Positions 1 to 64,000 of a DNA stretch of 64,000 nt are shown here, piece after piece. Numbering within the stretch: the first letter of the stretch is position 1; each line of letters begins with the position of its first letter. The DNA is from Candidatus Eiseniibacteriota bacterium (lineage in GTDB: Bacteria; Eisenbacteria; RBG-16-71-46; CAZAMP01). The notes under the pieces were generated by a model that was not told where the DNA came from, did no database searches, and worked only from the letters and a program-made list of their open reading frames with translations. The DNA lies in the NCBI GenBank assembly GCA_965224245.1, contig OZ245046.1:160001-224000 (forward strand). The letters run 5' to 3'. The translations under genes and the position numbers were made by a program.

Positions 1-489
1 CCCGAGTTCGTGGTCGGAGGACCGGAGCACGACGTGCAGCGCGGTCGCGTGATGATCTTCGACATCGACATTCCGGACTTCGGGGACTGCAACGACAACG
101 GGGAGCCCGATGCCTGTGACATCTCCGGCGGTGCGTCCTTCGACGTGAACGAGGACGGCATTCCGGACGAGTGTCAGGCGCTATCCACCGAGACCGGATC
201 CTCGACGTCGCTTCGAACACGCCTCATCGGTGCATCCCCGGCGCCATTCAATCCGGCCGCGCACATCGAGTACGAGCTGGCCGACGCGGTCGGCGTCGTG
301 CTTCACGTGTTCGACGTGAGTGGACGTCGCGTGGCCCGGGTCGACGCCGGACATCGAGCTCCAGGGCGCCACACACTCATCTGGAGCGGTCGCGGCGACG
401 ACGGACGAGCGCTCCCCAGCGGCACGTACTTCCTGTCACTCGAGCTGGGTCGCGATCGGTTCCGGACACGGCTCGTCCTTCTGCGGTAG
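1..489 (+). CDS. 5'-truncated secreted protein: FG-GAP-like repeat end, Asp-rich Ca-binding repeats, C-terminal FlgD-Ig/T9SS-like domain
   Basis: Frame open from base 1 (PEFVVGGPEHD..GRV); DCNDNGEPDACD / DVNEDGIPDECQ repeats; C-terminus PAPFNP..VFDVSGRRV..WSGRGDDGRALPSGTYFL..LVLLR. Confidence 0.8.
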   Translation, partial: PEFVVGGPEHDVQRGRVMIFDIDIPDFGDCNDNGEPDACDISGGASFDVNEDGIPDECQALSTETGSSTSLRTRLIGASPAPFNPAAHIEYELADAVGVVLHVFDVSGRRVARVDAGHRAPGRHTLIWSGRGDDGRALPSGTYFLSLELGRDRFRTRLVLLR

Positions 490-650
490 GACGGTCAGGC
501 GCCGCTCTCTGGTAGGCTGGCGGCCGTCGGCTGTCGGCGAGGACTTCCTCGACGGGGTATGAGCGCACGATCTCCCGGTGTGGGCAGGTTACAATTGGAG
601 TCACGACCGCCTGCTCCGACGAACCGGACACTACGACATCCGGAGACTCC

Positions 651-1409
651 ATGCCGCCTCGACCGCAGACGAGAGCGACGATCACCGGCGCGCTCCACGG
701 CCGTGCACGAGTCGCCATCCGTGCCGCCACGGCTGTTCTCGCAGGGTTGGGGGTCCTCGCCTCGTCGCCGGGCTCCGCGCGGGCGGAGAGCGACCTTTAT
801 CTGCCGCTCGTCCTCGGGGCCACGTGGGAGTACGAAGGGCTCGACGGAGGTGTCGAGGTGCAGTCGGTGACCGAGACGGAGGTCGTGTTCGGCGACCAGA
901 CGTACGTGATCACGTTTCTCGAGAGCCCGCTCGACGAGGGACTGCGACAGTTCTGGAAGACCACCGAGTCCGGCGACGTGTACTTCAGAGGCTACGACCG
1001 GCCCCCTCTCTCCCGGGTGTACGTTCCGGCAATTCTGTGGGTGGATGCTCCGCTCGAGCTCGGCAAGACCTGGGAGCAGACGTTCGACGCCTACTCCTAT
1101 CCTGACGGCGAGTATCTCGGCCGGTTCGGCCTTTCACTCACCGTCCACGAGGACACCGTGGTGTCGACGCCGGCGGGGGAGTTCCATGCCTTTGGACTGG
1201 GCAGCGGTGCCGCGGCGCCCCTCGACGAGTCGTCCGGCCTCGAACCCTTCTCGGTGACCGGGCGGCGCGCCGCGACTGCCTGGTGGAGCGAGTTCGTGGG
1301 CCGCGTTCAGTACGATACGGTCGATCTCTACCGGTTGACGTCGTTCGAGCTCCCGAGCACGCCCGTCCGAGAGACGAGCTGGGCGACGGTCAAGTCGCAC
1401 TACGACTGA
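651..1409 (+). CDS. Secreted hypothetical protein with C-terminal TPV..SW..VK..Y motif
   Basis: Hydrophobic signal-like segment ending SARA-ES; YLPLVLGATWEY start of mature part; ends TPVRETSWATVKSHYD. Confidence 0.75.
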   Translation: MPPRPQTRATITGALHGRARVAIRAATAVLAGLGVLASSPGSARAESDLYLPLVLGATWEYEGLDGGVEVQSVTETEVVFGDQTYVITFLESPLDEGLRQFWKTTESGDVYFRGYDRPPLSRVYVPAILWVDAPLELGKTWEQTFDAYSYPDGEYLGRFGLSLTVHEDTVVSTPAGEFHAFGLGSGAAAPLDESSGLEPFSVTGRRAATAWWSEFVGRVQYDTVDLYRLTSFELPSTPVRETSWATVKSHYD

Positions 1410-1739
1410 CACCGTTCACGATCGCTCGCACGAACCTCGTCGTCTGCGCCCGAGCTTGCGGATGCTCGATCTCGTAGACATCCGACGCGGGATCCGGCCA
1501 CAACGATGTGACACCCACCGGCCTCTGCTGTAGCATGCGAGCCGCCCATGGAGCCCGCGTGGGTCTCGAACCACAACACTCCGCACGTTCGATGGGGGAG
1601 GCGGCGATCCGTCTCTTCCAGACTCCGACGACGTGCGGATGGACCTTCTCCTCATGCTCGAGCGAGGTGCGATCGGTGGGCCGTTTCTCGCGGTAACTCC
1701 GCCGCGAGAGCGGCGTCGACTGCGGCAAGGAGGTCGAGA

Positions 1740-2639
1740 ATGTCCCGTTTCCTTCGCGTGCTGGGTATGCTGCTTCTCATCACCGCGAGTCCGGCGGCGA
1801 CCGCCGGTGCGGCCGAGCCCGGAACGCCGGCGAGCGATGCACTCGCCGAGATCGAACAGGCCTTCGGGTTCGTCCCGTCGATGATCACGGCGTTGCCGGA
1901 GGCCGCGATCCCGGGCGCCTGGGAGGCGCTTCGCGACCTGGAGTTCAACCCCGGGACCGCGATCCCCAGCAAGTACAAGTCGCTGATCTCGATGGCGGTA
2001 GCCGCCCAGATTCCGTGTCACTACTGCCTGTACATCGACACGGAGTCCGCGAGGCTCGCGGGTGCCACCGACGCCGAGATCGCCGAAGCGCTCGGGATGG
2101 CGGCGATCACGCGTCAGTGGAGCACCGTGCTGAACGGAGCTCGGGCCGACATGGCCGCGTTCGAGGCGGACGTCGCCGGGATGCTGGAGTTCGCGGCCAG
2201 CCAGCCGGACGGCGGTGGCGCCGCGTCCGGGCCGGTCACCGACGCTGCCTCGGCGTACCAGGACATGGAGCGGACGCTGGGGCGTGTCCCCGGATTCATG
2301 CGTGCCTTTCCCGAGGTTGCCATCGCCGGAGCCTGGAAGGAGTTCAAGATGCTCCAGCTGAACCCGGCGACCGCGATCCCGGGGAAGTACAAGGAGCTCA
2401 TCGGGCTGGCCGTGGCCGCCCAGATTCCGTGCACGTACTGCATCGACGCGCACACCGCGTTCGCCGAGGCGAACGGCGCCACGGAGGACGAGCTGACGGA
2501 GGCCGTGGGCATCGCCGCGCTGGTGCGGCACTGGAGCACGGTGGTCAACGGCTCGCAGCAGTCACTCGACTCGTTCAAGGCAGAGGCCGATCGCATGCTC
2601 ACGGCTGCTGCGGCTGCTGCGGCGGCATCGAGCGATTGA
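1740..2639 (+). CDS. Carboxymuconolactone decarboxylase/AhpD-family protein with tandem domains and a signal peptide
   Basis: AGGAGG RBS before ATG 1740; two repeats of FG(R/F)VP..PE.A..GAW..KYK.LI..AVAAQIPCxYC; CHYC and CTYC motifs. Confidence 0.88.
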   Translation: MSRFLRVLGMLLLITASPAATAGAAEPGTPASDALAEIEQAFGFVPSMITALPEAAIPGAWEALRDLEFNPGTAIPSKYKSLISMAVAAQIPCHYCLYIDTESARLAGATDAEIAEALGMAAITRQWSTVLNGARADMAAFEADVAGMLEFAASQPDGGGAASGPVTDAASAYQDMERTLGRVPGFMRAFPEVAIAGAWKEFKMLQLNPATAIPGKYKELIGLAVAAQIPCTYCIDAHTAFAEANGATEDELTEAVGIAALVRHWSTVVNGSQQSLDSFKAEADRMLTAAAAAAAASSD

Positions 2640-2648
2640 AAGACGCGC

Positions 2649-2675
2649 GAGGGCCGGCATCGTTCGCCGGCCCTC
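2649..2675 (+). terminator. GC-rich hairpin after the AhpD-like gene
   Basis: GAGGGCCGGC-atcgttc-GCCGGCCCTC, perfect 10-bp stem, no clear U-tract. Confidence 0.4.
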
Positions 2676-2898
2676 CGCTCATGGGTGTGGATCCCGAGCA
2701 TCGCCCCGAGCCCCATCTCGGGGGACTGCGCCACGCCGTGCCGCCGTCGGCCAGGCCGGATGCCGGGGGACTACCATCGTCAGGCGGCGAGACGGGGACG
2801 ACGTTCAGCTTCGGCGGAGCCTTCTCGACCACACGGCGCCACGATGCACGAATGCGCTGCGAGGGCGCGGCTCAGACCCGGGTGAGCGCTCCTGGAGC

Positions 2899-4215
2899 TC
2901 AGTGCAGCATGCCGGAGAGCGACGTCGCGATTCCGAGGAAGCTCAGGAAGCCCACCACGTCCGTGACCGTGGTCAGCACGATGGACGAGGACTGTGCGGG
3001 GTCCTGTCCGAGTCGCGTGAGAACCATCGGAATGACCGCTCCCGCGAGGCCGGCCGCCGTCATCGACAGGATCATCGACAACAGGATCACGAGCGCCAGT
3101 CCCGGAGATCGACTCCAGATCCAGACTGCCGCGCCCGTGGTCAGCGCCACGGCAACGCCGTTCATCGCGCCCGCGGCGAGCTCCTTGAGCGCCACCCGAG
3201 CCCACTGACGAAGCCGCACCTCGCGAAGCGCGAGCCCCCGCATGGTGACGGCCAGCGCCTGGGCCCCCGTGTTTCCGGACTGTCCCGCCACGACCGGCAA
3301 GAGGATTGCCAGCGCGGTGAAGCGTGCGATCGTGTCCTCGAACAGCCCCACCACCGCGGCGGCCAGGAATGCGGTCAACAGGTTGATCTGGAGCCAGGGC
3401 AGTCGCTTTCGAACCGCGAAGAACGGACTCGACAGCGCGCGTTCGTCGCGCCCCGCACCCACCATCGTGACGAGACTGCCGGCGGACGCGGTTTGCGCCG
3501 TCTCGATGAGCTCGCGCTGTCGGAGTACGCCGAGGATGCGGTTGTCATAGTCCACCACCGGGAGGCTCCGGGCCCGCCGGCTATCGAGCGTCTCGATGAT
3601 CTCGTCCCGCGGCGCGAATGCCGTGACCTTCGGCGGGTCCCACTGGGCCAGCGTCTCGAGCGCATCGGACGGCTTGGCGAGCACGATGTCCTCGATGCTC
3701 ACCGCGCCGAGCAGGTGATCCTCCTCGTCGACCACGAAGACATCCTGCAGTCGAAGTCGCCGACGGCCGCGAAGGCGACGCCGGACCTCGCGCACGCGCG
3801 TGTCGGCGAGGAAGGTGGTCACGCGGGGATCCATCAGGTGTCCCGCGGTGTTCTCGGGATACGACATCAGATGGGTGAGCTCTTGGACGGTTGCGGCCTC
3901 CATGGTGGTCAGGCACGCCTGCCGCGTGGCGGCGCCCAGCCCGGCGAGCAGCGCAGCTGCCCGGTTCGGATCCAGCTTCTCGAGGAGGTGGCCGGCGCGC
4001 GACGGCGGCATCTCGGCCAGTGCGCCTCGAGCGGCCTCGGGTGTGAGCCGGCGAAGCACCTCGACGGCGCGATCGATCTGCTCCTTGGTCAGCAGCGAGG
4101 CAAGGTCGTCGGCGGGGGCCGACTCCAGACGCCGCGCGAGATCGGTCGGGTACCGATCGATGTAGGCTCGGACGAGCCGATCGAGGACCGGCTCGGCCGC
4201 CGGGGAGACGGTCAA
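2899..4215 (-). CDS. mgtE: Magnesium transporter MgtE
   Basis: MgtE N-domain, YPENTAGHLM, CBS pair, TM region with RLPWL, GNTGAQA, DPAQSS and TTVTDVVGF (Mg-binding Asp). Confidence 0.92.
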   Translation of the reverse strand: MTVSPAAEPVLDRLVRAYIDRYPTDLARRLESAPADDLASLLTKEQIDRAVEVLRRLTPEAARGALAEMPPSRAGHLLEKLDPNRAAALLAGLGAATRQACLTTMEAATVQELTHLMSYPENTAGHLMDPRVTTFLADTRVREVRRRLRGRRRLRLQDVFVVDEEDHLLGAVSIEDIVLAKPSDALETLAQWDPPKVTAFAPRDEIIETLDSRRARSLPVVDYDNRILGVLRQRELIETAQTASAGSLVTMVGAGRDERALSSPFFAVRKRLPWLQINLLTAFLAAAVVGLFEDTIARFTALAILLPVVAGQSGNTGAQALAVTMRGLALREVRLRQWARVALKELAAGAMNGVAVALTTGAAVWIWSRSPGLALVILLSMILSMTAAGLAGAVIPMVLTRLGQDPAQSSSIVLTTVTDVVGFLSFLGIATSLSGMLH

Positions 4216-5078
4216 GACTCTCGTCCTCCCTTCGCACCGTCTGCCTGCGCCGCCGGTCGATCCGGGGTGATGCTACGTGCCAGCGCATCGATCACGCCCA
4301 CGATCCCGGTGCGGAACAGATCACCGAGCGCGTTGGTGGTAACGGCAGATGGCGGGCCGCCGACGTCCTCGAGCTCACGCTCCAGTCGACGGAGCATTCC
4401 GTACCGGATCGCACCCAGGAATCGGCCGTTGTCTCCGACCACCGGCAGCGAGTAGACCTCCCGCCACCCCACGTGCTCGAGGATCGACCGATGATCATCG
4501 GTCACGAGAATCCGGTGGTGAGCCGAGCTCATCACGGCGGGAAGCCGCTCGTGCTCGTCCGCGCTGAGCAGCTCCTGCAAGTTGAGGACTCCCAGCAGCA
4601 CGCCCCCACGATCGACCACATACAGATTGTATGTGACGTGCTCGGACTCTCGGTCGACGACGGCCCGGGCCTCCCGGACGGACAGATCGTCCGGCACCGC
4701 CAGCACGAGCGGATCCATCAACGCGCCCGCGGTCCGGACCGGGTATGCGATCGACGCGCTCACGCGCGGTGCCAGATCCTCCGGCAGCGCCTCGATGATC
4801 GCGACACGACGATCCTCCGGAACTCGACGGAGCAGCGCCGTGATGACGTCGAGCGACAGCTCCGAGAGGAGCGCACTGGACTCCTCGGGCGTGAGCTCGA
4901 TCAAGACGCGACGCGAGTATGATGGCACCATCTGGCGGAGGACCCCGGCGGCGGCCGAGGCGGTGAGCGATCGCAGCAGCCACGCGGCGTCGGCGGCACT
5001 GCCCGACTCCAGTAGGCTGGCCACGTCGCTGGGGTGTCCCGCCGCGAACGCTTGGGCGATGTTCCGTCGCAGGCTCAT
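4212..5078 (-). CDS. MgtE N-terminal + CBS-pair protein lacking the transmembrane domain
   Basis: HPSDVA..LE, YPVRTAGALMDP, LYVVD..GVL, LPVVGD; no MgtE TM domain; 4-bp overlap with mgtE start; start 5078 (ATG) or 5090 (GTG). Confidence 0.82.
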   Translation of the reverse strand: MSLRRNIAQAFAAGHPSDVASLLESGSAADAAWLLRSLTASAAAGVLRQMVPSYSRRVLIELTPEESSALLSELSLDVITALLRRVPEDRRVAIIEALPEDLAPRVSASIAYPVRTAGALMDPLVLAVPDDLSVREARAVVDRESEHVTYNLYVVDRGGVLLGVLNLQELLSADEHERLPAVMSSAHHRILVTDDHRSILEHVGWREVYSLPVVGDNGRFLGAIRYGMLRRLERELEDVGGPPSAVTTNALGDLFRTGIVGVIDALARSITPDRPAAQADGAKGGRES

Positions 5079-5230
5079 CCCGTTCGCCACCGAAGACCCC
5101 TACTCGTCGCCCCGGCGCCGTTGGCCGTGCCTTCTGACTTCCAGACCGCTAGGCTGTCGTCGCGTCGAGTCGTACGGTAGCGTGTTGTGACCACGAAGGC
5201 CACTCCAGCTTGGGTGCGGGAGGGAATGAC

Positions 5231-6061
5231 ATGTCGGACATTATCGATCTCGAGGCCTGGCGCGCCGCGGCCGCCGAGTCGCTGACTCAGCTCGTTTCGA
5301 GAGCGGCGCAGCTCCTGCCGGCCCTTGCGAGCGCGGTCGTCATCCTGATCCTGGGGTGGGGGGTGTCGCGGCTGGCAACGGCCCTGACCGTCCGGGTGCT
5401 CACTCGTCTTGGGTTCGATCGGACGTGCGAGCGCCTCCGGGTCACCGAGACGCTCCGGCGCGCCCGAATCTCGCTCACACCATCGATGATCGCGGCCCGC
5501 GTGATCGGCTGGGTGCTCCTGCTCGCCTTCGCGTTCTCCGCGGCGGAGACGCTCGGGCTCAGGTCGGTGACGCGGATCATCGACTACACGATCGCGTACG
5601 TGCCCCGGCTCGGGTCGGCGGTACTGGTCGTGGCGCTGGGGCTCCCGCTCGGTCGCCTGGCACGCAATCTGGTGCAGTCGGCCGGCACCATGGCCGGGCT
5701 CGCGCAGGCGAGCCCACTCGGCACGGTCGTTCAGGCCGCGATCATCCTGATCACCGGAGTGCTCGCGTTGGCGCAGCTGGGGATCCAGACGGACATCCTG
5801 GTCACGGTCATCACCGCCCTGATCACGACTCTCGGACTCACGCTCGGCGCAGCGTTCGCCCTCGGTGCCCGTCCACTCGTGACTCACATCCTCGCCGGCC
5901 ACAGCCTTCGCGCTCACCTGGACGTGGGGACGGCGGTCGAGGTCGTCGGGCGCAAGGGCGTCGTCGAGCGTATCGGCGCCTTCGATACCTACTTCCGGGA
6001 CGAGGGGCGTCGGTGGTCGATGCCGAACGCGGTGCTCCTGGAGGAGATCAGAGCGTACTGA
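5231..6061 (+). CDS. Small-conductance mechanosensitive channel-like protein (MscS/CmpX type)
   Basis: LPALASAVVILILGW and YVPRLGSAVLVV TM repeats, AFALGAR..ILAG, C-terminal beta domain GVVERIG..PN. Confidence 0.8.
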   Translation: MSDIIDLEAWRAAAAESLTQLVSRAAQLLPALASAVVILILGWGVSRLATALTVRVLTRLGFDRTCERLRVTETLRRARISLTPSMIAARVIGWVLLLAFAFSAAETLGLRSVTRIIDYTIAYVPRLGSAVLVVALGLPLGRLARNLVQSAGTMAGLAQASPLGTVVQAAIILITGVLALAQLGIQTDILVTVITALITTLGLTLGAAFALGARPLVTHILAGHSLRAHLDVGTAVEVVGRKGVVERIGAFDTYFRDEGRRWSMPNAVLLEEIRAY

Positions 6062-6346
6062 CCGACTTCGAAACGAATGTCCGCCGTCGACCGCCGCCGG
6101 GTCGGCACGCTCGTGTTCGGCCGAGTCGCACCGATGGCTCGTTGCGTTCGGTTGGGCGCTGGGCTAAAGCTACCGGCGGGGACAGTGGTCCCGGGCCCGA
6201 GACGACCCGAACCGGTCGTGAGAGTCGAGCACGCGGTCACGTGGTGAGTTCGCGACGACGCTCGCGCGACCGCGCAATCGGGAGTCGTGCTCCGCGCATG
6301 ACGGAGCGGTCGGATGGGGGCTGCAACCGCGCATCGAGGTGGGTCC

Positions 6347-7378
6347 GTGACGACGAACACCCTGGTCTGGATCGGAATCGTGTTCTGCATCTCCCAGTCC
6401 GCGATCTTCTCCGGGCTCAACCTGGCCGTGTTCGGAATCAGTCGGCTGCGTCTCGAGATCGAGGCGTCTGGCGGAAGCGCGGCGGCCTCCCGGGTCCTCG
6501 AGCTGCGGAAGCGCTCGAACATGACGCTCACCACGATTCTGTGGGGAAACGTCGCGGTCAACGTGCTCCTGACGTTGCTGTCCAAGTCGGTGTTGGCGGG
6601 GGGCGCGGCGTTTCTGTTCTCGACGTTCGTGATCACCTTCGCCGGCGAGATCCTGCCACAGGCGTATTTCTCCCGAAACGCGATGCGCATGGCCTCGCTG
6701 CTCTCTCCCGTCCTCGTCTTCTACCAGCGTCTCCTGTACCCGGTGACGAAGCCGTCGGGGATGCTGCTCGACTGGTGGCTCGGTCCGGAAGGGATCCCCT
6801 ACTTCCGCGAGCGGGACTTCCGGGAGGTCATCAAGAGGCACATCCAGGCGGCCGAGACCGACTTGGAGCGAGTCGAGGGACTGGGGGCGCTCAACTTCCT
6901 CGAGCTCGACGACGTAGCCGTCGCCGAGGAGGGAGAGCCCGTGGACGCTGGAAGCGTCATCGAGCTGCCCGCCACGATCGACCTTCCCGTGTTCCCGCCC
7001 ATCGAGCGATCACCCACCGACCCGTTTCTCAGCAAGGTGCACGACTCCGGCAAGAAGTGGGTGATCCTGACCGATCCCCAGGGCGTCCCCCGCCTCGTCC
7101 TGGACGCAGACGGCTTCCTGCGAGGCGCTCTGCTCGACTCGGGCTCCTTCAATCCCTACGCCTACTGTCATCGACCGATCGTGGTCACCGATCCCGGCGC
7201 GAAGCTCGGCGAGGTTCTCTCGAATCTGGGGGTCGAGGCTCGATCACCCGACGATGACGTGATCGACCTCGACATCGTTCTGGTATGGGGTGCCGAGAAA
7301 CGCGTGATCACCGGTGCGGACGTCCTGGGACGTCTGATGCGTGGGATCGCCTCTCGCAAGGAGACCCCGCGCATCTAG
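6347..7378 (+). CDS. DUF21/CNNM-domain membrane protein (CorC/HlyC-related)
   Basis: SAIFSGLNLA, LTTILWGNV.VN, GEILPQAY, YPVTKP; degenerate CBS-like C-terminus; GTG start after GAGGTG. Confidence 0.85.
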   Translation: MTTNTLVWIGIVFCISQSAIFSGLNLAVFGISRLRLEIEASGGSAAASRVLELRKRSNMTLTTILWGNVAVNVLLTLLSKSVLAGGAAFLFSTFVITFAGEILPQAYFSRNAMRMASLLSPVLVFYQRLLYPVTKPSGMLLDWWLGPEGIPYFRERDFREVIKRHIQAAETDLERVEGLGALNFLELDDVAVAEEGEPVDAGSVIELPATIDLPVFPPIERSPTDPFLSKVHDSGKKWVILTDPQGVPRLVLDADGFLRGALLDSGSFNPYAYCHRPIVVTDPGAKLGEVLSNLGVEARSPDDDVIDLDIVLVWGAEKRVITGADVLGRLMRGIASRKETPRI

Positions 7379-7543
7379 GCTCGGCGACCATCCGTGCCGG
7401 ACGGATCGCCAGCGCGCCACCCATCGAGTCCTCGGGACCTTCCGGAATCGGTGCTATGTTGGTCGTGGATGGAACTCGTGGCAACGGATGCTCGGAACCC
7501 GCAAGCGACGAACGACACGGCCGGCTGAACGTGAGGGCGACCT

Positions 7544-9070
<1,527 letters not shown>

Positions 9071-9192
9071 ATCGCCCCTGTCGGCGTCTTGCGGTCGAGC
9101 CCTCACGTGCCGAATCCGCGCGCGCATCGGCTCGCGTGGGCTCGAGAGAACGACCGCGGTGTGACCCTCGTCGTCGGTCGTCCGGGCGCGGC

Positions 9193-9591
9193 CTACAGGA
9201 ACCCGACGTCCTTCGTCGCGGACGTCACGACGTAGCACCGTTCGATGTTGGAGCCACGGTCCGCGGGCACGAGAAAGAACCCCGGTCGACCCGGCTGATA
9301 GCCCGCCGTCGTTCCGGTCAGCACTTCGCCGTCCGCGAACTCCACCTTGATGCGACGCCCGGCCATGGGGCGCGACGGGTCGAACTCGTTGGTGTGGACG
9401 TGCTCTCTGTCGCCCTCGAAGTTCCTCACGAAGAACAGTGCCTTCAGGTCCTCCGTGGCAATCTCGATCTGCTGGGCTCCGTCGGCGCCCGACGTCTCAC
9501 GTACGTGAAACGAAGCCTTCGCGGGCGAGAAGTCGGCGGTCGTGCCCTTGACGACCCGGCCGTCGATGAACCGCGCTACGACCTTGTTCAT
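9193..9591 (-). CDS. Small conserved hypothetical protein with internal duplication (DUF6982-like)
   Basis: AGGAG RBS; MNKVVARFIDGRVVKGTT and RIKVEFADGEVLTGTT halves; LKALFFVRNF motif. Confidence 0.75.
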   Translation of the reverse strand: MNKVVARFIDGRVVKGTTADFSPAKASFHVRETSGADGAQQIEIATEDLKALFFVRNFEGDREHVHTNEFDPSRPMAGRRIKVEFADGEVLTGTTAGYQPGRPGFFLVPADRGSNIERCYVVTSATKDVGFL

Positions 9592-9835
9592 GAGAGGCTC
9601 CTCCTGGAACTGGAGTACCGCGTCAGCTCGGGGATCCATCCTCGGGCGCGGCTGGACGGTCCCCCGGGACGCTGTCGACCAATATGGAATCTTCGGGCGA
9701 AACCCCTCGATCCTTGACGGTATCGTTCGCGTCCAGGTCGAGGACCTCCGCGCCGGTCCGGCGGCGCGGCTTCTCATGCGCGCGTGACACCTCCGAGCTC
9801 CGCCCCGTGCACGGCCTACGATACGGTGGTGGTTG

Positions 9836-9866
9836 TCGTAACGTTTACGATTATAATAACTTACGA
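9836..9866. promoter_or_regulatory. AT-rich putative operator / divergent -10 region
   Basis: TCGTAA-cgt-TTACGA palindrome, further TTACGA at 9861, ATTATAAT (TATAAT on both strands) at 9850-9857. Confidence 0.4.
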
Positions 9867-10111
9867 AGAGGGACAACCCGGGGCGGCGAGCCGGCGCCTC
9901 TTCCTCACGCTTCGTGCTCCTGGTGGAGCGTCCGAGCTGGCCATTCTCGATGTGTCGGGGTGCGCCGTCGGGCTCGTGTCCACGGCCGACACCGAAGGAC
10001 GTGATTGGAACGGACGAGGTGCCGATGAACGACCGGTGCCGTCCCGGCGTCTACGTCGCACGTCTCGCCGCGGGTGGCGCGGCGAGCACGCGCGTGCTCG
10101 TCGTTCGATGA
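9860..10111 (+). pseudogene. Frameshifted remnant of a FlgD-Ig/T9SS-like C-terminal domain
   Basis: One frame gives LAILDVSG..WNGRGADERPVP, the next gives GVYVARL..RVLVVR-stop; an extra C in the CCC at 10043-10045 separates them. Confidence 0.6.
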
Positions 10112-10343
10112 CCGCTGCTCGGCCTTGACTCATGCGTTCACGCCGACGAACATGATCCGGCCTCGGAGCCAGCGCGATGAGAACGGCGGCCCGTGCTCGC
10201 GCGTCGAGCCACGCGGAACGCCGCCTCTATCCGGCACGGCGACGAGCTCGGAAGATGGCAGTGAGCCGATGAGCGCTGCGTGAGCGCCTGGTGGAGCTTC
10301 TGGTAGCCGGCGAGGCTCGTCGACGTTGAGTAGATCACCTCGA

Positions 10344-13300
10344 ATGGGTACCCGCGCCTGCCTGGCGCTGGTGTGGGTCGCGCCGGCCGTCCTCTGCCAC
10401 GAGGCGCGCGCCGCCGATCCCGAGATCGGCGTGCTTCAAGCTCACCGCTTCATGCGGCCCCTCGGCGACCAGAGCTGGATCGTGTCGATCAGGGAGTGGC
10501 TGACCGATCACTGGCCGCAGCTCGGCGTGACGACGCTCGAGATTCCCACGGACGGGGGCGTGTTCGCGTACGTGGGGCCGGACGAACCATGCAGCACGGA
10601 GTGCGGCGGCCGATGGCCGGACGGAGGCTCCGGAATCGTGCTCTCGGCGGGCACCCACGGAGGTCCATACGGTCCCCTGACGTCGTTCATCGGCATCGAC
10701 GACTTCGACGTGCTGCTCGTCCCACCGGCTCTCGCCAACCCCCTGCACGCACGCATCGCACCGGACTGCCCCGACGCCCGGGCGGCGGTCGCCGGGTCAC
10801 CGGAGTGTCCGTGTCATCTGTCCTACGACGACATGCTCGAGTACGTCGAGCGGTATCTCCTCGCCCTTCACCGGTGGTGTCGATCCGATCCCGCCAACGA
10901 CGCCTGGAGTCGCGTTCGCGGGCTGCGCTTCAACATGGAGTACAATCCGATCCCGAAGCGCGTCTACGCGATGGACGACAGTGGCCGCGACCCACAGCCG
11001 AGGCATGGGATACCAGCCGTCTGTGACGCGACCATCGATCGATGGAACGCGCGCACGGGTCTCCAGGCCGGTGCCCCCGAGGGAACGCTCGAGGCGTTTC
11101 TCCGGGACGCGGTCTACGACTTTCCCGAGCTCGTTCGAACCGTCGATGGCGCTCCGCGAGGAATCGCCGAATGGGCGGCCGACGACCCGTCGATCGCCTG
11201 GCGCTCGGTCGCGCAGATCTTCACGCTCGGTGAGGACGACGCGATCTCGCGCATCGACGTCCGTGCCCTTCGGCTCGGCGACGGACGCGCGCAGAACAAC
11301 CCGTGGTACTGGCTCTCGGCGGTCGACGACGCCGGCGAGCCGATCCTCTCCGACCGAACCGGCCCCCGGGTCATTCGCCGCTCCTGGCTGCCGGACCGCA
11401 CGCGCGAGACCGAGTGGGTCCCGCTCTACTTCGATCCTCTCGAGGTGTCGGCACGCTTCGATCCCGGTGAGCGCGTGGCGCTCGTGCTCTGCGGGAGCAA
11501 GACGTTCCGGTCGGAGCCCGAGTACGGCGCCGTGGTGCTCGACGCGAGCACGGTTCCGGAGGGAGACGCATACGCCCTCGACACGCCGCACGGCGCGGCG
11601 CCGCTCACGCACGCCGGGGTCCGATCTCTCGACGCCGACCTGGCGTTTCGGGTCTGGCGGTCCCGCGATCCGTCGTCGCGCGCGCACGAGAAGTTCGTGG
11701 CGTATCAGCTGGACAACATGGGGCGGATCTTCGCCGACATTCGCGACCGGCTCGACCGGCACGAGGAGCTCGCGCACCTCGAGATCGTCCCGTTCTGTCA
11801 CATGCCCGACGATCGCATCTTCGGCGTCGAGCGCCGCGAGTACTACGGATTCGACTTCACTCACCCCGACGTGTGGCCGACGATCTCATACATCTATACC
11901 TGGACGGCCGCGCAGACACTCGGGAAGATCCGGGATGCGGGACGGATCCACTCCGCGGGTCAGTCCACGTCCTACGGCCTCGTGCGACGGCACCGTGACG
12001 CCTTCGACGCGGTTCGCCTCGGGTTCGTCGCGGGCGGACTCAACGTCTGGCAGGACACCTACGCCCCATCGGGTCCGCGAGCCAACGAGGCGTGGCGCGA
12101 CTCGACGATGGCCTTTCTCGCCGGCGTGTTCGATCCGATTCGTGAGTTCGCGGATCACTATCGCTACGTCGACTCCGGCCGAGGCTTCCCGGACAGCACC
12201 CGGATACCCGGGTCACGGTTCGATGCCGAGGCATGGTCGCTTCGAATCCCGGCGTCGGACTCACCCACGGGACGACCGCTCGGCCACGTGCTTCTGACGA
12301 GTCAGAGACTGACCGGAGGCGGCGCCGGACAGGTACGCATCCGGGACGCGGTGCCCGACGCGTGGTGGGGTGCATTCTCTCGTCGGCGCCTGGTCACCGA
12401 CAGTCTGGTCGTGCTGGAGGCGGCGCGGCGGGACGTCGAGTCGGAGCCCGCCCGCATGGACCTCTCGGTCTGCTCCGAGATCCAGATTCCCACGGTGCAG
12501 CTCGAGGGCTGGTATCAGCGCGGCAGCACCGTCGCGATCCGGCATCAGCCGACGCATCGGCAGCCGGGCCAGCTGTTGACGACCGTCGAAAGCGCGTACT
12601 GCGCCGGCGATGCCATCGACGTCACCTGGACGCCGGTGCCCGAGGTCTGCCGGGAGGCGTACGAGCTCGGCGAGCTGCGTACCCGTCTGAGCCTCCACAG
12701 ACGGCTCCCTGGCGGTTCGGCCCCCCTCGTCGCGGAACGCACGCTCCCCGCTTCGGCGGCGCACGCCACGATGCCCCTCTGCGAGAGAGCCGACGTCGAA
12801 GCGTGCTTCGACCACCTGGCGGTCTTCGAGTTCGAGATCCGGGTTCGACACGAAGCGCGCGTCGATGACCGCTGGGAATCGCTCACCGACGAGCGCACGG
12901 GTCCGTTCAGGGTCGCTCCTCGCGGCGGCGTGCCGTGTCCTCCTCCCGGTGGCGGACCGATGGAGGTCGTGGTCGAGCACGCCGACGGCGGGTTCGGTGT
13001 CGCGGGCGTGCTCCTCGCATCGATGGGGGACGGGCAGCCCGGTTGGAGCGCGGTCACCATCCCACCGGAGGTCACCTCGATCGCGATCCGCGCAAACGAA
13101 CGCGTGTGGATCGACTACGTCGGCTTCGGTCGTGACGAGAGCGATCGGCCCGGCACGGCGGCGTCCATCACCGGCGTGGTGGGGTTCGAGCTTCCTTCCT
13201 TCGCACTGGAGCGTGCCCACGATGAAGGCACGATCGTCCCCGTGGGGGCGATCCTCTATGTCGACATGCCGTCGAGCGGTGAGGAGCGTGCGCTGCTCGT

Positions 13301-13610
13301 CCATGCGCGGCGCGGATCCCACCTGCCCGGCGCCGACACGATCCGCGTGCGAGGGCTTCCGGGACAGCCGTCCATGTCGATCGAGTACACGATCGCCACC
13401 GGGGCGCACACCTCGGTGGCGGTGTTCGACGTGACGGGACGACGCGTGCGATCGCTCGTCGACGAGCATCGCCTCGCGGGGACCCACCGATTGACCTGGG
13501 ATCGACGAGATGACCGGGGGCGAGCGGTGGCGGCGGGGGTCTACTTGCTGCGGCTTCGACTGGCTCGGCGCCGCACGGTCGAGGCGACGTCGGTCGTCGT
13601 GGTTCGCTGA
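10344..13610 (+). CDS. Large secreted protein of unknown function with C-terminal FlgD-Ig/T9SS-like domain
   Basis: Signal peptide ending EARA-AD; about 1090 aa; VFDVTGRRVRSLV..WDRRDDRGRAVAAGVYLLRL C-terminus. Confidence 0.8.
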   Translation: MGTRACLALVWVAPAVLCHEARAADPEIGVLQAHRFMRPLGDQSWIVSIREWLTDHWPQLGVTTLEIPTDGGVFAYVGPDEPCSTECGGRWPDGGSGIVLSAGTHGGPYGPLTSFIGIDDFDVLLVPPALANPLHARIAPDCPDARAAVAGSPECPCHLSYDDMLEYVERYLLALHRWCRSDPANDAWSRVRGLRFNMEYNPIPKRVYAMDDSGRDPQPRHGIPAVCDATIDRWNARTGLQAGAPEGTLEAFLRDAVYDFPELVRTVDGAPRGIAEWAADDPSIAWRSVAQIFTLGEDDAISRIDVRALRLGDGRAQNNPWYWLSAVDDAGEPILSDRTGPRVIRRSWLPDRTRETEWVPLYFDPLEVSARFDPGERVALVLCGSKTFRSEPEYGAVVLDASTVPEGDAYALDTPHGAAPLTHAGVRSLDADLAFRVWRSRDPSSRAHEKFVAYQLDNMGRIFADIRDRLDRHEELAHLEIVPFCHMPDDRIFGVERREYYGFDFTHPDVWPTISYIYTWTAAQTLGKIRDAGRIHSAGQSTSYGLVRRHRDAFDAVRLGFVAGGLNVWQDTYAPSGPRANEAWRDSTMAFLAGVFDPIREFADHYRYVDSGRGFPDSTRIPGSRFDAEAWSLRIPASDSPTGRPLGHVLLTSQRLTGGGAGQVRIRDAVPDAWWGAFSRRRLVTDSLVVLEAARRDVESEPARMDLSVCSEIQIPTVQLEGWYQRGSTVAIRHQPTHRQPGQLLTTVESAYCAGDAIDVTWTPVPEVCREAYELGELRTRLSLHRRLPGGSAPLVAERTLPASAAHATMPLCERADVEACFDHLAVFEFEIRVRHEARVDDRWESLTDERTGPFRVAPRGGVPCPPPGGGPMEVVVEHADGGFGVAGVLLASMGDGQPGWSAVTIPPEVTSIAIRANERVWIDYVGFGRDESDRPGTAASITGVVGFELPSFALERAHDEGTIVPVGAILYVDMPSSGEERALLVHARRGSHLPGADTIRVRGLPGQPSMSIEYTIATGAHTSVAVFDVTGRRVRSLVDEHRLAGTHRLTWDRRDDRGRAVAAGVYLLRLRLARRRTVEATSVVVVR

Positions 13611-15262
13611 TGCCACCGGGGACGCCGACGCGATGGCTCTCCAGTGCGATCGCGGTGATCGCGGTCACGACGGTGGCGGCCATGTTGCGATTCGTGCCCG
13701 TCGTGAGCGAGTCGTTCCAGTACGACGCGATCTCGCTCCAGCTGGCTGCACGAGAGGGGTTCACGGCCAACGCCTGGGATCAGGCCGACGCCTACGCGCT
13801 GCGGCGCAAGCATCCGCCGCTGGTGGCCTACGCGGTCCTGATCAACAACGCGATCGCCGGAGACGATCCGTATCGCGCCCGGTGGTTCTCGATCCTGTCC
13901 GGGGTGGCGACGTGCGTACTGGTCTCGATCGCGGCGACCAGGCTCTCCAGGGCGGGTCCCGGGATCGCCGCGATCGGAGCAGGTCTCGCCGTCGCCCTGC
14001 TTCCAGTCCATCTGTATGTCAGCCGCAGCTCGAACTGGGACGCGGTCTACGGGATGTTCGCCGTGATCGCGCTCTGGGGGCTCGCCGAGCACCAGCGTCA
14101 CGGAGCGCGACGGTCGCTGGATGTCGCCTGGGTGGCGGCGGCGCTCGCCTTCGCGACCTCGGAGCTCGCCGTCGCTCTGGGGCCGGCCTTCGCCATCGCA
14201 TTCATCGCCACACGCGGCTGGAGACGCGCGCGGCACTGGATGCGAGCCGTCGGGCTGAGCCTCGGCGCTCTGGTCGTCCTCTGGCCCGCCGGGATCCTTC
14301 GCCTCGACATCGTGCGGACGCTGCTCTTTCGCCTCGACGACTCCGCCCACCGGGCCCGCAACGCTCCCTGGACGGAGTTCTACGTCGAGCTCTGGGAGCA
14401 GTCACCCGCCTTCGCGGTGCTGAGCGCGGTCGGTGTGGCCGGTGGTCTCTACGCACTCGTCCGCCGGCGATCACCCGCTCGGTGGGTGGCGCCGTTCTGG
14501 GTGTATGCGCTCACCGTCGCCGTGCTCAGCCTGCGACAACGCCTGGTGTTCCTTCACCATCTCGCGGACCTGTTCCCTGCGCTCGCGGTCGCGTCGGTCG
14601 TGACGTGGACCTCGATGGTCGGGGGCATCCGGGGCGGCCGGCTCGCGGTCGCCGCCGTGCTGACCGGGTTGCTGGCGTGGCTGGCCACCTCGGCCAGATC
14701 CTCCGATCCCGACGTCGTGGGGCCCCAGGAGCACCCGGGGCACATCGGCGTCGCCGCGTTTCTCGATCAGTACCCGCACGCTCGCGTGTATCACTACCAC
14801 GTGATCGCGATGACGCTGTACGCGAGTCCCGAAGCCGAGCTGCACGTGGAGGGAGAGGCGCCACGGCGCTGGACACGCGAGCGGGTATCGGAGCTCGTCG
14901 AACGCCGGGATCTCGACTTCGTGGTGGCGGACTGGTCGATGTTCTCGGACGAGTTCCCGTCGATCGGCCGGCTCGAGTCGGTGCTCTCGCCCCGGTATCG
15001 GCTCGCACACGTCGTCGAGCATCGGCGAACCGGAGAGCCCGTGGCGTGGGTCTTCCGCAATCCCGATGCGTCACTCGGTGGACATCAGGTCGGCGAGAAG
15101 ACGATGTGGCTCGGCCTCGACTCCCTCGTTCCAGGCGCGCCTGAAGGCGTCGGACGGCAGCGCACGGCGCGTCTCCGCTTTCCAGATCTCGACCAGACCG
15201 GCGGAACGTCCGAGCAGCGGTCCATCGCCTCGCTCCACCGCACGATGCGCGGCGCCGAGTAA
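13610..15262 (+). CDS. GT-C fold glycosyltransferase (ArnT/PMT, GT39-like)
   Basis: Polytopic membrane protein; QYDA, KHPPL motif, PVHLYVSR..WD; TGATG coupling to the upstream gene. Confidence 0.75.
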   Translation: MPPGTPTRWLSSAIAVIAVTTVAAMLRFVPVVSESFQYDAISLQLAAREGFTANAWDQADAYALRRKHPPLVAYAVLINNAIAGDDPYRARWFSILSGVATCVLVSIAATRLSRAGPGIAAIGAGLAVALLPVHLYVSRSSNWDAVYGMFAVIALWGLAEHQRHGARRSLDVAWVAAALAFATSELAVALGPAFAIAFIATRGWRRARHWMRAVGLSLGALVVLWPAGILRLDIVRTLLFRLDDSAHRARNAPWTEFYVELWEQSPAFAVLSAVGVAGGLYALVRRRSPARWVAPFWVYALTVAVLSLRQRLVFLHHLADLFPALAVASVVTWTSMVGGIRGGRLAVAAVLTGLLAWLATSARSSDPDVVGPQEHPGHIGVAAFLDQYPHARVYHYHVIAMTLYASPEAELHVEGEAPRRWTRERVSELVERRDLDFVVADWSMFSDEFPSIGRLESVLSPRYRLAHVVEHRRTGEPVAWVFRNPDASLGGHQVGEKTMWLGLDSLVPGAPEGVGRQRTARLRFPDLDQTGGTSEQRSIASLHRTMRGAE

Positions 15263-18200
15263 CCGTGCGGCCCCGGTCGCGTCGCCGAGACCGAGCCGGG
15301 CCCGGGCCGCCGTCGCGAGGTCCATTGCGGCGCGCCCCCCGGAGGCCGCCTTTCTCGCCCCGACGGCCTCGCTGGCATGGTCCCATGCCTCACGGAAGCG
15401 GCGTTCCACGAGTGCGAGCTCGGCCAGCGCCGTCAGCGCATCCGCCAGTCCGGCGGCCAGTCGCGTCCGGCGGGCCACCTCCAGGCTTCGCTCGAGCCGG
15501 ACGCGGGCCGCACCGGCGTCCGTGGCCGTGAGCGCCTGACCCGCGACCAGATCCGCGCTCGCCTGCCCGAACCGGGCGCCGATCCGGCCGGCGATCTCGT
15601 CGGCCTCGTTCGCCAGTCGCACCGCCTCCTCGAGGTCGTTCTCCTCCAGAGCAATCGTCGCCAGCTCGATGATCGTGGATACGCCCTCCGCCGACACCGG
15701 CCCCATCTGGCGCATCGCACCGAGCGCCTTGGTGAGGTCCGCCCTCGCCCCCTCGACGTCACCCAGACGCCGCTTCACGGCTCCGAGTGCCGCGCTGATG
15801 TTGGCGATTCGTGGGGCGTCCCCGATGGTCTCGTGCAACCCCAGGCATCGCGTCAGATCGGCGGCGGCATCCCGGTCCTTTCCGAGCTCGCCGGATATCT
15901 GGCTGCGATCGAGCAGCGCGACGGCGAGGCGCCGCATGCCGATCACCCGTTCCTCAACGTTCGACGCGTTTTCGCATCGGTGGTCCCAGTGGTCGACCCG
16001 CTGGTTCGCCTTGACCAGCGCGTCCTCGTAGCGGCCCTCGAAGCGGGCGAGGTTCGTGAGACCGGTGTCACAGATCTGGACCACCTCGTCGTCGCCGACG
16101 TGATCACCCACGGCCCGCCCGGCCTCCAGACACGTCGTCGCCGTCTCGACGTCACCCTGCAATCGCGCGATGTGCCCGGTGGCGCAGAGCATGTACCCAT
16201 GATGTCGGGTGTTCGTCTCCTGCAGGCGCTCGATGTCGGCCAGCAGACCCTCACAGACCTGACGGCCCTGCTGCCAGCGCGAGGCAACCGACCAGTACCG
16301 CAGGAGCGATCGGGCCAGGGCCGCCGCTTCGGAGATGGGGACCGAGCGCCGGTACTCGCGTGAGAGCGCGGCCATGAAGTTCTCGTCATCCACCTCGAGA
16401 CGCTTCACCCACATGCGCGCGGTCCTGTCCTCTCGCGAAACGTCCGGGAGACCCTCGAAGTACCTGAAGTGCCGGCGGCGGAACTCGGTCTGCTCTCCGG
16501 CCGCCTCGAGACGGGCGTCCGCGAACTCGCGTACGGTGAGGAGCATGTCGTATCGCGACTGCTCGACACCATCGACGAGTACGGTACGACGAACGATGAG
16601 CGACTTCGAAACCAGCGCCTGGGTCAGCGCGCGTATCTGCCACTCTCCGACGGCCGCGCCGGCGTCGTCGGATCTGGACCCGGCGCGAGAGGACCGGTCG
16701 TTCTCCGGTGAGCGCTCCGCCACTGCATTGCTGCAAACGGCCTGGGCGGCGGTCAGAGACCAGCCACCGCGGAACACGGAGAGCCGCCGGAGCAGCACAC
16801 GTTCGGCGGGGGGGAGCTGGTCGTGACTCCAGGCGAGAACCGCCTCCAGGCTGCGATGGCGATCCGGTCCGCCCGGAACGGGACGGGCCGCCTCCAGTCG
16901 ATGTCCGAGATCCTGGAGCAGCTCGGCAGGAGTCGACAGCTCGAGATGCGTGGCGACCAGCTCGATGGCCAGCGGGAGGCCGTCCACACGACGGCAGATC
17001 TCCGCCACCGCGTCGACGTTGTGCTCGGTGAGGCGGAAGTCCGGGTCCATCGTCGCGCCGCGATCGGCGAAGAGAAGTGTCGACGGATGCCGTGCCGCCG
17101 TGCCGAGATCCGCGTCCGGTGGTGGGACCGGCAGAGGCTCCAGGGGAACGATCTGGCCGCCGGCGATCGGCAGCTGCTCCCGACTGGTCACGATCATGCA
17201 CAGCGACGGGAGCCGTGCCGTCAGCTCCGATACCAGAATTGCACACGCATCCGCCGCCTGCTCGCAGTTGTCGAGAACGACGAGCACCGGCTTTCCCCCG
17301 AGTGCGTCTGCGATCGTGTCCACCGCGGATCCACCGGGTTCGGCGCGAAGACCCAGCGTCAGCAGGATCTGGCTCTCGACCTGGTCCCGATCGAGTGACG
17401 CAGACAGATCCACGAACCACCGCCCGCCGGGGAACCGGGACGCGGACGCGTGTGCGACCTCGACCGCGAGACGCGTCTTGCCCGTTCCTCCCCAGCCGAC
17501 GATCACGACGCAGGCACGTTCGTCGAGGAACTGAAGCACCCGGTCGACGTCCTCGGCGCGGCCGAACAGGCGGGTGGGATAGCGCGGCAGCCTGTGCGTG
17601 CCATCGGAGACATCGCTGCCCAGTCGCTTGCGGAGCCGCTCGAGATCGCGCGCTTCCTGTATCTCCTCGATCTTCTCCCGGACGACGGTCATCGATGGGA
17701 TGCGCTCGCCGGATCTCGCCTTCAGGCAGCCATCGACGAGCTCGGTGAGCGGGGGCGGGAGCTCGCTCGCCCGGCCGGCGGGAAGACCATCGCAGCGTAG
17801 CGTGGCCTCCAGGCGGCGCTCGGTCGTGCCGGGCAGCAGGCGGGTACCCGTCGCCAGCTCGAAGAGGACACATCCGAACGACCAGACGTCCACGTGGGCA
17901 TCCGTGCGCTCGCCGCGGATCTGCTCGGGACTCATGTATCCGGGCGTGCCCCGCACCGGCGCCCCGGCATCGGAATCATCGTCGTCGTGTGTGACCAGAT
18001 GTGCCAGTCCGAAGTCGAGCACCTTGACCATCCCGGAGTCGGTCACGAGGATGTTCGAGGGCTTGAGATCCCGATGGACCACACCGCTGGCATGCGCCGC
18101 TTCCACGGCCGATGCGATCTGGTGGGCGATTCCGAGGACCTCGTCGGTCGTTCTGTCCGGCGCCGCATCGGCTCCGGCCGGCTTGCCCGGCACGCACTCC

Positions 18201-18694
18201 ATGGTGAGAAAGGTCGTGTCGCCGTCTTGCTCGAGCGAGTGGACGGTCGCGATGTTGGGATGGTTGAGGCGGGCGAGGAGGCGCGCCTCCTCGCCGAGGC
18301 GATCGGTGGCCGCCTCGTCGGCGGCGAATCGCGTCGGGATCACCTTGATGGCGACGTCCCGCTGGAGGGCCGGGTCGACGCCCAGATACACGACGCCCAT
18401 CCCGCCGGCTCCGAGCCGACCGAGGATCTCGTACTCGCCTATTCGCTGGGGGGGTGGCTCCTCATCCTGGGGAGAGGGTGCCACGATCTCTTGTGACAGG
18501 TCGGTCACCGACGCGTAGGAGAGCAGTCGCCGGGCCGCGGTGAGGATCTCCAGGTCATCCCCGCACGCGCGAACGAGGAAGCCATCCCGCTCGGCAGGGG
18601 TGTGGTCGAGCGCATCGGCCACGATGCGACGGAGCAGCACGAACCTCGGATCGTGGATGGGACACCTCCCAGGCCCCGGGGTGACGATGGCCAA
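15071..18694 (-). CDS. Ser/Thr kinase - STAND-type ATPase - TPR protein
   Basis: LGAGGMGVV, HRDLKPSN, DFG, SPE; Walker A GWGGTGKT, Walker B LVVLDNCE, DGLPLAIEL; C-terminal TPRs. Start uncertain (TTG 18694 or ATC 18658); the 19840 start in the ORF track is not credible. Confidence 0.85.
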   Translation of the reverse strand: MAIVTPGPGRCPIHDPRFVLLRRIVADALDHTPAERDGFLVRACGDDLEILTAARRLLSYASVTDLSQEIVAPSPQDEEPPPQRIGEYEILGRLGAGGMGVVYLGVDPALQRDVAIKVIPTRFAADEAATDRLGEEARLLARLNHPNIATVHSLEQDGDTTFLTMECVPGKPAGADAAPDRTTDEVLGIAHQIASAVEAAHASGVVHRDLKPSNILVTDSGMVKVLDFGLAHLVTHDDDDSDAGAPVRGTPGYMSPEQIRGERTDAHVDVWSFGCVLFELATGTRLLPGTTERRLEATLRCDGLPAGRASELPPPLTELVDGCLKARSGERIPSMTVVREKIEEIQEARDLERLRKRLGSDVSDGTHRLPRYPTRLFGRAEDVDRVLQFLDERACVVIVGWGGTGKTRLAVEVAHASASRFPGGRWFVDLSASLDRDQVESQILLTLGLRAEPGGSAVDTIADALGGKPVLVVLDNCEQAADACAILVSELTARLPSLCMIVTSREQLPIAGGQIVPLEPLPVPPPDADLGTAARHPSTLLFADRGATMDPDFRLTEHNVDAVAEICRRVDGLPLAIELVATHLELSTPAELLQDLGHRLEAARPVPGGPDRHRSLEAVLAWSHDQLPPAERVLLRRLSVFRGGWSLTAAQAVCSNAVAERSPENDRSSRAGSRSDDAGAAVGEWQIRALTQALVSKSLIVRRTVLVDGVEQSRYDMLLTVREFADARLEAAGEQTEFRRRHFRYFEGLPDVSREDRTARMWVKRLEVDDENFMAALSREYRRSVPISEAAALARSLLRYWSVASRWQQGRQVCEGLLADIERLQETNTRHHGYMLCATGHIARLQGDVETATTCLEAGRAVGDHVGDDEVVQICDTGLTNLARFEGRYEDALVKANQRVDHWDHRCENASNVEERVIGMRRLAVALLDRSQISGELGKDRDAAADLTRCLGLHETIGDAPRIANISAALGAVKRRLGDVEGARADLTKALGAMRQMGPVSAEGVSTIIELATIALEENDLEEAVRLANEADEIAGRIGARFGQASADLVAGQALTATDAGAARVRLERSLEVARRTRLAAGLADALTALAELALVERRFREAWDHASEAVGARKAASGGRAAMDLATAARARLGLGDATGAARLLGAAHRAVERGDGPLLGRSAGLVEIWKAETRRALPSDAFRRAWNEGVEAEPHRLLADLMSTE

Positions 18695-18807
18695 CTGGGA
18701 TCGCGGCGTGCGGCCGGTGGTCTGGACCCCAAAGTGTCCGAGAATTCGGTCCCGTTGGCAAATGCTAGTCTTCCGACCCAACCCACGGTGAGCGTCGATG
18801 AAGCCGC

Positions 18808-19713
18808 TCACGTTTCGCCGTGGGCTCGCCTCGCCAGCACGACGTTCAGCATCGGCGATCTCACGTCGACCGCCGTGGGCCGCCACTTCTCGTACGCCGC
18901 ATCGAGAACGCGCTTGCTCGTCTCGGCGTCCATCGTCGGCAGGATGTTTCGGCGGAAGATCGGGATGTCGTACCAGCCCTTGTCCGACTCCGGTGAGTGC
19001 CGGAACCAGAAGAGCTCCTGACGTACGACCTCCAGCGCACACGACTCCAGGCCCTCGACGAGCTCCACCATGTATCGACGGCGCCGCTCGGCACGTGTCT
19101 CGTCGAGCGTCTCGTCCGGGGTGAAGCCGAACTCGGCACGTGCGACCTCGATCATCACGTCCGGCAGGCTCGGGCTCTGCTTGCGGGACTCGATCAGGTC
19201 GTCCGGGCTCGGGATGGAGGGGTCGTACGTCGTCTCCACCGGCTGTCCGTTCTCGATCGCGAGCGTGGGAAACGTGTTGAACACGATACGGAGGTCGCCG
19301 GCGGCGATCTCGGAGAGCTGCCGCAGCGTCTCCCGTGGCTTCATCTGCCAGAAGGCTGCATTGCTGACCACGCGATGCACCGGCCCCTCCACCACGTCGG
19401 CCAGCTCCTCGGCGGGCGAGCACAGGTACTCGATGCTGGTCGACGGAGCATGCTCGCGCGCGATGGCGAGCTGAGCCTCCGATCCGTCGAGCGCGACGAT
19501 GCGGGCGGCATCGGCATGGGCACGATACAGCGCATCCACGGTGGCACCCGTCCCGCATCCGAGATCCAGTACCGTCATCCCGGGGTGGACGTCGCAGAGC
19601 GCGACGAGGCGATCGCTCATGTCCCGATACATGCGGTGCTCCTCGGTGTACGCGCGATAGAGCCGTGCGTTCTCGGGCGTGTCCCAGTCGACTATCTTGC
19701 GCTCGTCGCTCAC
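18808..19713 (-). CDS. Class I SAM-dependent methyltransferase
   Basis: VLDLGCGTG motif I, ALDGS..QL, VSNAAFW; GGAGG RBS. Confidence 0.85.
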   Translation of the reverse strand: MSDERKIVDWDTPENARLYRAYTEEHRMYRDMSDRLVALCDVHPGMTVLDLGCGTGATVDALYRAHADAARIVALDGSEAQLAIAREHAPSTSIEYLCSPAEELADVVEGPVHRVVSNAAFWQMKPRETLRQLSEIAAGDLRIVFNTFPTLAIENGQPVETTYDPSIPSPDDLIESRKQSPSLPDVMIEVARAEFGFTPDETLDETRAERRRRYMVELVEGLESCALEVVRQELFWFRHSPESDKGWYDIPIFRRNILPTMDAETSKRVLDAAYEKWRPTAVDVRSPMLNVVLARRAHGET

Positions 19714-19769
19714 GTCGCCTCCTTCGACGAAGGCCGCCGACAGGCGGCGGACTCACGCGGCTCCCCTCG

Positions 19770-22670
19770 CTAGGAGCCGGCCCGGAGCTTCTCGAGACGT
19801 CGCTTCGCGCCCTCGACGATGGGAATGCCGGGGTCCGCACTCTCCCAGATGCTCAGGAACTCGTCGTATCGCTCGATCGCCTTGTCGTTCCAGCCCGACT
19901 CCTCATATGCCAGGCCGGCGTAGTAGTGCACGATGACGGCGCTCGTGGGGTCTTCTCCCCAGGACTCGTCGTAACGGTGCAGCGCGGCCTCGTACTCCCG
20001 CACCGCCTCCGACAGCCGGTGCGCGTGCTGATACGCACGTCCGAGATCGACGCGTTGCCAGATGGGTGTGTCGTAGGGGTCTTCCCGAACGATCCACTCG
20101 AAGTGCTCCACGGACTCCTCGAGCTGTCCGCGCGCGCGGGCGAGATGGCCGAGGCAGTAGCGGTACCCTCGTTCGGCGCCCTCGACACCCTCCTCGACGA
20201 GCTGGGCACGGCGCCTCGCAATGATCTCTGCTCGTTCGAGATCGCCGGCGAGCACGTACCAGCGACAGAGCTCCGAGTGAATCGCCGCTCCCGGATCGTC
20301 CGGATCACGGCTGGGCAGATGCTGCCCGTCCGCGATCGCCTCGTCGTACTCCCCGAGGATCTCGTGGATCTGGCCCTTCAGCAGGTGCTTGTCGTAGTGG
20401 TACCAGTCGTCCGTCGTGTTCTCCAGCCGGTCGGCGGCGATGCCCTGGTCGTACTGCTCCAGCGCCGCGGCGAACTTGCCCTGGTACGCCAGGATGTGGG
20501 CCAGATAGCAGCGAGCGTAGCTTCGCGTTCTCGGGCTCTCCGAGCTCAGCAGCCGCCGGTAGGTCGAAGCCGCCGCCGCGTAGTCGCGTTTCGCTCGGTA
20601 CTGGTGGCCCAGCTTCCAGATCGTGAACTCGGAATCGGGATTGATCTCCAGCGCCTTCCGATAGGAGGCGATCGCCTCATCGACCTTTCCTGCCCAGGCG
20701 TACAGGTCTCCGCGCGTGTCATACGGGTTGTACTCGTCGGGGGCCACCTCGATGTACTTGTTGATCGCCCAGATCGATTGCCCGAAGTCGCCGATGGCCT
20801 CGTAGATGTAGGCGAGCGTGTTGTACGGAAGCTTGAAGAGGGGATCGATCTCGATCGCGGCGTGGAGGTGGCGGATCGCTCCCTGTGGGTCGCCGCTGCT
20901 GAGCAGCGTTCCGAGCTGCAGATGGGCTTCCTTGTCGTCGGGATCGAGCGCGATGATCTTCTCGATGGTCTCGACCGAACCGGACACATCATCGTGGAGC
21001 TGCTTGTACTTCGCATCGATCCACAGCCGTTCCTTCCGGGTGACGTTCCGGGCGTGAGCCCACGCCTTCTCGACGAACACCCTTCCCGTTTCCCCAGGCG
21101 CGCTTCGAGCGAGCTGGAAGTAAGCCATGGCGAAGGTGGAGTCGATCTCGACCGCCCGCTGGAAACTCTGCCTCGCTCTCGATCGTTCGAAACGGTTGTA
21201 CAGGTCCAGACCTTCGAGGTAGTAGCGGTAGGCCTCGACGGACTGCGTGGACACCTTGACGTCGGCGGGAGTGGTGGACGTGACCGAGAGGTCCATGTCA
21301 CGCCTGATCTCGTCGGCCAGCCGGTCCGCGATCACGAAGATGTCTTCTTCCTCCGCTCCGCCCACGCGCTGGGATGACGCGACCTGGCCCGTCGCGATGT
21401 CGACGATCTGGGAGGTGGCCACGATCTCGGGCTGGGTCCGGAGCAGGCTCCCCAGCAACATCCACCTGGCGCCGGCCCTTCTCGCGACGTCCGTGGAGGT
21501 GCCGGAATCCAGCTTCTTGAGCCCTTCCTTCCCCTCGAGCTTGAGCAGGTCGTAGAGGCGCTGGCTGGAGATGACCGTCATCGACGACGACTCCGAGAGA
21601 TGGGTGATGAGCAGGTCCGTGATGATCTCGCCCAGCCTCTGCTCGTCCTCGCGGTCGGCCTTGTTGTCGAAGTACATGATCGCCAGCGTGTTCTCGTCGG
21701 TGGTGGGGGCGTTCGTTCGCCCGGCCAGCGGAAGCCGCCTGGCCACGAACAGGAGCGAGACGATGGCCAGCACGGCGACCGGTACGATCCATCGCCGTTG
21801 CCGTCGCACGTGTGACGCTTCGACCGACGGCATCACGACGGTGGCGGCGCCTTCCACGGTCAGTCGACTCTCGCGACGCAGATCGGCCGCGAGGTCGGTG
21901 GCCGACTGGTAGCGCTCGTCAGGATCCTTGGCGAGTGCTTTCCGGACGATCCGTTGCAGCTCGGGGGAGGCGGAGCTGCTGAACCGCGCCAGCGGCTGGG
22001 GCTCCTCGGTGGTGATGGAATGTGCGACCGCCGCGGCGTTCTCGCCACGGAAGGGAAGCCTCCCGGTGACCATCTCGTAGAGGATCGTGCCCAGCGAGAA
22101 GAGATCGGAGCGGTGATCGACGTCGGAGGAGCGCACCTGCTCGGGCGACATGTAGAAGGCGGTACCCAGCGTGACCGAGTCGTCTGTGAGCTTCGTCGCG
22201 CCGGTGACCTTCGCCAGGCCGAAGTCCAGAATCCGGACGTTGTCCGCGGTGTCGATGATGACGTTTGCCGGCTTCACGTCTCGATGCACGATGCCGGCGT
22301 CGTGCGCCCTGGCCAGCCCCTCCGCGATCTGAAGCGCGTACTTGAGCACCTTGTCGATGCGGAGACTCTCGTCGCCAATCGACGCGGAGAGCGGTGCACC
22401 CTCGACGTATGCCATCACGATGAACGGACGTCCCTCGTGCAGTGATACTTCGTGAATCGTGATGACGTTCGGATGATCGAGCGAGGCCGCGGCCTGGGCC
22501 TCGCGCCTGAAGCGGGTGAGTGCATCGGGGTCGGTGGCATCGACGTCGACGAGGAACTTGACGGCAACGCGACGACCGAGCTCGGTGTCCTCCGCCAGGT
22601 AGACTTCGCCCATACCGCCCTGGCCGAGCTTCTCGAGGATCCGGTAGTGGGAGATCGTTCGACCGAGCAT
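19770..22670 (-). CDS. Ser/Thr kinase with TM helix, TolB-N-like domain and TPRs
   Basis: MLGRTISHYRILEKLGQGGMGEV, HRDVKPAN, DFG; TM WIVPVAVLAIVSLLFV; LAIMYFDN; T.SVEAYRYYLEG followed by TPRs. Confidence 0.92.
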   Translation of the reverse strand: MLGRTISHYRILEKLGQGGMGEVYLAEDTELGRRVAVKFLVDVDATDPDALTRFRREAQAAASLDHPNVITIHEVSLHEGRPFIVMAYVEGAPLSASIGDESLRIDKVLKYALQIAEGLARAHDAGIVHRDVKPANVIIDTADNVRILDFGLAKVTGATKLTDDSVTLGTAFYMSPEQVRSSDVDHRSDLFSLGTILYEMVTGRLPFRGENAAAVAHSITTEEPQPLARFSSSASPELQRIVRKALAKDPDERYQSATDLAADLRRESRLTVEGAATVVMPSVEASHVRRQRRWIVPVAVLAIVSLLFVARRLPLAGRTNAPTTDENTLAIMYFDNKADREDEQRLGEIITDLLITHLSESSSMTVISSQRLYDLLKLEGKEGLKKLDSGTSTDVARRAGARWMLLGSLLRTQPEIVATSQIVDIATGQVASSQRVGGAEEEDIFVIADRLADEIRRDMDLSVTSTTPADVKVSTQSVEAYRYYLEGLDLYNRFERSRARQSFQRAVEIDSTFAMAYFQLARSAPGETGRVFVEKAWAHARNVTRKERLWIDAKYKQLHDDVSGSVETIEKIIALDPDDKEAHLQLGTLLSSGDPQGAIRHLHAAIEIDPLFKLPYNTLAYIYEAIGDFGQSIWAINKYIEVAPDEYNPYDTRGDLYAWAGKVDEAIASYRKALEINPDSEFTIWKLGHQYRAKRDYAAAASTYRRLLSSESPRTRSYARCYLAHILAYQGKFAAALEQYDQGIAADRLENTTDDWYHYDKHLLKGQIHEILGEYDEAIADGQHLPSRDPDDPGAAIHSELCRWYVLAGDLERAEIIARRRAQLVEEGVEGAERGYRYCLGHLARARGQLEESVEHFEWIVREDPYDTPIWQRVDLGRAYQHAHRLSEAVREYEAALHRYDESWGEDPTSAVIVHYYAGLAYEESGWNDKAIERYDEFLSIWESADPGIPIVEGAKRRLEKLRAGS

Positions 22671-22837
22671 GGACACTTCCATCTCGCTTGATCGACGGAG
22701 GTTAGGAGATAGTCGGTCAGCGGGTCAACGATGGTGCCGAGGATCGGGAGGCAATCCCGCGATGGAAGGAGGATCCGATCGATCTCGGACACGACGCTGG
22801 TCGCTCCCGGACAGCGCACCTCTTCGCAAGAAGGGGA

Positions 22838-22863
22838 GAGCCGCCTCGCGACCGAGGCGGCTC
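22838..22863 (-). terminator. Intrinsic terminator-like hairpin
   Basis: GAGCCGCCTCG-4nt-CGAGGCGGCTC, perfect 11-bp stem, followed on the minus strand by pyrimidine-rich TCCCCTTCTT, just downstream of the small gene. Confidence 0.55.
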
Positions 22864-22910
22864 GATGCCTTTCTCGTACGCGGGGTGAGGATCAGGGACG
22901 GTGGCGCAGG

Positions 22911-23228
22911 CTAGCTACATGCGTCGATCGAGTATCCCCACGCGGTTGCCACGAACGCGCCGAGCGCCTGCATCGTCGGCTCGGGGATCGCGCCCATCTG
23001 ATACAAGTAGTCGGCCAGATTGGCGAGGCCGGATCGGGGTTCCTCCTGGTCGCTGGCGTGGAATCCCATCTCACCGGCCCGGGCGAAGACGGCGCTGACC
23101 TGTCCCCAGCACGCCGATCCCTGATCGGTGCTCCCGGTGTCATCGGGATCCGCAGAAGCTCCGGTGAACGCCGCCAGCATCATGATCGTTACCAGTCCCG
23201 CAAAGCCGAACATGCAGATGCGCCTCAT
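22911..23228 (-). CDS. Small secreted hypothetical protein (105 aa)
   Basis: GAGGT RBS; signal peptide MRRICMFGFAGLVTIMMLAAFTGASA; two mature-region Cys (ACWGQ, IDACS). Confidence 0.7.
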   Translation of the reverse strand: MRRICMFGFAGLVTIMMLAAFTGASADPDDTGSTDQGSACWGQVSAVFARAGEMGFHASDQEEPRSGLANLADYLYQMGAIPEPTMQALGAFVATAWGYSIDACS

Positions 23229-23600
23229 CAGGTACCTCGATTGTTGGTAGATGCGAACTCGTCGCCACTCGTCGGCTGGCTCCACCGACACGTTCCCGAT
23301 CGCCTCACCCTGGAGAAGTGTAGCAGGCGATTCAGCGTGCGTCGGAGGCGAAGACACCGACGCACGCTCACACGCGGCCTCGCTCCCGCGAAGTCAGTTC
23401 TCGGTGGCGCCGATCTCGTCGCGCCGGGTCCGGTTTCAGCCGGGACAGCTATATAGCGCGATGGGGATCTTCGGCCGTGGTCGCATCGAGTCGGCCCCGT
23501 TCATTGCCTTGTTGCAGCCTTTGAACACGTTGCCCGGATCCCTCTGACGGCAGCGTGCGAGCCAACCCCGCGTCCGCGCCACCCGCGAGAAAGGTCTCGA

Positions 23601-26540
23601 TCACTCTCCAGTCGGAGATGCGCCGGAGATCCGCGTCAGTCTTGCAGCCGCGTCGACCGCCTCGGGCAGCGGTACGTCCGGATCGCCCCAGCGCGCGAGG
23701 AACTGGCGATAGTGTGCCTCGGCCATCACGATCTCACCGCGACTCTCCTCGAGGCGTGCCAGCGGATGGAGCACGGCCGTGTCGATGATGCGCCACTCGC
23801 CGTGCTCGAACTCCCGACCGAGCCGCGGATAGGGCGGCTCGATCACGCGGCGGTAGGCCTCGATGGCGGCGGTGGTGTCTCCGAGCGCGAGCGACAGTCG
23901 CGCATTCAGCTCTTCCTCCCTCTGCCGGTCCCGGTAGGCCGGCGAGAACCGGGACGCCGCGACCAGCGCCTCCTGTGCCGACGCGGTCAGATCCCGGTCG
24001 AGCGCGATCTCCGCGGACAGGAAGAGGTGCCAGACCTCGGCCTCCGGGCTGCGTGTCGTCGGAAGTGCGGTGCGAGATTCCTCGGCCACCGCGTCGGCAC
24101 CCGGACGGTCGCCGGAGGCGAGCAGGGCGCGAACCAGCCAGTACCGGGCTCGCCAGTAGTACTCGTTCGAGGCGATGGCCTCGCGAGCGGCGTCTCCGGA
24201 CTCCTCCGGCCGGCCGATCAAGAGAAAGACCTCGGCCCGTATCGAATGAAACATGGCCGGGTCCCAGGTCGGCATCGGGTTCAGCCAGATGACCCTCTCC
24301 TCTCGCGACAGCCCATCGAGGAAGCGTCCCTGGCACAGTGCCGCCAGTCCGGCGATGTGTTCGCTGTATGCCCGTTGATAGCCTTCCAGACGCTCGTTCC
24401 CGGCTCGCGCCACCCTCTCGGCCTCGGCGCCGTCGCCGACCTGCATGAGTGCGACGGCGTATCGGTACCATCCACCCCACTGCCCGGCCCTCATTCTCTC
24501 CGATGCGCGCTGCTCGAGCTCCGTCCAATCGCGTCGCGCGGTCAGGAGCGCCATCTCGAGATCCGTCACGACGGGGGTGGTCGCCCCGTCGGCACGTATC
24601 GACCGGATCATGGCTGTGACCTCGGCGGCGTCGCCCCTGAACAGCGAGTGCTCCGCCCAGTGATGGAGCACGACCTGGTAGCTCGGGTCGATCGAGAGCG
24701 CGCGCTCGAATGCGGCCTGTGCCCGGACGGGATCCCAGTGGCGAGCCGAGTGGGTCAGAACCTCACCGAATGCGTCGTGCGCGGCCGCGATCTGGACCTC
24801 GGCCACGATCAGCGGCTCGAGCAGATCGAAGGCCGAGTCGAACTCGGCATCGTTCCAGTCGACCGTCGCCTGGTAGATCGTGCGCCACTGCTCCGAGAGC
24901 CGATCCGTGTACGGGAGTCCCTGCCGCAGCGCCACGTGGGATCCGGCCTGGTCACCCTGCCAGTTCAGAGCCTGAGCCATCTGGAAGTACGCCATGGCGA
25001 AGCTCTCGTCACGGCGGATGGCGGCGGCGAAGTGCTCCGCGGCTTCCTCGAACTCCTGATGATGCAGCGCGAGCTCTCCGGCCGCGTAGTCACGGTATGC
25101 GTCCGGCGACGCGGTCAAGGTACGGGCGAGATCGAACCCGTCGGCCGCGCCGCCGCCGGTGGTCACCCCGAGCTCCCGGCGCACCTCGTTCGCTACGTCG
25201 CCGGCCAGTGCAAAGAGCTCATCCTCGTTCGCGGCATCGTGCCGGCGTGACCCGATGGTGTTCCCGGTGTGCACGTCGACCAGCTCGGCCGTGAGCACGA
25301 TCCGGGAGTTCACGTCCATCACCTGCCCGACCACCATGACGTCGAGCTGTGCGATGCGGGCCGCCTCCCGCGCCAGCGCCATCTCGAGGCCCGGGGTCCG
25401 CGCGCCCGCCCGCTCGAGAGATGCGGTGATCTTCGCCGTCGACGCGATGTCGAGGCCTCCCGACTCCACCAGGGCCGTCGTCACGAGCGCCATGAGCATG
25501 CGGCCGATGTGACCGGAGTCCTCGGGATCGGCGAGGTTCTCGAACCCGACGACGCCCACCGTGGAGCCCGATCCGAGGACGACGTCGGCGGTGGGGCGTA
25601 GCAGGAACCACAGCGTGGCGGTCACGGCAATGACGACGACGGATGCGATCACGGCGGTCACCGGGATCGGCCGGGGACGCCCGGGAAGGGAGCGACCGGG
25701 CGGGTTCGCCGCGAGGTCGACGAGGGCATCGAGCACCTCGGCGCCGCTCTGATACCGCGTGGCGGGGTCCTTCTGGAGACAGCGGTCCACGATCGCATCG
25801 AACCGCGCGGGCAGCGACGGCACGAACTCGCTCGGTGACGTGGGGGCGTCCCGCAGGATCGCGGACGTGAGATCGGAGGGCGTGGCTCCCTGAAACGGCC
25901 GTCGCCCGGTTGCCAGCTCGTGCAGGAGAATGCCCAGCGAGAACACGTCCGTCCGAAGATCGACCTCCAGGCCTCGGACCTGCTCCGGCGACATGTAGGG
26001 AAGCGTGCCGACGACCGAGCCCACCTCCGTCACCGCCGGCGTCGTGGTTTCCGATCCGATCGCGGGGGGAGCGACCAGCTTGGCGAGCCCGAAGTCGAGC
26101 ACCTTGATCGCGCCGTCGTCGGTTGTCATGACGTTCGCGGGCTTCAGATCCCGGTGCACGATCCCTTTCGCATGCGCCGCGGCGAGGGCACGCGCGATCG
26201 CGGTGCCCGTCTCGAGCAGTCGCGCGAACGGCATCCCGCCGGGAGGGATCGTGCGATCCAGGCTCGTGCCATCCACCAGCTCCATGGTCAGGAAGTGGAC
26301 GGCGCCCGCCTGCTCGACCGAGTGGATCGTCACGATGTGGGGATCGTTCAGCGCGGCGATCGTCTTGGCCTCGCGCTCGAAGCGAGCCAGGCCGGCGGGA
26401 TCGGACGCCAGCGAGGCGGGGAGGACCTTGAGCGCGACCCGCCGCTCGAGCGTCAGGTCGTCGGCGACGTAGACCTCTCCCATCCCGCCGGCCCCGATCC
26501 GGTCGAGGATCCGGTAGTGGCCCAGAGTTTCGCCGATCAA
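23601..26540 (-). CDS. Ser/Thr kinase with TM helix, TolB-N-like domain and TPRs
   Basis: GGAGGG RBS then TTG; LIGETLGHYRILDRIGAGGMGEV, HRDLKPAN, DFG, SPEQ; TM; VVGFENL; T.SPDAY; TPRs; paralog of the 19770 gene. Confidence 0.9.
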   Translation of the reverse strand: MIGETLGHYRILDRIGAGGMGEVYVADDLTLERRVALKVLPASLASDPAGLARFEREAKTIAALNDPHIVTIHSVEQAGAVHFLTMELVDGTSLDRTIPPGGMPFARLLETGTAIARALAAAHAKGIVHRDLKPANVMTTDDGAIKVLDFGLAKLVAPPAIGSETTTPAVTEVGSVVGTLPYMSPEQVRGLEVDLRTDVFSLGILLHELATGRRPFQGATPSDLTSAILRDAPTSPSEFVPSLPARFDAIVDRCLQKDPATRYQSGAEVLDALVDLAANPPGRSLPGRPRPIPVTAVIASVVVIAVTATLWFLLRPTADVVLGSGSTVGVVGFENLADPEDSGHIGRMLMALVTTALVESGGLDIASTAKITASLERAGARTPGLEMALAREAARIAQLDVMVVGQVMDVNSRIVLTAELVDVHTGNTIGSRRHDAANEDELFALAGDVANEVRRELGVTTGGGAADGFDLARTLTASPDAYRDYAAGELALHHQEFEEAAEHFAAAIRRDESFAMAYFQMAQALNWQGDQAGSHVALRQGLPYTDRLSEQWRTIYQATVDWNDAEFDSAFDLLEPLIVAEVQIAAAHDAFGEVLTHSARHWDPVRAQAAFERALSIDPSYQVVLHHWAEHSLFRGDAAEVTAMIRSIRADGATTPVVTDLEMALLTARRDWTELEQRASERMRAGQWGGWYRYAVALMQVGDGAEAERVARAGNERLEGYQRAYSEHIAGLAALCQGRFLDGLSREERVIWLNPMPTWDPAMFHSIRAEVFLLIGRPEESGDAAREAIASNEYYWRARYWLVRALLASGDRPGADAVAEESRTALPTTRSPEAEVWHLFLSAEIALDRDLTASAQEALVAASRFSPAYRDRQREEELNARLSLALGDTTAAIEAYRRVIEPPYPRLGREFEHGEWRIIDTAVLHPLARLEESRGEIVMAEAHYRQFLARWGDPDVPLPEAVDAAARLTRISGASPTGE

Positions 26541-26604
26541 GATCCCTCCATCGGACGGGCTGGCCGAGCGGGAACGCCGGAGCCACGAGGAGTAGTATCC
26601 GAGA

Positions 26605-27021
26605 GTGCGAACGTGTTGCCAACCGGTTGTTTGCGGCAACGCGAGGCGTGTCGCACCCCGCAGGTCGTCGTCCCGCGGTGACCCACGCCGAGGTTTCCGT
26701 TTCCGATGCTCGGCGGCAGCCTGCCCAACGCCCGCGCCGCCGGCGGCTACGCGCTTCGAGCGGATCGTGCCGACCCCTTCCCGGCTGCGCACGCGCATGT
26801 CGTTCTCGGTCGCGAAGGCCGGGCATGTCACGCTGAGCATCTACGATGCACGCGGTCGTCTCGTGCGCGTTCTCGCGGACGCCTCGATGACGGAGGGGAT
26901 GCACCGGCTCGACTGGGACGGCACGAGCACGCACGGCGAGACGATGCCGAACGGGACCTACTGGATCCGATTGCGGACGCTGGACGCGACGGTCAGTCGG
27001 CGCATCTCGATGGTTTGCTGA
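26605..27021 (+). CDS. Stand-alone or truncated FlgD-Ig/T9SS-like domain
   Basis: LSIYDARGRLVRVL..HRLDWDGTSTHGETMPNGTYWIRL; N-terminus not signal-like, start unclear; may be a gene relic. Confidence 0.55.
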   Translation: MRTCCQPVVCGNARRVAPRRSSSRGDPRRGFRFRCSAAACPTPAPPAATRFERIVPTPSRLRTRMSFSVAKAGHVTLSIYDARGRLVRVLADASMTEGMHRLDWDGTSTHGETMPNGTYWIRLRTLDATVSRRISMVC

Positions 27022-27479
27022 GAGAGCGCGTGTGCTCGAGTGAGGGGCGGTAGCGCTCGAAACAGCCACCGAGTCCCGAGACGTCGCGGGACCCGGGGTG
27101 GATCCGGGTCGATATGGCGAATCGCGTGGCCTCGACTGACACGCAACATCGTCACTCTGTCCGGTGGCCTTGACGATCCGACGGGCCGCATGGATCGAGT
27201 CTGCACGAACGACCGCGATCAGCTGCGATGAGGACGCCTCCCGGACCCGTCTCCTGATCAGATGGAAATGCCTATGTGGCCGCGATATCATGAATTCGAG
27301 CCCGAACCCTGTCGTACACACCAGACCATTGGCGCTAGACTGAACATCCAGTAATCGGGGCTGGATCGGGTCATCGTCGGCGTGCGTCTGTTCGAACGGC
27401 GTGCAGGCGCACACGTCCTCACACTGGATTCCGGCCTCTCTACGGCACTCGAGTCCGAGTCGGGGGGCATCGAGCCGAC

Positions 27480-28061
27480 ATGGAATCCACGGCCACGCTT
27501 CTCTCCCTCGTTCGCGAGGGCGACGAGAAGGCCAAGAGCCGCCTCTTCGAGCGGTACCTTCCACTTCTCGTTCGATGGGCGTCGGGCCGGCTGCCGCCGG
27601 CGACCCGATCGCTGGCCGATACGAATGACCTCGTTCAGGTCACCCTCCTGAAAGCGTTGAACAAGGTAGACGGGTTCCAGCCCCGACACGAGGGGGCGTT
27701 TCTGTACTACCTGCGCCGAGCCCTCGTGAACCAGATCCGCGATCTGATCCGGCATGCGAAGCGGCAGCCCGAGATGCGGTCGCTCTCGGAGGACATTCCC
27801 GACCAGGGTGCAACACCGCACGGGGACGCGCTGAGGGGTGAGATCATGGATCGATACGACGCCGCTCTGGAGACGCTCACGCCGGCTCAGCGCGAGGCCG
27901 TCGTGTTGCGCCTGGAGCTGGGGCTCACGCACGTGCAGGTGGCCGAGGCGCTCGAGGACTGCCCGTCCGCGGACGCGGCGCGCATGCTGGTCACGCGCGG
28001 CATTCTCCGCCTGGCCAAGGAGATGGGACCCGACCTGAACCCCGATGGGAGCACCCGTTGA
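27480..28061 (+). CDS. ECF-family RNA polymerase sigma factor
   Basis: Region 2 DTNDLVQ..F..YL..N.IRD..R; region 4 LETLTPAQREAVVLR.ELGLT..QVAE.L. Confidence 0.9.
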   Translation: MESTATLLSLVREGDEKAKSRLFERYLPLLVRWASGRLPPATRSLADTNDLVQVTLLKALNKVDGFQPRHEGAFLYYLRRALVNQIRDLIRHAKRQPEMRSLSEDIPDQGATPHGDALRGEIMDRYDAALETLTPAQREAVVLRLELGLTHVQVAEALEDCPSADAARMLVTRGILRLAKEMGPDLNPDGSTR

Positions 28062-29749
28062 CGCCCGACGACGAGGTTCTTCGCAGGATAGCCGAGGAGA
28101 TCGCGGACCTCCGCTCCATCGACTGGGAGCAGGAGAGCGTCGTGGACGGCCCGCTGGCGGTGAGGCTAGGGAACCTGCGTCTTCTGGACGCGATCCGGTC
28201 TCTCCACCAGGACAGCGCGGACCCCGACGGTGCGACCACGACCGAGGATGCGAAGCCCGGTCCGTCGGCCGAACCGGAGATCGGCTCGTACTGGGGTCCG
28301 CTGCGTATCGTCGAGCGTGTCGGCCACGGATCCTTCGGCGACGTCTTCCGGGCGTGGGACCCGACGCTGCAGACACACGTGGCGCTCAAGCTGCTCCACC
28401 GGCGGCGAGGGAAACCGGGGCGGTTGCTCCGAGAAGCACGCCAGATGGCGAAGGTGCGTCACGAGAACGTCGTCACGGTGCACGGCGCCGCGGAGCACGA
28501 CGGGCGGATCGGGATCTGGACCGAGTTCATCGAGGGGAAGACGCTCGAGCAGGAGCTCTCCGAGCGCGGCGCCTACGGAGCCGACGAGGCGGCGCTGGTG
28601 GGCCGGGATCTCGTCCGCGCCATCGCCGCCGTCCACGCGGCCGGGCTCGTGCACCGCGACATCAAGACGACGAACATCATGCGCGCGGTGGGGGGGCGGC
28701 TGGTGCTCATGGACTTCGGCACCGTGATCGATCGGGAGCAGCTCGAGTCGCTCGGACCCTCCGACGCGTTCGTGGGAACGGCGCTCTACATGGCGCCCGA
28801 GCTCTTCCTGGAAGGACACGGCGGCAAGGCGGCCGACGTGTACTCGCTGGGTGTGGTTCTCTATCGCCTCGTGACCGGGACCTTCCCGGTCGACGCGAAG
28901 AACCCGATCGAGCTCGGGGCCAAGCATCGCCGAGGTGAGCGTGTCCCGCTGCGCGATGCCCGACCGGACCTGCCGGCCGCCTTCGTGAGCATCGTGGATC
29001 GCGCTCTCGCGACGACGCCCGAGGACCGGCCCGGAAGCATGGGCGAGATGGAACGCGAGCTGGTCTCGTTCCTGAGCGCGCTCCCCGGGGATCCCCGGTC
29101 CGTCCGACGGAGCCTCCCGCGCTGGATCCTCCCGTTGGCGGCGACCGCGCTCGTGGTGGTCGCGATCCTACTCTGGTCGCTCGTGTCCGGTGGTGCAGGG
29201 GAGCTCCGTGTCGATGCGGAGCTCTTCCGGGATCGGGTGGGGGTCGAGGAGCGGCTGCGAGCGGGCGGTCGCGTGCAGCCCGGAGACCACCTCTTCCTGG
29301 AGCTGCTCGCGTCGACCGACTTCCACGCCTACGTGTTCAACGAAGACGAGCAGGGAAACACGCATCTCCTGTTCCCGCTCACCGGGCTCGAGCCCTCCAA
29401 CCCGCTCGAGGGTGGACGCACCCACCGGCTACCCGGATCGCGCGACGGTGTTCCGTTGACCTGGGACGTCGACGCCTACGGCGGGCGCGAGACCCTGTAC
29501 ATCGTGGCGTCACGGGCTCCCCTCGAGGATCTCGAGGCAGAGATGCGACGCTTTCCCGAGGCGGGATCCTCGCCGGGGATCCCGATCGGGTCCGGTTTCC
29601 TGCGACGCAGCATCGGAGGGCTCGGGTCGGCCGCGGCCGAGCGGGCGGCGGATGAGCCGACGCTCGGAGACTTCATCGGCCGGCTATCGACCGAGCGAAC
29701 CAGTGAGCTCTGGACGTGGTCGATCCAGCTGGAGAATCAGCCACCATGA
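28058..29749 (+). CDS. Membrane Ser/Thr kinase with extracytoplasmic DUF4384-like domain
   Basis: VGHGSFGDV, VALK, HRDIKTTN, DFG, APE; TM WILPLAATALVVVAILLW; PGDHLFLE..YVFNEDEQG..LLFP..LP..GRET.YIVASR.PL; overlaps the sigma stop codon. Confidence 0.88.
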   Translation: MTPDDEVLRRIAEEIADLRSIDWEQESVVDGPLAVRLGNLRLLDAIRSLHQDSADPDGATTTEDAKPGPSAEPEIGSYWGPLRIVERVGHGSFGDVFRAWDPTLQTHVALKLLHRRRGKPGRLLREARQMAKVRHENVVTVHGAAEHDGRIGIWTEFIEGKTLEQELSERGAYGADEAALVGRDLVRAIAAVHAAGLVHRDIKTTNIMRAVGGRLVLMDFGTVIDREQLESLGPSDAFVGTALYMAPELFLEGHGGKAADVYSLGVVLYRLVTGTFPVDAKNPIELGAKHRRGERVPLRDARPDLPAAFVSIVDRALATTPEDRPGSMGEMERELVSFLSALPGDPRSVRRSLPRWILPLAATALVVVAILLWSLVSGGAGELRVDAELFRDRVGVEERLRAGGRVQPGDHLFLELLASTDFHAYVFNEDEQGNTHLLFPLTGLEPSNPLEGGRTHRLPGSRDGVPLTWDVDAYGGRETLYIVASRAPLEDLEAEMRRFPEAGSSPGIPIGSGFLRRSIGGLGSAAAERAADEPTLGDFIGRLSTERTSELWTWSIQLENQPP

Positions 29750-32700
29750 TCGGGATGTGGAGACTCGCGGCCGGTGCCGTGCTCCTCGCGACCTCCGCCA
29801 TGGCCGCGGAGACGGATCTGACGGCGCCCGAGCTCGACACACGGCTGGATCGGATCTGGACGATGATCCGGGACGAGCGAGCGTTCGCGGTCGCCGATTC
29901 CGTAGCGCTCGAGCTCCTGGCCGACGTGGAGACGTCGTTCGGGCACGAGTCCGTTTCCGTGGCGCGTGTGCTGGACCCGCTCGTGATCGCCCGACTCGGG
30001 CAGCGCGCGGTCGACGCGGAGTGCCTGAGCCTGGCCGAGCGGGCGGTCCGCATCAAGGAGCGGGACCCGGTTCCGGAGGAGCCCGAGCTGGCGACGAGTC
30101 TACTCGGTCTGGGCCGGGTGCTGCAGGTGCTGGAGCGATCCGGGGAGGCTCGTACGCCTCTGGAACGCGCTCTCGAGATCCGGCGGAGCCGGTTCGGCGC
30201 TGCATCCGCCGAGGTCGCGGACGTGCTCACACAGCTCGCGCAGGTCTACATCGATCTCGATCTCGAGCCGGAGGCCGCCAGCATGCTCCAGGAGACGCTC
30301 GCGATCTACGACGCGTCCCCGGACACCGACGTTCGCACGGTCAGTCCACTGCTATACAACCTCGCATGGCTCCGCCGCGCGCTCGGTCAGTTTCGAGCCG
30401 CCGAAGAGCTATACCAGAGGTTGCTCGACATCACGCCCGAGTCGGTGATGCTCGTTCGCGCGTCTGTCTTCAACGGCCTGGGAGCGCTCCATCACGAGGA
30501 GGGCCGGTACGCCGAGTCCCTGGCCGAGCTGGAGCACGCGCTCGCTGTCGCACGGGAGGCCGGGGCCCACCCGGTCCTGATGACACACATTCTCAACAAT
30601 CTCGGGTTCGTCTTGTCGAACCTCGGAGACCATGCAGAGGCCGTCACGCGCTACGACGAGGCGCTGTCGCTGCAGCGGGAGCTTCACGGCGACGAGCACA
30701 CCATGACCGCCACCATGCTCGCAAATCTCGCCGAGACGCACCTGGCCCTGGGACACGTGGACGAGGCCCGTGAGCTGCACGAGCAAGCGCTCGGCATCCG
30801 GGAGCGCATTCTCGGCCCGGACCACGCCGAGACGGCGACGAGCCTCGGCGGACTCGCCGAGGTCTATCTCGAGATGGACCGGCCCGATGACGCTCGGCGG
30901 CTGCTGGAACGCGCGCTCGCGATCCGCACACGTCATCTCGGTCCCGATCACTTCGACACCGGCAAGGCCGTGGCCCGATTGGCCCGGTCACTCGCGGCGT
31001 CGGACAGCCTGGACGCGGCCGAGCGATCGTATCGCCGGGCGCTGGACGTGATCGCGGCCACGCTGGATCGGGGCAACCCGGAATGGTCCGAGGTCAGTCT
31101 CGGGCTCGCCGAGGTCGAGCTGTCTCGTGGCGCGTTCACGGAGGCCTGGACGCTGGCGCGCGAGGCCGAGACGCGATCCCGCGAGCACGCGAGGCTCACG
31201 GCGGCCGCGCTGTCGGAGCGCCAGGCGCTGCAGTACGCCTCGATCCGCAAGGAGGCGCTGGATCTCATCTTGACCCTCGTGGTGTCCGGGCATCGGAGCG
31301 ATGCACTGGAGGCCTGGGACCACGTGATTCGTTCCCGGGCCCTGGTCCTGAACGAGGTCGTGCTGCGTCGCGAGCGGCTGCACGCCGAAGCCGACACGTC
31401 GGTGACGCGGCTCATGGCCCGCTACGCGGATGCGAGCACCGCGCTCGCCACGCTGATGGTCCGGGGACCGGATGCCTCCGACCCGGGCTCGTTCCGCGAC
31501 CGGCTCCGGGAGGCGCGTGCCGACCGCGAACAGGCCGAGCGGGCCCTTGCGCTCCGCAGCTCGGCATTTCGCGATCGTCTGGCCACCGCCCGGCGCGGCG
31601 CCAATCAGGTGCTCGCGGCCCGGCCCGAGGGCTCGGCGGTTCTCGCGTACGTCCGCTACGAGCGATCCGGTCCGGGTCCCGGCGCGGCCTACGCGGCCTT
31701 CGTGACCGGGAAGGGCGCGGCCGCTCCCGTCGTGGTGGATCTCGGGAGCGCCGAGTCGATCGACGCCCTCGTCGCGGACTGGAGAGCGGAGGTGGTTCTC
31801 CCGTCGCCGGCCGATCTGGATCGGGCGACCCGACGGTATCGAGACGTGGGGAGGCGGCTGCGCGAGGCGATCTGGGATCCGGTCGTCCCCGCGCTCGAGG
31901 ATGCACGGACCGTCTTCGTGGTACCCGATGGTGAGCTGCATCGCGTCAGCGCCTACACGCTGCCGGACGAAGGCGGCTACCTGGTCGAGTCGGGAATCCG
32001 GGTGCACTACCTGGCCGCCGAGCGTGACCTCGTCGAGCCGCCGACGGAGGCCGAGGGTCGCGGGATGCTCGCGCTCGGGGGCCCCGACTTCGATGCGACC
32101 GACGACACGGTGACGCCGGTCACCGAGGCGGGTCCGGCGAGCCGTAACGGGGCGGTCCGATTCAGTCCGCTTCCGGGAACCCGTGCGGAGGTGAAGGCGG
32201 TAGCCGGCTTCTGGACGGGCGGTGATGCCGTCGTCCTGACCGGCCCCGACGCGTCGGAGGCCGCGTTCAAAGCGCGCGCACCGGGATGCCGCGTGGTCCA
32301 CGTGGCCACGCACGGCTTCTTTCGTGAGGCGACGCTCCGCTCGGGACGGGCCAGGACCCGCTCGATCGGTGGGCTGTCGGCCCGGCCGCCCGTGGCCCCA
32401 CACGAGCGGATGCCCGTGTTGTCCGGACTCGCGCTTGCGGGCGCGAACCACGGGATGGACCGGAGCTCGTCCGGTGAGGACGGGATCCTGACCGCCGAGG
32501 AAGTCGCCGCTCTCGATTTCTCGGGGACGGAGTGGGTCGTGCTCTCGGCATGTGACACCGGACTCGGTGACATCGAGTCCGGGGAGGGCGTGGTCGGGCT
32601 CCGGCGGGCGTTCGAGGTGTCGGGCGTCGGAACCGTCATCATGAGTCTGTGGGACGTGGATGACGAGGCCACCCGGCGGTGGATGCAGCAGCTGTACCTC

Positions 32701-32841
32701 GGTCGGTTCGAGCGAAAGGAGACCACGGTAGACTCGATGTGGGAGGCCTCGCGAGAGGTCCTCGAGTGGTGTCGCGAGAGCCTCGGCACCGATCATCCGT
32801 TCTTCTGGGGAGCGTTCGTCGCCGCCGGTGACTGGCGCTGA
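29746..32841 (+). CDS. Exported TPR-CHAT (caspase-like, clan CD) protease
   Basis: Signal peptide ending SAMA-AE; kinesin-light-chain-type TPRs (LGPDH.ETA.SL..LA); HVATHG (His 32311), VVLSACDTG (Cys 32551), SLWDVDD, HPFFWGAFV..GDWR; ATGA overlap with the kinase. Confidence 0.92.
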   Translation: MIGMWRLAAGAVLLATSAMAAETDLTAPELDTRLDRIWTMIRDERAFAVADSVALELLADVETSFGHESVSVARVLDPLVIARLGQRAVDAECLSLAERAVRIKERDPVPEEPELATSLLGLGRVLQVLERSGEARTPLERALEIRRSRFGAASAEVADVLTQLAQVYIDLDLEPEAASMLQETLAIYDASPDTDVRTVSPLLYNLAWLRRALGQFRAAEELYQRLLDITPESVMLVRASVFNGLGALHHEEGRYAESLAELEHALAVAREAGAHPVLMTHILNNLGFVLSNLGDHAEAVTRYDEALSLQRELHGDEHTMTATMLANLAETHLALGHVDEARELHEQALGIRERILGPDHAETATSLGGLAEVYLEMDRPDDARRLLERALAIRTRHLGPDHFDTGKAVARLARSLAASDSLDAAERSYRRALDVIAATLDRGNPEWSEVSLGLAEVELSRGAFTEAWTLAREAETRSREHARLTAAALSERQALQYASIRKEALDLILTLVVSGHRSDALEAWDHVIRSRALVLNEVVLRRERLHAEADTSVTRLMARYADASTALATLMVRGPDASDPGSFRDRLREARADREQAERALALRSSAFRDRLATARRGANQVLAARPEGSAVLAYVRYERSGPGPGAAYAAFVTGKGAAAPVVVDLGSAESIDALVADWRAEVVLPSPADLDRATRRYRDVGRRLREAIWDPVVPALEDARTVFVVPDGELHRVSAYTLPDEGGYLVESGIRVHYLAAERDLVEPPTEAEGRGMLALGGPDFDATDDTVTPVTEAGPASRNGAVRFSPLPGTRAEVKAVAGFWTGGDAVVLTGPDASEAAFKARAPGCRVVHVATHGFFREATLRSGRARTRSIGGLSARPPVAPHERMPVLSGLALAGANHGMDRSSSGEDGILTAEEVAALDFSGTEWVVLSACDTGLGDIESGEGVVGLRRAFEVSGVGTVIMSLWDVDDEATRRWMQQLYLGRFERKETTVDSMWEASREVLEWCRESLGTDHPFFWGAFVAAGDWR

Positions 32842-32866
32842 ATGCACCCCGGCAAGGAGCCGTGTC

Positions 32867-33607
32867 ATGAAGATCGTATGGTACATCGTCGTGATCGTCG
32901 TCGTGGTGATCGGGATCGTGCTCCTGAGACCCCTGTGGTGTGGTGACGACGACCCGGTCACGCATCTCGTCATCGAGCACACGAACGCGGGCCCGTGGAT
33001 GGACATGAACAACACGTTCAGTGACGTGTTCGACGAGGACGACGCCAAGACGTTCCGCCCCGGTGTGCTCTTCCAGCTCGGCGACTACGCCGGCATGGCG
33101 TTCTACAACTACCTCGAGGTCCGGATCTTCGAGGGCTCCACGCCCACCGTCTTCAAAGACGGGGTCTGGGTCAACATCATCTCCGAGTTCGACGAGCACC
33201 CCGGCGAGCCGATGCTGCCGGACGAGGCCTTCATCCTGTACCCCAACTCGAATCCGGCCAGCGGCTGCGTTGCCGACGATATCAACTGTCTGCGCAACCG
33301 TTCGCTGCACGGCGGGATGAACGAGAACGACGAGATCAAGAGTCTGATGACCTACTGGCAGGGTCCGAACGGGTACCGGATCTCCGCGCAGGAGGAGAAG
33401 CAGCCCAACTCGGGTAACGCCTTCCGGTTCACGTTCGAGGATCCGTTCCGGGTCGACGTCTACGAGCCGGCCGACTGGAACACCGGACCCACGATGGGAT
33501 CTCCGATCCGCTTCAAGGTGGGCGACGTCGACTCCATCGTGGTCGCCGTCAGCGCAGGACCGCCGGAGAAGGGACAGCTCGTGCAGCCACCGTGGCCGGT
33601 GCCGTGA
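32867..33607 (+). CDS. Hypothetical protein with N-terminal membrane anchor
   Basis: AAGGAG RBS; MKIVWYIVVIVVVVIGIVLL; strong C/G third-position bias. Confidence 0.75.
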   Translation: MKIVWYIVVIVVVVIGIVLLRPLWCGDDDPVTHLVIEHTNAGPWMDMNNTFSDVFDEDDAKTFRPGVLFQLGDYAGMAFYNYLEVRIFEGSTPTVFKDGVWVNIISEFDEHPGEPMLPDEAFILYPNSNPASGCVADDINCLRNRSLHGGMNENDEIKSLMTYWQGPNGYRISAQEEKQPNSGNAFRFTFEDPFRVDVYEPADWNTGPTMGSPIRFKVGDVDSIVVAVSAGPPEKGQLVQPPWPVP

Positions 33608-33633
33608 TCACGCGACGATGAGGGGATGACAAC

Positions 33634-35982
33634 ATGCCGACACGAGACTCCGACTCTCGCGATGCGAGGACGACACAGGCTCGACAGCTTCTCGTGAGGC
33701 TCGACGCCGACGTGCCGTCCGACGAGCTCGGGGCGGACGGTGCCGATCTCGCCATCTTCAGCGAGCTTCTCGCGCGGTATCCCGATCTGACCATCCGGCA
33801 GAGCTTTCCGAAGTTCGTGCACCGGCTCCGCGTCCGCCACCAGGGCGAGGTGCCGGTGCCGAAGGGTCAGCCGCAGCGGAGGCTCGATCTCTTCTTCCGG
33901 GTGACGGTGCCCGATCCGAACTCGGACCTGCGCCGACTGCTCAAGGAGATCCGTGAGACGGACGGAGTGTCGGACGCGCGCCTCGTCATCCCCGCGTCGT
34001 CGATTCCGCCTGCGACCGACTGTGGCGTGAGCGGCCTCCAGGGGTATCACGCACGGAGCAGCGATGACGGCGTCGACACGTGCTACGCCTGGAACGTCAC
34101 GTCGGTTCCGCCGGGCAAGCCCGACGGTGGAGGCGCCGGCGAGGGCGTCGTCGTCTGCGTCGTCGACCGGGACTTCGGAGCGGACCACGTCAACGGTGCG
34201 ACGGTTACCACCGAGCTGGGCACTCCACCGGGCGACAACGACGCCTACAAGCAGCACGGCTCGAAGGTGCTCGGAATCCTCGGATCGCCGGGCAGCAAGG
34301 GCCGAAAGCTCCGTGGCATCTGCCCGGGGGCGACCTTCTGCTTCTCGTACGTGACCGACGAGACCTACGGGATACCGCTGTCGACGCGCTTCAACGAGGC
34401 GATCGACGACGCGATGGTGCACCTCGAGCACGCGATCGAGCTGGAGCAGGGCGCGGTGCTCGTCCTGCAAGCTCAGCTGGACGCGGGCAGCGAGGGGATT
34501 CCGGTGTCGGCGGGACCGGTCACGCTGCCGATCGAGGCCAACGAGGACGTGTATGCCGCACTGGGAACGGCCGCCTCCGAGGGGATCACCGTCGTCGAGG
34601 CGGCGGCCAACGGCGACGCGGAGCTCGTGAAGATCTTCGACGAGACGACGGTGTACTGGGACCCCGAGCCTGGGGACGGGACGTCGTCGGGTGCCATCAT
34701 GGTCGGCGGTGGGGACTCCGCCAGTCACGACTGGCTCTCCGACAGCAACTGGGGCTCTCGCGTGGATTGTCAGGGCTGGGGACACAACGTGTTTGCCCCC
34801 AGCAGTCCCGACGAGGAGCCCGGCACGATGTCCTTCGGCACGAACGAGGCCTACGACCCCGACTTTGGTGGGACCTCGGCCGCGACCGCGATGGTGGGTG
34901 GGATCGTGGCGGCGCTCCAGGGCGCGTACCACGCGGTCGAAGGCGAGTTCCTGGAGCCCGCGACGGTTCGCGAGATGCTCGGGAACGCCGATCTGGGGAA
35001 CGCGGATCCGCTCGGTCGGATCGGCCCCTTTCCCGATCTCTACCGGCTTCTCTGCTCGCGGAACATCTGCCCCGATCTCTTCATCCGCGACGATGATGCG
35101 GATACGGGTGTCCGGCCGCTCGATCTGTTGCTGGGGTTCGCCGCACCGATCTTCTCCTTCACCAGTCCCGACGTCTTCGTTCAGCCGGAGAAGGCGATCC
35201 CCACGACGTTCGACGCCGCGGCCGCAGTCGCTGCACTCGGCTACCCGCGGGTCGACGGCGGCGCGAATCACGTCCACGCCCGCGTGAGGAACCGAGGGCG
35301 AGGCACCGATGGCGGCCGGGTGTCGATCTTCTGGTCGAGGCCCAGCTCGTTTCTGCATCCTCATTGGTGGGAGCCCGCCGGATTGCCCGGGTCGTTGCCT
35401 TCCACTCGACCCGCGGGCGAGTCGGTCGCGCACATACCCTGGGATGCGCCCTTCGAGGGTGCCCCGGAGCACTGTGCGCTCATCGCCGTCGTTTCACCTA
35501 GTCGCGGCAGCGTCGTCGAGTTCGACGCGTCGATGTCCATGATGGAGTTCCGTGACCTCATCCGCACCCGGAACGACATCGCGGTTCGAAACGTGCACGT
35601 GGGGTTCGTCGAGGCGGGCGGAGTCGTCTGGTTTCGGTATCACCTCAGAGGCCGCCCCGAAGCGGCCAGTACCTTCCGGCTCAAACTCGGGACCGATGTT
35701 CCAGCGGGAGGCACGCTGGAGCTGAGTCCGGATACGAGCGTGACGTTCAAGGGAGCCGGGGGCGCGTTCCCGGTGCCGTCGGGCGCCGTCACGGCGCTGG
35801 CCCTGGGAAACATCGTCGCGGAGGTCGATCTCGGCAAGGGCACCGAGATCATCTTCGACATGGGGGTGAAGGTGCCCGCGAGCACGTCTCCGGGCACCTA
35901 CACCCTGACGATCGATCAGAACTTCGGCATCCTGCACCTCGGACGCTGCACGTACGTCATCGTCGTCCCGCCGCCGACCTGA
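33634..35982 (+). CDS. S8 (subtilisin-like) serine protease with C-terminal beta domains
   Basis: VCVVD (Asp), QHGSKVLGIL (His), AAANG, FGGTSAA (Ser); C-terminal DLFIRD..SPDVFV..VHARVRNRG; no obvious signal peptide. Confidence 0.85.
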   Translation: MPTRDSDSRDARTTQARQLLVRLDADVPSDELGADGADLAIFSELLARYPDLTIRQSFPKFVHRLRVRHQGEVPVPKGQPQRRLDLFFRVTVPDPNSDLRRLLKEIRETDGVSDARLVIPASSIPPATDCGVSGLQGYHARSSDDGVDTCYAWNVTSVPPGKPDGGGAGEGVVVCVVDRDFGADHVNGATVTTELGTPPGDNDAYKQHGSKVLGILGSPGSKGRKLRGICPGATFCFSYVTDETYGIPLSTRFNEAIDDAMVHLEHAIELEQGAVLVLQAQLDAGSEGIPVSAGPVTLPIEANEDVYAALGTAASEGITVVEAAANGDAELVKIFDETTVYWDPEPGDGTSSGAIMVGGGDSASHDWLSDSNWGSRVDCQGWGHNVFAPSSPDEEPGTMSFGTNEAYDPDFGGTSAATAMVGGIVAALQGAYHAVEGEFLEPATVREMLGNADLGNADPLGRIGPFPDLYRLLCSRNICPDLFIRDDDADTGVRPLDLLLGFAAPIFSFTSPDVFVQPEKAIPTTFDAAAAVAALGYPRVDGGANHVHARVRNRGRGTDGGRVSIFWSRPSSFLHPHWWEPAGLPGSLPSTRPAGESVAHIPWDAPFEGAPEHCALIAVVSPSRGSVVEFDASMSMMEFRDLIRTRNDIAVRNVHVGFVEAGGVVWFRYHLRGRPEAASTFRLKLGTDVPAGGTLELSPDTSVTFKGAGGAFPVPSGAVTALALGNIVAEVDLGKGTEIIFDMGVKVPASTSPGTYTLTIDQNFGILHLGRCTYVIVVPPPT

Positions 35983-36100
35983 TGGCGGCACGGACTCTGC
36001 CGGAGCGTGTCGCCCATCCCCCAAAATTCACGCGTGACGCAGGTCGGTGTAATTGCTAAACTGAGTCCATAAGTGATACATATGCTGTGTGGCGGGATAT

Positions 36101-36109
36101 TGCTATAAT
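36101..36109 (+). promoter_or_regulatory. Extended -10 promoter element
   Basis: TGcTATAAT in an AT-rich patch about 310 bp upstream of the 36421 gene. Confidence 0.45.
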
Positions 36110-36420
36110 CGAAAACACCTGCATGCTATCAGCTTCACCCGACCCCTGATGCGCCCCCCGCCACGCACCGCCACACCTCGATCCTCTGGACACACCACGG
36201 CCGCGGACGTCGGCGGTCGTGTATCCCGTTCCGGCACGATGCGAAGGGAGGTCTTCGACACGGCACAGGGACATGAAGGAGCGCCGGGAGCGGAGTCTCG
36301 CGTCAGCGACTGGACGTCACTCCGCGGATTCGCCGAGGAGAGCTCACGCACCCTTCGCCCGGACCCTCGAGCAGGGTGCGAGGATCACGCGTACGCCGAG
36401 CAATCACGAGGAGCCATGTC

Positions 36421-37362
36421 ATGCGAGCCATCCGCGATACGGTGGGTACTTCACTCTCGATCCTGGCCGTGAGCCTGCTGCTCAACGCGAGCGTGTCGGC
36501 GCAGCCGGAGCCTTACCAGATCTTCGACGCGCCGGTCGGTGGCGAGATCGTGGGCTGTCCACCCTACCTGACGGCCATGCACACGATCACCAACACACAC
36601 GACGAGCTGAACGTCACCACGATCTTCCAAGGTGGTAGCGCCGTGGGATCTCTTCTCTCCGGTTGCCACAATCACAAGGAAGGGTACGAAGGCGACCCTG
36701 AGCCGACGGTCGAGCGTTGCTTCGAGGCAGGGGTCGATTCGCTTCCGGGCACGACGATGGTGCTCGTAGCCGAGATCGCGGGCGTCACGCACATCGTCGC
36801 CGTGGAGGGGCCCATCAAGATCCGGCGTTACGGCGATGTCGCCGATCCCGGCCCCGCGACGATCGAGCTGGATGAGATGGTCATGACGGGACAGACGGAC
36901 ACCGGTTACGCGGTGACGCTTCGCATCGGTGCCAGCCTGGGCCTCCCGCCGTCCATGGGTACCGTGGAGCGTGCCACGTCCAGTCAGGATCCCTCGATCG
37001 ACATCGGACGCGTTCAAGCCCTGGTCAATGCCGAGATCCTGCTCGAGGGAACCGTCGGCGTGTCGGACGTCATCAGGCCGGGCATGTTTCTCGCGCAGAA
37101 TCGCCCGAATCCGTTTCGCCAGGCCACGGAGATTCTGTTCGCCCTCGCCGACCGGAGTGGACCCGTTTCGCTGGACATCTACGGCGCCAGCGGCGGAGTC
37201 GTGCGGACGCTGATCACCGAGCCGTCGCTCGAGGCCGGAGAGCATCGCGTCTCGTGGGACGGCCGGAACGCAGACGGCGAGCCGGTCGCGTCGGGGAGCT
37301 ACTACTACAAGCTTCGGGTCGGCGACAGGGAAGTGAGGAGGAAGCTGAGCATTCTCAGATGA
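36421..37362 (+). CDS. Secreted protein with C-terminal FlgD-Ig/T9SS-like domain
   Basis: GAGGAG RBS; signal ending VSA-Q; LAQNRPNPF..WDGRNADGEPVASGSYYYKL. Confidence 0.82.
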   Translation: MRAIRDTVGTSLSILAVSLLLNASVSAQPEPYQIFDAPVGGEIVGCPPYLTAMHTITNTHDELNVTTIFQGGSAVGSLLSGCHNHKEGYEGDPEPTVERCFEAGVDSLPGTTMVLVAEIAGVTHIVAVEGPIKIRRYGDVADPGPATIELDEMVMTGQTDTGYAVTLRIGASLGLPPSMGTVERATSSQDPSIDIGRVQALVNAEILLEGTVGVSDVIRPGMFLAQNRPNPFRQATEILFALADRSGPVSLDIYGASGGVVRTLITEPSLEAGEHRVSWDGRNADGEPVASGSYYYKLRVGDREVRRKLSILR

Positions 37363-37578
37363 CGGAATGCGCGCCAAGCGCGCGGACCCCGCACGCCGGC
37401 CCGAACACACGTTTGGTTTCGGTCCCGATTGCGAGCCTCGGCAATGGAGCCGTCTCGAATCCCATCGGTCCATGGGGCTCCAGTGCCATACCATCAAGGC
37501 TGACCCAGCCTGAGCATGTCGCCGAAGCATGGCGGAACGTCGGGAATGCACGGCTTCCCTCGGGTGAGAGGATTCGCA

Positions 37579-39423
37579 ATGGGCCATTCGACAGCACGCC
37601 TGTGCCACATCGCACGTCGTTGGTGGAGCTCCATTCCGGCGGTGTGGGCCGTCTGTGCCACGCTCGTCCCCGGGCCGACGACGGCCGCCGGGACCGCGGC
37701 CCGAGACGTCGACCTCGCGCCGGCGTTCCAGGTGCGATCGCAGAATCTCGACGCGTCCCGGCGAACCCTCGAAGCGGTGTCGACCGGGGAGTTCAGCGCG
37801 GTCTGGGTCTACCTGACCGACAAGGCGATCTTCGACTCGGAGTCGTGTCGCGCTCGTCTGAGCGAGGTTCGCAATGTACTCGACGAACGTGCGATCCGCC
37901 GGCGGCGCCGCAGTCTCGGTCCGGAACTCGTCGACTTCTTCGATGTTCCGGTCCACGCGCCGTACCGCGCGGCGCTCGAACGCATGGGGGCGGTCGTCCG
38001 CCGCGAGAGCCGCTGGCTCAATGCCGTCAGCATCGAGGCGAGCCGCGACGTGCTGGAACAGGTGATCACCCTCGAGTTCGTTCAGCGCATCGAGCCGGTT
38101 CGCGCGTACCGGACGACCCCGGGCGGCGGCACCTTCGGATCGGGATCGGCCGGACGAAGCGCGGTGCCGAGATCGGTGCAGCGCGGCACGATCGACTACG
38201 GCCCATCGTTCGACCAGCTCGACGAGATCGGCGTCATCGACGCGCATTCGGCGGGGTTCACCGGGGCCGGCGTGCTGATCACGCTGCTCGACACCGGGTT
38301 CAAGCGCGACCATCCCGCCTTCCAGCACATCCTCGACGACGGCCGTCTGGTCGCACAGTGGGATTTAGTGAACGACGACGGCGAGACGATGGACGGACCC
38401 GAAGACGTTCCGGGTGGGCAAGACCACGGCAGCAGCGTGTGGTCGGTGTGCGCGGGCTTCACCGAGGGCGAGCTCATCGGTCCGGCCTACGGCGCCAGCT
38501 ACGCGCTGGCGAAGACGGAGGACGTCACCAGCGAGACGCCGCTGGAGGAAGACAACTGGATCGCCGCCGCGGAGTGGGCCGACGCGCTCGGCACCGACAT
38601 CATCTCCTCGTCGTTGACGTACACCGACTGGTACACCGTCGACGACATGGACGGGGACACGGCCGTGATCTCCGTCGGCGCCGATGTGGCGGCCAGTCGC
38701 GGAATCCTGGTCAGCGTGGCCGCCGGCAACATGGGTGACCAGGACTGGTACATCGTCACCCCGGCCGCCGACGCCGACAGCGTCATCGCCGTCGGAGCGG
38801 TGGACGCCGACAATCAGCTGACCGGGTTCTCCAGCCATGGTCCCACGGCCGACGGGCGCACCAAGCCGGAGGTCGTCGCACGAGGGTTGGCCGTCGTGTG
38901 TGCGTGCAACTTCACGCATGACCCGCTCGGCGACGAGTTCGCCACGAACAACGGGACGTCCCTGGCGGCGCCTCTGGTCTCGGGGGCGGCCGCGCTCGTG
39001 ATCGAAGCCCACCCCGGGTGGTCGGCGATGGAGGTGCGCACGGCCCTCATGGCGACGGCCGACAACGCCGAGACCCCGGACAACGATCGTGGATGGGGGC
39101 GAATCGACGCATGGAGCGCGATCACGGGCACGGTCGCCGTTCCCGAGATAGTCCCCGCGGTCCCGGTGCTCCTCGCGACGCCCAATCCATCCGGCGCGAC
39201 CATTCGTCTGATCGTGCCGTACACGAGCCAGGCGGGGCACGTGGAGGTGCACGATGTCCAGGGACGTCTCGTGTGGTCGGCGCCGATGCCGGCCGGAGGC
39301 ACCGAGGTCACGTGGGACGGTCGCGATCGCTCCGGTCGAGTCGTCGGTCAGGGCGTCTACGTCGCGAGCCTTCGCGCCGGCGACTGGCGCGCGACCGCGA
39401 AGCTGGTCCGCGGGGGGCCGTGA
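37579..39423 (+). CDS. Secreted S8 serine protease with C-terminal FlgD-Ig/T9SS-like domain
   Basis: SRWLNAVS prodomain, LLDTG, DHGS, AAGN, KPEVVARG, NGTSLAAP; PNP..WDGRDRSG..GVY; start approximate. Confidence 0.9.
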   Translation: MGHSTARLCHIARRWWSSIPAVWAVCATLVPGPTTAAGTAARDVDLAPAFQVRSQNLDASRRTLEAVSTGEFSAVWVYLTDKAIFDSESCRARLSEVRNVLDERAIRRRRRSLGPELVDFFDVPVHAPYRAALERMGAVVRRESRWLNAVSIEASRDVLEQVITLEFVQRIEPVRAYRTTPGGGTFGSGSAGRSAVPRSVQRGTIDYGPSFDQLDEIGVIDAHSAGFTGAGVLITLLDTGFKRDHPAFQHILDDGRLVAQWDLVNDDGETMDGPEDVPGGQDHGSSVWSVCAGFTEGELIGPAYGASYALAKTEDVTSETPLEEDNWIAAAEWADALGTDIISSSLTYTDWYTVDDMDGDTAVISVGADVAASRGILVSVAAGNMGDQDWYIVTPAADADSVIAVGAVDADNQLTGFSSHGPTADGRTKPEVVARGLAVVCACNFTHDPLGDEFATNNGTSLAAPLVSGAAALVIEAHPGWSAMEVRTALMATADNAETPDNDRGWGRIDAWSAITGTVAVPEIVPAVPVLLATPNPSGATIRLIVPYTSQAGHVEVHDVQGRLVWSAPMPAGGTEVTWDGRDRSGRVVGQGVYVASLRAGDWRATAKLVRGGP

Positions 39424-39502
39424 GAACGGGACGGTCGGGTGAGGGAGTCAGCGGGATCGCTCGCGCCGCTCGAGGCACGAGCGATCCGGAGCCGACCCGC
39501 AC

Positions 39503-40138
39503 TCAGCGATAGTCGGCCTTGATCGCGCCCCAGCTGGCCTCGTCGACCGGAGTGCCCGCAACGTCCGAGATCGTCATCGACTCGAAGTCGATCGCCAGGA
39601 CGACGTTGTCGGGGAATGCCTCCCAGATCCCGAACCCGAACCGTGTGAGGCCCTCGAACCCGTACATCCCCAGCGCGTCGAGGATGTCGAGCGTGTCGAG
39701 TGTGCTTCCGTCATACCCGAGATCGACGTTGAGGAACAGCCCCTCCTGCTCCAGCGGAACGCCGCCGGGCGAGACCGAGCTGGCCGAGACGAAGAACCCA
39801 TCGGAGACCGGAAACCCCTCGACCAGGGTGAAGAACGGCGTCCGACCGTCGGGAAACGGATCCTGCAAGCCGACGCTCACTCCGCCGGAGAAGCCGAGCG
39901 AGAAGGTCGGCTGATCGATCTCGTATCCACGGGTGTCGCCCGGCACGCCGTCCTCGAAGAGATCCGAGTCCACCATCAGCGAAACGAGGGCGGTCTCACC
40001 CGACATGACGCCACTGAGTGGTGGCTCGCCGATCCCGTTGAAGACGACCGTTCCCCGGATCTCCACCTCGACGATCGCGGCATGGCTCACGTTCGCCACG
40101 AACGCGAGCACGACGAACGCAATCGACGCTCTCCTCAT
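39503..40138 (-). CDS. Secreted hypothetical protein with C-terminal SWGxxKxxY motif
   Basis: GAGGAGG RBS; signal MRRASIAFVVLAFVANVSHA; ends TPVDEASWGAIKADYR. Confidence 0.8.
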   Translation of the reverse strand: MRRASIAFVVLAFVANVSHAAIVEVEIRGTVVFNGIGEPPLSGVMSGETALVSLMVDSDLFEDGVPGDTRGYEIDQPTFSLGFSGGVSVGLQDPFPDGRTPFFTLVEGFPVSDGFFVSASSVSPGGVPLEQEGLFLNVDLGYDGSTLDTLDILDALGMYGFEGLTRFGFGIWEAFPDNVVLAIDFESMTISDVAGTPVDEASWGAIKADYR

Positions 40139-40644
40139 GATGTCCTCCTCACCGATGGCCGTGCATCCTCTGCCACGAGTGGCTCTCGTGGTGCTTCCCG
40201 GCACCAACCGGTCGGGCAAGTCGACTCACGGGCAGTCTCGGGTCGAGTGGTCGATCCCGGGTGGCTCGTTGCAGGAGCACCGTTCCGGGATTCTCGCACG
40301 AAAGGGCTCGCGAGAGAAGCCGGACGGATCGTGCCCGGGAGACGTCGGCTCTCGATGATCGAACGGCGCGAGTCCTCGAGCCCGACGCACACGCGCCCGC
40401 CCTCCATTCGACGACCAGGAGACGTCGTTGCGCGCCGCGGGTGCCCGCTCGTCCGTCGACGAGTCCCGGCGGGCTGAAGGGAGGCTGGCCCCGTGCTAGA
40501 CTGCGGCCGCGACGTGCTTCCTCTCCGGGTCGGCGGTGCGGACGAGCTCTCGATCGGAGGCCGCGTGACGGCGATCGAAGCACGGCGCGGCGAATGGTCC
40601 ACCCGTCTGGACGTCGGCCTTCACTCGACGCGAAAGGTCCCGGA

Positions 40645-41385
40645 ATGCGAACCCTGGTGCTCGCGATCGCCCTCCTTCTACCTCACGACTCCTCTGCCCA
40701 GGAGGTCGTCGTCCTCGATGCCGACTTCAACGCGGATACCCCCGGCGAACCTCCGGATACGTCGCTGCCAGGCGACCCCGAGGGCGACAGCATCTCCCTG
40801 TCGGGTGTCTCGGCGAACGGTACGTTTCTCGTGGAAGCGACGGCGGCCACGCTGATCGACAAGCCGCTCGTCGCGACGAGGACCGGGAACACCGTGGGCT
40901 TCGCCTGTGCGTTCAACCTCCCCGAGTACGCGTACGGCTGCGGGAACCTGATCGTCCGCTGGTGCAGCGTGGCCGTGAGTGCCATCCCGCCGAGCTTCTT
41001 CCAGGTGCTGGGCCCGGGCGGTCAGTCGGACTTCTTCGGGCTCCTGAACTTCCGAACCGACAACTCGATCACCATCAGTCCGATGATCGGCGTTCCCGAG
41101 GAGGTCACGATCGGGTCGTGGACCCAGGGCGAGTCACAGTGCTTCGAGTGGCACCTCGACAAGAAGACGGGTCTTCAATCGCTCTTCATCGACGGCGTCG
41201 CGGCGGTCGAGGACTTCCAGACGTTCTGGGAGCCGTCGAGCGGCGACGCGATCCTGTTCAAGTACTCGATGGCGCTGCAGGATCCATTCACCTACGCGAT
41301 GGACGACGTCGAGATCTCGGTCGTGGACTGCGAGACGCCCGTCGAGGAGCGGAGCTGGGGATCGGTCAAGTCCACGTATCGCTGA
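40645..41385 (+). CDS. Secreted hypothetical protein (beta-sandwich-like) with C-terminal SWGxxKxxY motif
   Basis: Signal MRTLVLAIALLLPHDSSA; ends TPVEERSWGSVKSTYR. Confidence 0.8.
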   Translation: MRTLVLAIALLLPHDSSAQEVVVLDADFNADTPGEPPDTSLPGDPEGDSISLSGVSANGTFLVEATAATLIDKPLVATRTGNTVGFACAFNLPEYAYGCGNLIVRWCSVAVSAIPPSFFQVLGPGGQSDFFGLLNFRTDNSITISPMIGVPEEVTIGSWTQGESQCFEWHLDKKTGLQSLFIDGVAAVEDFQTFWEPSSGDAILFKYSMALQDPFTYAMDDVEISVVDCETPVEERSWGSVKSTYR

Positions 41386-41565
41386 GCCCGCCCCTTGCAG
41401 CATCTGCCTGACGCGGTCGAGGCGCAGCCGTCGATCCGCACGGACGGTGTCCAGCCGGCGCATTTCAGCCGCACAGCCTCCTTTGGGCGCCTCGCGACGG
41501 TCACGAGTGCCGATATTGGTCGTGGGATGGTTACACCCCTATTACTCGTGATCGGAGGTGACCGG

Positions 41566-42261
41566 ATGGTCAGGAACACGGGACGACTGGTCGCGGTGGC
41601 GGTGCTGGGACTGGCGTTCGTCATGGTGCCCGCGAGCGCCGACGCGCAGAACAAGTACCTGGGCCGGGGAACGAGCGGCTTCGGCATCGGTGCCGGCTTC
41701 GGAACGGGCAACGACGTGAACGACCTCGGTGCGGCCGCCGGCTACTCGTTCAACGGGATGGTCAGCGTGGGGCTCGGCTTCGATCGTCTGACGGTCGACG
41801 GCGTGGACGACATGAGCGCGCTGCAATTCTCGCCCTTCGTCGGCGTGGTCGCGCTGAAGCAGTCCGAGGAGATGCCGATCTCGCTCGAGTTCGGTGGCTC
41901 CTACCTCAACATGCGCTTCTCGGGTGACGCGCTCGATGCGCTCGACTGGGAGATGTCGCAGACCGGCTTCGGCTTCGGTGGGTCGGTGTACGGCGCGATG
42001 GAGATGTCCGAGACGACCAGCCTGATTCCCGACTTCGGCATCTCGCACACGATGCTCGACCTGAAGATCGAGGACGAGTTCGGCAACTCCATCACCGAGG
42101 ACGCCAACGTCACGTCGTTCTCCTTCGGCGCCGCGATCGCGTTCGAGACCGCGTCGCAGAACGTGTTCAACATGCACGCGGGCGTCTCGATTCCCGACGA
42201 GGGTGACGCGATGTTCGGGCTCTCGCTGGGCATGGTGTTTCCCGCGAAGTCGACACCGTAG
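41566..42261 (+). CDS. Outer-membrane beta-barrel-like protein
   Basis: GGAGGT RBS; signal ending ADA-Q; Gly/aromatic alternating amphipathic strands; terminal FGLSLGMVF strand. Confidence 0.72.
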   Translation: MVRNTGRLVAVAVLGLAFVMVPASADAQNKYLGRGTSGFGIGAGFGTGNDVNDLGAAAGYSFNGMVSVGLGFDRLTVDGVDDMSALQFSPFVGVVALKQSEEMPISLEFGGSYLNMRFSGDALDALDWEMSQTGFGFGGSVYGAMEMSETTSLIPDFGISHTMLDLKIEDEFGNSITEDANVTSFSFGAAIAFETASQNVFNMHAGVSIPDEGDAMFGLSLGMVFPAKSTP

Positions 42262-43202
42262 CCTCGTACGTCGGAGGCCTGCTCCAGTTCGGTGCCTCGT
42301 GAGCCAGGATCGCCGCATGGCCCCGGCCGGGGACGTCGCTCCCGGGCCGGGGCTTCCCATGTGTCGGCCGAGCGGTACGTTCTAGATCTGTGCCGTCACC
42401 GCGCCGTAGTAGCTCACCTCGAACGTCTTCTTCGACACCGAGACGCGCCATCTCTGCGAGCGTCGTGAGTCCCGGCAGGTCCTCGGACAGTGTGCCTTCG
42501 AAGTCCAGCGCCGCGTTCTCGGAGTCGCGAAGCGCACGCATGGATCCACACCGAAGCCGACGCCTCCACCGAGCCCACCGGTCACCGCGGGTCCGACACC
42601 CACGGTCACGCCCAGCTGATCGAAGAGAACGAGCGCCCACTACGCGCTGGTACCGAGCGGTGCGGCAGGATCGACAGGAGGATCATCGCTTGCCCGTGAT
42701 CGAGGGCCGGTCTCGCTGACCTCCGCCTGGAACTTCGGCAGAACGCGGCACGAGCGCAGCACGGCCGAGGAGGCATCCCCCGCGACCTTGCTCTTCCTGT
42801 TCGATCCCGGGGGCACAAGGTTGCCGTTGAGGATCGCCACGACGACCAGGTCGCCGTGCACGCTCACGTCGACGACCGCATCCCCCAGAGGTTGAAAGGA
42901 CAGAGTGGCGCCCGAGATCTTCGCCAGCCTGCGTGCCCAGGCGTCCGCCACGAGCCTGGCCGATCCCTGAAATCGACCCGGCTGGGATCGACCGTTCTCG
43001 TGCCGACGGTGGTCGTCGTCGACACGGAGCTTTCGAGGGCCCCCCTCCCGCGCCCGGTCCGGTGCTATACTCCGCTCTCGTTTCATCGATAATCCACGGT
43101 CCCGTGTGACTGCCGCGGCTCGCCGGCTGAAGGGTCCTCGCCGTCCTCACCGGGCACGATCGGTCACGCTGAGAACTGCTCCTGTCACTGGAGGAAACCA
43201 CC

Positions 43203-44087
43203 GTGCAACGGAACATCATGCGAACCGCACTGCTCCTGGGCGTGCTCGCGGCGCCCGTGACCGCGCAGCCCATCGTCGACGGCTCGATCGCCGGGGACGG
43301 CTACGGCGCGGCGGCCGCCGTGCAGGCCGTCGAGACCGGATTTGGTGACAATCTGAGTGAGCTGAACGCCGCGTACTGCACGACGCAGTCCGGTCGCCTG
43401 TACCTGGCGCTGACCGGTAACATCGAGGACAACTTCAACAAGCTCGAGATCTTCATCGATTCGAGGGCCGGTGGCGAGAACGCCTTGAGCGGGCTCCCCG
43501 GCAACGACGGCACGAGCGTCATGACCGGACTTCGCTTCGACACCGGCTTCGAAGCCGACTACCACGTCATCGTGCGTCGTGGCAGCTTTGGTGGCGACCG
43601 CTTCGACCTGGACTTCTCCGAGCTGGGCACGGCGAACTTCTCGTCCTACACGGACGTCTTCGGCGGTTCTCAGGAAGGGTCCGGCGTTACCGGAACCGGA
43701 CTCAACGGCGAGCCGATCGGCATCGCCTACGACAACAGCAACCTCGCCGGTGTGGCGGGCGGATCCGGCGCGGCGGATCAGGGCGCGGCGCTCGCGGTCG
43801 AGACCGGTGTCGAGCTCAGTATCGCACTCAGCGATCTCGGCTACGCCGGAGGAGACATCCAGATCTGTGCGTTCGTGAACAACGCCGATCACAACTTCGC
43901 TTCGAACCAGTTCCTCGGCCCCCTGGCGCCACCGCAGGAGAACCTGGGAGGCGACGGCATGGGCACGTTCACCGGTGTTCTGAACTTCGACCTCGGGACC
44001 TTCGCCGGTGATCAGTACTTCATCTGCGGCGGTGACTCGGTTCCGATCAGACGGTCCACCTGGAGCCGACTCAAGGGAATGTGGTAG
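43203..44087 (+). CDS. Secreted acidic/Gly-rich protein with C-terminal TWxxLK motif variant
   Basis: GGAGG RBS + GTG; signal ending VTA-Q; ends VPIRRSTWSRLKGMW. Confidence 0.8.
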   Translation: MQRNIMRTALLLGVLAAPVTAQPIVDGSIAGDGYGAAAAVQAVETGFGDNLSELNAAYCTTQSGRLYLALTGNIEDNFNKLEIFIDSRAGGENALSGLPGNDGTSVMTGLRFDTGFEADYHVIVRRGSFGGDRFDLDFSELGTANFSSYTDVFGGSQEGSGVTGTGLNGEPIGIAYDNSNLAGVAGGSGAADQGAALAVETGVELSIALSDLGYAGGDIQICAFVNNADHNFASNQFLGPLAPPQENLGGDGMGTFTGVLNFDLGTFAGDQYFICGGDSVPIRRSTWSRLKGMW

Positions 44088-44271
44088 ACCCCTCACGCCT
44101 CGCCCTCGCATCACGCGAAGACGAGGTGCTCATCGACTCATCTCCACGGCCGGAGACCCCCGGGCCCGGCTGTTTCGGTGATCGACGGCGCCCGACGGCG
44201 CGCTTCCGGCAGGGTGCGCGCGCGACGGCCCGCGCGCGCGTGTGTGTTCGGAGCACCAGGCTCGCACACGA

Positions 44272-45969
44272 CTACTCGACGAGCACGACTCGTTCTAACT
44301 GGCGGACGCCGGGCGCCTCCAGGCGAACGTAGTAGACACCCATGGCGACGGGCTCGCCACGCATGTCCGTGGCGTCCCACGTGACGACGTGTGGACCGGC
44401 GCCTCGCCGTTCTCCGTCGAGGACCGCGTCGACGTGCCGTCCGGAGGCGTCGAACACGTGCAATCGAACCGCGGCGTCCACCCGGAGATCGAACGCGATC
44501 GACGTGGTGCGCACGAATGGGTTCGGCCTCGGGGCGTGAAGATCGGCGATCGCATCCAGGCCCGTTCCGGGTACGCCGACCGGCTCGGTGGCGTCGACGG
44601 CCCATAGCTCGGCTCCGTTGACTCCGTCGTCGGCGCGGAAGAAGAGCGTGCCTCCCACGTTCGTGAGCTCCGCCGGCCACGAGAACGAGAGGGGGCCGCC
44701 GGGGTTGATGTCGGCGGCGAGCACCGTACCCTCGGTCGTCCCGTCGCTCTTCCAGAGCTCGACGCCGTGCACGCCGTCGTTGGCCGCGAAGTAGAGCGTG
44801 CCCTCGACGTCGGTGAGGTGCTCGACGATCGCGTGGTAGGTTTCCGGCGCGAAGGTCTTGACGAGCAGTGTGCCCTCCGCCGTGCCGTCGCTCTTCCAGA
44901 GCTCCATGGTCTCGACCGTCGTGAAGCCCGGCCGGACGAAGAAGAGCGTGTCGCCGACCCTCGTGAGCTCCTGCAGGTACGAGCTGCCGGCGGGCTCGAG
45001 GTCCACGACGAGCTCGGTGCCCCCCGGTGTCCCGTCACTCTTCCAGAGTTCGGCGCCGTTGACTCCGTCGTCGGCGACGAAGTAGAAGGCGTCGCCGACG
45101 ACGCGGATCTGGCCGGGGTTGGAGCTTCCGGTCGGGTTGATGTTCGCCAGCATGAAGGTGCCCCCGGGAGTGCCGTCGGTTACCCAGAGCTCCTCACCGT
45201 TCGTCCCGTCATCGGCCGCGAAGTAGACGGCGTTCCCGAATCGCACGAGCCCGGTCGGATTGGACTCCTCGGGGCCGGGATAGATGTCCACCAGCATCGT
45301 CGTGCCCGGCGCGGTTCCGTCGCTCACCCAGAGCTCACGGTGGTTCCTGGATGGAAGCCCATCGTCGGCGCGGAAGACCACGAGACCATCGAGCGCGACG
45401 AGGTGCATCGGGTAGGACCCGGCGCCGCCGTCGATGATGTCCTTCAGCATGAGAGTTCCCGTCTCCGTCCCGTCGCTGATCCACAGCTCGTTGCCTTCGG
45501 TGCTCGTGTACGCGTTGAAGAGCACCGTCCCATCGCTCCGCGTCAGGAACGCGGGATCTGAGCTGCCGAGCCCGGGGTTCGCATCGCGGACGAGCTCGGT
45601 GCCCTCCTCGGATCCGTCGGTGGACCAGAGCTCGCCCCCCTCGGTGCCGCCGTTGGCGCGGAAGAGCACGCGGCCGTTCAGCTCCCGGAACTCCCGTGGG
45701 TATGACCCCGACGTGCCCGGCGCGATGTCGGCGACCCGAACGGTGCCGGCGGCGGTGCCGTCGCTCACCCAGAGCTCGGCGCCGCCGGCGGGCTCGCCGG
45801 CGCTGAAGTAGAGGAGATCCCCGATCCCGCGGAGCCAGGTCGGGCTCGACGATCCGTCGGGATGGATGTCCTCGACCAGATACGCGGTGCCTGCGCTGAG
45901 CGAGGGCGACATCGCGAGCAGGATCGCGCCGAGGGCGATCCGGCGACCGGGCTCGGTGTGACGGGTCAT
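44272..45969 (-). CDS. ELWxxDGT repeat protein with C-terminal FlgD-Ig/T9SS-like domain
   Basis: About eight ELW(V/K/S/I)(S/T)DGT repeats; signal peptide; PNPF..WDATDMRGEPVAMGVYYVRL. Confidence 0.92.
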   Translation of the reverse strand: MTRHTEPGRRIALGAILLAMSPSLSAGTAYLVEDIHPDGSSSPTWLRGIGDLLYFSAGEPAGGAELWVSDGTAAGTVRVADIAPGTSGSYPREFRELNGRVLFRANGGTEGGELWSTDGSEEGTELVRDANPGLGSSDPAFLTRSDGTVLFNAYTSTEGNELWISDGTETGTLMLKDIIDGGAGSYPMHLVALDGLVVFRADDGLPSRNHRELWVSDGTAPGTTMLVDIYPGPEESNPTGLVRFGNAVYFAADDGTNGEELWVTDGTPGGTFMLANINPTGSSNPGQIRVVGDAFYFVADDGVNGAELWKSDGTPGGTELVVDLEPAGSSYLQELTRVGDTLFFVRPGFTTVETMELWKSDGTAEGTLLVKTFAPETYHAIVEHLTDVEGTLYFAANDGVHGVELWKSDGTTEGTVLAADINPGGPLSFSWPAELTNVGGTLFFRADDGVNGAELWAVDATEPVGVPGTGLDAIADLHAPRPNPFVRTTSIAFDLRVDAAVRLHVFDASGRHVDAVLDGERRGAGPHVVTWDATDMRGEPVAMGVYYVRLEAPGVRQLERVVLVE

Positions 45970-46278
45970 TCTTCACCTCCGCTTGGTTGTCGTGGCAGCG
46001 CATCTCTCTGGGCGCGAGGCGGCGCGGTCGAGCGGGGTGCGCCGCGGTAGAGGGCAGGATGTGAGGCACACGCGCGGAAGCCTGTCTGGGAACTGGACGC
46101 AGTCCAGCCCCCGTTTGATACCGGTCGGGGGATCCGGGACCTGACCTGGACACTACTCCGAAGCCGTCGGAGATCCAGCGGGCCAGCGCCGGGGACGTGC
46201 TTGAACCGAGCATCGGTACCTGGTGCCGGCGAGCCGACGGTGACCCGAGGCGCAGGGCGGCCCTGCATCCCGTGACGC

Positions 46279-47031
46279 TCACTGCGTCCGCAACCTCGAC
46301 GCGCGAAGGTAGAGCGGCCAGCGCACGACGTGTCGTGATCTCGCCTCCCCGCAGATCCTGTCGATCTCGGGGGCGAGTCGCGCCACGGGATCCTCGCCGT
46401 GCACGCGGATGTACGACTGAACGCCACTCCACGTCCGGACGAAGCCGAGAATCTCCGCCGCCGTCCAGTCGACCGACAGCACGGACGATGGAGCCGCGAG
46501 CATGCGGCCCGGCAGCACGATGCCCTCGTAGCGCTGGTCGACGAGTCGCGCACCGGGCGAGAAGTACGGCTGTACGACATCCCGGTAGAAGGACCACAGA
46601 ACCTCATCGAAGGGCGCGGTGACGTGGGCCACGTGGTAGCTCCATGCCGCCAGCACGCAGTCGCGACGTGCGACTCGCTCCGCCTCGCGATAGAACGACG
46701 GCAGATCGAACCAGTGCATCGCCGACGCAGCGACGACCAGATCCACCGAGTCTGAAGGAAGGCCTGATTCCTCCGCACGGGCGACCCGATACGCGATGCG
46801 GGGATGGGGTCTGGCGTTGGCGATCTGAGCCGCGCTCGTGTCCGTTCCGATGACCCGATCGAAGTGAGCCGCCAGGCCCGACGCCGCCTGACCACTCCCC
46901 GTCGCGGTATCCCACGCCGTCTCGCATCCCCGGGCGACGGAGGCGAGCCATTCGAACAGCTCGTCCGGATACCCGGGACGTGACGCCGCGTAGGACTCCG
47001 CGTACGCGGAGTAGTCGGGAGGGTCGGTCAT
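46279..47031 (-). CDS. Class I SAM-dependent methyltransferase
   Basis: YAASRPGYP..LF, WDTATGSGQA, SVDLVV.A.AMHWFD, TWS; ATGA overlap with the upstream gene. Confidence 0.88.
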   Translation of the reverse strand: MTDPPDYSAYAESYAASRPGYPDELFEWLASVARGCETAWDTATGSGQAASGLAAHFDRVIGTDTSAAQIANARPHPRIAYRVARAEESGLPSDSVDLVVAASAMHWFDLPSFYREAERVARRDCVLAAWSYHVAHVTAPFDEVLWSFYRDVVQPYFSPGARLVDQRYEGIVLPGRMLAAPSSVLSVDWTAAEILGFVRTWSGVQSYIRVHGEDPVARLAPEIDRICGEARSRHVVRWPLYLRASRLRTQ

Positions 47032-48731
47032 GCCTCGAGCCCTCCGCCTCGCCGGTCCGGTTGCAGAACCGGCCGCGGTCCCCTCTGCACGACGATGTCG
47101 ACCATCGCCACGATCGCGGCCGTGATCACGAGACCGTCGGTCACCACGGTGTAGCGATCGTAGATCTCGGCCACGGCGCACGTGCCGAGCGAGACCGAGG
47201 TCGCGATCGCGCCGAGACCGAGGATCGAGCGACCCACGTCGTGCGATCGGTGACGTCGCCGCAGGGTGACCCCGAACCAGGCGACGATGGGCACCAGGAA
47301 AAGCACGCGCGCGTCGTAGGCTGCGTATCGCGCGCTGAGCAGGAGGCCGGAGCCGGTTGCCGGAAGGTCGGTGCCGAAGCCGTCACGGAGCACGTTCCGG
47401 AGAATCGGTACACGCCGATCGTTCTCGGTGCCCTGTAGTGCCTGGAAGTGCTTGGTATACCGCTCGTGCCCGAGCCAGTACCCGGTGAGACGCGACAGCA
47501 CCCCGCGTACGTAGGCGCCGGGGTGATCCCGGATCGTCCCGACCGCAATCCGCCGCAGCTCACGGTTGGTGCGAATCTCGGGGTTCTCGCCGTGCGTCCA
47601 CGTCCGGGCCAGCGCCTGTCGCAGGCCGTCACGAGAGATCATCTCGCGGAGTCGCGGGTTCTCGTAGTCGGCGCGGTTCCGGAGATCCAGCTGCACCGCG
47701 GGGCTGAGTGCGCTCCAGCGGAGCACGCTCGGGGAGAGCGAGGTGAGTGCGTCGGCGTACCCCTCGAAGATCTCGCGCGTCTCCGGATCCTGGATGCGCG
47801 ACACGTCCACGTGCTCGCCGACGGTCCCGAAGAGCGTCCAGCCATCGAAGGCCGTGATCGTGAAGCCCCCATGGACGACCCGGTTCATCGCCGCGTAGGG
47901 GACGAGCAGACATCCCGCGCCGCAGGCCACGAGGACCAGGTCCGCGATTCGACGTCGGAACGTGCGCTGGGCGTGCGGCCACAGGACGAGTACCAGCACG
48001 GCCGGCCAGAGCGCGATCGATGCGGAGCGGGTGATTGTGGACATCGCGACCGTCACCCCGATGGCCAGCGGTGTCCACCGTCGCCAGCGTCCACCGAACA
48101 GGAGCGCGGACATGCACGTGATCCAGAGCACCGCCAGGCACTCAGAGAGGATCGTGTGTGCGTAGTAGACGTGGCGCGGCCAGAGGCCGACGAGAATGAA
48201 CGTGACCAGCGGCGCACCCGCGCGCACGCGTGAGGACCACGTCGAACCCGCGTGAGCGGCCGACGACTCTCCATCGGTCTGGCCACCGCCGGTCGCGACG
48301 CCAACGATGGATGCGGCAAGGGCGCCGGTCGCGAGGGTAGAGAGAACCTGGACGAGTACGATCATCCAGAGCTCTCTCACGATCAGCAGCGGAGCGAACA
48401 GCATGAGCGCGTAGCCGAGCGGCGACTTGAGCGACGGCACCGGCTCCAGCATCGTGCGGAGGTAGCCGATCGAGTCACCCAGCATGTAAAAGGGGTGCGG
48501 ATCCGCCAGCCAGAGGAGCGCGTGGGCCAGCACGAGGAAGCTCGCCGCCATCACCCACGCACGGCGCGAGGCGGAGCAGCGGATGGGGGACACGTGACGG
48601 GGTGCGGGTAGAGAGCGGGCCGGGTGCTCCGGGAGCGATCGTGAACCCGTTGTGTCCGAGGACGCGAACGACCTCACGACACCTCCCATCGTCGAAGACG
48701 AGCGAGCCGCCGAGCCGTGTCGGGTGTTCAC
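47028..48731 (-). CDS. Polytopic membrane protein, GT-C glycosyltransferase-like
   Basis: GDSIGY, PLGY, Y.HTILSE.L, IRDHP.AY, terminal DRY motif; many TM segments; start uncertain (possibly 48551). Confidence 0.65.
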   Translation of the reverse strand: MNTRHGSAARSSSTMGGVVRSFASSDTTGSRSLPEHPARSLPAPRHVSPIRCSASRRAWVMAASFLVLAHALLWLADPHPFYMLGDSIGYLRTMLEPVPSLKSPLGYALMLFAPLLIVRELWMIVLVQVLSTLATGALAASIVGVATGGGQTDGESSAAHAGSTWSSRVRAGAPLVTFILVGLWPRHVYYAHTILSECLAVLWITCMSALLFGGRWRRWTPLAIGVTVAMSTITRSASIALWPAVLVLVLWPHAQRTFRRRIADLVLVACGAGCLLVPYAAMNRVVHGGFTITAFDGWTLFGTVGEHVDVSRIQDPETREIFEGYADALTSLSPSVLRWSALSPAVQLDLRNRADYENPRLREMISRDGLRQALARTWTHGENPEIRTNRELRRIAVGTIRDHPGAYVRGVLSRLTGYWLGHERYTKHFQALQGTENDRRVPILRNVLRDGFGTDLPATGSGLLLSARYAAYDARVLFLVPIVAWFGVTLRRRHRSHDVGRSILGLGAIATSVSLGTCAVAEIYDRYTVVTDGLVITAAIVAMVDIVVQRGPRPVLQPDRRGGGLEA

Positions 48732-49010
48732 TGCTCCCGTACGGACGACGGGGCGCGTGGGGCGGGCGTCGTGATCCGCGCTCCCCGCCTCGCCCCTCCT
48801 ACGAGCTTCGCTGCCCGGCGGTCCTCGGTCAACGATTCAAGCCGCGGGTGGCCGCGGCGACCCCCTCGGCCCGAGACGGCGTCATCCGTGCGGCACCTCC
48901 ACCTCGGTTTGCGGGTGCCGTAGGGGGGTCGATCGCGTCATGTGCGGGGGACTCTCGACCTCGGCCCGGGAGGAAGGCCGAGCACGCCAGGGTCCGAGGA
49001 TGACCGCCGA

Positions 49011-50363
49011 TCACCTCAGCTTCAGCACGCGGATGGTCGCTCCGGCGCCGATCGCCCTCGCAAAGTAGACACCCGGTGCCACCTCGACGCCGCTGGCATC
49101 GCGACCATCCCAGTGCACGGCGGCGTCGCGACCGGTCGCGTCCAGGGAACGAACGACGCGTCCGGCTGCGTCGAAGACCTCCAGCCGCCGCGTATCCGAG
49201 GCGATCCGGAACGACGTCGTCCGCCGGAACGGGTTGGGCGCCGCCTGGATCGGCGTGGACAGGGTCGCGCTCGCGATCGACGGGGTATCCACGATCTCGA
49301 CCGGATCCAGGAGAAGGGCCCGCTGGCCCGTCACGCCGGGAATGAACCCGCTCACGGCGATCTGACTCGCATCGTTGATCCCGCCCGATCCGACGAAGAC
49401 GAACTGCCAGCCGTCGGGGACCAGCTGGTCGAGCTGCTGCAGCTCGCCATCGCGGTAGACGAATGGAACGAGGTTCCGATCCGCGTTCACGCTCATTCCA
49501 ACCACGACGCCGTCGGCGTTGACTCCACTGGCCCAGCTCGTCGCCTCCTCTTCGGTCGGCGTTCCGTCGGCGAGCGTTCCGAGGTCGAGATACAGCTCCG
49601 CATCTCGCCAGATGGCGGCGCGAACGGCCGGGCCCAGACCACCCCCCCTCGGGAGGCGGATCGAGCCGGCGATGTCGCCGTTGTCGTGGATGTAGTTGGC
49701 GATGTTGTTCAGGCCGGGGTGAAACGGGGGAAGCCGCGTGACGGTGCCCTCGTTCCAGAGCACGGCGAACTGCTGGAGGCCATCGACGTCGGTGGTCGAT
49801 CCGCCGACGATCTGGCCGGCGTTGTTGATCCAGGTAGCCTGCCCCAGCGTCCCTCCCAGGAGCGGCAAGGGTGTCATGACGCCGCTCTCCCACAGGAACG
49901 GGCGGGACTCGAGGTCACCGGCGAGCTTGGTCCATCCCACGATCTGGTCGAGATCGTTGATCGCGTACGCCGCGGATCGGCTGCCACCGAGCGTGCCGAG
50001 GCGTTCGATGTGTCCACGTGAACCGCCAGGCGTCCAGAGGAACGCGTCGCCGTTCTCGTGTACGGTACCCAGCTTGCCGACGGCATGCCCCAGCGCATTC
50101 ACGCCGAGAAGATCACTGCGCGACAGTCCACCTGGGGTCCCGATGAAGACGGTGGACGTTCCGTCGAAGACGAACCCCTCGTCGTGATCACCCACCTCCG
50201 AGTACCCGACCGCGAAACCGCCACTCTGGCTCAGGGACCACGTCTGGTTGATGGTGCCGTCGGCTCCCATGTCGGTGACCGTGTACGCGTGCTCCTGGGC
50301 CGAGACGGCCAAGACTGGCAGAAGCGCGATGACTGCGGTACGGATGAGAGAAGTTGTGGACAT
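49011..50363 (-). CDS. HAF-type extracellular repeat protein with C-terminal FlgD-Ig/T9SS-like domain
   Basis: LGTLGG.S.AYAIND..QIVG repeats, AFLW; PNPF..WDGRDASG..APGVYF; AAAGGA RBS. Confidence 0.85.
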   Translation of the reverse strand: MSTTSLIRTAVIALLPVLAVSAQEHAYTVTDMGADGTINQTWSLSQSGGFAVGYSEVGDHDEGFVFDGTSTVFIGTPGGLSRSDLLGVNALGHAVGKLGTVHENGDAFLWTPGGSRGHIERLGTLGGSRSAAYAINDLDQIVGWTKLAGDLESRPFLWESGVMTPLPLLGGTLGQATWINNAGQIVGGSTTDVDGLQQFAVLWNEGTVTRLPPFHPGLNNIANYIHDNGDIAGSIRLPRGGGLGPAVRAAIWRDAELYLDLGTLADGTPTEEEATSWASGVNADGVVVGMSVNADRNLVPFVYRDGELQQLDQLVPDGWQFVFVGSGGINDASQIAVSGFIPGVTGQRALLLDPVEIVDTPSIASATLSTPIQAAPNPFRRTTSFRIASDTRRLEVFDAAGRVVRSLDATGRDAAVHWDGRDASGVEVAPGVYFARAIGAGATIRVLKLR

Positions 50364-50755
50364 GATACTGATCCTTTCACTCACCACCGACTGTACAGGA
50401 ACACGCGACGATGAGCACCGGGTTGCGCGAATCTCGGGAACTGCGTCGCCTCGAGACGCAGACTATGACCGAAGCGAGCCCGAGTCATCACGGGAGCATC
50501 ACCTTTGTCTTCGCCGAGTATCACTCTCGAGTGGGGCATGGTCCGCGGTGTCTCTGGCATGGTCCGACGGGACGAGATACAGGTCGGGCATGACGTTCGC
50601 CGCAGGGCTCGGAGCTGGCCGGCGTGCGACCCTCCGCGGAGTCGGCTCACGTGTCGGATCGGCCACGCGTCGACGGCCGAGGAGGTGGCGCGATGTGGAG
50701 CCGTGGCCTCCGGAATGGGGTAGAGTGGGCGACGGGCGTTGCGAAGGAGGGACCG

Positions 50756-51736
50756 ATGGCGAGATCGCCCAGGTTGACCCGCAGAGTTCCGGACGTCGAT
50801 CGCGACGACCGATCCACGGCCCGCACGGCCTCCCGCTGGGTCGCGATCGTCGCTCTCGGATCCAGCGTGGCCTGCAACCCGGCCCCGCCTGCCTTCGATG
50901 TCGAGGTCTGCGTCAACCCGGATGGCACCGCAACCCCGACCTGGTCCGAGGGGATCGCGGTCGCCATCGGCACCGAGCGCGCGAAGGAGCTGGAAGCGGA
51001 GCGGCAGCCCCTGACACCCGAGGAGCTCGCGTGGCTCCAGGTGGTGAGGGAGTCGCTGCCGGGGCTCGCGGCTCGCGCGCGCGAGATGGCGACGTGGTTC
51101 GACCTCGAGCCGTTCGACGCCACCGTTGCCGTGGGCAACCGCGGGTCATCCGACGCATTCGGCTGGGTCCCCGATCACATCGGCATCAACCTCACGGCGG
51201 TGCGCGGGACGTACGGCCCGGTGGATGACGGCTCCGTCGATCGGATCACGCGCATCCTCGCGCACGAGTACATCCACCTCCTGACCTATGCCTTCTACCC
51301 CGATCACCGGGATCGACGGGACACCCCCTTGAACCGGATGCTGTGGACGATGTTCTTCGAGGGGATCGGGGATTACATCTCCGTCTCACCGAGGTGGTAC
51401 GCCGACGAGGGTGGAGCGTACTCGCCGGTGACCGCCCGGACGCTTCGACGCCTGGAGCCGTTCTTCGTCGAGCGGCTCGAGGCCGCCGTCGACGCGAGTC
51501 CGGCGGAGGAGCCGGAGATTCGGCGCGGCATCTCCATGGGCAGGTTCGACGAGAAGTGGGGATCGCTTCCGGTGGCGCTCTGGCTTCACAGCGAGGCCAG
51601 GATCCGTGGAGAGCGCGACGCCCTGGAGGAGATGATCCGCGCGGAACGCGAGGGCGTACTGCCCCTGGCGTTGCGCCACGTCTCCGAGGAGCTGAGGCCG
51701 AGGCTCGACGCTGTGGCCGCCTCGACCGCTCGCTGA
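50756..51736 (+). CDS. Putative Zn-dependent protease, possible lipoprotein
   Basis: AAGGAGG RBS; lipobox-like SVAC; HEYIH followed by FFEGIG (gluzincin-like third ligand). Confidence 0.7.
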   Translation: MARSPRLTRRVPDVDRDDRSTARTASRWVAIVALGSSVACNPAPPAFDVEVCVNPDGTATPTWSEGIAVAIGTERAKELEAERQPLTPEELAWLQVVRESLPGLAARAREMATWFDLEPFDATVAVGNRGSSDAFGWVPDHIGINLTAVRGTYGPVDDGSVDRITRILAHEYIHLLTYAFYPDHRDRRDTPLNRMLWTMFFEGIGDYISVSPRWYADEGGAYSPVTARTLRRLEPFFVERLEAAVDASPAEEPEIRRGISMGRFDEKWGSLPVALWLHSEARIRGERDALEEMIRAEREGVLPLALRHVSEELRPRLDAVAASTAR

Positions 51737-51817
51737 GGCCCCCGGCATTCGCCACTTTGACGCTCGCCGGGAGCTGTGCCAGACTACCCCGTTCCGGATC
51801 AAACCCGAGGTTGAGCC

Positions 51818-53617
51818 GTGTACGAGAGCGAGGTCGACGGCCACACGGTCGACGCGTCCGAGATCCCGAGCGAGGTGCGGGACCGGTTTCGGGATGCCGT
51901 CGACGCCGTCGCCACCCGTACCATCCTGCCGTGGGGCGAGCACTGCACGGAATGTGCGATGCCGTCGTGCTTCGAGACGTGCGCGCTCTACGCGGCACGA
52001 CCCGACGGCAAGTGCCGCCGCTTCACGAACGGTGTGGAGCGCGTCGTCGGCACGGGAGGGATCGGGCCGTACGTCCTGAAGATCTCGTTCCGACGCTGGG
52101 GACAGCTCCACGCGATCGGCAACACGCACCTCTTTCCGGCCCCCGAGGCGGCGCGGATCGAGCGCCGCGACGTCCGGACGGCGGGGATCCTCCACGCGCT
52201 GCCCCTGCCCGCCACCCTCAGGCGACGCGTGACCCGATGGCGGAGCCGGAGCAAGAGCGACGCGGCTCGCGAGCTCGCCCGCGGTCCGGGTAGCCCCGAC
52301 TCCTTCCTCCTCGAGGTGTACAACCCGAACGAACAGACGATACACCTCACGTTCACGGTGCGCCCCAAGACGGACAGCCCGGTCCCCTTTCAGGAGCGGC
52401 TCGCCCTGGAGCCCGGCTTCACCCGCCACCGCATCGCGGTGGCCCGGATCTCGGCGCGCGTGGACCTGTCGCGGAGCTTCGTGATCGACCTCCTGCCCAA
52501 CGAGGTACCGGAAGGGACGACGCTCTACTTCGGGGCGATGGACTTCGTCACCGAGCCCTCGCGGACGACGTCGACGGGCAAGCCCTGCAAGTGCGTGGTG
52601 TGGGACCTGGACAACACCGTCTGGGAGGGGATCCTGGTCGAGGACGGCATCGACGGGCTCGTGCTGCGACCCGGGATCGAGGACGTGTTCCGTCGTCTCG
52701 ACGAGCGGGGGATCCTGCACTCGGTCGTCAGCAAGAACGATCCCGAGCCCGCGATGGCGGCGCTGGAGCGATTCGGGCTCGCCGAGTACGTGCTCGTCCC
52801 CCAGATCTCGTGGGATCCGAAGGGCGCGATGGTGGCCCGGGTCGCCGACGCGTTGAACATCGGACGCGACACGCTGCTCTTCATCGACGATTCCCCGTTC
52901 GAGCGAGCGGAGGTCGCGTCGGTGTGTCCCGAGGTGCGTATTCTCGACGCGACCGAGTACGCCACGCTGCCCGATCGACCGGAGTGCCGGGTCCCGGTCA
53001 CTGAGGACTCGCGCCGACGGCGCCAGCTCTACCGCGAGCAGGCGGTGCGCGCGGAAGCCGCCGTCGGATTTGGCGACGACTACTTCGAGTTCCTGCGCGA
53101 GTGCAACCTGGAGCTCACGCTCTCGCCGCTGGGGCCCGAGAACATCGCACGCGTTCACGAGCTCACGCAGCGCACGAACCAGATGAACTTCTCCGGGCGT
53201 CGCTATACCGTCGACGAGCTGCGCGAACTCGGTGAGAGCCCCGACCACGATACCTACGTCATGCGGTGTCGAGACCGCTTCGGCGACTACGGCACGGTGG
53301 GCTTCGCCTGCATCGACGTCCGCGAACCGCGTCTTCTCGATCTCACGTTCAGCTGTCGCGTGCAGAGCAAGCGTGTCGAGCACGCGTTCCTCACCGAGGT
53401 GCTGCGCCGATACCTTCCGGATGCGAACCCGGGGCTGCTCGTCTCGTACAAGCGAACCGACCGCAATGCTCCGTCGGGGCGCGTGTTCGACGACTTCGGG
53501 ATGGAGCGCATCCGGTTCGATGCCGACGGGACGGAGACGCTCCTGTTCGAGCGTTCGCGTGAGATACCGGACGACGCGTTCGTCCGGATCTCGGAGACGA
53601 ACGTGATCAGGACATGA
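51818..53617 (+). CDS. FkbH-like HAD-IIIC phosphatase/acyltransferase with Cys-rich N-terminal domain
   Basis: KCVVWDLDNTVW.G, SKND, FIDDSPFER, ELTQRTNQMN, DRFGDYG.VG, FSCRV. Confidence 0.9.
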   Translation: MYESEVDGHTVDASEIPSEVRDRFRDAVDAVATRTILPWGEHCTECAMPSCFETCALYAARPDGKCRRFTNGVERVVGTGGIGPYVLKISFRRWGQLHAIGNTHLFPAPEAARIERRDVRTAGILHALPLPATLRRRVTRWRSRSKSDAARELARGPGSPDSFLLEVYNPNEQTIHLTFTVRPKTDSPVPFQERLALEPGFTRHRIAVARISARVDLSRSFVIDLLPNEVPEGTTLYFGAMDFVTEPSRTTSTGKPCKCVVWDLDNTVWEGILVEDGIDGLVLRPGIEDVFRRLDERGILHSVVSKNDPEPAMAALERFGLAEYVLVPQISWDPKGAMVARVADALNIGRDTLLFIDDSPFERAEVASVCPEVRILDATEYATLPDRPECRVPVTEDSRRRRQLYREQAVRAEAAVGFGDDYFEFLRECNLELTLSPLGPENIARVHELTQRTNQMNFSGRRYTVDELRELGESPDHDTYVMRCRDRFGDYGTVGFACIDVREPRLLDLTFSCRVQSKRVEHAFLTEVLRRYLPDANPGLLVSYKRTDRNAPSGRVFDDFGMERIRFDADGTETLLFERSREIPDDAFVRISETNVIRT

Positions 53618-54372
53618 TCCGCCGGGTCGTTGCGGGTTCGCGCACGCGCATGCGGGGTGCCGTCCACCGACGGCTTGCGCGGCGACCAGCCGACGTCGAT
53701 CTCGACACGCCGGTCGTCTCGTTCACGTTCGATGACGCGCCCCTGTCCGCATACACCGTGGGGGCTCGGGCGCTCGATCGTCACGGCTGGCGCGGCACGT
53801 TCTACGTCGCGGGAAGCCTGCTCGGGAAGGAGTACGGCGACGAGATCGCGCTCGACGTGGAGGACGTCGCTGCCCTTCACGCCTCGGGCCACGAGGTCGG
53901 CTGTCACACGTTTTCTCACACGCCTCCCGCGGGCCTCGCTCGCGCCGAGGTGGCGAGCGATCTGGCTCGCAACGCGGTGCGGCTCGGCGAGCTGGTGCCG
54001 GGCCTGACTCTGGCGAGCTTCGCCTATCCGTTCGGCGAGGTCACCGTGGCCCTGAAACGGGAGGTCCGTGCGCGATTCTTCAGCGCCCGCGGCATCCGAT
54101 CGGGAGTCAACGCGGGTACGGTCGATCTGATGCTGCTTCGGGCCAACCGCCTCTACGGCGCCGATCCGGACCTCGAGCTCGTCGACCGGCTTCTCGACGA
54201 CGCCCACCGCCAGAGAGGCTGGATCATCTTCTACACGCACGACGTCGCCGAGCGACCCGGCCGATACGGCTGCACGGCCCGTCATCTCGAAGCCGTGATC
54301 GAGCGCGTACGCACGTCCGGCGCCACCGTCCTTCCGGTCCGGGACGCCGTGACGTCCGCGACGACGACGTAG
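53614..54372 (+). CDS. Polysaccharide deacetylase (CE4/NodB family)
   Basis: SFTFDD, GHEVGCHTFSH, FAYPFG, FYTHDV; ATGA overlap with the FkbH-like gene. Confidence 0.88.
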   Translation: MIRRVVAGSRTRMRGAVHRRLARRPADVDLDTPVVSFTFDDAPLSAYTVGARALDRHGWRGTFYVAGSLLGKEYGDEIALDVEDVAALHASGHEVGCHTFSHTPPAGLARAEVASDLARNAVRLGELVPGLTLASFAYPFGEVTVALKREVRARFFSARGIRSGVNAGTVDLMLLRANRLYGADPDLELVDRLLDDAHRQRGWIIFYTHDVAERPGRYGCTARHLEAVIERVRTSGATVLPVRDAVTSATTT

Positions 54373-54392
54373 TCACCGCGCGACGACGCCCG

Positions 54393-55865
54393 TCATCCGC
54401 GCCATCGATCTCGAATGGAGTCGAGACCGCGGCGCTCCTCGGGTCTCAGAAAGGCGGGTGAAAGGGCCAGCGCGGCGGCCCCCACGAGAAGGACCACGCG
54501 CCCGGGTAGGTGCACGGCGGCGGGTAGGTGCAGCGAGAGCCAGTCGCCCGCGAGCACCACCAGCCCCGACACGACGAGGATGAGTCCCACGCGTCGCCAC
54601 TCGTACGGAATCGGATGCAGCCGGTGCCCGAACGCGGCCACGAGCCCGGCGAGGACGAGGTGGGCGGCCACGGTGCTGAGGGCGGCGGCTTGCATGCCGT
54701 GCGTCGGGATGAAGAGCACGTTGAGCGTCAGGTTCACGGCCAGCCCCGCGAGAGCGGCCACGGTGATGCGGCTCGTCCGCCCGGCCAGGCTCACGCCCGA
54801 GTTCAGCACATAGGTGGAGAGCTGAATCACGCCCGCCAGCGCCACCCACGGCATGATGGTCTCGGCGGCGGCGTAGCTGTCGGTGGCGAGGACGCCGAGC
54901 AGCTCGCGACGAAACAGGGCGATCCCGCACCCGACGAAGGCCCCGGTGGCCACCGCGGCGACGAGAACCCGGGCGATGACGCGATCGGCGCCGACCCGTT
55001 GAGACAGCGGCCACATGACCGTGGGCCAAGCCAGGAGGAAGGGCTGGGTGATGAACACGTTCAGGAGCCGGCTGATGCGATAGCCCGCCCCGTAGACACC
55101 CACCTCGTCCAGCCCCCGGAAGTGGCGCAGGAGCCAGATGTCCGACCACTCGATGAGGAACCCGGCCACCGCGGAGAAGGCGATCGGCGTGCCGAAGGTC
55201 ACGAGGTCGCGGATCACCCGGTTCGAGACATGCCGGACGCGCGACACCAGGAACCACACCGCCACCGCGTAGACGAGCCCGTTGGCCAGCGCCTGGGCCG
55301 CGAGCACGCCCTCCACTCCGCGTCCCAGTCCAGCCACGAAGTAGATCGCCAGCGAGAGCACCAGGACGAAGCGCGTGAGCGAGATGCCGACGAAGAGACC
55401 GGCCTTGCTCTCGGTCCGGGCCCACGAGAGCACCGTGAGCATGCCGATCTCGAACCACATCGAGGCCAGCACCAGGCTGATCAGGGGCGCCAGGGAGGGG
55501 TCTCCGACGAGGATCCCCGCCAGTGGACGCCGGCACAGGTATCCGATCGCGAAGAACGCCGTCGCCGAGATCGAGAGCACGGCGAACGAGGATCCGATCA
55601 CGGCGTTCCGCCGCTCCGGCGCCACCCGGTTGTAGGTGCGGACGAACGCGCTGTTGAAGCCGAGGCCGCCGATCGTGGTCAGGAGGCCGGCCAGTGCCTG
55701 GAGAGCGAAGATGCTACCCAGCTCGTCGGTGCTGAGGACGCGGGTGTAGAGCGGGATGAGAACGAACCCCGCAAGCCGTCCCGCGAGGGCGCCGGTGGCG
55801 TAGACCGCCGATCGACGGACGACCGCGGACAGGTTCTCCAGCGTGCTGGCCGGGGAGTCCGTCAC
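54393..55865 (-). CDS. Polysaccharide flippase (Wzx/MOP family)
   Basis: 12-14 TM helices; FVLIPLYTR.LS..E.G, VGVYGAGYRI, LN.LFIP.HG..AA. Confidence 0.85.
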   Translation of the reverse strand: MTDSPASTLENLSAVVRRSAVYATGALAGRLAGFVLIPLYTRVLSTDELGSIFALQALAGLLTTIGGLGFNSAFVRTYNRVAPERRNAVIGSSFAVLSISATAFFAIGYLCRRPLAGILVGDPSLAPLISLVLASMWFEIGMLTVLSWARTESKAGLFVGISLTRFVLVLSLAIYFVAGLGRGVEGVLAAQALANGLVYAVAVWFLVSRVRHVSNRVIRDLVTFGTPIAFSAVAGFLIEWSDIWLLRHFRGLDEVGVYGAGYRISRLLNVFITQPFLLAWPTVMWPLSQRVGADRVIARVLVAAVATGAFVGCGIALFRRELLGVLATDSYAAAETIMPWVALAGVIQLSTYVLNSGVSLAGRTSRITVAALAGLAVNLTLNVLFIPTHGMQAAALSTVAAHLVLAGLVAAFGHRLHPIPYEWRRVGLILVVSGLVVLAGDWLSLHLPAAVHLPGRVVLLVGAAALALSPAFLRPEERRGLDSIRDRWRG

Positions 55866-56036
55866 GGCGTCGTCACCATGGCGTCGAGGGTTCCGGCCTC
55901 GTCGGCCCGCGTCTCGGAAAGGCCGGCGCCTCCGGCCGACGTTTCATCCAGCGATTGCCGACGCACGACGCTCTCCTTCATGGCGGTTGGATCGAGCTGG
56001 CAAGGCGCGCATGATACAGCACGCCGTGGCGGCACC

Positions 56037-58685
56037 TCAGCGATCGAGCGCGTCGTTCGCGGGCTCTCGATCGAGCGCGTCGAGCTGCGCCCGGGCCTCG
56101 ACCACGGAATCCGCATCGGGGCCATGCGCCGCCTCGAGCAAGGCGACCGCCCGCCCGTACAGCGATCGGGCCGACTCCAGGTCGCCGGCGAGCACGTGGT
56201 TCTCGGCGAGCTGCCTCAAGCCGGAGGCCAGCCTCGGCGAATCCGGACCGAAAGCCGCCTCCTGGACCTCCAGAACGTGTTCGCGAAGAGGCCGCGCGAG
56301 CGAGACCTCTCCCTGTTTCTCGAGGAGCCACGCCTTGTTCGATTCGAGGATGGCATAGTCGACGTGTTCCCGACCCACGGCATGGTCGGCGATGTCCAAC
56401 GCCTCCTCGAAGAGCGGCGCGGCTTCATCGAGCCGATCGGAGGCGACGTACACCGTCGCGAGGTTGTCGAGCGTCCACGCCAGGAGCTGGTGATCCGAAG
56501 GCAGAGTCTTGCGCCGGATGTCGAGCGCCTTGCGCAGGTGTTCCTCCGCGCTCGCGTACCGCTCCATCCGCTTGTAGAGGAGCCCGAGGTTGTTGTGGGT
56601 GTAGGCGAGGTCGGGATGCTCGGGGCCCAGGGTCTCGACCTTGATCGCGAGCGATTCGAGGTAGGTCGTCTCGGCTTCCTCGTCCCGACCCTGGCGGCGG
56701 TACACCTCGGCGAGGTTGTTCTTGCTGCTGCCGATGGAGGGGTGATCGTCACCCAGCGTACGCGTGCGGATGTCGATCGCCCTCCGGAGCAACGTCTCCG
56801 CCTCGGCGTACTGCAGACGTGCCATCTTGACGTTGCCGAGGTTGTTGCATGCCTGGGCGACGCGTTCGTCGTCCGGACCGAACGCTTGCTCGAACTCCAT
56901 GAGTGCGAGCGTCAGGGCCGAGTCCGCGGCCGCCTGCCGCCTCTGGTGCCAGTACAGCGTCCCGAGCGCGTCGAGACCTTCCGCGACCTGGAGGTGCCTG
57001 CCCGGCGAACGTTCGGCCCGCTCCAGAGCGCGATTCAGCGTCGATTCCGCCTCGGCGAAGTGACCCTGCTGAATCTGGACCCACCCCACCTTCACCATGA
57101 TGGAGGGGACCTCGACGTGCTCCTCGCCGTGAACGTCGATGTGTGTCGCCAGCGCGCTCGTCAAAAGGCGCTCGGCCGGCTCGAGAAGGCCGAGCTCGAG
57201 GTACGTGATGCCCATGGTCTCCTGTAGCTCGGCGCGGATCTCCGGCTCGCTCGCGAGCTCGCGGTCGATCCGCTCGCTTCCGGCGTCGAGGAGCTCACGC
57301 GCGGTTAGCTCCTCTCCCCGGGCGACCGCGGGGTGCGACGCCTCGAAGAGCTCCTTCAGGAAGTCCGATACCCGCTCGGAGGTCTCCGCGCGCCGCGTCG
57401 CGTCCTGCTCGGCGATCAGCGCGCGGGAGAGGTTCGCGTCGGCCCGTCCGTAGAGAACGCTCATCCACACCGCGAATCCGATCAGCGCCACGAGAAGCGT
57501 CGTGGCCAGTGCCGCCTCCGCCCGATGACGTCGGACGAGCTGTCGGAGCTGGTACATCGTGCTCTGAGGGCGGGCCAGAATCGGCAACGCGGCGAGGTAG
57601 CGTCCGACGTCGTCGGCGAGCGCGAGCGCGCTCTGGTACCGCTGGTCTGCCTCCTTGGCCAGGGCCTTGACGGTGATGACCTCGAGGTCCGCGTCGACGC
57701 GTCCGCGAAGCGGCGCCGGGGGGGTATCACACACCACCCGCATGGCTTCCATCAGCGACAGTGACTGGACGTCGTACGGGTGCTTCCCGGTGAGCAGGAG
57801 ATAGAGAACCACCCCGAGCGCGTAGACGTCGGTGCGCACGTCGACACCGTCCCGATCACCGCGTACCTGCTCGGGGCTCATGTACTGAAGCGTCCCTCGC
57901 ACGTGTCCCGGCTGCGTCACGAGCGATGCCTCGTCTCCCTCGTCGAGCACGCGAGCGAGGCCGAAGTCCATGACCTTGACTCCGGCGACCATCGGCTCGG
58001 ACGTGCCGGAGCCGGAAGCCGGTGGCGTCACGAAGATGTTCGCGGGCTTGAGGTCTCGGTGAACGATGGCATGCTGGTGCGCACAGTGAACGGCGAGACA
58101 GATGCGACGAAAGAGCCGGAGGTCGCTCTCCAGTCGCGCCCGCGAGGACTCACCCGGAGAGCGCTCACGGGCCAGGTGATCGTCGAGAGGCACGCCCCTC
58201 ACGAGCTCCATGGCAAAGTAGAGCTGACCGTCCGCGGCCCGCCCCGACTCGTGAATCGTCGCGATGTCGGGGTGATCCAGCCGTGCCAGGGCCTCGATCT
58301 CGCGGCGGAAGAGGCGCACGCGGATCTCGTCCTGCGAGCCGCCGCGAATCACCTTGAGCGCCACCCGGCGGCGGGGGTGCTCCTGCTCGGCCTCGTAGAC
58401 GACGCCCATCCCTCCCGCGCCGAGCCTCCGGATGATGCGGTACCTCCCGATTCGCTCGGGGAGGGGCCCGTCGATGTCGTCGTCGTGTCTCGGGCCGTCG
58501 TCGTGTGCCGGAGGCGCCACACGCAGCTCCGACGTCGCCGGGCTTCTCGAGAGCAGATCGACGATCTCTTCCCGGAGCGCCTCGTCGTCGCCGCACTCCC
58601 GCTCGAGCAGCTCTCGCCGCTGGGTATCGCCGAGAGGCAGGGCCCGAGCAAAGAGCTCACGGACCCGACGATGGCGCTCGTTCAC
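56037..58685 (-). CDS. ECF-associated Ser/Thr kinase with TM helix and TPR array
   Basis: N-terminal ELF..AL..R..LL...CGDD..LR.E...LL module, LGAGGMGVVY, HRDLKPAN, DFG, SPEQ; TM; LG..HP..A...NNL TPRs; GTGA overlap with the sigma. Confidence 0.92.
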   Translation of the reverse strand: MNERHRRVRELFARALPLGDTQRRELLERECGDDEALREEIVDLLSRSPATSELRVAPPAHDDGPRHDDDIDGPLPERIGRYRIIRRLGAGGMGVVYEAEQEHPRRRVALKVIRGGSQDEIRVRLFRREIEALARLDHPDIATIHESGRAADGQLYFAMELVRGVPLDDHLARERSPGESSRARLESDLRLFRRICLAVHCAHQHAIVHRDLKPANIFVTPPASGSGTSEPMVAGVKVMDFGLARVLDEGDEASLVTQPGHVRGTLQYMSPEQVRGDRDGVDVRTDVYALGVVLYLLLTGKHPYDVQSLSLMEAMRVVCDTPPAPLRGRVDADLEVITVKALAKEADQRYQSALALADDVGRYLAALPILARPQSTMYQLRQLVRRHRAEAALATTLLVALIGFAVWMSVLYGRADANLSRALIAEQDATRRAETSERVSDFLKELFEASHPAVARGEELTARELLDAGSERIDRELASEPEIRAELQETMGITYLELGLLEPAERLLTSALATHIDVHGEEHVEVPSIMVKVGWVQIQQGHFAEAESTLNRALERAERSPGRHLQVAEGLDALGTLYWHQRRQAAADSALTLALMEFEQAFGPDDERVAQACNNLGNVKMARLQYAEAETLLRRAIDIRTRTLGDDHPSIGSSKNNLAEVYRRQGRDEEAETTYLESLAIKVETLGPEHPDLAYTHNNLGLLYKRMERYASAEEHLRKALDIRRKTLPSDHQLLAWTLDNLATVYVASDRLDEAAPLFEEALDIADHAVGREHVDYAILESNKAWLLEKQGEVSLARPLREHVLEVQEAAFGPDSPRLASGLRQLAENHVLAGDLESARSLYGRAVALLEAAHGPDADSVVEARAQLDALDREPANDALDR

Positions 58686-59257
58686 CCGACGTCCCCGGGG
58701 TGTCCGAGCTCACGCGCGAGCCACGAGCGACAGAACTGCCAGCGGCGCTCCACGCTGCGGCGGGACGCGCCGAGCACGTCCGCCGTCTCTCCCACGGTGA
58801 GGCCCGCGAAGTACCGCAGCATCACGACCTGGTAGTCGTCGGCGTCCTCCTCTTCGAGCTTCGACAGCGCCTGATCGAGGGCCAGGAGATCCTCGGGGGA
58901 GGCCTCGTCGACGCGGACGACGTCATCGAGAGGCACCGACCGGAGACCGGCCCCCCGCTTCGCCGTGCCCTTTCGTCGCGCCTCGTCGATGAGGAGGTTC
59001 CGCATGGAGCGCGCTGCGGCGCAGAAGAAGTGATGGCGGCCGTTCCAGGAGACCTGCTGCTGTTCGACGAGGCGAAGATAGGCCTCGTGCACGACCGCCG
59101 TGGTGTCGAGCGTGTCCCCGACGGGCAGGCGCGCGCGCTGGGCGGCGGCCAGCCGCCGAAGCTCCGAGTAGACCGTGGAGAAGACCCTCTCCTCGGCCTG
59201 CGCATCGCCCCCCGCCGCGAGGTTGAGGAGCTGTGAGATGGGTATCGAATCCCCCAT
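58682..59257 (-). CDS. ECF sigma factor, TIGR02999/EcfK-like (kinase-associated)
   Basis: VYSELRRLA, TLDTTAVVHEAYLRL, R.HFF..AARSMR..LID.AR, LRYFAGLT..E.A..LG.S. Confidence 0.9.
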   Translation of the reverse strand: MGDSIPISQLLNLAAGGDAQAEERVFSTVYSELRRLAAAQRARLPVGDTLDTTAVVHEAYLRLVEQQQVSWNGRHHFFCAAARSMRNLLIDEARRKGTAKRGAGLRSVPLDDVVRVDEASPEDLLALDQALSKLEEEDADDYQVVMLRYFAGLTVGETADVLGASRRSVERRWQFCRSWLARELGHPGDVG

Positions 59258-59475
59258 GGTGCCGGGAGGATAACACGTGCCCCCGGAGGGCCATAGACGC
59301 GCCGCGAGCCACGATCCGGAGAATCTTCTCGAGAATCTTGGCGGGGTCTGGCCCGGATCTCGATTCCCCACTTGAGCAATGGCACGCCCGCCACCGCGAG
59401 GGTGCACCTCGCATCTCACGACAGGAGCAGTCCCGAGTGGGGGATACAGGCTCCAGGACCATCGGAGGCAGTCTC

Positions 59476-61059
59476 ATGATCCGGAATCGTCCAAATGCGG
59501 TGCTCGACCGCTTCGCGCTCACGGTCACCTGTCTGGCGGCCGCGTCGGCCGTCGGGGTGTCCGCCGTCTCGGCGCACGTCATCGACAACTTCGAGCAGGG
59601 AACGTTCGACGTGCTCGCTCCGGCGGGGGCATCGGCGTCGGGCTCGCAGTTCGCGCTCAACCCGTTCAACTGCATCGCCGGCAAGAGAGAGGTGACCGTC
59701 ACCTCGCACAGCGCCTCGCAGCCGGCGAGCGCCGGCCTCAGCCTGTCGCCGCAGGATGACGAGGTCGCCTCGGTCATGCCGGACGAGGGGGGCATCGTCT
59801 CCCTGGTCTACGACATCGGCGCGGACACGGACATCACCGTGGGGGGGACCCGGGATCGCATCCGACTGTCCCTGAGCGTCGCTCCCGACGGCGGCGGCGC
59901 CGACGTCGGTGAGGTCCGGCTGTCGCTCAGCGACGACACCGGGGCGCACCAGTCGGTCTCGCTCCCGTTCGGCGGCCCGGGGAACGTCGACTTCTGGCTC
60001 TCGGACTACCCGAGCGTGAACCTCGTGAACGTCCAGCGCGTGGATGTCGACCTGATCGCGTACCGTGCCGGCGACTACCACGTTCGCGACATCCGTACCG
60101 TCAAGCTGGGAACGCCGCTCGTCTACATCCCGGTGGGATCCACCGAGGTGTCCGGTCCCGGCTATCCCACCGAGCCGCTCCTGTGGGAAGGCATCGCCGA
60201 TCCCGAGGGGGAGACGGCGCCGGGCGGCGCGCTGGCGCTGAAGATCTCGGACGCACAGGTCGATCCGTCGATCCCCTGCGACGACTTCTGCGACGGCGTG
60301 CCCTACGGCCTCTTCACGCTGCCCGCCGAGGTTCCCGGACACTCCGAGGCGTGGGTGCGCTTCGAGGGCGGCTTCAACGACGTGTTCCCCGCCGAGCAGA
60401 CGCTCAGCTTCCAGCTCTCGTTCGAGCCTCCGGCCGATCACACCTACGGAGAGCCGATCTGGAACTCCGTGTGGGTCAACGGCGGGTTCATGGTGGAGAT
60501 GTCGATGGAGCTCTTCGACGGATCCGGAACGTCGCTCGGCATGACGGAGCACCACGTCATGGGCGATCTGATGAACGACCTGTCGCCGGTGCTGTCGGAC
60601 TTCGTCCCGAGCGTCGTCTCCGGGAACGACCTGCATCTGGTGCTCGGTCTGACGCAGGTCACCGGGAGAGTCCGCGGCACGGGCGATTCGACCTCCCGGT
60701 CGTCCGAGGACGCCGGGACGGCCGTCCTGGCCCTGCGCGTCGAGAGCACGGCATCCGCGGAGGTCGTCCTGGACGTGCCCGGCGCGGCGGCCGTCATGCC
60801 GCAGCTCACGGCTCGCCCCACGGTGATGCGGACGCAGACCACATTCGACCTCGCGGGTACGGCGGATGTCGCGCGGAGCCTCGACATCTACGACGTGGCC
60901 GGACGCTCGGTGCGCTCGCTCTCGGTGCCGGCCGGCTCGACGCTGGCCCGGTGGGACGGACGAACCACGGGCGGCATTCGCGTGAGTCCCGGCGTCTACA
61001 TCGCGCGCGTCGCCGGAGCTCGGGGCGGCGCGGGCGCACGGCTCGTGGTCGTTCGTTGA
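59476..61059 (+). CDS. Secreted protein with C-terminal FlgD-Ig/T9SS-like domain
   Basis: GGAGG RBS; signal ending VSA-H; IYDVAGRSVRSL..WDGR..SPGVY..RLVVVR. Confidence 0.82.
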   Translation: MIRNRPNAVLDRFALTVTCLAAASAVGVSAVSAHVIDNFEQGTFDVLAPAGASASGSQFALNPFNCIAGKREVTVTSHSASQPASAGLSLSPQDDEVASVMPDEGGIVSLVYDIGADTDITVGGTRDRIRLSLSVAPDGGGADVGEVRLSLSDDTGAHQSVSLPFGGPGNVDFWLSDYPSVNLVNVQRVDVDLIAYRAGDYHVRDIRTVKLGTPLVYIPVGSTEVSGPGYPTEPLLWEGIADPEGETAPGGALALKISDAQVDPSIPCDDFCDGVPYGLFTLPAEVPGHSEAWVRFEGGFNDVFPAEQTLSFQLSFEPPADHTYGEPIWNSVWVNGGFMVEMSMELFDGSGTSLGMTEHHVMGDLMNDLSPVLSDFVPSVVSGNDLHLVLGLTQVTGRVRGTGDSTSRSSEDAGTAVLALRVESTASAEVVLDVPGAAAVMPQLTARPTVMRTQTTFDLAGTADVARSLDIYDVAGRSVRSLSVPAGSTLARWDGRTTGGIRVSPGVYIARVAGARGGAGARLVVVR

Positions 61060-61072
61060 TATGGAACGACCC

Positions 61073-61078
61073 TGTCAA
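61073..61078 (-). promoter_or_regulatory. Outward-facing -35 hexamer (candidate circle-junction promoter half)
   Basis: TTGACA on the minus strand 16 nt from the inferred IS110 end. Confidence 0.55.
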
Positions 61079-61159
61079 GGGCACTGATTCGTGATCCCAG
61101 GGGGCGGCGGAGGCCGCCCCGTTCTTGTTTTGTACCGGTTTGTTGGAAGAGCTCGAGAC

Positions 61160-61375
61160 ACCGCGGGGTGATGGCGGCTTCGACGACGAGTCACGCTGAT
61201 GTTCGCGGGTTGAGCCGGCGTCCCGGCCAGAGCCGCATGACTGTGATCCGTCGGGAGGTTGCGCCCTCTAGCATCGTGGGTTCGGGAACGACATTCCGTA
61301 CCACATATCGAAGTCGCGCGCTGTCTCCAGATCGTGCCATCGGTCCGACGGTGCCTCGAGCCAGTGGTCATGTTC
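61160..61375 (-). ncRNA. Candidate IS110 bridge/seek RNA
   Basis: Two related modules ATG(T/C)GG-hairpin-AACCC(A/G)CGA at 61274-61306 and 61203-61238; GAUAUG complementary to the element end; limits approximate. Confidence 0.6.
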
Positions 61376-62050
61376 GGTTTGTCCCTACGCTGCGGGCCGG
61401 ACGCTCGGATGGAGCACGGCCCAGAGGTATCCCACCAGTTCACGTGCCATGGCCACGATGGTCTTGGGGTGTGGCTTCCCGCGTATCATCATCCGTTTGT
61501 AGTGAGCATGGAGCCGCTCTTGTGAGCGATTGGCAATGGCAATGACCCAGGCGGGTTGATCCTCTCGTCGACGAGCAAGCGGCCCCGAGATCGACGGACG
61601 ATGACGATGGTGCCAGGCCGCTTCGACCAGAAGCCGGCGAACGTGTCCGTTGCCGGTCTTGGTGACGGGTCCACGATCGGTCCGCTCGCCACTGGAGTGT
61701 TCACTGGGAACCAGCCCGAGGTAGGCCGCCAGGGCCCGTGCGGAGCGGAAGCGACGGAAGTCGTGGAGCTCGGCCACCAGGCTAACCGCGGTCACCGTGT
61801 CGATCCCCCGGAAGCACCGGAGCCAGGACACCGGATCTCGATACGGCTCCTGCTGACCACAGCGCTCCATCTCGCGCTCGAGCTGGGCTCGACGCTCGGT
61901 GAGCTGATCGACGGCGAGGAGGTAGGAGTCGAGCGTGGCTTGAGCGGCCGGATCCTCGAACCGAAGCGTGCGCAGCCACGCCATGTGCCGAGAGCCCCAG
62001 TGAACCACGCCGGGTTTGCCGGAGGGTGTATTCCTTGAGAGGATACCTCC

Positions 62051-63384
<1,334 letters not shown>

Positions 63385-64000
63385 CCAGCTCTCCGGAGAA
63401 CCCGGTACGGTTCACAGTGGTGCTTGCTTCCGCGGAAGATGCACTGACGACGAAGCAGGAACTTGCCCAGCCGATGCCGGGTCCGGCACAGATCCTCCCG
63501 GACGTCCGCCCGACAGCGGCACAGATCGCGGAGCGCCTCGTCCTGCTCGTTCGGCGGATGCACCTCGGTCGAGAGCCCGGCGCGGAACAGCTCCGCCAGC
63601 TTGCGAGCATCCCGACGATCGGTCTTGATCCGGCCTCCCGGACGCCGCGGGATCAGCGACGGGACCACCACTGTGCATGAGATGCCCCACTCGGTCAGCC
63701 GGCGCTGGGTCCCGTAGCCGGTGGGACCAGCCTCGTAACACACCGCCAGATCCCCCGGAGCCTCGCGCTCGAGCCGACGCGCCAGTCGGCGCACCGCCTC
63801 CACCGTGTGCGGCTCCTGCCACTGCAGAACCCGATCCGACCCCGGCACCAGGACGGCCACCTGGACCGTCCGTTTGTGTGTGTCCAGACCGACGAAGGTG
63901 GTATCGTTGGACACGACCGGCTCCTTTCGTATGCGGCTCTGGTGCCGCAAGGCGCTAACCCGCGATCTACCGGGGCTTCGACCCCCGTATGTCGGCTGCT

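Follow-up and report, generated by a model that had tools for sequence, protein, structure and literature searches.

The window is a stretch of 64,000 nucleotides from the genome of a soil-type Candidatus Eiseniibacteriota bacterium. Five co-oriented genes were read from its open reading frames, and they encode a sigma factor, a kinase, a TPR-CHAT protease, an anchored protein and an S8 protease. The features are listed by position in the window.

27263..27291, + strand: weak sigma-70-like promoter match, TGGAAA-17-TATCAT, 9/12, a match to consensus only
27480..28061, + strand: ECF sigma factor of a kinase-coupled group, 193 aa, with Sigma70_r2 and Sigma70_r4_2
27618-27629, + strand: sigma region 2.2 motif D47-T48-N49-D50, by direct reading
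27807-27827, + strand: sigma linker Thr (GATPHGD)
28058..29749, + strand: Hanks-type Ser/Thr kinase, 563 aa, with Pkinase and DUF4384
29123-29185, + strand: transmembrane helix of the kinase, residues 356-376, a single hydrophobic helix between kinase domain and DUF4384
29603..29626, + strand: kinase motif RRSIGGLG, residues 516-523, candidate CHAT recognition or cleavage site
29746..32841, + strand: exported TPR-CHAT protease, 1031 aa, with TPR_12, CHAT and a predicted signal peptide
29746-29805, + strand: Sec-like CHAT signal peptide, residues 1-20, MIGMWRLAAGAVLLATSAMA followed by AE, by direct reading
within 32299-32316, + strand: CHAT H856 (HVATHG), invariant in 19/19
32356..32382, + strand: CHAT loop motif TRSIGGLSA, residues 871-879, candidate autoprocessing or pseudosubstrate site, 15 residues past the catalytic His
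within 32542-32562, + strand: CHAT C936 (LSACDTG), kept in at least 90%
32867..33607, + strand: membrane-anchored protein of an unnamed family, 246 aa, with an N-terminal hydrophobic helix and then Cys
33634..35982, + strand: S8 subtilase, 782 aa, Peptidase_S8 at 9.8e-11 (residues 169-452)

The kinase gene starts with TTG, and its TTGA overlaps the sigma stop codon by 4 bp. The kinase and TPR-CHAT genes overlap by another 4 bp (ATGA). The gap from TPR-CHAT to the anchored protein is 25 nt, and the next gap, to S8, is 26 nt. These coordinates bear out the initial annotation, which described five co-oriented genes with the first three overlapping by 4 bp and the others about 25 bp apart. It had also seen no anti-sigma factor, and since there is no ORF between sigma and kinase a separate anti-sigma gene is absent from that junction. 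In a consensus scan the operon showed no internal terminator. Upstream of the sigma gene, the 440-nt gap has 1 sigma-70-like site, where shuffled sequence would be expected to give 0.4. A shared ECF-type two-box motif was sought in 88 regions upstream of sigma genes, and at most 10 sequences shared a pair versus 7-11 in shuffles. We do not claim an ECF-type promoter, since the best pair is no commoner than in shuffled sequences. We also decided against assigning the locus to a known defence system: its PADLOC matches are only generic ones to kinase, TPR and subtilase.

The sigma factor belongs to the ECF type (group 4) and has the sigma2 and sigma4 domains only. Pfam finds Sigma70_r2 at 3.9e-13 (residues 22-95), Sigma70_r4_2 at 1.5e-06 (residues 125-158) and Sigma70_ECF. 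TIGR02937 (sigma70-ECF) scores 79.1 bits against a cut-off of 42.9, and among NCBIfam subfamilies TIGR02984 does best, with 90.3 bits, under its cut-off of 183.75. The gene context resembles EcfP-PknT of Vibrio parahaemolyticus and EcfK-PknS of Xanthomonas citri, which PMC13147305 describes as an ECF sigma with no anti-sigma gene and then a transmembrane Hanks kinase. An adjoining Hanks kinase gene and no anti-sigma gene are what one expects of ECF43, but region 2.2 is not. In ECF43 this region has no acidic DAED and the Thr is third (STTA in EcfP, consensus QTTA; PMC13147305), whereas the window sigma has DTND, with the acids kept and the Thr second. Its group has [D/E]-T-x-D in 81/81 sequences, DTDD being the commonest form (33/81), and the Thr at position 2 is invariant in 19/19 and 81/81 aligned sigmas. 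The initial annotation had noted DTND in place of DAED, but this is no loss of charge of the ECF43 type. It had also cited ECFs activated by phosphorylation in region 2.2, but the mapped EcfP/EcfK phosphosite corresponds to position 3 rather than to the invariant Thr. Since the acids are kept, the sigma need not depend on phosphorylation as EcfP does. Other kinase-linked groups (ECF59-62, 217, 267 and 283, as outlined in PMC7826278) are equally possible homes for it. A conserved Ser/Thr in the sigma2-sigma4 linker does stand at the place of EcfK T106 (PMC13147305).

The kinase has an N-terminal extension (residues 1-81), a kinase domain (84-328), DUF4384 (406-488) and a C-terminal helix and strand. 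Pfam scores are 9.3e-43 for Pkinase (residues 84-328) and 3.4e-11 for DUF4384 (PF14326), the latter with 43.5 bits versus a cut-off of 27. The catalytic K111, D201, N206 and D219 are invariant in 20/20 aligned kinases, as is F220. The membrane kinase with an outside DUF4384-like domain that had been proposed is thus upheld by the helix and by a domain above the Pfam gathering score. An AF2 model of the ectodomain (pLDDT 83.2, pTM 0.80) makes DUF4384 a beta-sandwich. At E <= 0.001 the model matches nothing in the PDB (best hit 1.4e-2, TM <=0.40), which does not by itself make it a new fold. The kinases of EcfP-PknT and EcfK-PknS likewise have an N-terminal extension (about 80 residues) and a sensor domain in the periplasm (PMC13147305), but the ECF43 kinases have a TPR ectodomain in that account and the window kinase has DUF4384. 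The extension is common to the sigma-adjacent paralogues: 7/8 paralogous kinase alignments begin at query residues 1-10, and those of kinases without a neighbouring sigma begin at residue 39 or later. It probably couples kinase to sigma.

The third gene matches TPR_12 at 5.4e-59 and CHAT at 9.4e-60, with the TPR region at about residues 150-480 and CHAT at residues 700-1029. H852, H856 and R872 are invariant in 19/19 aligned orthologues. The His/Cys dyad was said to be intact, and it is, with TPR repeats in front of it. The signal peptide also stands up to direct reading, and the N-termini of the orthologues are likewise hydrophobic and signal-like. By prediction, CHAT shares its compartment with the kinase ectodomain; different compartments would have spoken against the proposed cascade. 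When the CHAT profile was compared with solved structures, only TPR proteins were among the best 60 matches listed.

It is worth asking which of the five genes belong together. The window genome has nine copies of the sigma (the window's own and 8 paralogues), and each has a kinase paralogue directly after it, one of these being only a 269-aa kinase-like fragment. Among related loci the kinase directly follows the sigma in 66/80. A CHAT gene is present in 25/30 loci whose kinase has a DUF4384-type ectodomain, in 0/36 with another kinase ectodomain and in 0/14 without an adjacent kinase; the kinase-domain tree is compatible with a single origin of DUF4384 plus CHAT, so the contrast of 25/30 with 0/36 may represent few events. 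Four of the five exceptions with the ectodomain but no CHAT have merely 1.0-3.0 kb of contig beyond the kinase. The fifth (L029) has 8.2 kb there, with the ectodomain and the Arg motif described below present and CHAT absent. One kinase of the window genome likewise has ectodomain and motif but no CHAT. In metagenome contigs CHAT occurs in 4/7 loci with the ectodomain and 0/73 others, although these loci were found via sigma alignment and most contigs are short, just 22/80 reaching the kinase domain. The CHAT gene is downstream and co-directional in 11 loci, upstream and divergent in 12 and upstream and co-directional in 2, and one metagenome locus is convergent. These loci span Candidatus Eisenbacteria, Acidobacteriota and Gammaproteobacteria, and the three-gene order turns up again outside this phylum and, within the class, in other families. 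The sigma-kinase-CHAT arrangement exceeds chance. We also considered whether DUF4384 is generally tied to CHAT, and rejected this. The top-scoring DUF4384 gene of each related genome encodes a secreted DUF4384 plus Cys-rich protein, and such genes are near no CHAT and are found also in genomes without CHAT.

The five-gene operon proposed at the outset therefore survives in part. Its first three genes recur as a unit but the full set does not, with the anchored protein present in 5/201 genomes of the phylum and S8 alongside the module at three loci, namely the window, L003 and L020. What is conserved is the ECF sigma, the Hanks kinase whose ectodomain is DUF4384, and the exported TPR-CHAT protease; the anchored protein and S8 are lineage-specific accessories. 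Orthologues of the anchored protein carry a lipobox (FSGC, LAGC or LGSC). It has 108 representatives at E <= 1e-3, and neither it nor any of 53 relatives has a Pfam family (0/53). Its AF2 model (pLDDT 89.4) has no significant PDB match (Foldseek best 3.4e-2, VIA-align best Z 3.1), which again does not amount to a new fold, and an Atlas search gave nothing usable. In the S8 protease the triad and oxyanion Asn (D178, H208, N326, S415) are invariant in 4/4 sequences. None of the four has a hydrophobic N-terminus that could be a signal peptide. Its nearest Atlas clusters are S8 peptidases, and sequences of solved structures gave no match at E <= 0.01. A paralogue of 63% identity stands alone elsewhere in the genome.

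The protease and the kinase share a further feature. An Arg-Gly/Ser motif, RSIGGL in the window, occurs in the kinase ectodomain and in the CHAT loop alike. In the kinase R517 is invariant (20/20), at least 90% of sequences keep G520 and G521, and the motif falls within the sole ectodomain segment with pLDDT <50 in the AF2 model (residues 504-528). Among the CHAT paralogues of this genome, those with a long loop carry the motif and those with a short loop lack it. Two paralogous pairs have their own versions: RGAGAI in the kinase and RGAGEI in CHAT for pair B, RGIGGL and RGIGGV for pair C. Ser follows the Arg in CHAT in 5/5 cases when the kinase has Ser and in 0/18 when it has Gly. Over the five positions that follow the Arg, 22 true pairs have a mean identity of 3.59 and shuffled pairs one of 2.75 (sd 0.16), and 0/20000 shuffles reach 3.59 in a permutation test that ignores relatedness. 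On the kinase tree the Ser/Gly switch takes 3 changes per protein in the same lineages. With phylogeny taken into account, co-variation is not established: there are 2 independent pairs on well-supported branches and 3 on the best tree, with a sign test p of 0.5. A co-varying motif is nevertheless what one would expect if CHAT acts on the ectodomain or is bound by it, and the link between the two that had been proposed comes out strengthened. We argue that the shared motif supports a direct CHAT-kinase link, from which we infer cleavage and its direction. Complex prediction with CHAT residues 215-1031 and kinase residues 386-563 gave 0.00 in two runs that had no controls, which speaks neither for nor against binding.

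We argue that the three genes form a trans-envelope unit in which the protease would gate a receptor kinase that controls the sigma. We put the probability of this at about one half. Gene content, conservation, co-occurrence, the motif and its co-variation are its observed basis; binding, cleavage, the direction of the signal and phosphorylation are what it would add. A membrane Hanks kinase encoded directly after an ECF sigma would control that sigma. The kinase would expose a loop, L-R-[G/S]-[I/V]-G-G-[L/V/M/F], after DUF4384, followed by a helix and strand that pack back onto the sandwich. At rest, CHAT's own loop would occupy the CHAT active site or be cut by it. A signal through the TPR region would activate CHAT. 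Active CHAT would then bind the kinase loop, most likely cutting after the invariant Arg, and the binding or cut would alter the output of the kinase toward the sigma. The motif is C-terminal to DUF4384, so a cut would free only the last ~45 residues and the ectodomain would stay. Motif variants specific to each pair would insulate the paralogous systems within a genome from one another. S8 and the anchored protein may be outputs or a second protease layer.

One can imagine the reverse direction, where the kinase ectodomain regulates or tethers CHAT. The kinase motif would then compete with the inhibitory loop or dock CHAT at the membrane, CHAT would find its true substrates among other envelope proteins, and the role of the sigma-kinase pair would be limited to setting operon expression. 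The same motif in the CHAT loop beside the catalytic His fits a pseudosubstrate. The window genome also has TPR-CHAT genes with the loop and no kinase neighbour, and lineage-specific secreted proteins follow CHAT in several loci. However, this scenario leaves the tie of CHAT to one ectodomain type unexplained, and no candidate substrate is conserved across the loci. We think it unlikely, if worth keeping in mind. Slightly less probable is a plain regulon, in which CHAT, the anchored protein and S8 are targets of the sigma, envelope proteases that the kinase-sigma pair turns on, with no physical link to the kinase, and in which the shared motif is structural or read by a third factor. ECF sigmas commonly share operons with their targets (PMC7826278), and the accessory genes do vary by lineage. 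But a shared third factor hardly accounts for pair-specific variants in three paralogous pairs of one genome, and the CHAT linkage persists in divergent and convergent orientation, outside the operon of the sigma. We give little credence to a protease cascade in which the CHAT-kinase-sigma path turns on a cytoplasmic executioner (S8 here, clostripain-family C11 in Acidobacteriota) for a stress, cell-death or phage-defence response as in the Haliangium cluster discussed below: a second protease without signal peptide does occur in two lineages (S8 at its three loci, Peptidase_C11 in 12/12 loci of an Acidobacteriota clade) and a cluster of CHAT, sigma, kinase and caspase has been described (10.1101/2023.06.23.546230), but most Eisenbacteria-type loci have no second protease, the PADLOC matches are generic and the S8 paralogue stands alone. 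Such a cascade is compatible with three-gene signalling rather than opposed to it.

The protease-gated unit that we prefer can be compared with four known arrangements. It differs from the ECF43 pairs in region 2.2, as described above, and in having an exported TPR-CHAT protease dedicated to it; the main texts of PMC13147305 and PMC7826278 contain 0 instances of the word CHAT. PknS without its periplasmic domain autophosphorylates without stimulus, and that domain is needed (PMC13147305). DdvS-DdvA of Myxococcus xanthus is similar in placing an ECF sigma under a periplasmic TPR-CHAT module across the inner membrane, and caspase-like proteolysis has been proposed as its first step (PMC11506125). 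However, DdvA is one polypeptide with a zinc anti-sigma domain, a TM helix and a TPR-CHAT with an incomplete active site (PMC11506125), whereas the window CHAT is exported as a protein of its own, with its dyad intact and no anti-sigma domain, and its membrane partner is a kinase.

In type III-E Craspase (Cas7-11, Csx29, Csx30, Csx31, RpoE) a TPR-CHAT cuts a partner and in this way controls a sigma; the corresponding cut in the window is a candidate one. The TPR-CHAT there is Csx29 and its substrate Csx30, and one group of Csx30 proteins has DUF4384 as C-terminal domain (10.1101/2022.08.17.504292), which it shares with the window kinase. Craspase is cytoplasmic and RNA-guided and has no kinase; the window CHAT has a signal peptide, which argues against a cytoplasmic complex of that type, and the window DUF4384 is predicted to be periplasmic. 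Craspases cut after Met or Leu, while the candidate site in the window follows Arg. Separase is a CHAT protease that cuts after Arg (both PMC11506125). The SAVED-CHAT/PCaspase/PCc-sigma/PCk cluster of Haliangium ochraceum also brings together a CHAT, a sigma, a Ser/Thr kinase and a second protease, and its caspase-type protease is hypothesised to modify the kinase (10.1101/2023.06.23.546230). As presented there it is cytoplasmic, triggered by cyclic oligoadenylate and CRISPR/CBASS-linked, its CHAT is fused to SAVED and not TPR, and it has no DUF4384 ectodomain. We found no description of a sigma-kinase-CHAT module in the literature searched, although supplements of the ECF papers, including the ECF43 kinase ectodomain survey cited in PMC13147305, may list DUF4384 or CHAT neighbours.

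A wider idea is that DUF4384 with an exposed Arg-Gly loop acts as a general handle, giving exported caspase-fold proteases a way to gate transmembrane signalling proteins. These would be receptor kinases in the window and anti-sigma-like proteins in cluster F of the same genome, with Csx30 as the cytoplasmic case. CHAT's own motif would be autoinhibitory or autoprocessing, and the motif variants would be a specificity code that insulates pathways. This is tentative, and we hold it as a possibility rather than an expectation. If true, it would be a bacterial counterpart of protease-activated receptors that feeds a kinase and a sigma.

For one large group, the module offers an answer to how bacterial receptor kinases and kinase-coupled ECF sigmas sense the outside of the cell. 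That sigma group is widespread in soil phyla: species genomes contain 245 relatives and metagenome contigs at least 578. What it offers is a dedicated periplasmic caspase-like protease, a candidate target site in the kinase and natural specificity variants that can be swapped. If our reading is true, bacterial CHAT proteases would gain a substrate outside CRISPR and DUF4384 would gain a role. A kinase outer domain and a CHAT active-site loop that share a motif point to a testable protease switch of a receptor kinase.

The window (C1:160001-224000) lies within a 6.9-Mb genome, and its G+C content is high (0.65-0.71) and even across its length. The interval 27480-35982 holds five genes in one common orientation:

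27480-28061, plus strand: ECF sigma factor (Pfam)
28058-29749, plus strand: kinase, with Pfam Pkinase and DUF4384; catalytic residues K111, D201, N206 and D219 present
29746-32841, plus strand: exported TPR-CHAT protein, with Pfam TPR and CHAT; catalytic residues H856 and C936 present
32867-33607, plus strand: anchored protein, no family match in Pfam
33634-35982, plus strand: S8 peptidase (Pfam); catalytic residues D178, H208 and S415 present

The sigma and kinase genes overlap by TTGA and the kinase and CHAT genes by ATGA. There are 25 nt between the CHAT and anchored-protein genes and 26 nt between the latter and the S8 gene. Read directly, the CHAT protein has a signal-peptide-like N-terminus ending AMA-AE, the kinase has one hydrophobic helix (residues 356-376) separating the kinase domain from DUF4384, and the anchored protein has an N-terminal hydrophobic helix with a Cys right after it. 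With five genes, these Pfam matches and intact catalytic residues in all three enzymes, the gene-by-gene description in the initial annotation is therefore correct.

That annotation also proposed a single five-gene operon. Synteny across related loci bears this out for the sigma-kinase-CHAT core and not for the rest: three of the five genes form the conserved unit. A genome search gives 16 CHAT and 6 DUF4384 matches in the host genome. This sigma type occurs there nine times, and the eight paralogues share 40-49% identity with the window copy. A kinase paralogue directly follows each of the nine (one is only a fragment), and a TPR-CHAT gene lies downstream in 3/9. We took 16 regions around lower-scoring DUF4384 matches from 30 related genomes of the class. 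Sigma, kinase and CHAT are co-directional in six of them (L001, L003, L004, L008, L009 and L011). L013 has the same arrangement but with a gap, CHAT is divergent in L005, and L002 and L007 are truncated by contig ends. All five genes are present in L003, and L008 has four of the five before its contig ends.

With the sigma alignment as query, a scan of species genomes gave 245 relatives, of which the best 80 belong to Candidatus Eisenbacteria, Acidobacteriota, Gammaproteobacteria (Lysobacterales, Rudaea), Gemmatimonadetes and others; six of these loci overlap the earlier sampling. By sigma similarity the host genome's relatives are labelled Candidatus Eisenbacteria. Among these best 80 a kinase directly follows sigma in 66, with an ectodomain of the window type in 30 of the 66. 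Of these 30 loci, 25 include a CHAT gene, versus 0/36 loci with other ectodomains and 0/14 without an adjacent kinase. Four of the five exceptions have just 1.0-3.0 kb of contig beyond the kinase; the fifth, L029, has no CHAT despite 8.2 kb. The CHAT gene is downstream and co-directional in 11 of the 25 loci, upstream and divergent in 12, and upstream and co-directional in 2. Metagenome contigs (80 loci, most too short) reach the kinase domain in 22 and the ectodomain in 7; the four with CHAT are all among those 7, one of them convergent. Because the backbone of the kinase-domain tree is unresolved and the ectodomain-plus-CHAT state could have a single origin, the strength of this contrast lies in retention despite rearrangement and not in a large number of independent events.

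The accessory genes are more variable. The anchored protein's family is small and unnamed (108 representatives at E <= 1e-3), and its orthologues carry lipoboxes; a Pfam family was found in 0/53 members, and the protein occurs in 5/201 genomes of the phylum. Its AlphaFold2 model is confident (pLDDT 89.4), and neither Foldseek nor VIA-align (best Z 3.1) gives it a recognisable PDB relative. A signal peptide was seen in 0/4 S8 sequences. A 63% identical S8 paralogue stands alone elsewhere in the host genome, and the S8 of paralogous cluster B is of another kind, secreted and with a FlgD_ig tail, and lies past an opposite-strand gene. Elsewhere among Eisenbacteria-type loci, CHAT is followed by unrelated secreted proteins or by nothing. 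In 12/12 loci of an Acidobacteriota clade (L045, L046, L065, L067, L072, L076, L078, L080, L082, L087, L092 and L094), TPR-CHAT is preceded by a clostripain-family gene (Peptidase_C11) together with a small ORF. No signal peptide is evident in the C11 product, and these C11-CHAT genes are usually divergent from sigma-kinase. Since C11 accompanies the Acidobacteriota modules besides S8 here, the module recurrently, though not universally, comes with a second protease whose predicted location is the cytoplasm.

The motif DTND, in place of DAED in sigma region 2.2, had been read in the style of ECF43. Two papers (PMC8999054; PMC13147305) state that STTA stands where EcfP would have DAED, with the second Thr phosphorylated, that the acidic motif is absent from all ECF43 members, and that other kinase-linked ECF groups retain it with Ser/Thr within or nearby. 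DTND is present, but the group motif is [D/E]-T-x-D, with Thr in 19/19 and in 81/81 sequences, DTDD being the commonest form (33/81). Judged by its sequence, the sigma behaves like a kinase-coupled ECF, yet it fails the ECF43 motif test because it retains the acids and has its Thr at position 2. The sigma2-sigma4 linker has a Ser (SPLE) that is conserved in most members and is Thr in the window; it recalls T106, the second EcfK site in PMC13147305. The first ~80 kinase residues are common to sigma-adjacent kinases only, among host-genome paralogues, and parallel the 83-residue extension of PknS described there. We infer a role for this extension in holding sigma.

Ser/Thr kinases are unusually abundant around the module. 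Three large minus-strand ORFs with kinase-domain matches (15071-19840, 19770-22682 and 23601-26840) sit just upstream of the sigma gene. A plus-strand ORF at 26605-27021 reads by eye as ending in a FlgD_ig-like sorting domain; since the long minus-strand kinase ORF runs into it at its 5' end, the true start of that kinase gene may be further in. At 56037-59419 on the minus strand the ORF list has a 245-aa ORF with an 882-aa ORF directly after it, the N-terminus of the latter being similar to those of sigma-linked kinases; the two may form a further sigma-kinase pair, of another type. ORFs at 62051-62371 (plus) and 63381-63950 (minus), 26 kb from the module, look by eye like insertion-sequence transposase fragments.

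Searches of the literature on DUF4384, TPR-CHAT and ECF sigma/CHAT/kinase combinations turned up no account of the module; supplementary neighbourhood tables may hold one. The papers found on ECF sigma, CHAT domain and kinase together concern DdvA/DdvS. The closest systems are ECF43 sigma-kinase pairs, DdvS-DdvA, type III-E Craspase and a Haliangium SAVED-CHAT/PCaspase/sigma/kinase cluster (10.1101/2023.06.23.546230), but in none of them is a receptor kinase partnered by an exported TPR-CHAT. In Craspase, DUF4384 is the C-terminal end of one Csx30 group, according to 10.1101/2022.08.17.504292. An STK atlas preprint reports a kinase family with a C-terminal DUF4384 domain and makes no mention of CHAT.

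The kinase and CHAT proteins share a motif. After DUF4384 the kinase has a near-invariant L-R-[G/S]-[I/V]-G-G-[L/V/M/F] (R517 in 20/20 aligned kinases). CHAT has [G/T]-[T/S]-R-[G/S/A]-[I/V]-G-[G/A]-[L/V/I/M] (R872 in 19/19), 12-20 residues C-terminal of the catalytic His. In the window both read RSIGGL. Variants co-track between partners: RGAGAI (kinase) and RGAGEI (CHAT) in host-genome pair B, RGIGGL and RGIGGV in pair C, ..GGV and ..G[Q/A]V in three loci of one clade, and degenerate in both proteins at two gammaproteobacterial loci. Ser follows the Arg in 5/5 CHATs with a Ser-type kinase and in 0/18 with a Gly-type kinase (15 Gly, 3 Ala). On a tree of 28 kinase domains this switch is three changes per protein in the same lineages, too few for the sign test (p 0.5). 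Over the five positions after the Arg, 22 pairs have a mean identity of 3.59 versus 2.75 (sd 0.16) for shuffled partners; 0/20000 shuffles reach the observed value, in a permutation that ignores relatedness. In the host genome the motif is missing from the short-loop CHAT paralogues and present in two long-loop ones that have no kinase next to them.

The same genome also has DUF4384 in another arrangement, at L097 (C1:3940000-3956000), in this order:

12365-13063, minus strand: ECF-like sigma (233 aa)
11398-12303, minus strand: 302-aa protein with an anti-sigma-like N-terminus, TM helix and DUF4384 ectodomain
7145-11326, minus strand: 1394-aa FG-GAP/FlgD_ig protein
genome 3943650-3947045: TPR-CHAT

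Here DUF4384 is borne by a putative anti-sigma, not a kinase, and RGxGGL was not seen in the 302-aa protein. A fourth sigma-coupled DUF4384 kinase (C1:5274400-5276175, motif HRGVGGLTPS) has no CHAT neighbour, and a TPR-CHAT at C1:5817029-5820448 (loop RRAVSGLTPS) has no kinase neighbour. These two may form a trans-acting pair.

The AlphaFold2 model of the kinase ectodomain (pLDDT 83.2, pTM 0.80) has a beta-sandwich modelled with confidence, a single segment under pLDDT 50 that contains the motif (residues 504-528), and then a helix and strand (pLDDT 83-88). The signalling route first proposed is partly supported: the link from CHAT to the kinase now has their co-occurrence and the co-varying motif behind it, the ECF43-style reading of DTND is not supported, and the route's cleavage and phosphorylation steps and its direction are putative. 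Since the kinase motif is strictly conserved and lies in a loop predicted to be disordered, it looks like a recognition or cleavage site.

Follow-up and report, generated by a model that had tools for sequence, protein, structure and literature searches.

Introduction

TPR-CHAT proteases have been linked to ECF sigma factors in Craspase, the type III-E Csx29/Csx30/Csx31/RpoE system, in which the TPR-CHAT protease Csx29 cuts Csx30 within its C-terminal beta domain and in which, according to the available part of the report, this beta domain is a DUF4384 domain in some Csx30 groups and Csx30 binds the ECF sigma factor (10.1101/2022.08.17.504292). Csx29 cleaves after Met (AVGM/KKDK) or Leu and not after Arg, and in the same part of the report Csx29 is not described as containing the substrate motif itself (10.1101/2022.08.17.504292). 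A periplasmic TPR-CHAT protease coupled to an ECF sigma factor is represented by DdvA/DdvS of Myxococcus xanthus. In DdvA the CHAT domain is fused to a transmembrane anti-sigma in one chain that contains a zinc-binding domain and neither a kinase nor DUF4384; autoproteolysis of a flexible linker facing its active site has been proposed, and the accessible text describes no matched motif pair (PMC11506125). In the ECF43 group, namely EcfP/PknT of Vibrio parahaemolyticus and EcfK/PknS of Xanthomonas citri, the ECF sigma factor is followed by a transmembrane kinase with a periplasmic sensor and no anti-sigma in between; these kinases carry other ectodomains, such as TPRs in PknS, and the accessible parts of the two sources mention no protease as a partner (PMC13147305, PMC7826278). 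Among caspase-fold proteases, separase cuts after Arg, and its separate partner protein securin sits in the separase site (PMC11506125, as far as accessible).

Here we analyse a locus from the phylum Candidatus Eisenbacteria in which one operon encodes an ECF sigma factor, a transmembrane Ser/Thr kinase with a DUF4384 ectodomain, and a TPR-CHAT protease with a signal peptide. The kinase and the protease carry a common short motif that changes in step in both partners, which suggests recognition, and probably cutting, of the kinase's outer sensor domain by the protease.

The Sigma-Kinase-CHAT Module and Described Systems

The module lies on the forward strand of the window, by which we mean the whole stretch of 64,000 nucleotides analysed. 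Its first gene encodes the ECF sigma factor (27480–28061; Pfam Sigma70_r2, 3.9e-13, Sigma70_r4_2, and Sigma70_ECF) and abuts the start of the gene for the kinase of 563 amino acids (28058–29749; Pkinase, 9.3e-43; DUF4384, 3.4e-11), with no anti-sigma gene between them; the sigma factor is co-encoded with a Hanks-type kinase. The TPR-CHAT protease follows (29746–32841; CHAT, 9.6e-60, aa 710–1039; TPR_12, 7e-59). Its longest open reading frame opens with a GTG at 29716 (29716–32841); translation probably begins at the ATG at 29746, in overlap with the stop codon of the kinase gene (ATGA). We propose that the three translationally coupled genes make up an envelope signalling module. It was found widely in the phylum, and at least 66 of the 150 sigma matches listed have, by hand cross-reference, the sigma homologue directly 5' of a kinase-tail match.

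In the kinase, the Pkinase domain (aa 84–328) is followed by a hydrophobic helix (about aa 356–377), the DUF4384 domain (aa 406–488), and a tail. With the helix as read from the translation, this order would place the Pkinase domain in the cytoplasm and DUF4384 and the tail outside it. The N-terminus of the CHAT protein, MIGMWRLAAGAVLLATSAMA/AE, reads in translation as a putative Sec signal peptide, and the protein would thus be exported; the predicted signal peptide argues for a periplasmic CHAT protease, a location that would be incompatible with activation by Cas7-11.

The CHAT domain matched its Pfam profile (PF12770) with 202.9 bits at a cut-off of 24, and its AF2 model (mean pLDDT 85.6, pTM 0.86) adopts a caspase/separase-like fold for which Foldseek returned DdvA, Csx29, gingipain R, and separase with E values from 7.8e-10 to 1e-4. 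The locus thus resembles Craspase in the link between a TPR-CHAT protease and an ECF sigma factor, in the DUF4384 domain of the partner, and in the Csx29 chains among the best structural matches. It differs in that Craspase is cytoplasmic and switched on by Cas7-11 bound to target RNA, whereas the protease of the window stands alone behind its predicted signal peptide, and in that Csx30 is anti-sigma-like whereas in the window a Ser/Thr kinase takes its place; a Csx30-type substrate, with a conserved helical N-terminal domain binding RpoE and Csx31, was rejected for this partner, which has a Pkinase domain. DdvA (8rot) was the best structural match (E 7.8e-10). A DdvA-type fusion was likewise rejected, as the CHAT protein of the window begins with the signal-peptide-like segment followed by TPRs and no anti-sigma domain was found by Pfam. 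Moreover, 45 residues separate the catalytic His from the catalytic Cys in DdvA (H862, C907), compared to 80 in the window's CHAT, owing to an inserted loop. The arrangement of sigma factor and kinase is that of ECF43, whose members, as described in the available part of the source, typically lose the Asp residues of the DxxD motif in favour of uncharged residues and have a conserved Thr (PMC13147305). Region 2.2 of the window's sigma factor reads A-D-T-N-D-L-V-Q-V-T, with Val-Thr in place of Glu after Gln, and retains both Asp residues; compared by eye with that partial description, it does not show the DxxD replacement of the ECF43 type.

A Shared Motif in Two Loops Predicted to Be Disordered

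The initial annotation had drawn attention to an identical hexapeptide, RSIGGL, in the kinase ectodomain and in the CHAT protein, and both copies were found, at 29606–29623 (aa 517–522; CGC AGC ATC GGA GGG CTC) and at 32359–32376 (aa 882–887; CGC TCG ATC GGT GGG CTG), respectively, with three of the six codons differing (Ser, Gly, and Leu) as it had reported. Taken alone, this match carries no significance, and even less so in a scan of the whole 64 kb window, since in 10.6% of 5000 residue shuffles the two proteins had one or more hexamers in common (on average 0.118 per shuffle). In the genome, which has a G+C content of 67.7%, RSIGGL occurs four times in 20928 six-frame open reading frames of at least 150 amino acids, and two of these occurrences are the neighbours described here. 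The conservation and co-variation in homologues reported below make the match more than chance. The hexapeptide as first read did not hold as the motif of the family, which is R-G-[IV]-G-G-[LVM]; RSIGGL is a local variant with Ser for Gly.

In the CHAT protein, the motif lies in a disordered insertion loop (aa 874–891; 32335–32388) between the strand that follows the catalytic His866 and the strand GLALA. In the AF2 model residues 183–200 have pLDDT values below 50, and the disordered loop begins five residues past the catalytic His. Arg882 is 16 residues past His866, within the segment from His866 to Cys946, in agreement with the position originally given. His866 of HVATHG (CAC, 32311–32313; H175 in the CHAT alignment) and Cys946 of LSACDTG (32551–32553; C255) are invariant in all 39 rows of this alignment, which indicates that an active protease is maintained. 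The motif Arg (R191) is equally invariant (39/39) and belongs, with the catalytic His and Cys, to the 28 invariant columns. Nearly all partner CHATs have R-G-[IV]-G-G-[LVM] within the disordered insertion, 12–20 residues past the catalytic His.

The kinase copy lies in a disordered ectodomain loop of low pLDDT (aa 506–524; 29573–29629) of an otherwise well-modelled domain (mean pLDDT 86.6; model residues 129–139 and 145–147 below 50). The loop precedes a C-terminal helix and a beta-strand (aa 536–560; 29663–29737) that pack onto the DUF4384 sandwich in the AF2 model (helix 159–169, strand 174–183, pLDDT 80–92), and the ectodomain alignment ends in a conserved terminus, ...W.R...LEN. The family consensus of the loop is L-R-G-[IV]-G-G-[LVM]. 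Its Arg is invariant in 39/39 rows and forms one of nine invariant columns; 140 of the 148 top library representatives retain the strict kinase motif, and the remaining eight have R-G.

Occurrence of the Motif and Co-variation of the Partners

Of 84 genomes with a strong match to the kinase tail, 76 also encode the CHAT protein, compared to 33 of 122 others (counted by hand, with G072 as one genome). For 59 of 104 kinase open reading frames no CHAT with the catalytic His was found in the fetched locus, in a search that covered 1.5 kb upstream of the kinase, and 16 of these 59 had less than 3.5 kb of downstream sequence. The strict motif was found in 41 of the 44 CHATs of kinase loci (exceptions L082, L099, and L110) and in 37 of 39 other CHATs of kinase-bearing genomes, compared to 3 of 14 CHATs from genomes without a kinase-tail match and 3–5% of shuffled CHAT loops. 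The CHAT motif therefore depends on the presence of the kinase.

The initial annotation had suggested following the motif through cognate pairs of homologous operons, and co-variation is clearly present there. Over the 11 residues following the Arg, the 42 linked pairs share on average 5.05 identical residues in cognate and 3.61 in non-cognate combinations (0/20000 permutations; z 8.1, a score that overstates the significance, as do all permutation z-scores here, since the genomes are relatives of one another and most of them are incomplete). Phylogenetically independent sister pairs gave 12 positive and 2 negative contrasts with 7 ties (one-sided sign test, p 0.0065). Permutation within genomes (5 genomes, 14 pairs) gave 4.64 compared to 3.04, a difference reached by 17 of 20000 permutations; genome composition is thereby excluded as the cause. 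In a second set of 29 kinases whose CHAT lies upstream or on another contig, the mean of the best identities to same-genome CHATs was 5.66 at a null value of 4.27 (0/10000). Rare variants recurred in both partners of this set, for example RGIGGT/RGIGGT (two genomes), RGIGSLG/RGIGSLG, and RGIGLLV/RGIGLLV; same-genome matches were poor in G199, in G079, G080, and G088 (M vs T), and in G200.

In the genome of the window, all four kinase tails have R-[SG]-[IVA]-G-[GA]-[LI], and the variants of kinase and adjacent CHAT are RSIGGL/RSIGGL, RGIGGL/RGIGGV, and RGAGAI/RGAGEI. Codon identity at identical residues is equal in cognate (120/251; 0.478) and non-cognate pairs (3735/7920; 0.472), so there is no sign of gene conversion, and the original reading of protein-level selection over DNA duplication is borne out. 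Positions −4 to −1 relative to the Arg showed no match or co-variation signal in the 42 linked pairs, and they differ systematically, with R-L-R in the kinase and G-[TLS]-R in the CHAT. Such a lack of co-variation would be unusual if the Arg were P1 of a protease reading P4–P1. Cleavage after Met or Leu, as in the TPR-CHAT enzymes that are closest among those characterised, likewise speaks against the Arg as P1.

Possible Mechanism and Alternative Explanations

Both flexible loops expose the same short linear motif, in which the invariant Arg comes first, then G-[IV]-G-G-[LVM], and then a stretch rich in Pro and Ala. Both copies would be read by a single site of the protease, most likely its substrate cleft, and loops that must both fit one site would drift together. 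That one protease site reads both loops, with the kinase as substrate and the CHAT loop as pseudosubstrate or autocleavage loop, is a reading for which we see an even balance between right and wrong. Pseudosubstrates of separase include loops of the enzyme itself. As in separase/securin, a substrate-like segment would fill the active site of a caspase-fold enzyme until its release; securin is a separate protein, whereas the candidate pseudosubstrate here is an intramolecular loop, and a loop of this kind co-evolving with a substrate loop is not described in the clan CD literature compared here, as far as accessible. The CHAT loop next to the catalytic His may be released by a signal, perhaps sensed through the TPR domain. 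If the kinase loop is cut, the C-terminal helix and strand would no longer be joined to the DUF4384 fold, and their separation may alter the activity of the kinase and, in turn, of the sigma factor. The proteolysis is predicted from sequence, with P1 at the Arg or, five positions further on, at the hydrophobic residue. Topology, binding, cleavage, the identity of P1, and the effect on kinase and sigma factor are what we infer from these data.

A further reading has no functional link between the two motifs. The frequency of shared hexamers in shuffles (about 11%) and the high G+C content speak for chance, for common amino-acid composition, or for separate structural needs of Gly-rich loops. 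Such a reading is already disfavoured, and we regard it as very improbable: the motif is kept by representatives that number in the hundreds, its Arg is invariant in kinase and CHAT, the cognate matching withstands sister-pair contrasts and within-genome controls, the excess reappears in the second set, and the motif is mostly gone from CHATs of kinase-less genomes. It is just as improbable that the two identical stretches associate homotypically, in the form of a beta-strand or amyloid-like template, as the short motifs common to adjacent NLR and effector genes do in fungi and filamentous bacteria. A short motif rich in Gly and hydrophobic residues, present in neighbouring genes and more similar within than between pairs, is indeed the signature of amyloid motifs in the available part of 10.1101/2020.01.06.895854. 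However, amyloid signalling pairs of about 20 residues, at the effector C-terminus and the NLR N-terminus, were rejected as a model, because the conserved core here comprises only six residues with Pro-rich sequence behind it, both copies are internal loops between folded elements and not chain ends, both are probably extracytoplasmic, and Pfam detected no NLR-type NTPase domain.

A common reader is also conceivable without proteolysis of the motif, if both loops dock to a non-catalytic site, either the protease's TPRs or the kinase's DUF4384 domain, in a competing or tethering manner. TPR arrays often bind short peptides. Co-variation towards identity needs one shared reader only, the missing match N-terminal of the Arg suits a docking motif and a cleavage site equally well, and the near absence of the CHAT motif without the kinase (3/14) is expected if the CHAT loop engages the kinase. 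We nevertheless consider docking rather unlikely, since the catalytic residues are kept in all 39 CHATs, the anchor of the CHAT loop is five residues away from the catalytic His, Arg-specific clan CD enzymes such as separase and gingipain R typically act on exposed loops in which an invariant Arg precedes Gly (for gingipain R, this specificity was taken from the title of the matched structure entry), and AF2 does not dock the kinase loop on its own DUF4384 domain. Two results are unfavourable to the reading with one protease site. Neither the kinase loop nor the CHAT loop was docked in the AF2 models, and comparison of 84 motif-bearing with 16 motif-less CHATs yielded no separating alignment column besides the motif, and thus no dedicated Arg pocket was found among these sequences. 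Kinase and CHAT may also be fellow substrates or clients of a third protein, perhaps a further protease of the periplasm like the S8 subtilase-like protein encoded downstream (33634–35982, forward strand; Peptidase_S8, 9.8e-11). Its gene, a possible accessory gene or regulon member, lies 3' of CHAT together with the membrane protein gene described below, both in the window and in a few relatives; co-variation would likewise arise if a third party recognised both loops. We hold this to be improbable, as S8-like homologues were found in only two fetched loci (L056 and L099) and near one paralogous module (G000:C1:5487136) whereas the motif pair is found in 41/44, and as variants that co-exist in one genome and pair specifically would need one reader per module.

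Returning to the reading in which the protease site recognises both loops, different motif variants in paralogous modules of one cell would insulate these from each other. Extended in this way to a co-evolving address code, in which each exported TPR-CHAT protease carries the cleavage loop of its receptor kinase as an intramolecular pseudosubstrate, the proposal is tentative, and we lean somewhat against it. If true, paralogous modules would be insulated by motif variants as two-component systems are by specificity residues, the ectodomain of a Ser/Thr kinase would be clipped in a regulated manner by a caspase-like protease as a new route to switch on an ECF sigma factor, and DUF4384 with its loop would function as a bait module for caspase-fold proteases in general, similar to the case of some Csx30 proteins.

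Directly after CHAT, an open reading frame of 259 amino acids with an N-terminal hydrophobic helix (32828–33607, forward strand) matched no Pfam family and may be an accessory gene; homologues follow the CHAT gene in four other loci (L056, L043, L099, and L015).

Organization of the Module and Occurrence of the Motif

The module is encoded by three abutting genes on the forward strand of the window, which has a G+C content of 67.7%. The gene for the extracytoplasmic function (ECF) sigma factor (27480-28061; Pfam Sigma70_r2, r4_2 and Sigma70_ECF) is followed by that of the 563-aa kinase (28058-29749), whose Pkinase domain (aa 84-328) precedes a single hydrophobic helix (about aa 356-377) and DUF4384 (aa 406-488), and by the 1041-aa TPR-CHAT ORF (29716-32841) with five TPR_12 stretches and the CHAT domain at aa 710-1039. 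The stop codon of the kinase and an ATG at position 29746 overlap in the sequence ATGA, and the protease is read as exported because a typical signal-peptide-like segment begins at this ATG. With the kinase oriented N-in/C-out, as its sequence suggests, both motif copies would be extracytoplasmic. Cross-referencing the listed sigma and kinase-tail matches by hand gave at least 66 loci in which the gene immediately 5' of the kinase encodes an ECF sigma factor.

The peptide RSIGGL is present in the kinase (29606-29623; Arg517-Leu522) and in the CHAT domain (32359-32376; Arg882-Leu887), and the initial annotation was correct in that three of the six codons are unlike and that the Arg of the CHAT copy lies 16 residues past the catalytic His866. 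This match alone proves little, because 10.6% of 5000 shuffles of the kinase and CHAT proteins also share a hexamer. The 20928 six-frame ORFs (>=150 aa) of this genome contain RSIGGL four times, two of them in the adjoining kinase and CHAT. Four kinases encoded in the genome share this ectodomain, alongside at least seven close CHAT paralogues. All four kinase tails (4/4), the C-terminal ectodomain stretches holding the motif, show R-[SG]-[IVA]-G-[GA]-[LI] in the corresponding alignment columns, and the three kinase-adjoining CHATs pair with their kinases as RSIGGL/RSIGGL, RGIGGL/RGIGGV and RGAGAI/RGAGEI (kinase/CHAT, aligned loop).

Conservation of the Motif in Kinases and CHAT Proteases

A profile built from the four tails and searched across 206 genomes of the phylum gave kinase-tail matches in 96 of them, 84 with a strong best match (E <=3.8e-17; hand count). 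From the names of homologous proteins, this phylum is Candidatus Eisenbacteria. Proceeding down the E-value list, 100 loci were fetched by genome coordinates around the tail matches, with very short contigs skipped and the unpublished genome G072 left out. The kinase loop reads L-R-G-[IV]-G-G-[LVM] nearly throughout these loci, so that the Ser of RSIGGL in the window is a local variant. Beyond the phylum sample, a library of 1.84 billion representatives contains 770 matches to the ectodomain profile at E <=1e-30; the strict motif is found in 140 of the 148 new top hits, and the remaining eight keep L-R-G.

Kinases and CHATs were paired by the position of the catalytic His, as stop-to-stop CHAT frames extend upstream over the kinase gene. 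A His-bearing CHAT lies in the fetched stretch for 45 of 104 kinase ORFs, downstream on the same strand in 40 cases and convergent in five. The other 59 are without one in stretches that reach 1.5 kb upstream of the tail match and, for 16 of them, less than 3.5 kb downstream; several CHATs of such kinases were found upstream or on separate contigs. Eight large downstream ORFs at kinases without CHAT are unrelated to it and include Mfd-like, SMC, glycosyltransferase-like, FlgD_ig and enoyl-CoA hydratase proteins. Open frames of 1782 and 1583 aa run across the tail match in L083 (G145:C50) and L107 (G090:C40), respectively, which are possible fusions or assembly errors; L107 looks frameshifted, with its CHAT in pieces.

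Nearly all partner CHATs hold R-G-[IV]-G-G-[LVM] between the catalytic His and the GLALAGAN strand, 12-20 residues past the His. Neither 39-row alignment, of kinase ectodomains or of CHATs, shows any substitution of the motif Arg. Only 28 columns of the CHAT alignment are invariant, including the catalytic His and Cys. The presence of the motif in CHATs follows that of the kinase: the strict form occurs in 41 of 44 CHATs of kinase loci and in 37 of 39 further CHATs whose genomes have the kinase, compared with 3 of the 14 CHATs that could be read among 16 fetched (one frame, L166, is dubious) from genomes without a kinase-tail hit and with 3-5% of shuffled loops. At the genome level, CHAT accompanies a strong kinase hit in 76 of 84 cases and occurs in 33 of the 122 other genomes, in a hand count in which G072 is taken as one genome and many genomes are incomplete.

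Three loci, L082 (G191), L110 (G053) and L099 (G046), encode a CHAT without the strict loop motif beside a motif-bearing kinase; in L110 the His-Cys segment is much shorter and the kinase loop has an insertion. The kinase loop is degenerate in L100 (G037) and L103 (G148), and in L100 the Arg is gone. Among the matches listed, no CHAT at E <=1e-30 was found in G037, a genome that is 92% complete. Relaxed constraint without a partner would fit the degeneration in L100, which is a single case from this 92% complete genome.

Co-variation Within Cognate Pairs

The motif pair is real, conserved and co-evolving. Among 42 linked pairs, cognate combinations match at 5.05 of the 11 residues that follow the Arg and non-cognate ones at 3.61 (z 8.1; 0/20000 permutations), which bears out the co-variation for which the initial annotation had proposed to look. 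No cognate matching is seen in the four residues before the Arg (z 0.6; the same 42 pairs). Because kinship inflates permutation tests, independent contrasts were built from 21 edge-disjoint sister pairs on a CHAT tree with the motif masked, of which 12 are positive, two negative and seven ties (one-sided sign test, p 0.0065). Genome composition, e.g., Ile versus Val tracking G+C, is rejected as the cause by permutation within the five genomes that have at least two linked pairs each (14 pairs), where cognate identity is 4.64 versus 3.04 and 17/20000 permutations reach the observed value. Gene conversion is likewise rejected, since codon identity at identical residues is alike in cognate (120/251) and non-cognate pairs (3735/7920); the match is thus kept at the protein level, and the earlier view of protein-level selection rather than DNA duplication is upheld.

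A second sample was drawn from genomes whose kinase had no downstream CHAT and comprises 40 CHAT domains chosen by eye among 150 matches listed, with 149 more beyond these. For its 29 kinases, the mean best identity to CHATs of the same genome is 5.66, compared with a null of 4.27 (sd 0.19; 0/10000). The rare variants RGIGGT, RGIGSLG, RGIGLLV and RGVGGMVP are common to both partners even across contigs, and two unlinked kinases and two CHATs of a single genome fall into two pairs by their motifs. Misses are G199, the G079/G080/G088 group (Met versus Thr) and G200.

Structural Context of Both Loops

The CHAT domain was modeled with a pLDDT of 85.6 and a pTM of 0.86, and the motif-holding residues 183-200 of the model fall below 50. 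In the model, the motif loop begins five residues past the catalytic His, and this inserted loop explains the His-Cys spacing of 80 residues; the spacing in DdvA is given as 45 residues in PMC11506125. The best structural matches of the CHAT model are DdvA, Csx29 of Craspase, gingipain R and separase, and a profile search with the CHAT alignment against PDB sequences returned no match at E up to 0.01. The ectodomain of the kinase (pLDDT 86.6) is predicted as a beta sandwich followed by the disordered motif stretch, after which a helix and a strand fold back against the sandwich. A cut in the kinase loop would therefore either leave in place or release a C-terminal element that is held non-covalently. 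A Foldseek search with this model was negative at E up to 0.001, leaving the DUF4384 fold unplaced.

A Possible Protease Site and Its Alternatives

That the two loops, which are not homologous, remain identical as they drift calls for a common reader, and the substrate cleft of the protease would be the simplest candidate. Arguments for the cleft are the conservation of the catalytic dyad, the tethering of the CHAT loop next to this dyad, the exposure of both loops, and an invariant Arg with Gly after it, as in sites recognized by Arg-specific clan CD enzymes. A known TPR-CHAT protease that cuts an ECF-sigma-controlling partner in a C-terminal beta domain is a further argument: the work on Craspase (10.1101/2022.08.17.504292) describes cleavage inside such a domain, DUF4384 in some groups, of Csx30, which controls an ECF sigma factor. 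The main rival to reading by the cleft is non-proteolytic docking of the loops to the TPR or DUF4384 domain. We give an even chance to the reading that the protease has its substrate in the kinase loop and, in its own loop, a pseudosubstrate or a site of autocleavage. A sorting signal of the GlyGly-CTERM/exosortase type is rejected since no C-terminal transmembrane helix follows either copy.

If the loops are read as protease sites, the P1 residue may be one of two. The Arg would fit separase and gingipain, whereas the hydrophobic residue five positions past the Arg, after Gly-Gly, would fit Craspase, whose protease prefers Met or Leu at P1 according to PMC11506125 and 10.1101/2022.08.17.504292. 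The initial annotation had interpreted RSIGGL as a recognition or cleavage site and pointed to clan CD proteases that cut after Arg; this interpretation is partly supported, and a simple Arg-P1 model is weakened because the residues before the Arg mismatch between kinase and CHAT and because no pocket column is specific to motif-bearing CHATs. In the search for a CHAT column separating motif-bearing from motif-less domains, e.g., an acidic pocket residue, only the motif columns themselves emerged. After the catalytic Cys, the RGVGGV-type clade reads SAC-H/R/Q-S and the RGIGG[LM]-type SAC-D/E-T, which could reflect a pocket difference or merely shared ancestry.

Relation to Known Systems and Neighboring Genes

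Bacterial caspase-like (CHAT) proteases are abundant, and to our knowledge the substrate is known for very few of them; nor do we know of an input mechanism for kinase-controlled ECF sigma factors. The module is a concrete, testable candidate for both, and the motif pair provides a residue-level hypothesis in which natural variants predict specificity. Should the loop in the protease be a co-evolving copy of the loop in its substrate, substrates of other orphan CHAT or caspase-like proteases might be predicted from sequence alone by searching the genome for the motif seen in the protease's own loop. One logic would then connect Craspase, DdvA and kinase-controlled ECF sigma factors, namely a TPR-CHAT protease acting on a DUF4384-type bait to control sigma. 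The module unites two kinds of system that have been described, one in which a kinase controls an ECF sigma factor and one in which a TPR-CHAT protease is wired to it (Craspase, DdvA), and is a member of neither. Unlike in Craspase the protease is not Cas-bound, unlike in DdvA it is not fused to an anti-sigma factor, and unlike in ECF43 the sigma factor keeps the DxxD patch, the loss of which in ECF43 members is stated in PMC13147305. Full-text literature searches did not find the kinase-CHAT motif pair; such neighborhoods could be mentioned in the supplements to the ECF classification (PMC7826278) and to the ECF43-kinase work of Iyer et al.

Kinase signaling genes are abundant around the module, and two large Ser/Thr kinases with C-terminal TPR arrays (Pfam) are located just upstream on the reverse strand (19770-22682 and 23601-26840). 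Downstream of the CHAT gene, a 259-aa ORF (32828-33607, forward strand) with an N-terminal hydrophobic helix and without a Pfam family is followed by an S8 subtilase-like gene (Pfam), and both recur 3' of CHAT in only a few relatives; homologues of the 259-aa ORF sit there in four related loci (L056, L043, L099 and L015). A few kb downstream, a FlgD_ig-domain protein (36376-37362) and an S8 subtilase with a FlgD_ig domain (37516-39423) are encoded on the forward strand, and FlgD_ig proteins are also found 3' of some kinases without a CHAT neighbor (L060, L066).

Outside the window, the same genome contains a second module type (G000:C1:3943653-3953158), in which a DUF4384 protein takes the place of the kinase and the order is ECF sigma, a 312-aa DUF4384 membrane protein, a 1395-aa repeat protein and a CHAT paralogue. 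The loop of this paralogue is without the motif and reads T-R-M-D-G-A-K, to which the V-R-G-T-G-G-A-S between the membrane helix and the domain of the 312-aa protein bears only a loose likeness.

Follow-up and report, generated by a model that had tools for sequence, protein, structure and literature searches.

The left end of an IS1111-type element, located on the minus strand in the last 3 kb of the window (the whole 64-kb stretch of DNA that was analysed), may constitute a two-way control cassette, a reading to which we assign a probability of about one in two. In such a cassette, a leader hairpin would hide the ribosome-binding site (RBS) of the recombinase gene, and an antisense RNA would be transcribed outward from a −10-like motif. 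The comparison of related elements gave indirect but specific support for an outward antisense RNA of the kind represented by Asr9 of ISPpu9 or RNA-OUT of IS10. The module under study (63931..63965) reads ATGCGG CTCT GGTGCC GCAA GGCGCT AACCCGCGA on the + strand; both the string and its coordinates were as given in the first-pass annotation when the sequence was re-read. It begins 3 nt past CTCCTTT (63921-63927), the complement of the Shine-Dalgarno (SD) sequence AAAGGAG, and thus adjoins the antisense of the RBS, as had been claimed. The module is the apex of a conserved, predicted left-end hairpin, which base pairs the 5′ arm of the element with the SD and the start codon.

The element was placed in the IS1111 group of the IS110 family, as the group is defined in the accessible text of PMC11208160 and PMC11187229, on the basis of its 12-nt subterminal inverted repeat, the length of its right end and a perfect TTGACA at the tip of that end. 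The left subterminal repeat (TATGGAACGACC) begins at nt 8 of the left end, and its distance of 7 nt from the end agrees with the 7-nt extension rule of IS1111 elements (PMC11187229, accessible text). Profile matches identified both IS110 domains on the minus strand, the DEDD (RuvC-like) N-terminal domain (about 63420-63914; PF01548, E 9.4e-18) and the IS110/IS116/IS902 C-terminal domain (about 61388-61994; PF02371, E 3.1e-22). The recombinase gene starts with GTG (63914..63912), located 6 nt downstream of the SD AAAGGAG (63921..63927), which is kept in relatives, and ends with TAG (61385-61387), all on the minus strand. Its reading is interrupted after about 165 codons by an IS3-family element on the + strand (61995..63420; inverted repeats 61995-62024 and 63391-63420) and resumes at about 61994. 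The window’s copy of the IS1111 element is dead, as its recombinase gene has already been destroyed by this insertion. The IS3 element carries orfA (62051-62371) and orfB (to 63384), both on the + strand, with HTH_Tnp_1 and rve domains; a programmed −1 frameshift is predicted between them, with an ALIL pseudoknot match at L001 130-246 (window 62329-62445). The Rfam cmscan of the second fragment returned only this pseudoknot and chance microRNA matches.

The left end, which serves as the 5′ leader of the recombinase mRNA, spans 132 nt on the minus strand (63915..64000 and on to 64046 past the window edge; L001 1716-1847), compared with about 327 nt for the non-coding right end (61058-61384). 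Within it lie the module, two inserted hairpins (P4 and P3) and the subterminal inverted repeat. The element is present once in the genome, alongside one relative of 38% identity and one decayed left-end fragment (L002 1500-1625; G000:C1:4318877-4318945 and flanks). In this fragment, the module reads ATGCGG CTCT GGCGCC GCCG GGCGCC GACCCGCGA and is joined to a recombinase remnant without most of the N-terminal part.

The leaders were compared among 25 relatives from the same phylum (206 genomes searched, 23 with a match) and at 80 loci from other phyla, the best 80 of 544 confirmed relatives. A common architecture was found: helix P1 forms between the SD and start codon on one side and the bases immediately inward of the subterminal repeat on the other. 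In the window’s element, the near arm of P1 (GGAGCCGGUCGU in sense; 63913..63924) reaches from the end of the SD across the spacer into the start codon, and the far arm is the 5′ arm of the element (ACGACCGGCUC), located just outside the window (64023-64033; L001 1824-1834). P1 is followed by a short second helix, P1b (UCGUA/UACGA, CUUUG/CAAAG or UUGCG/CGCAA), and then by the module, with the consensus G-Y-R-G, GUUA, a variable hairpin, CAGAG and C-Y-R-C. Two additional hairpins are inserted next to the module in the window’s clade. RNA-library contigs from two studies (X5 and X16) showed 0 differences over the module but skipped 46 nt (L001 1768-1815; window 63967-64014), and thus probably derive from a very close relative without the two inserted hairpins.

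The arms of P1 covary throughout the family (CCGGC/GCCGG, CCGAC/GTCGG, GCTGGACC/GGTCCAGC and CTAGCTCC/GGAGCTAG). RNAalifold, run on the 25 clade leaders, predicted P1 together with the module, with double changes at 7 of 22 pairs. The conservation of the module in related elements, which the first-pass annotation had proposed to look for, was extensive: a strict pattern recovered it at 77 of 109 loci and a loose one at 87 of 104 unique loci from many phyla, among the best-listed relatives, and it was also present in ISSso6 of Shigella. Base pairs were counted in modules anchored on the loops alone, that is, at 58 unique loci with a single candidate anchor; 42 of 100 loci were left out of this count (17 without a 3′ anchor and 25 with 0, 2 or 3 candidate 5′ anchors). 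The outer stem was Watson-Crick paired in 205 of 232 cells from the 58 modules, with alternation at position 2 (U-A 24, C-G 26) and position 3 (G-C 43, A-U 7). The inner stem was paired in 0.79 of cells, as opposed to 0.46 ± 0.02 (maximum 0.53) over 500 shuffles. Compensatory changes maintain the hairpin, which, on this comparative evidence, is a real, conserved structure. Rfam 15 (cmscan, E <= 1) gave no match on the left end.

The same data bear on the suggestion that the left end acts as DNA, with the subterminal repeat present a third time as the arm over the RBS and the palindrome serving as a protein-binding or cruciform site for synapsis. The near arm of P1 does repeat GGTCGT of the right-end subterminal repeat. 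However, stems that covary, loops that remain fixed and the tolerance of G.U or A.C intermediates form the pattern of an RNA structure, and the length of the inner hairpin is free to vary from 9 to about 50 nt, which makes a role of the left end as a DNA element very improbable. The earlier claim of a functional RNA rather than a DNA inverted repeat was supported in that the module is a conserved, covarying structure and no chance inverted repeat.

The module had been named the third copy of an RNA module because its flanks match those of module 2 in the right end. The predicted bridge RNA (seekRNA) of the element is located in this long right end and consists of modules 1 and 2, both on the minus strand. 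Module 2 (61203..61238) reads AUGCGG-CUCUGG-CCGG-GACG-CCGG-CUCAA-CCCGCGA in sense and is followed by a segment copying the right-end terminus. Module 1 (61275..61312) reads AUGUGG, a hairpin and CCCACGA in sense, followed by CUAGAG, which copies the left-end junction. Two hairpins in sense, each closed by AUGYGG...CCCRCGA, recurred in the right ends of wider relatives and of at least 20 relatives belonging to the same phylum. The segment after module 1 matched the left junction of the same locus (CUAGAC, UCAGAC, UUAGAC or CCUAGAA), and the segment after module 2 matched the right end (AUAUCAG, AUACUAG, AUAGCAG or AUACCAG); this guide-like covariation (sense flanks 61239-61274 and 61190-61202; L006-L032) was judged by eye. 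Modules 1 and 2 would thus act as expected for the right-end bridge RNA or seekRNA of IS1111 elements. The resemblance to the IS1111-group systems described in the accessible text of PMC11208160 and PMC11187229 extends to the subterminal repeats, the short left and long right ends and the −35 sequence at the right tip, as well as to the right-end modules with segments copying the element ends. The right-end terminus (61058..61078, minus strand) reads, in sense, TTGACA (−35-like; + strand 61073-61078) and then GGTCGTTCCATA (+ strand 61060-61071). This perfect TTGACA, about 15 nt short of the right-end tip, was kept in nearly all relatives read that retain this tip; its position suits a junction promoter in a circular intermediate, and the left end has just a weak −10 candidate.

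It was confirmed that the flanks resemble, in inverted orientation, those of module 2 in the opposite end of the element. The composite pattern TCGCGGGTT-N10-24-CAGAGCCGCAT matched exactly twice in the 64-kb window, at 61203-61238 (+) and 63931-63965 (−), and had 0 matches in 100 dinucleotide-preserving shuffles; the likeness is therefore real and not due to chance. A general repeat search of the window missed this pair, as the match is broken up by the differing inner stems (GCCGG/CCGGC in module 2, GGTGCC/GGCGCT in the left-end module). On the + strand, the left-end module has an outer stem GCGG/CCGC (63933-63936 with 63960-63963), an internal loop CUC/AC, and an inner stem (63940-63946 with 63951-63957) closed by the loop GCAA (63947-63950). 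In the minimum-energy fold of this strand, the inner stem comprises 7 bp, including two G.U, under the GCAA cap. The assertion that the inner stem differs in sequence and still pairs beneath a GNRA loop thus held on the + strand and failed in sense, where the two G.U turn into A.C and C.A mismatches and the canonical module is absent from the minimum-energy fold of the minus strand. Within its clade, the window’s copy is alone in having one of these wobbles, a change of GGCGC to GGCAC in sense, which, as this copy is dead, may represent decay.

The alignment score of the left-end module with module 2 was 24-35 at most clade loci, as opposed to 15 ± 2 for shuffled sequences. This likeness, together with the + strand build of the module (a closing stem, a CUCUG/UAAC internal loop and a stem-loop, like module 2), favours a + strand RNA with a third bridge-type module bound by the recombinase, either as a decoy or feedback device or as an additional guide loop. 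In several lineages (L033, L034, L037, L045, L056 and L095), module 2 is extended by a stem-loop with the same CUCUG/UAAC internal loop, which equals the + strand reading of the left-end internal loop. The extended module 2 is often GNRA- or UUCG-capped; a simple 7-nt loop (UAACCAA-like) is found in most other relatives. However, among the 66 loci scored, nearly all relatives of 53% identity or less had inverted-likeness scores at the shuffle level and thus no mirrored right-end copy, and the left-end module was kept in relatives whose module 2 is without a matching extension. The likeness to module 2 is limited to the window’s clade, and the left-end module is far more widespread; the name of a third copy is therefore not primarily appropriate and was abandoned. 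In contrast to the right-end RNA of IS1111 elements, the module lies in the left end, is inverted and is without guide-like flanks: segments copying the element ends or the target were sought beside it and none were found, whereas the flanks of modules 1 and 2 copy and covary. The proposal of an additional guide loop was thus not supported. According to the accessible text of PMC11187229, the RNAs co-purifying with the transposase of ISEc11 (IS1111 group) map to the 3′ non-coding region only, in an experiment in which transcription was driven in sense alone. The proposal of recombinase binding gained no support, and we regard a bound third module with decoy, feedback or guide function as quite unlikely. 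A conserved outward RNA, with an apex of the same stem, CUCUG-UAAC and stem build as the extended arm of the right-end bridge RNA, might also be bound by the recombinase as a guide-less third module, acting as a titrating decoy or as a partner in the synaptic complex; this is unlikely, and if it were true, bridge recombination in the IS1111 group would involve two RNAs from opposite strands.

The flanks of the leader module are also exactly complementary to those of module 2 over 9 + 11 nt around two different hairpins, and close relatives show the same arrangement. Sense RNA-RNA pairing of the leader with module 2, present in the bridge RNA or in the 3′ UTR, would couple recombinase translation to the supply of bridge RNA. 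Nevertheless, differences in the flanks of L016, L026 and L037 were without complementary changes in the partner, and the outer stem varies in wider relatives (GCGG, GUGG or GUAG) independently of module 2. Changes in the left end and in module 2 occur separately, and this pairing was rejected because compensatory change was absent; we consider it the least probable of the explanations weighed here.

A promoter-like signal for an outward RNA was found inside the recombinase gene. The extended −10-like element TGG-TATCGT (63899..63907, + strand) lies within codons 3-5 and is predicted to act as an outward promoter. Among the relatives, TAnnnT occurred on the + strand of CDS nt 3-20 at 88 of 104 unique loci, counts that overstate the support since related sequences are not independent; after clustering at 70% identity, most members carried the motif in 31 of the 43 clusters. 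It ranked first of the 64 X1X2nnnX3 motifs (the next best occurred at 52 loci), as opposed to 30 of 104 for TAnnnT on the sense strand and to a background of 0.0027 per position over the remainder of the gene. The full TGnTAnnnT was present at 43 of 104 loci (background 0.00012), with part of TGn being imposed by conserved Thr/Ile-Thr codons. The TA of the motif occurred in all three codon phases (at a codon boundary at 65 loci, within NTA codons at 17 loci and at codon position 1 at 3 loci) and in about 40 codon contexts among the 104 unique loci. In the window’s GC-rich clade, an NNT|A codon boundary coincided with the motif at 26 of 26 loci, formed by 8 different codons and amino acids, and T-ending codons made up 919 of 9154 codons (10.0%) in the genes of this clade. 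The motif and the module tended to occur together (counts 76/11/9/8, odds ratio 6.1). These observations suggest conservation, at the nucleotide level, of a minimal −35-less promoter signal reading outward. In many GC-rich bacteria, TAnnnT alone suffices as a promoter.

The earlier proposal of an outward antisense RNA was thus found plausible with regard to the conserved TGnTAnnnT or TAnnnT inside the first codons, but gained nothing from conventional promoter prediction. A two-hexamer sigma-70 scan of L001 1400-2000 and window 60950-61450 returned 0 promoters on either strand, and no −35 was found for the outward promoter; the nearest TTGTGN is 22 nt away, in the conserved CTTGTG of His-Lys codons. 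Four RNA libraries contained contigs of 210-250 nt from relatives, unstranded and without transcript ends, over the left end and the gene start, and the RNA libraries of matching runs shared just 2-3 of 49 query words.

A null result in the promoter scan would also be expected if the left end acted in the sense direction only, with an RBS-hiding hairpin in every recombinase mRNA (fold-back inhibition) and no antisense RNA. The module would then be just an apex, perhaps a protein or ribosome-standby site, and TAnnnT would be conserved for another cause. In the accessible text of PMC11187229, the authors report the junction promoter of ISEc11 as the sole promoter and saw no internal one, in line with such a leader. 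The 5′ arm of the leader pairs with the SD and start codon in the covarying P1, and the sense fold reaches −67.3 kcal/mol (z −4.98). Since the helices are symmetric, only wobbles, loops and signals can tell the strand, and the wobble counts do not agree on it. Wobbles in the inner stem lean to sense family-wide (G.U 29-31 versus A.C 15-18), and a U.G within the internal loop is conserved in sense in 24 of 25 clade leaders. The minimum energy of the module was lower in sense at 36 of 62 loci and lower in antisense at 26 of 62. In contrast, the P1 duplex was more stable in antisense at 66 of 106 loci (in sense at 40 of 106), with G.U making up 163 of 2009 pairs in antisense versus 49 of 1866 in sense. 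In the sense C.A mismatches of P1, however, the A lies mostly on the SD/start side, and the P1 excess could therefore reflect translation signals (ATG starts and A-rich spacers) instead of antisense selection.

Other features are left unexplained by a leader that acts in sense only, namely the top-ranked, phase-independent TAnnnT on the opposite strand, the 26 of 26 NNT|A boundaries against a background of 10%, and the bias of GNRA loops towards the + strand. Apical GNRA loops (GCAA, GCGA, GAAA or GUAA) were present in 12 of 61 unique modules on the + strand versus 2 of 61 in sense. The canonical module of the clade also folds better on the + strand (−17.7 versus −14.1 kcal/mol in sense for the window’s copy). 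The + strand fold (−64.6 kcal/mol, z −5.64) was matched in stability by 0 of 200 shuffles and retained the canonical module in the minimum-energy fold. We therefore regard the sense-only leader as a serious possibility that nevertheless has the odds against it.

According to the two-way reading, the recombinase mRNA leader would fold into one long hairpin, in which the SD and start codon would be paired to the segment beside the subterminal repeat, holding translation low. RNA polymerase would start outward on the + strand from the −35-less extended −10 TGG-TATCGT in codons 3-5; with the usual spacing, the antisense start would fall at about 63913-63916, that is, about the start codon and the base of the mirror hairpin. 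The product would be a roughly 135-195 nt RNA, an exact complement of the leader beginning with the anti-start and anti-SD, and would fold into the mirror hairpin with a GCAA-capped module. At the window’s locus, transcription would stop at the host terminator, displaced to L001 1882-1905, giving roughly 195 nt. We infer that such an RNA would pair with the leaders of resident or incoming copies. The sign of the regulation is a guess; as the RNA would cover the SD and start codon, it would most likely block translation, like RNA-OUT of IS10, and by analogy with Asr9 it may instead have an activating role.

Comparable control is known from other elements. In IS10, the antisense RNA-OUT, a stable stem-loop, is made from a promoter that faces outward at the start of the transposase gene, and its sequence complements the RBS and start codon of RNA-IN. 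IS10 also shows fold-back inhibition, and IS200 combines the antisense RNA art200 with a leader stem-loop; in these systems a leader hairpin hides the RBS. The left end described here resembles IS10 and IS200 in its RBS-hiding leader hairpin and in the predicted outward antisense RNA over the RBS and start codon. It differs in that the transposase families are unrelated, the whole left end is one hairpin with a sequence-conserved internal loop, and the promoter is just a −10-like motif. Closer to the present element, ISPpu9 and ISPpu10 of the IS110 family were shown experimentally to produce antisense sRNAs from just upstream of their tnp genes (PMC8450116 and PMC12288879, accessible text). 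ISPpu9 of Pseudomonas putida has a structured leader including the RBS, its translation is raised by Asr9, a stable antisense sRNA of about 180 nt, and a further sRNA lies downstream (PMC8450116); the antisense sRNA of ISPpu10, Asr10, has a strong promoter (PMC12288879). These elements and the window’s element share the family, an RBS within the leader structure and an outward, leader-complementary sRNA on the opposite strand from immediately upstream of tnp, which is here predicted. In ISPpu9 and ISPpu10, however, the bridge RNA lies in a long transcript upstream of tnp (a 244-nt leader in ISPpu9), according to the accessible text, whereas the window’s element has a 132-nt leader and its guide RNA in the right end. 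Asr9 activates translation, whereas the RNA predicted here covers the SD and start, and repression is expected. The Pseudomonas RNAs were demonstrated by Northern blot, S1 mapping and reporters, whereas the RNA of the window is predicted, and the likeness was drawn from published descriptions.

The view that such a structure is undescribed therefore needed to be narrowed: an antisense sRNA and an RBS-hiding leader are in print for ISPpu9, and it is the form in the IS1111 group that appears to be new. The literature searched yielded no description of the left-end motif in IS1111-type elements; the supplements of PMC11208160 and PMC11187229 may cover left ends. The kind of control, a leader hairpin with a cis-antisense RNA, is thus known; what appears new is its occurrence in the IS1111 group, together with the form it takes there and the conserved apex. 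Recombinases of IS110/IS1111 elements now serve as programmable “bridge” editors, and natural limits on recombinase output are known for ISPpu9 alone. The hairpin and a probable RNA-OUT-like antisense RNA would together be a general expression brake of a large IS1111-type group, and heterologous constructs retaining the native left end would carry a built-in inhibitor if the two-way reading is true. For genome annotation, the hairpin offers a non-coding feature that can be recognised and that was absent from the Rfam 15 matches for this left end.

The insertion site of the element was also characterised. Clade copies (61040-61062; right-end flanks L006-L032) sit at the very stop codon of a host gene in convergent orientation, and the tail of the host ORF gave only sub-threshold matches to FlgD and to a T9SS sorting domain (TIGR04183, 16.9 bits versus a cut-off of 23). 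A terminator-like hairpin with a T-run is present within the right end (61101..61132, + strand), in the same orientation as the incoming host gene, and the host’s own terminator now lies just beyond the left end (L001 1882-1905). The element would therefore supply a replacement terminator and shield itself from read-in. The host gene products at the insertion sites end in ...LVVVR, LLVVN, ITVVR or VLQR, and CUCGUCGUCGAAG, a segment conserved in the right-end RNA, is similar to the coding strand at the end of the host gene; the element thus seems to target a conserved C-terminal coding motif.
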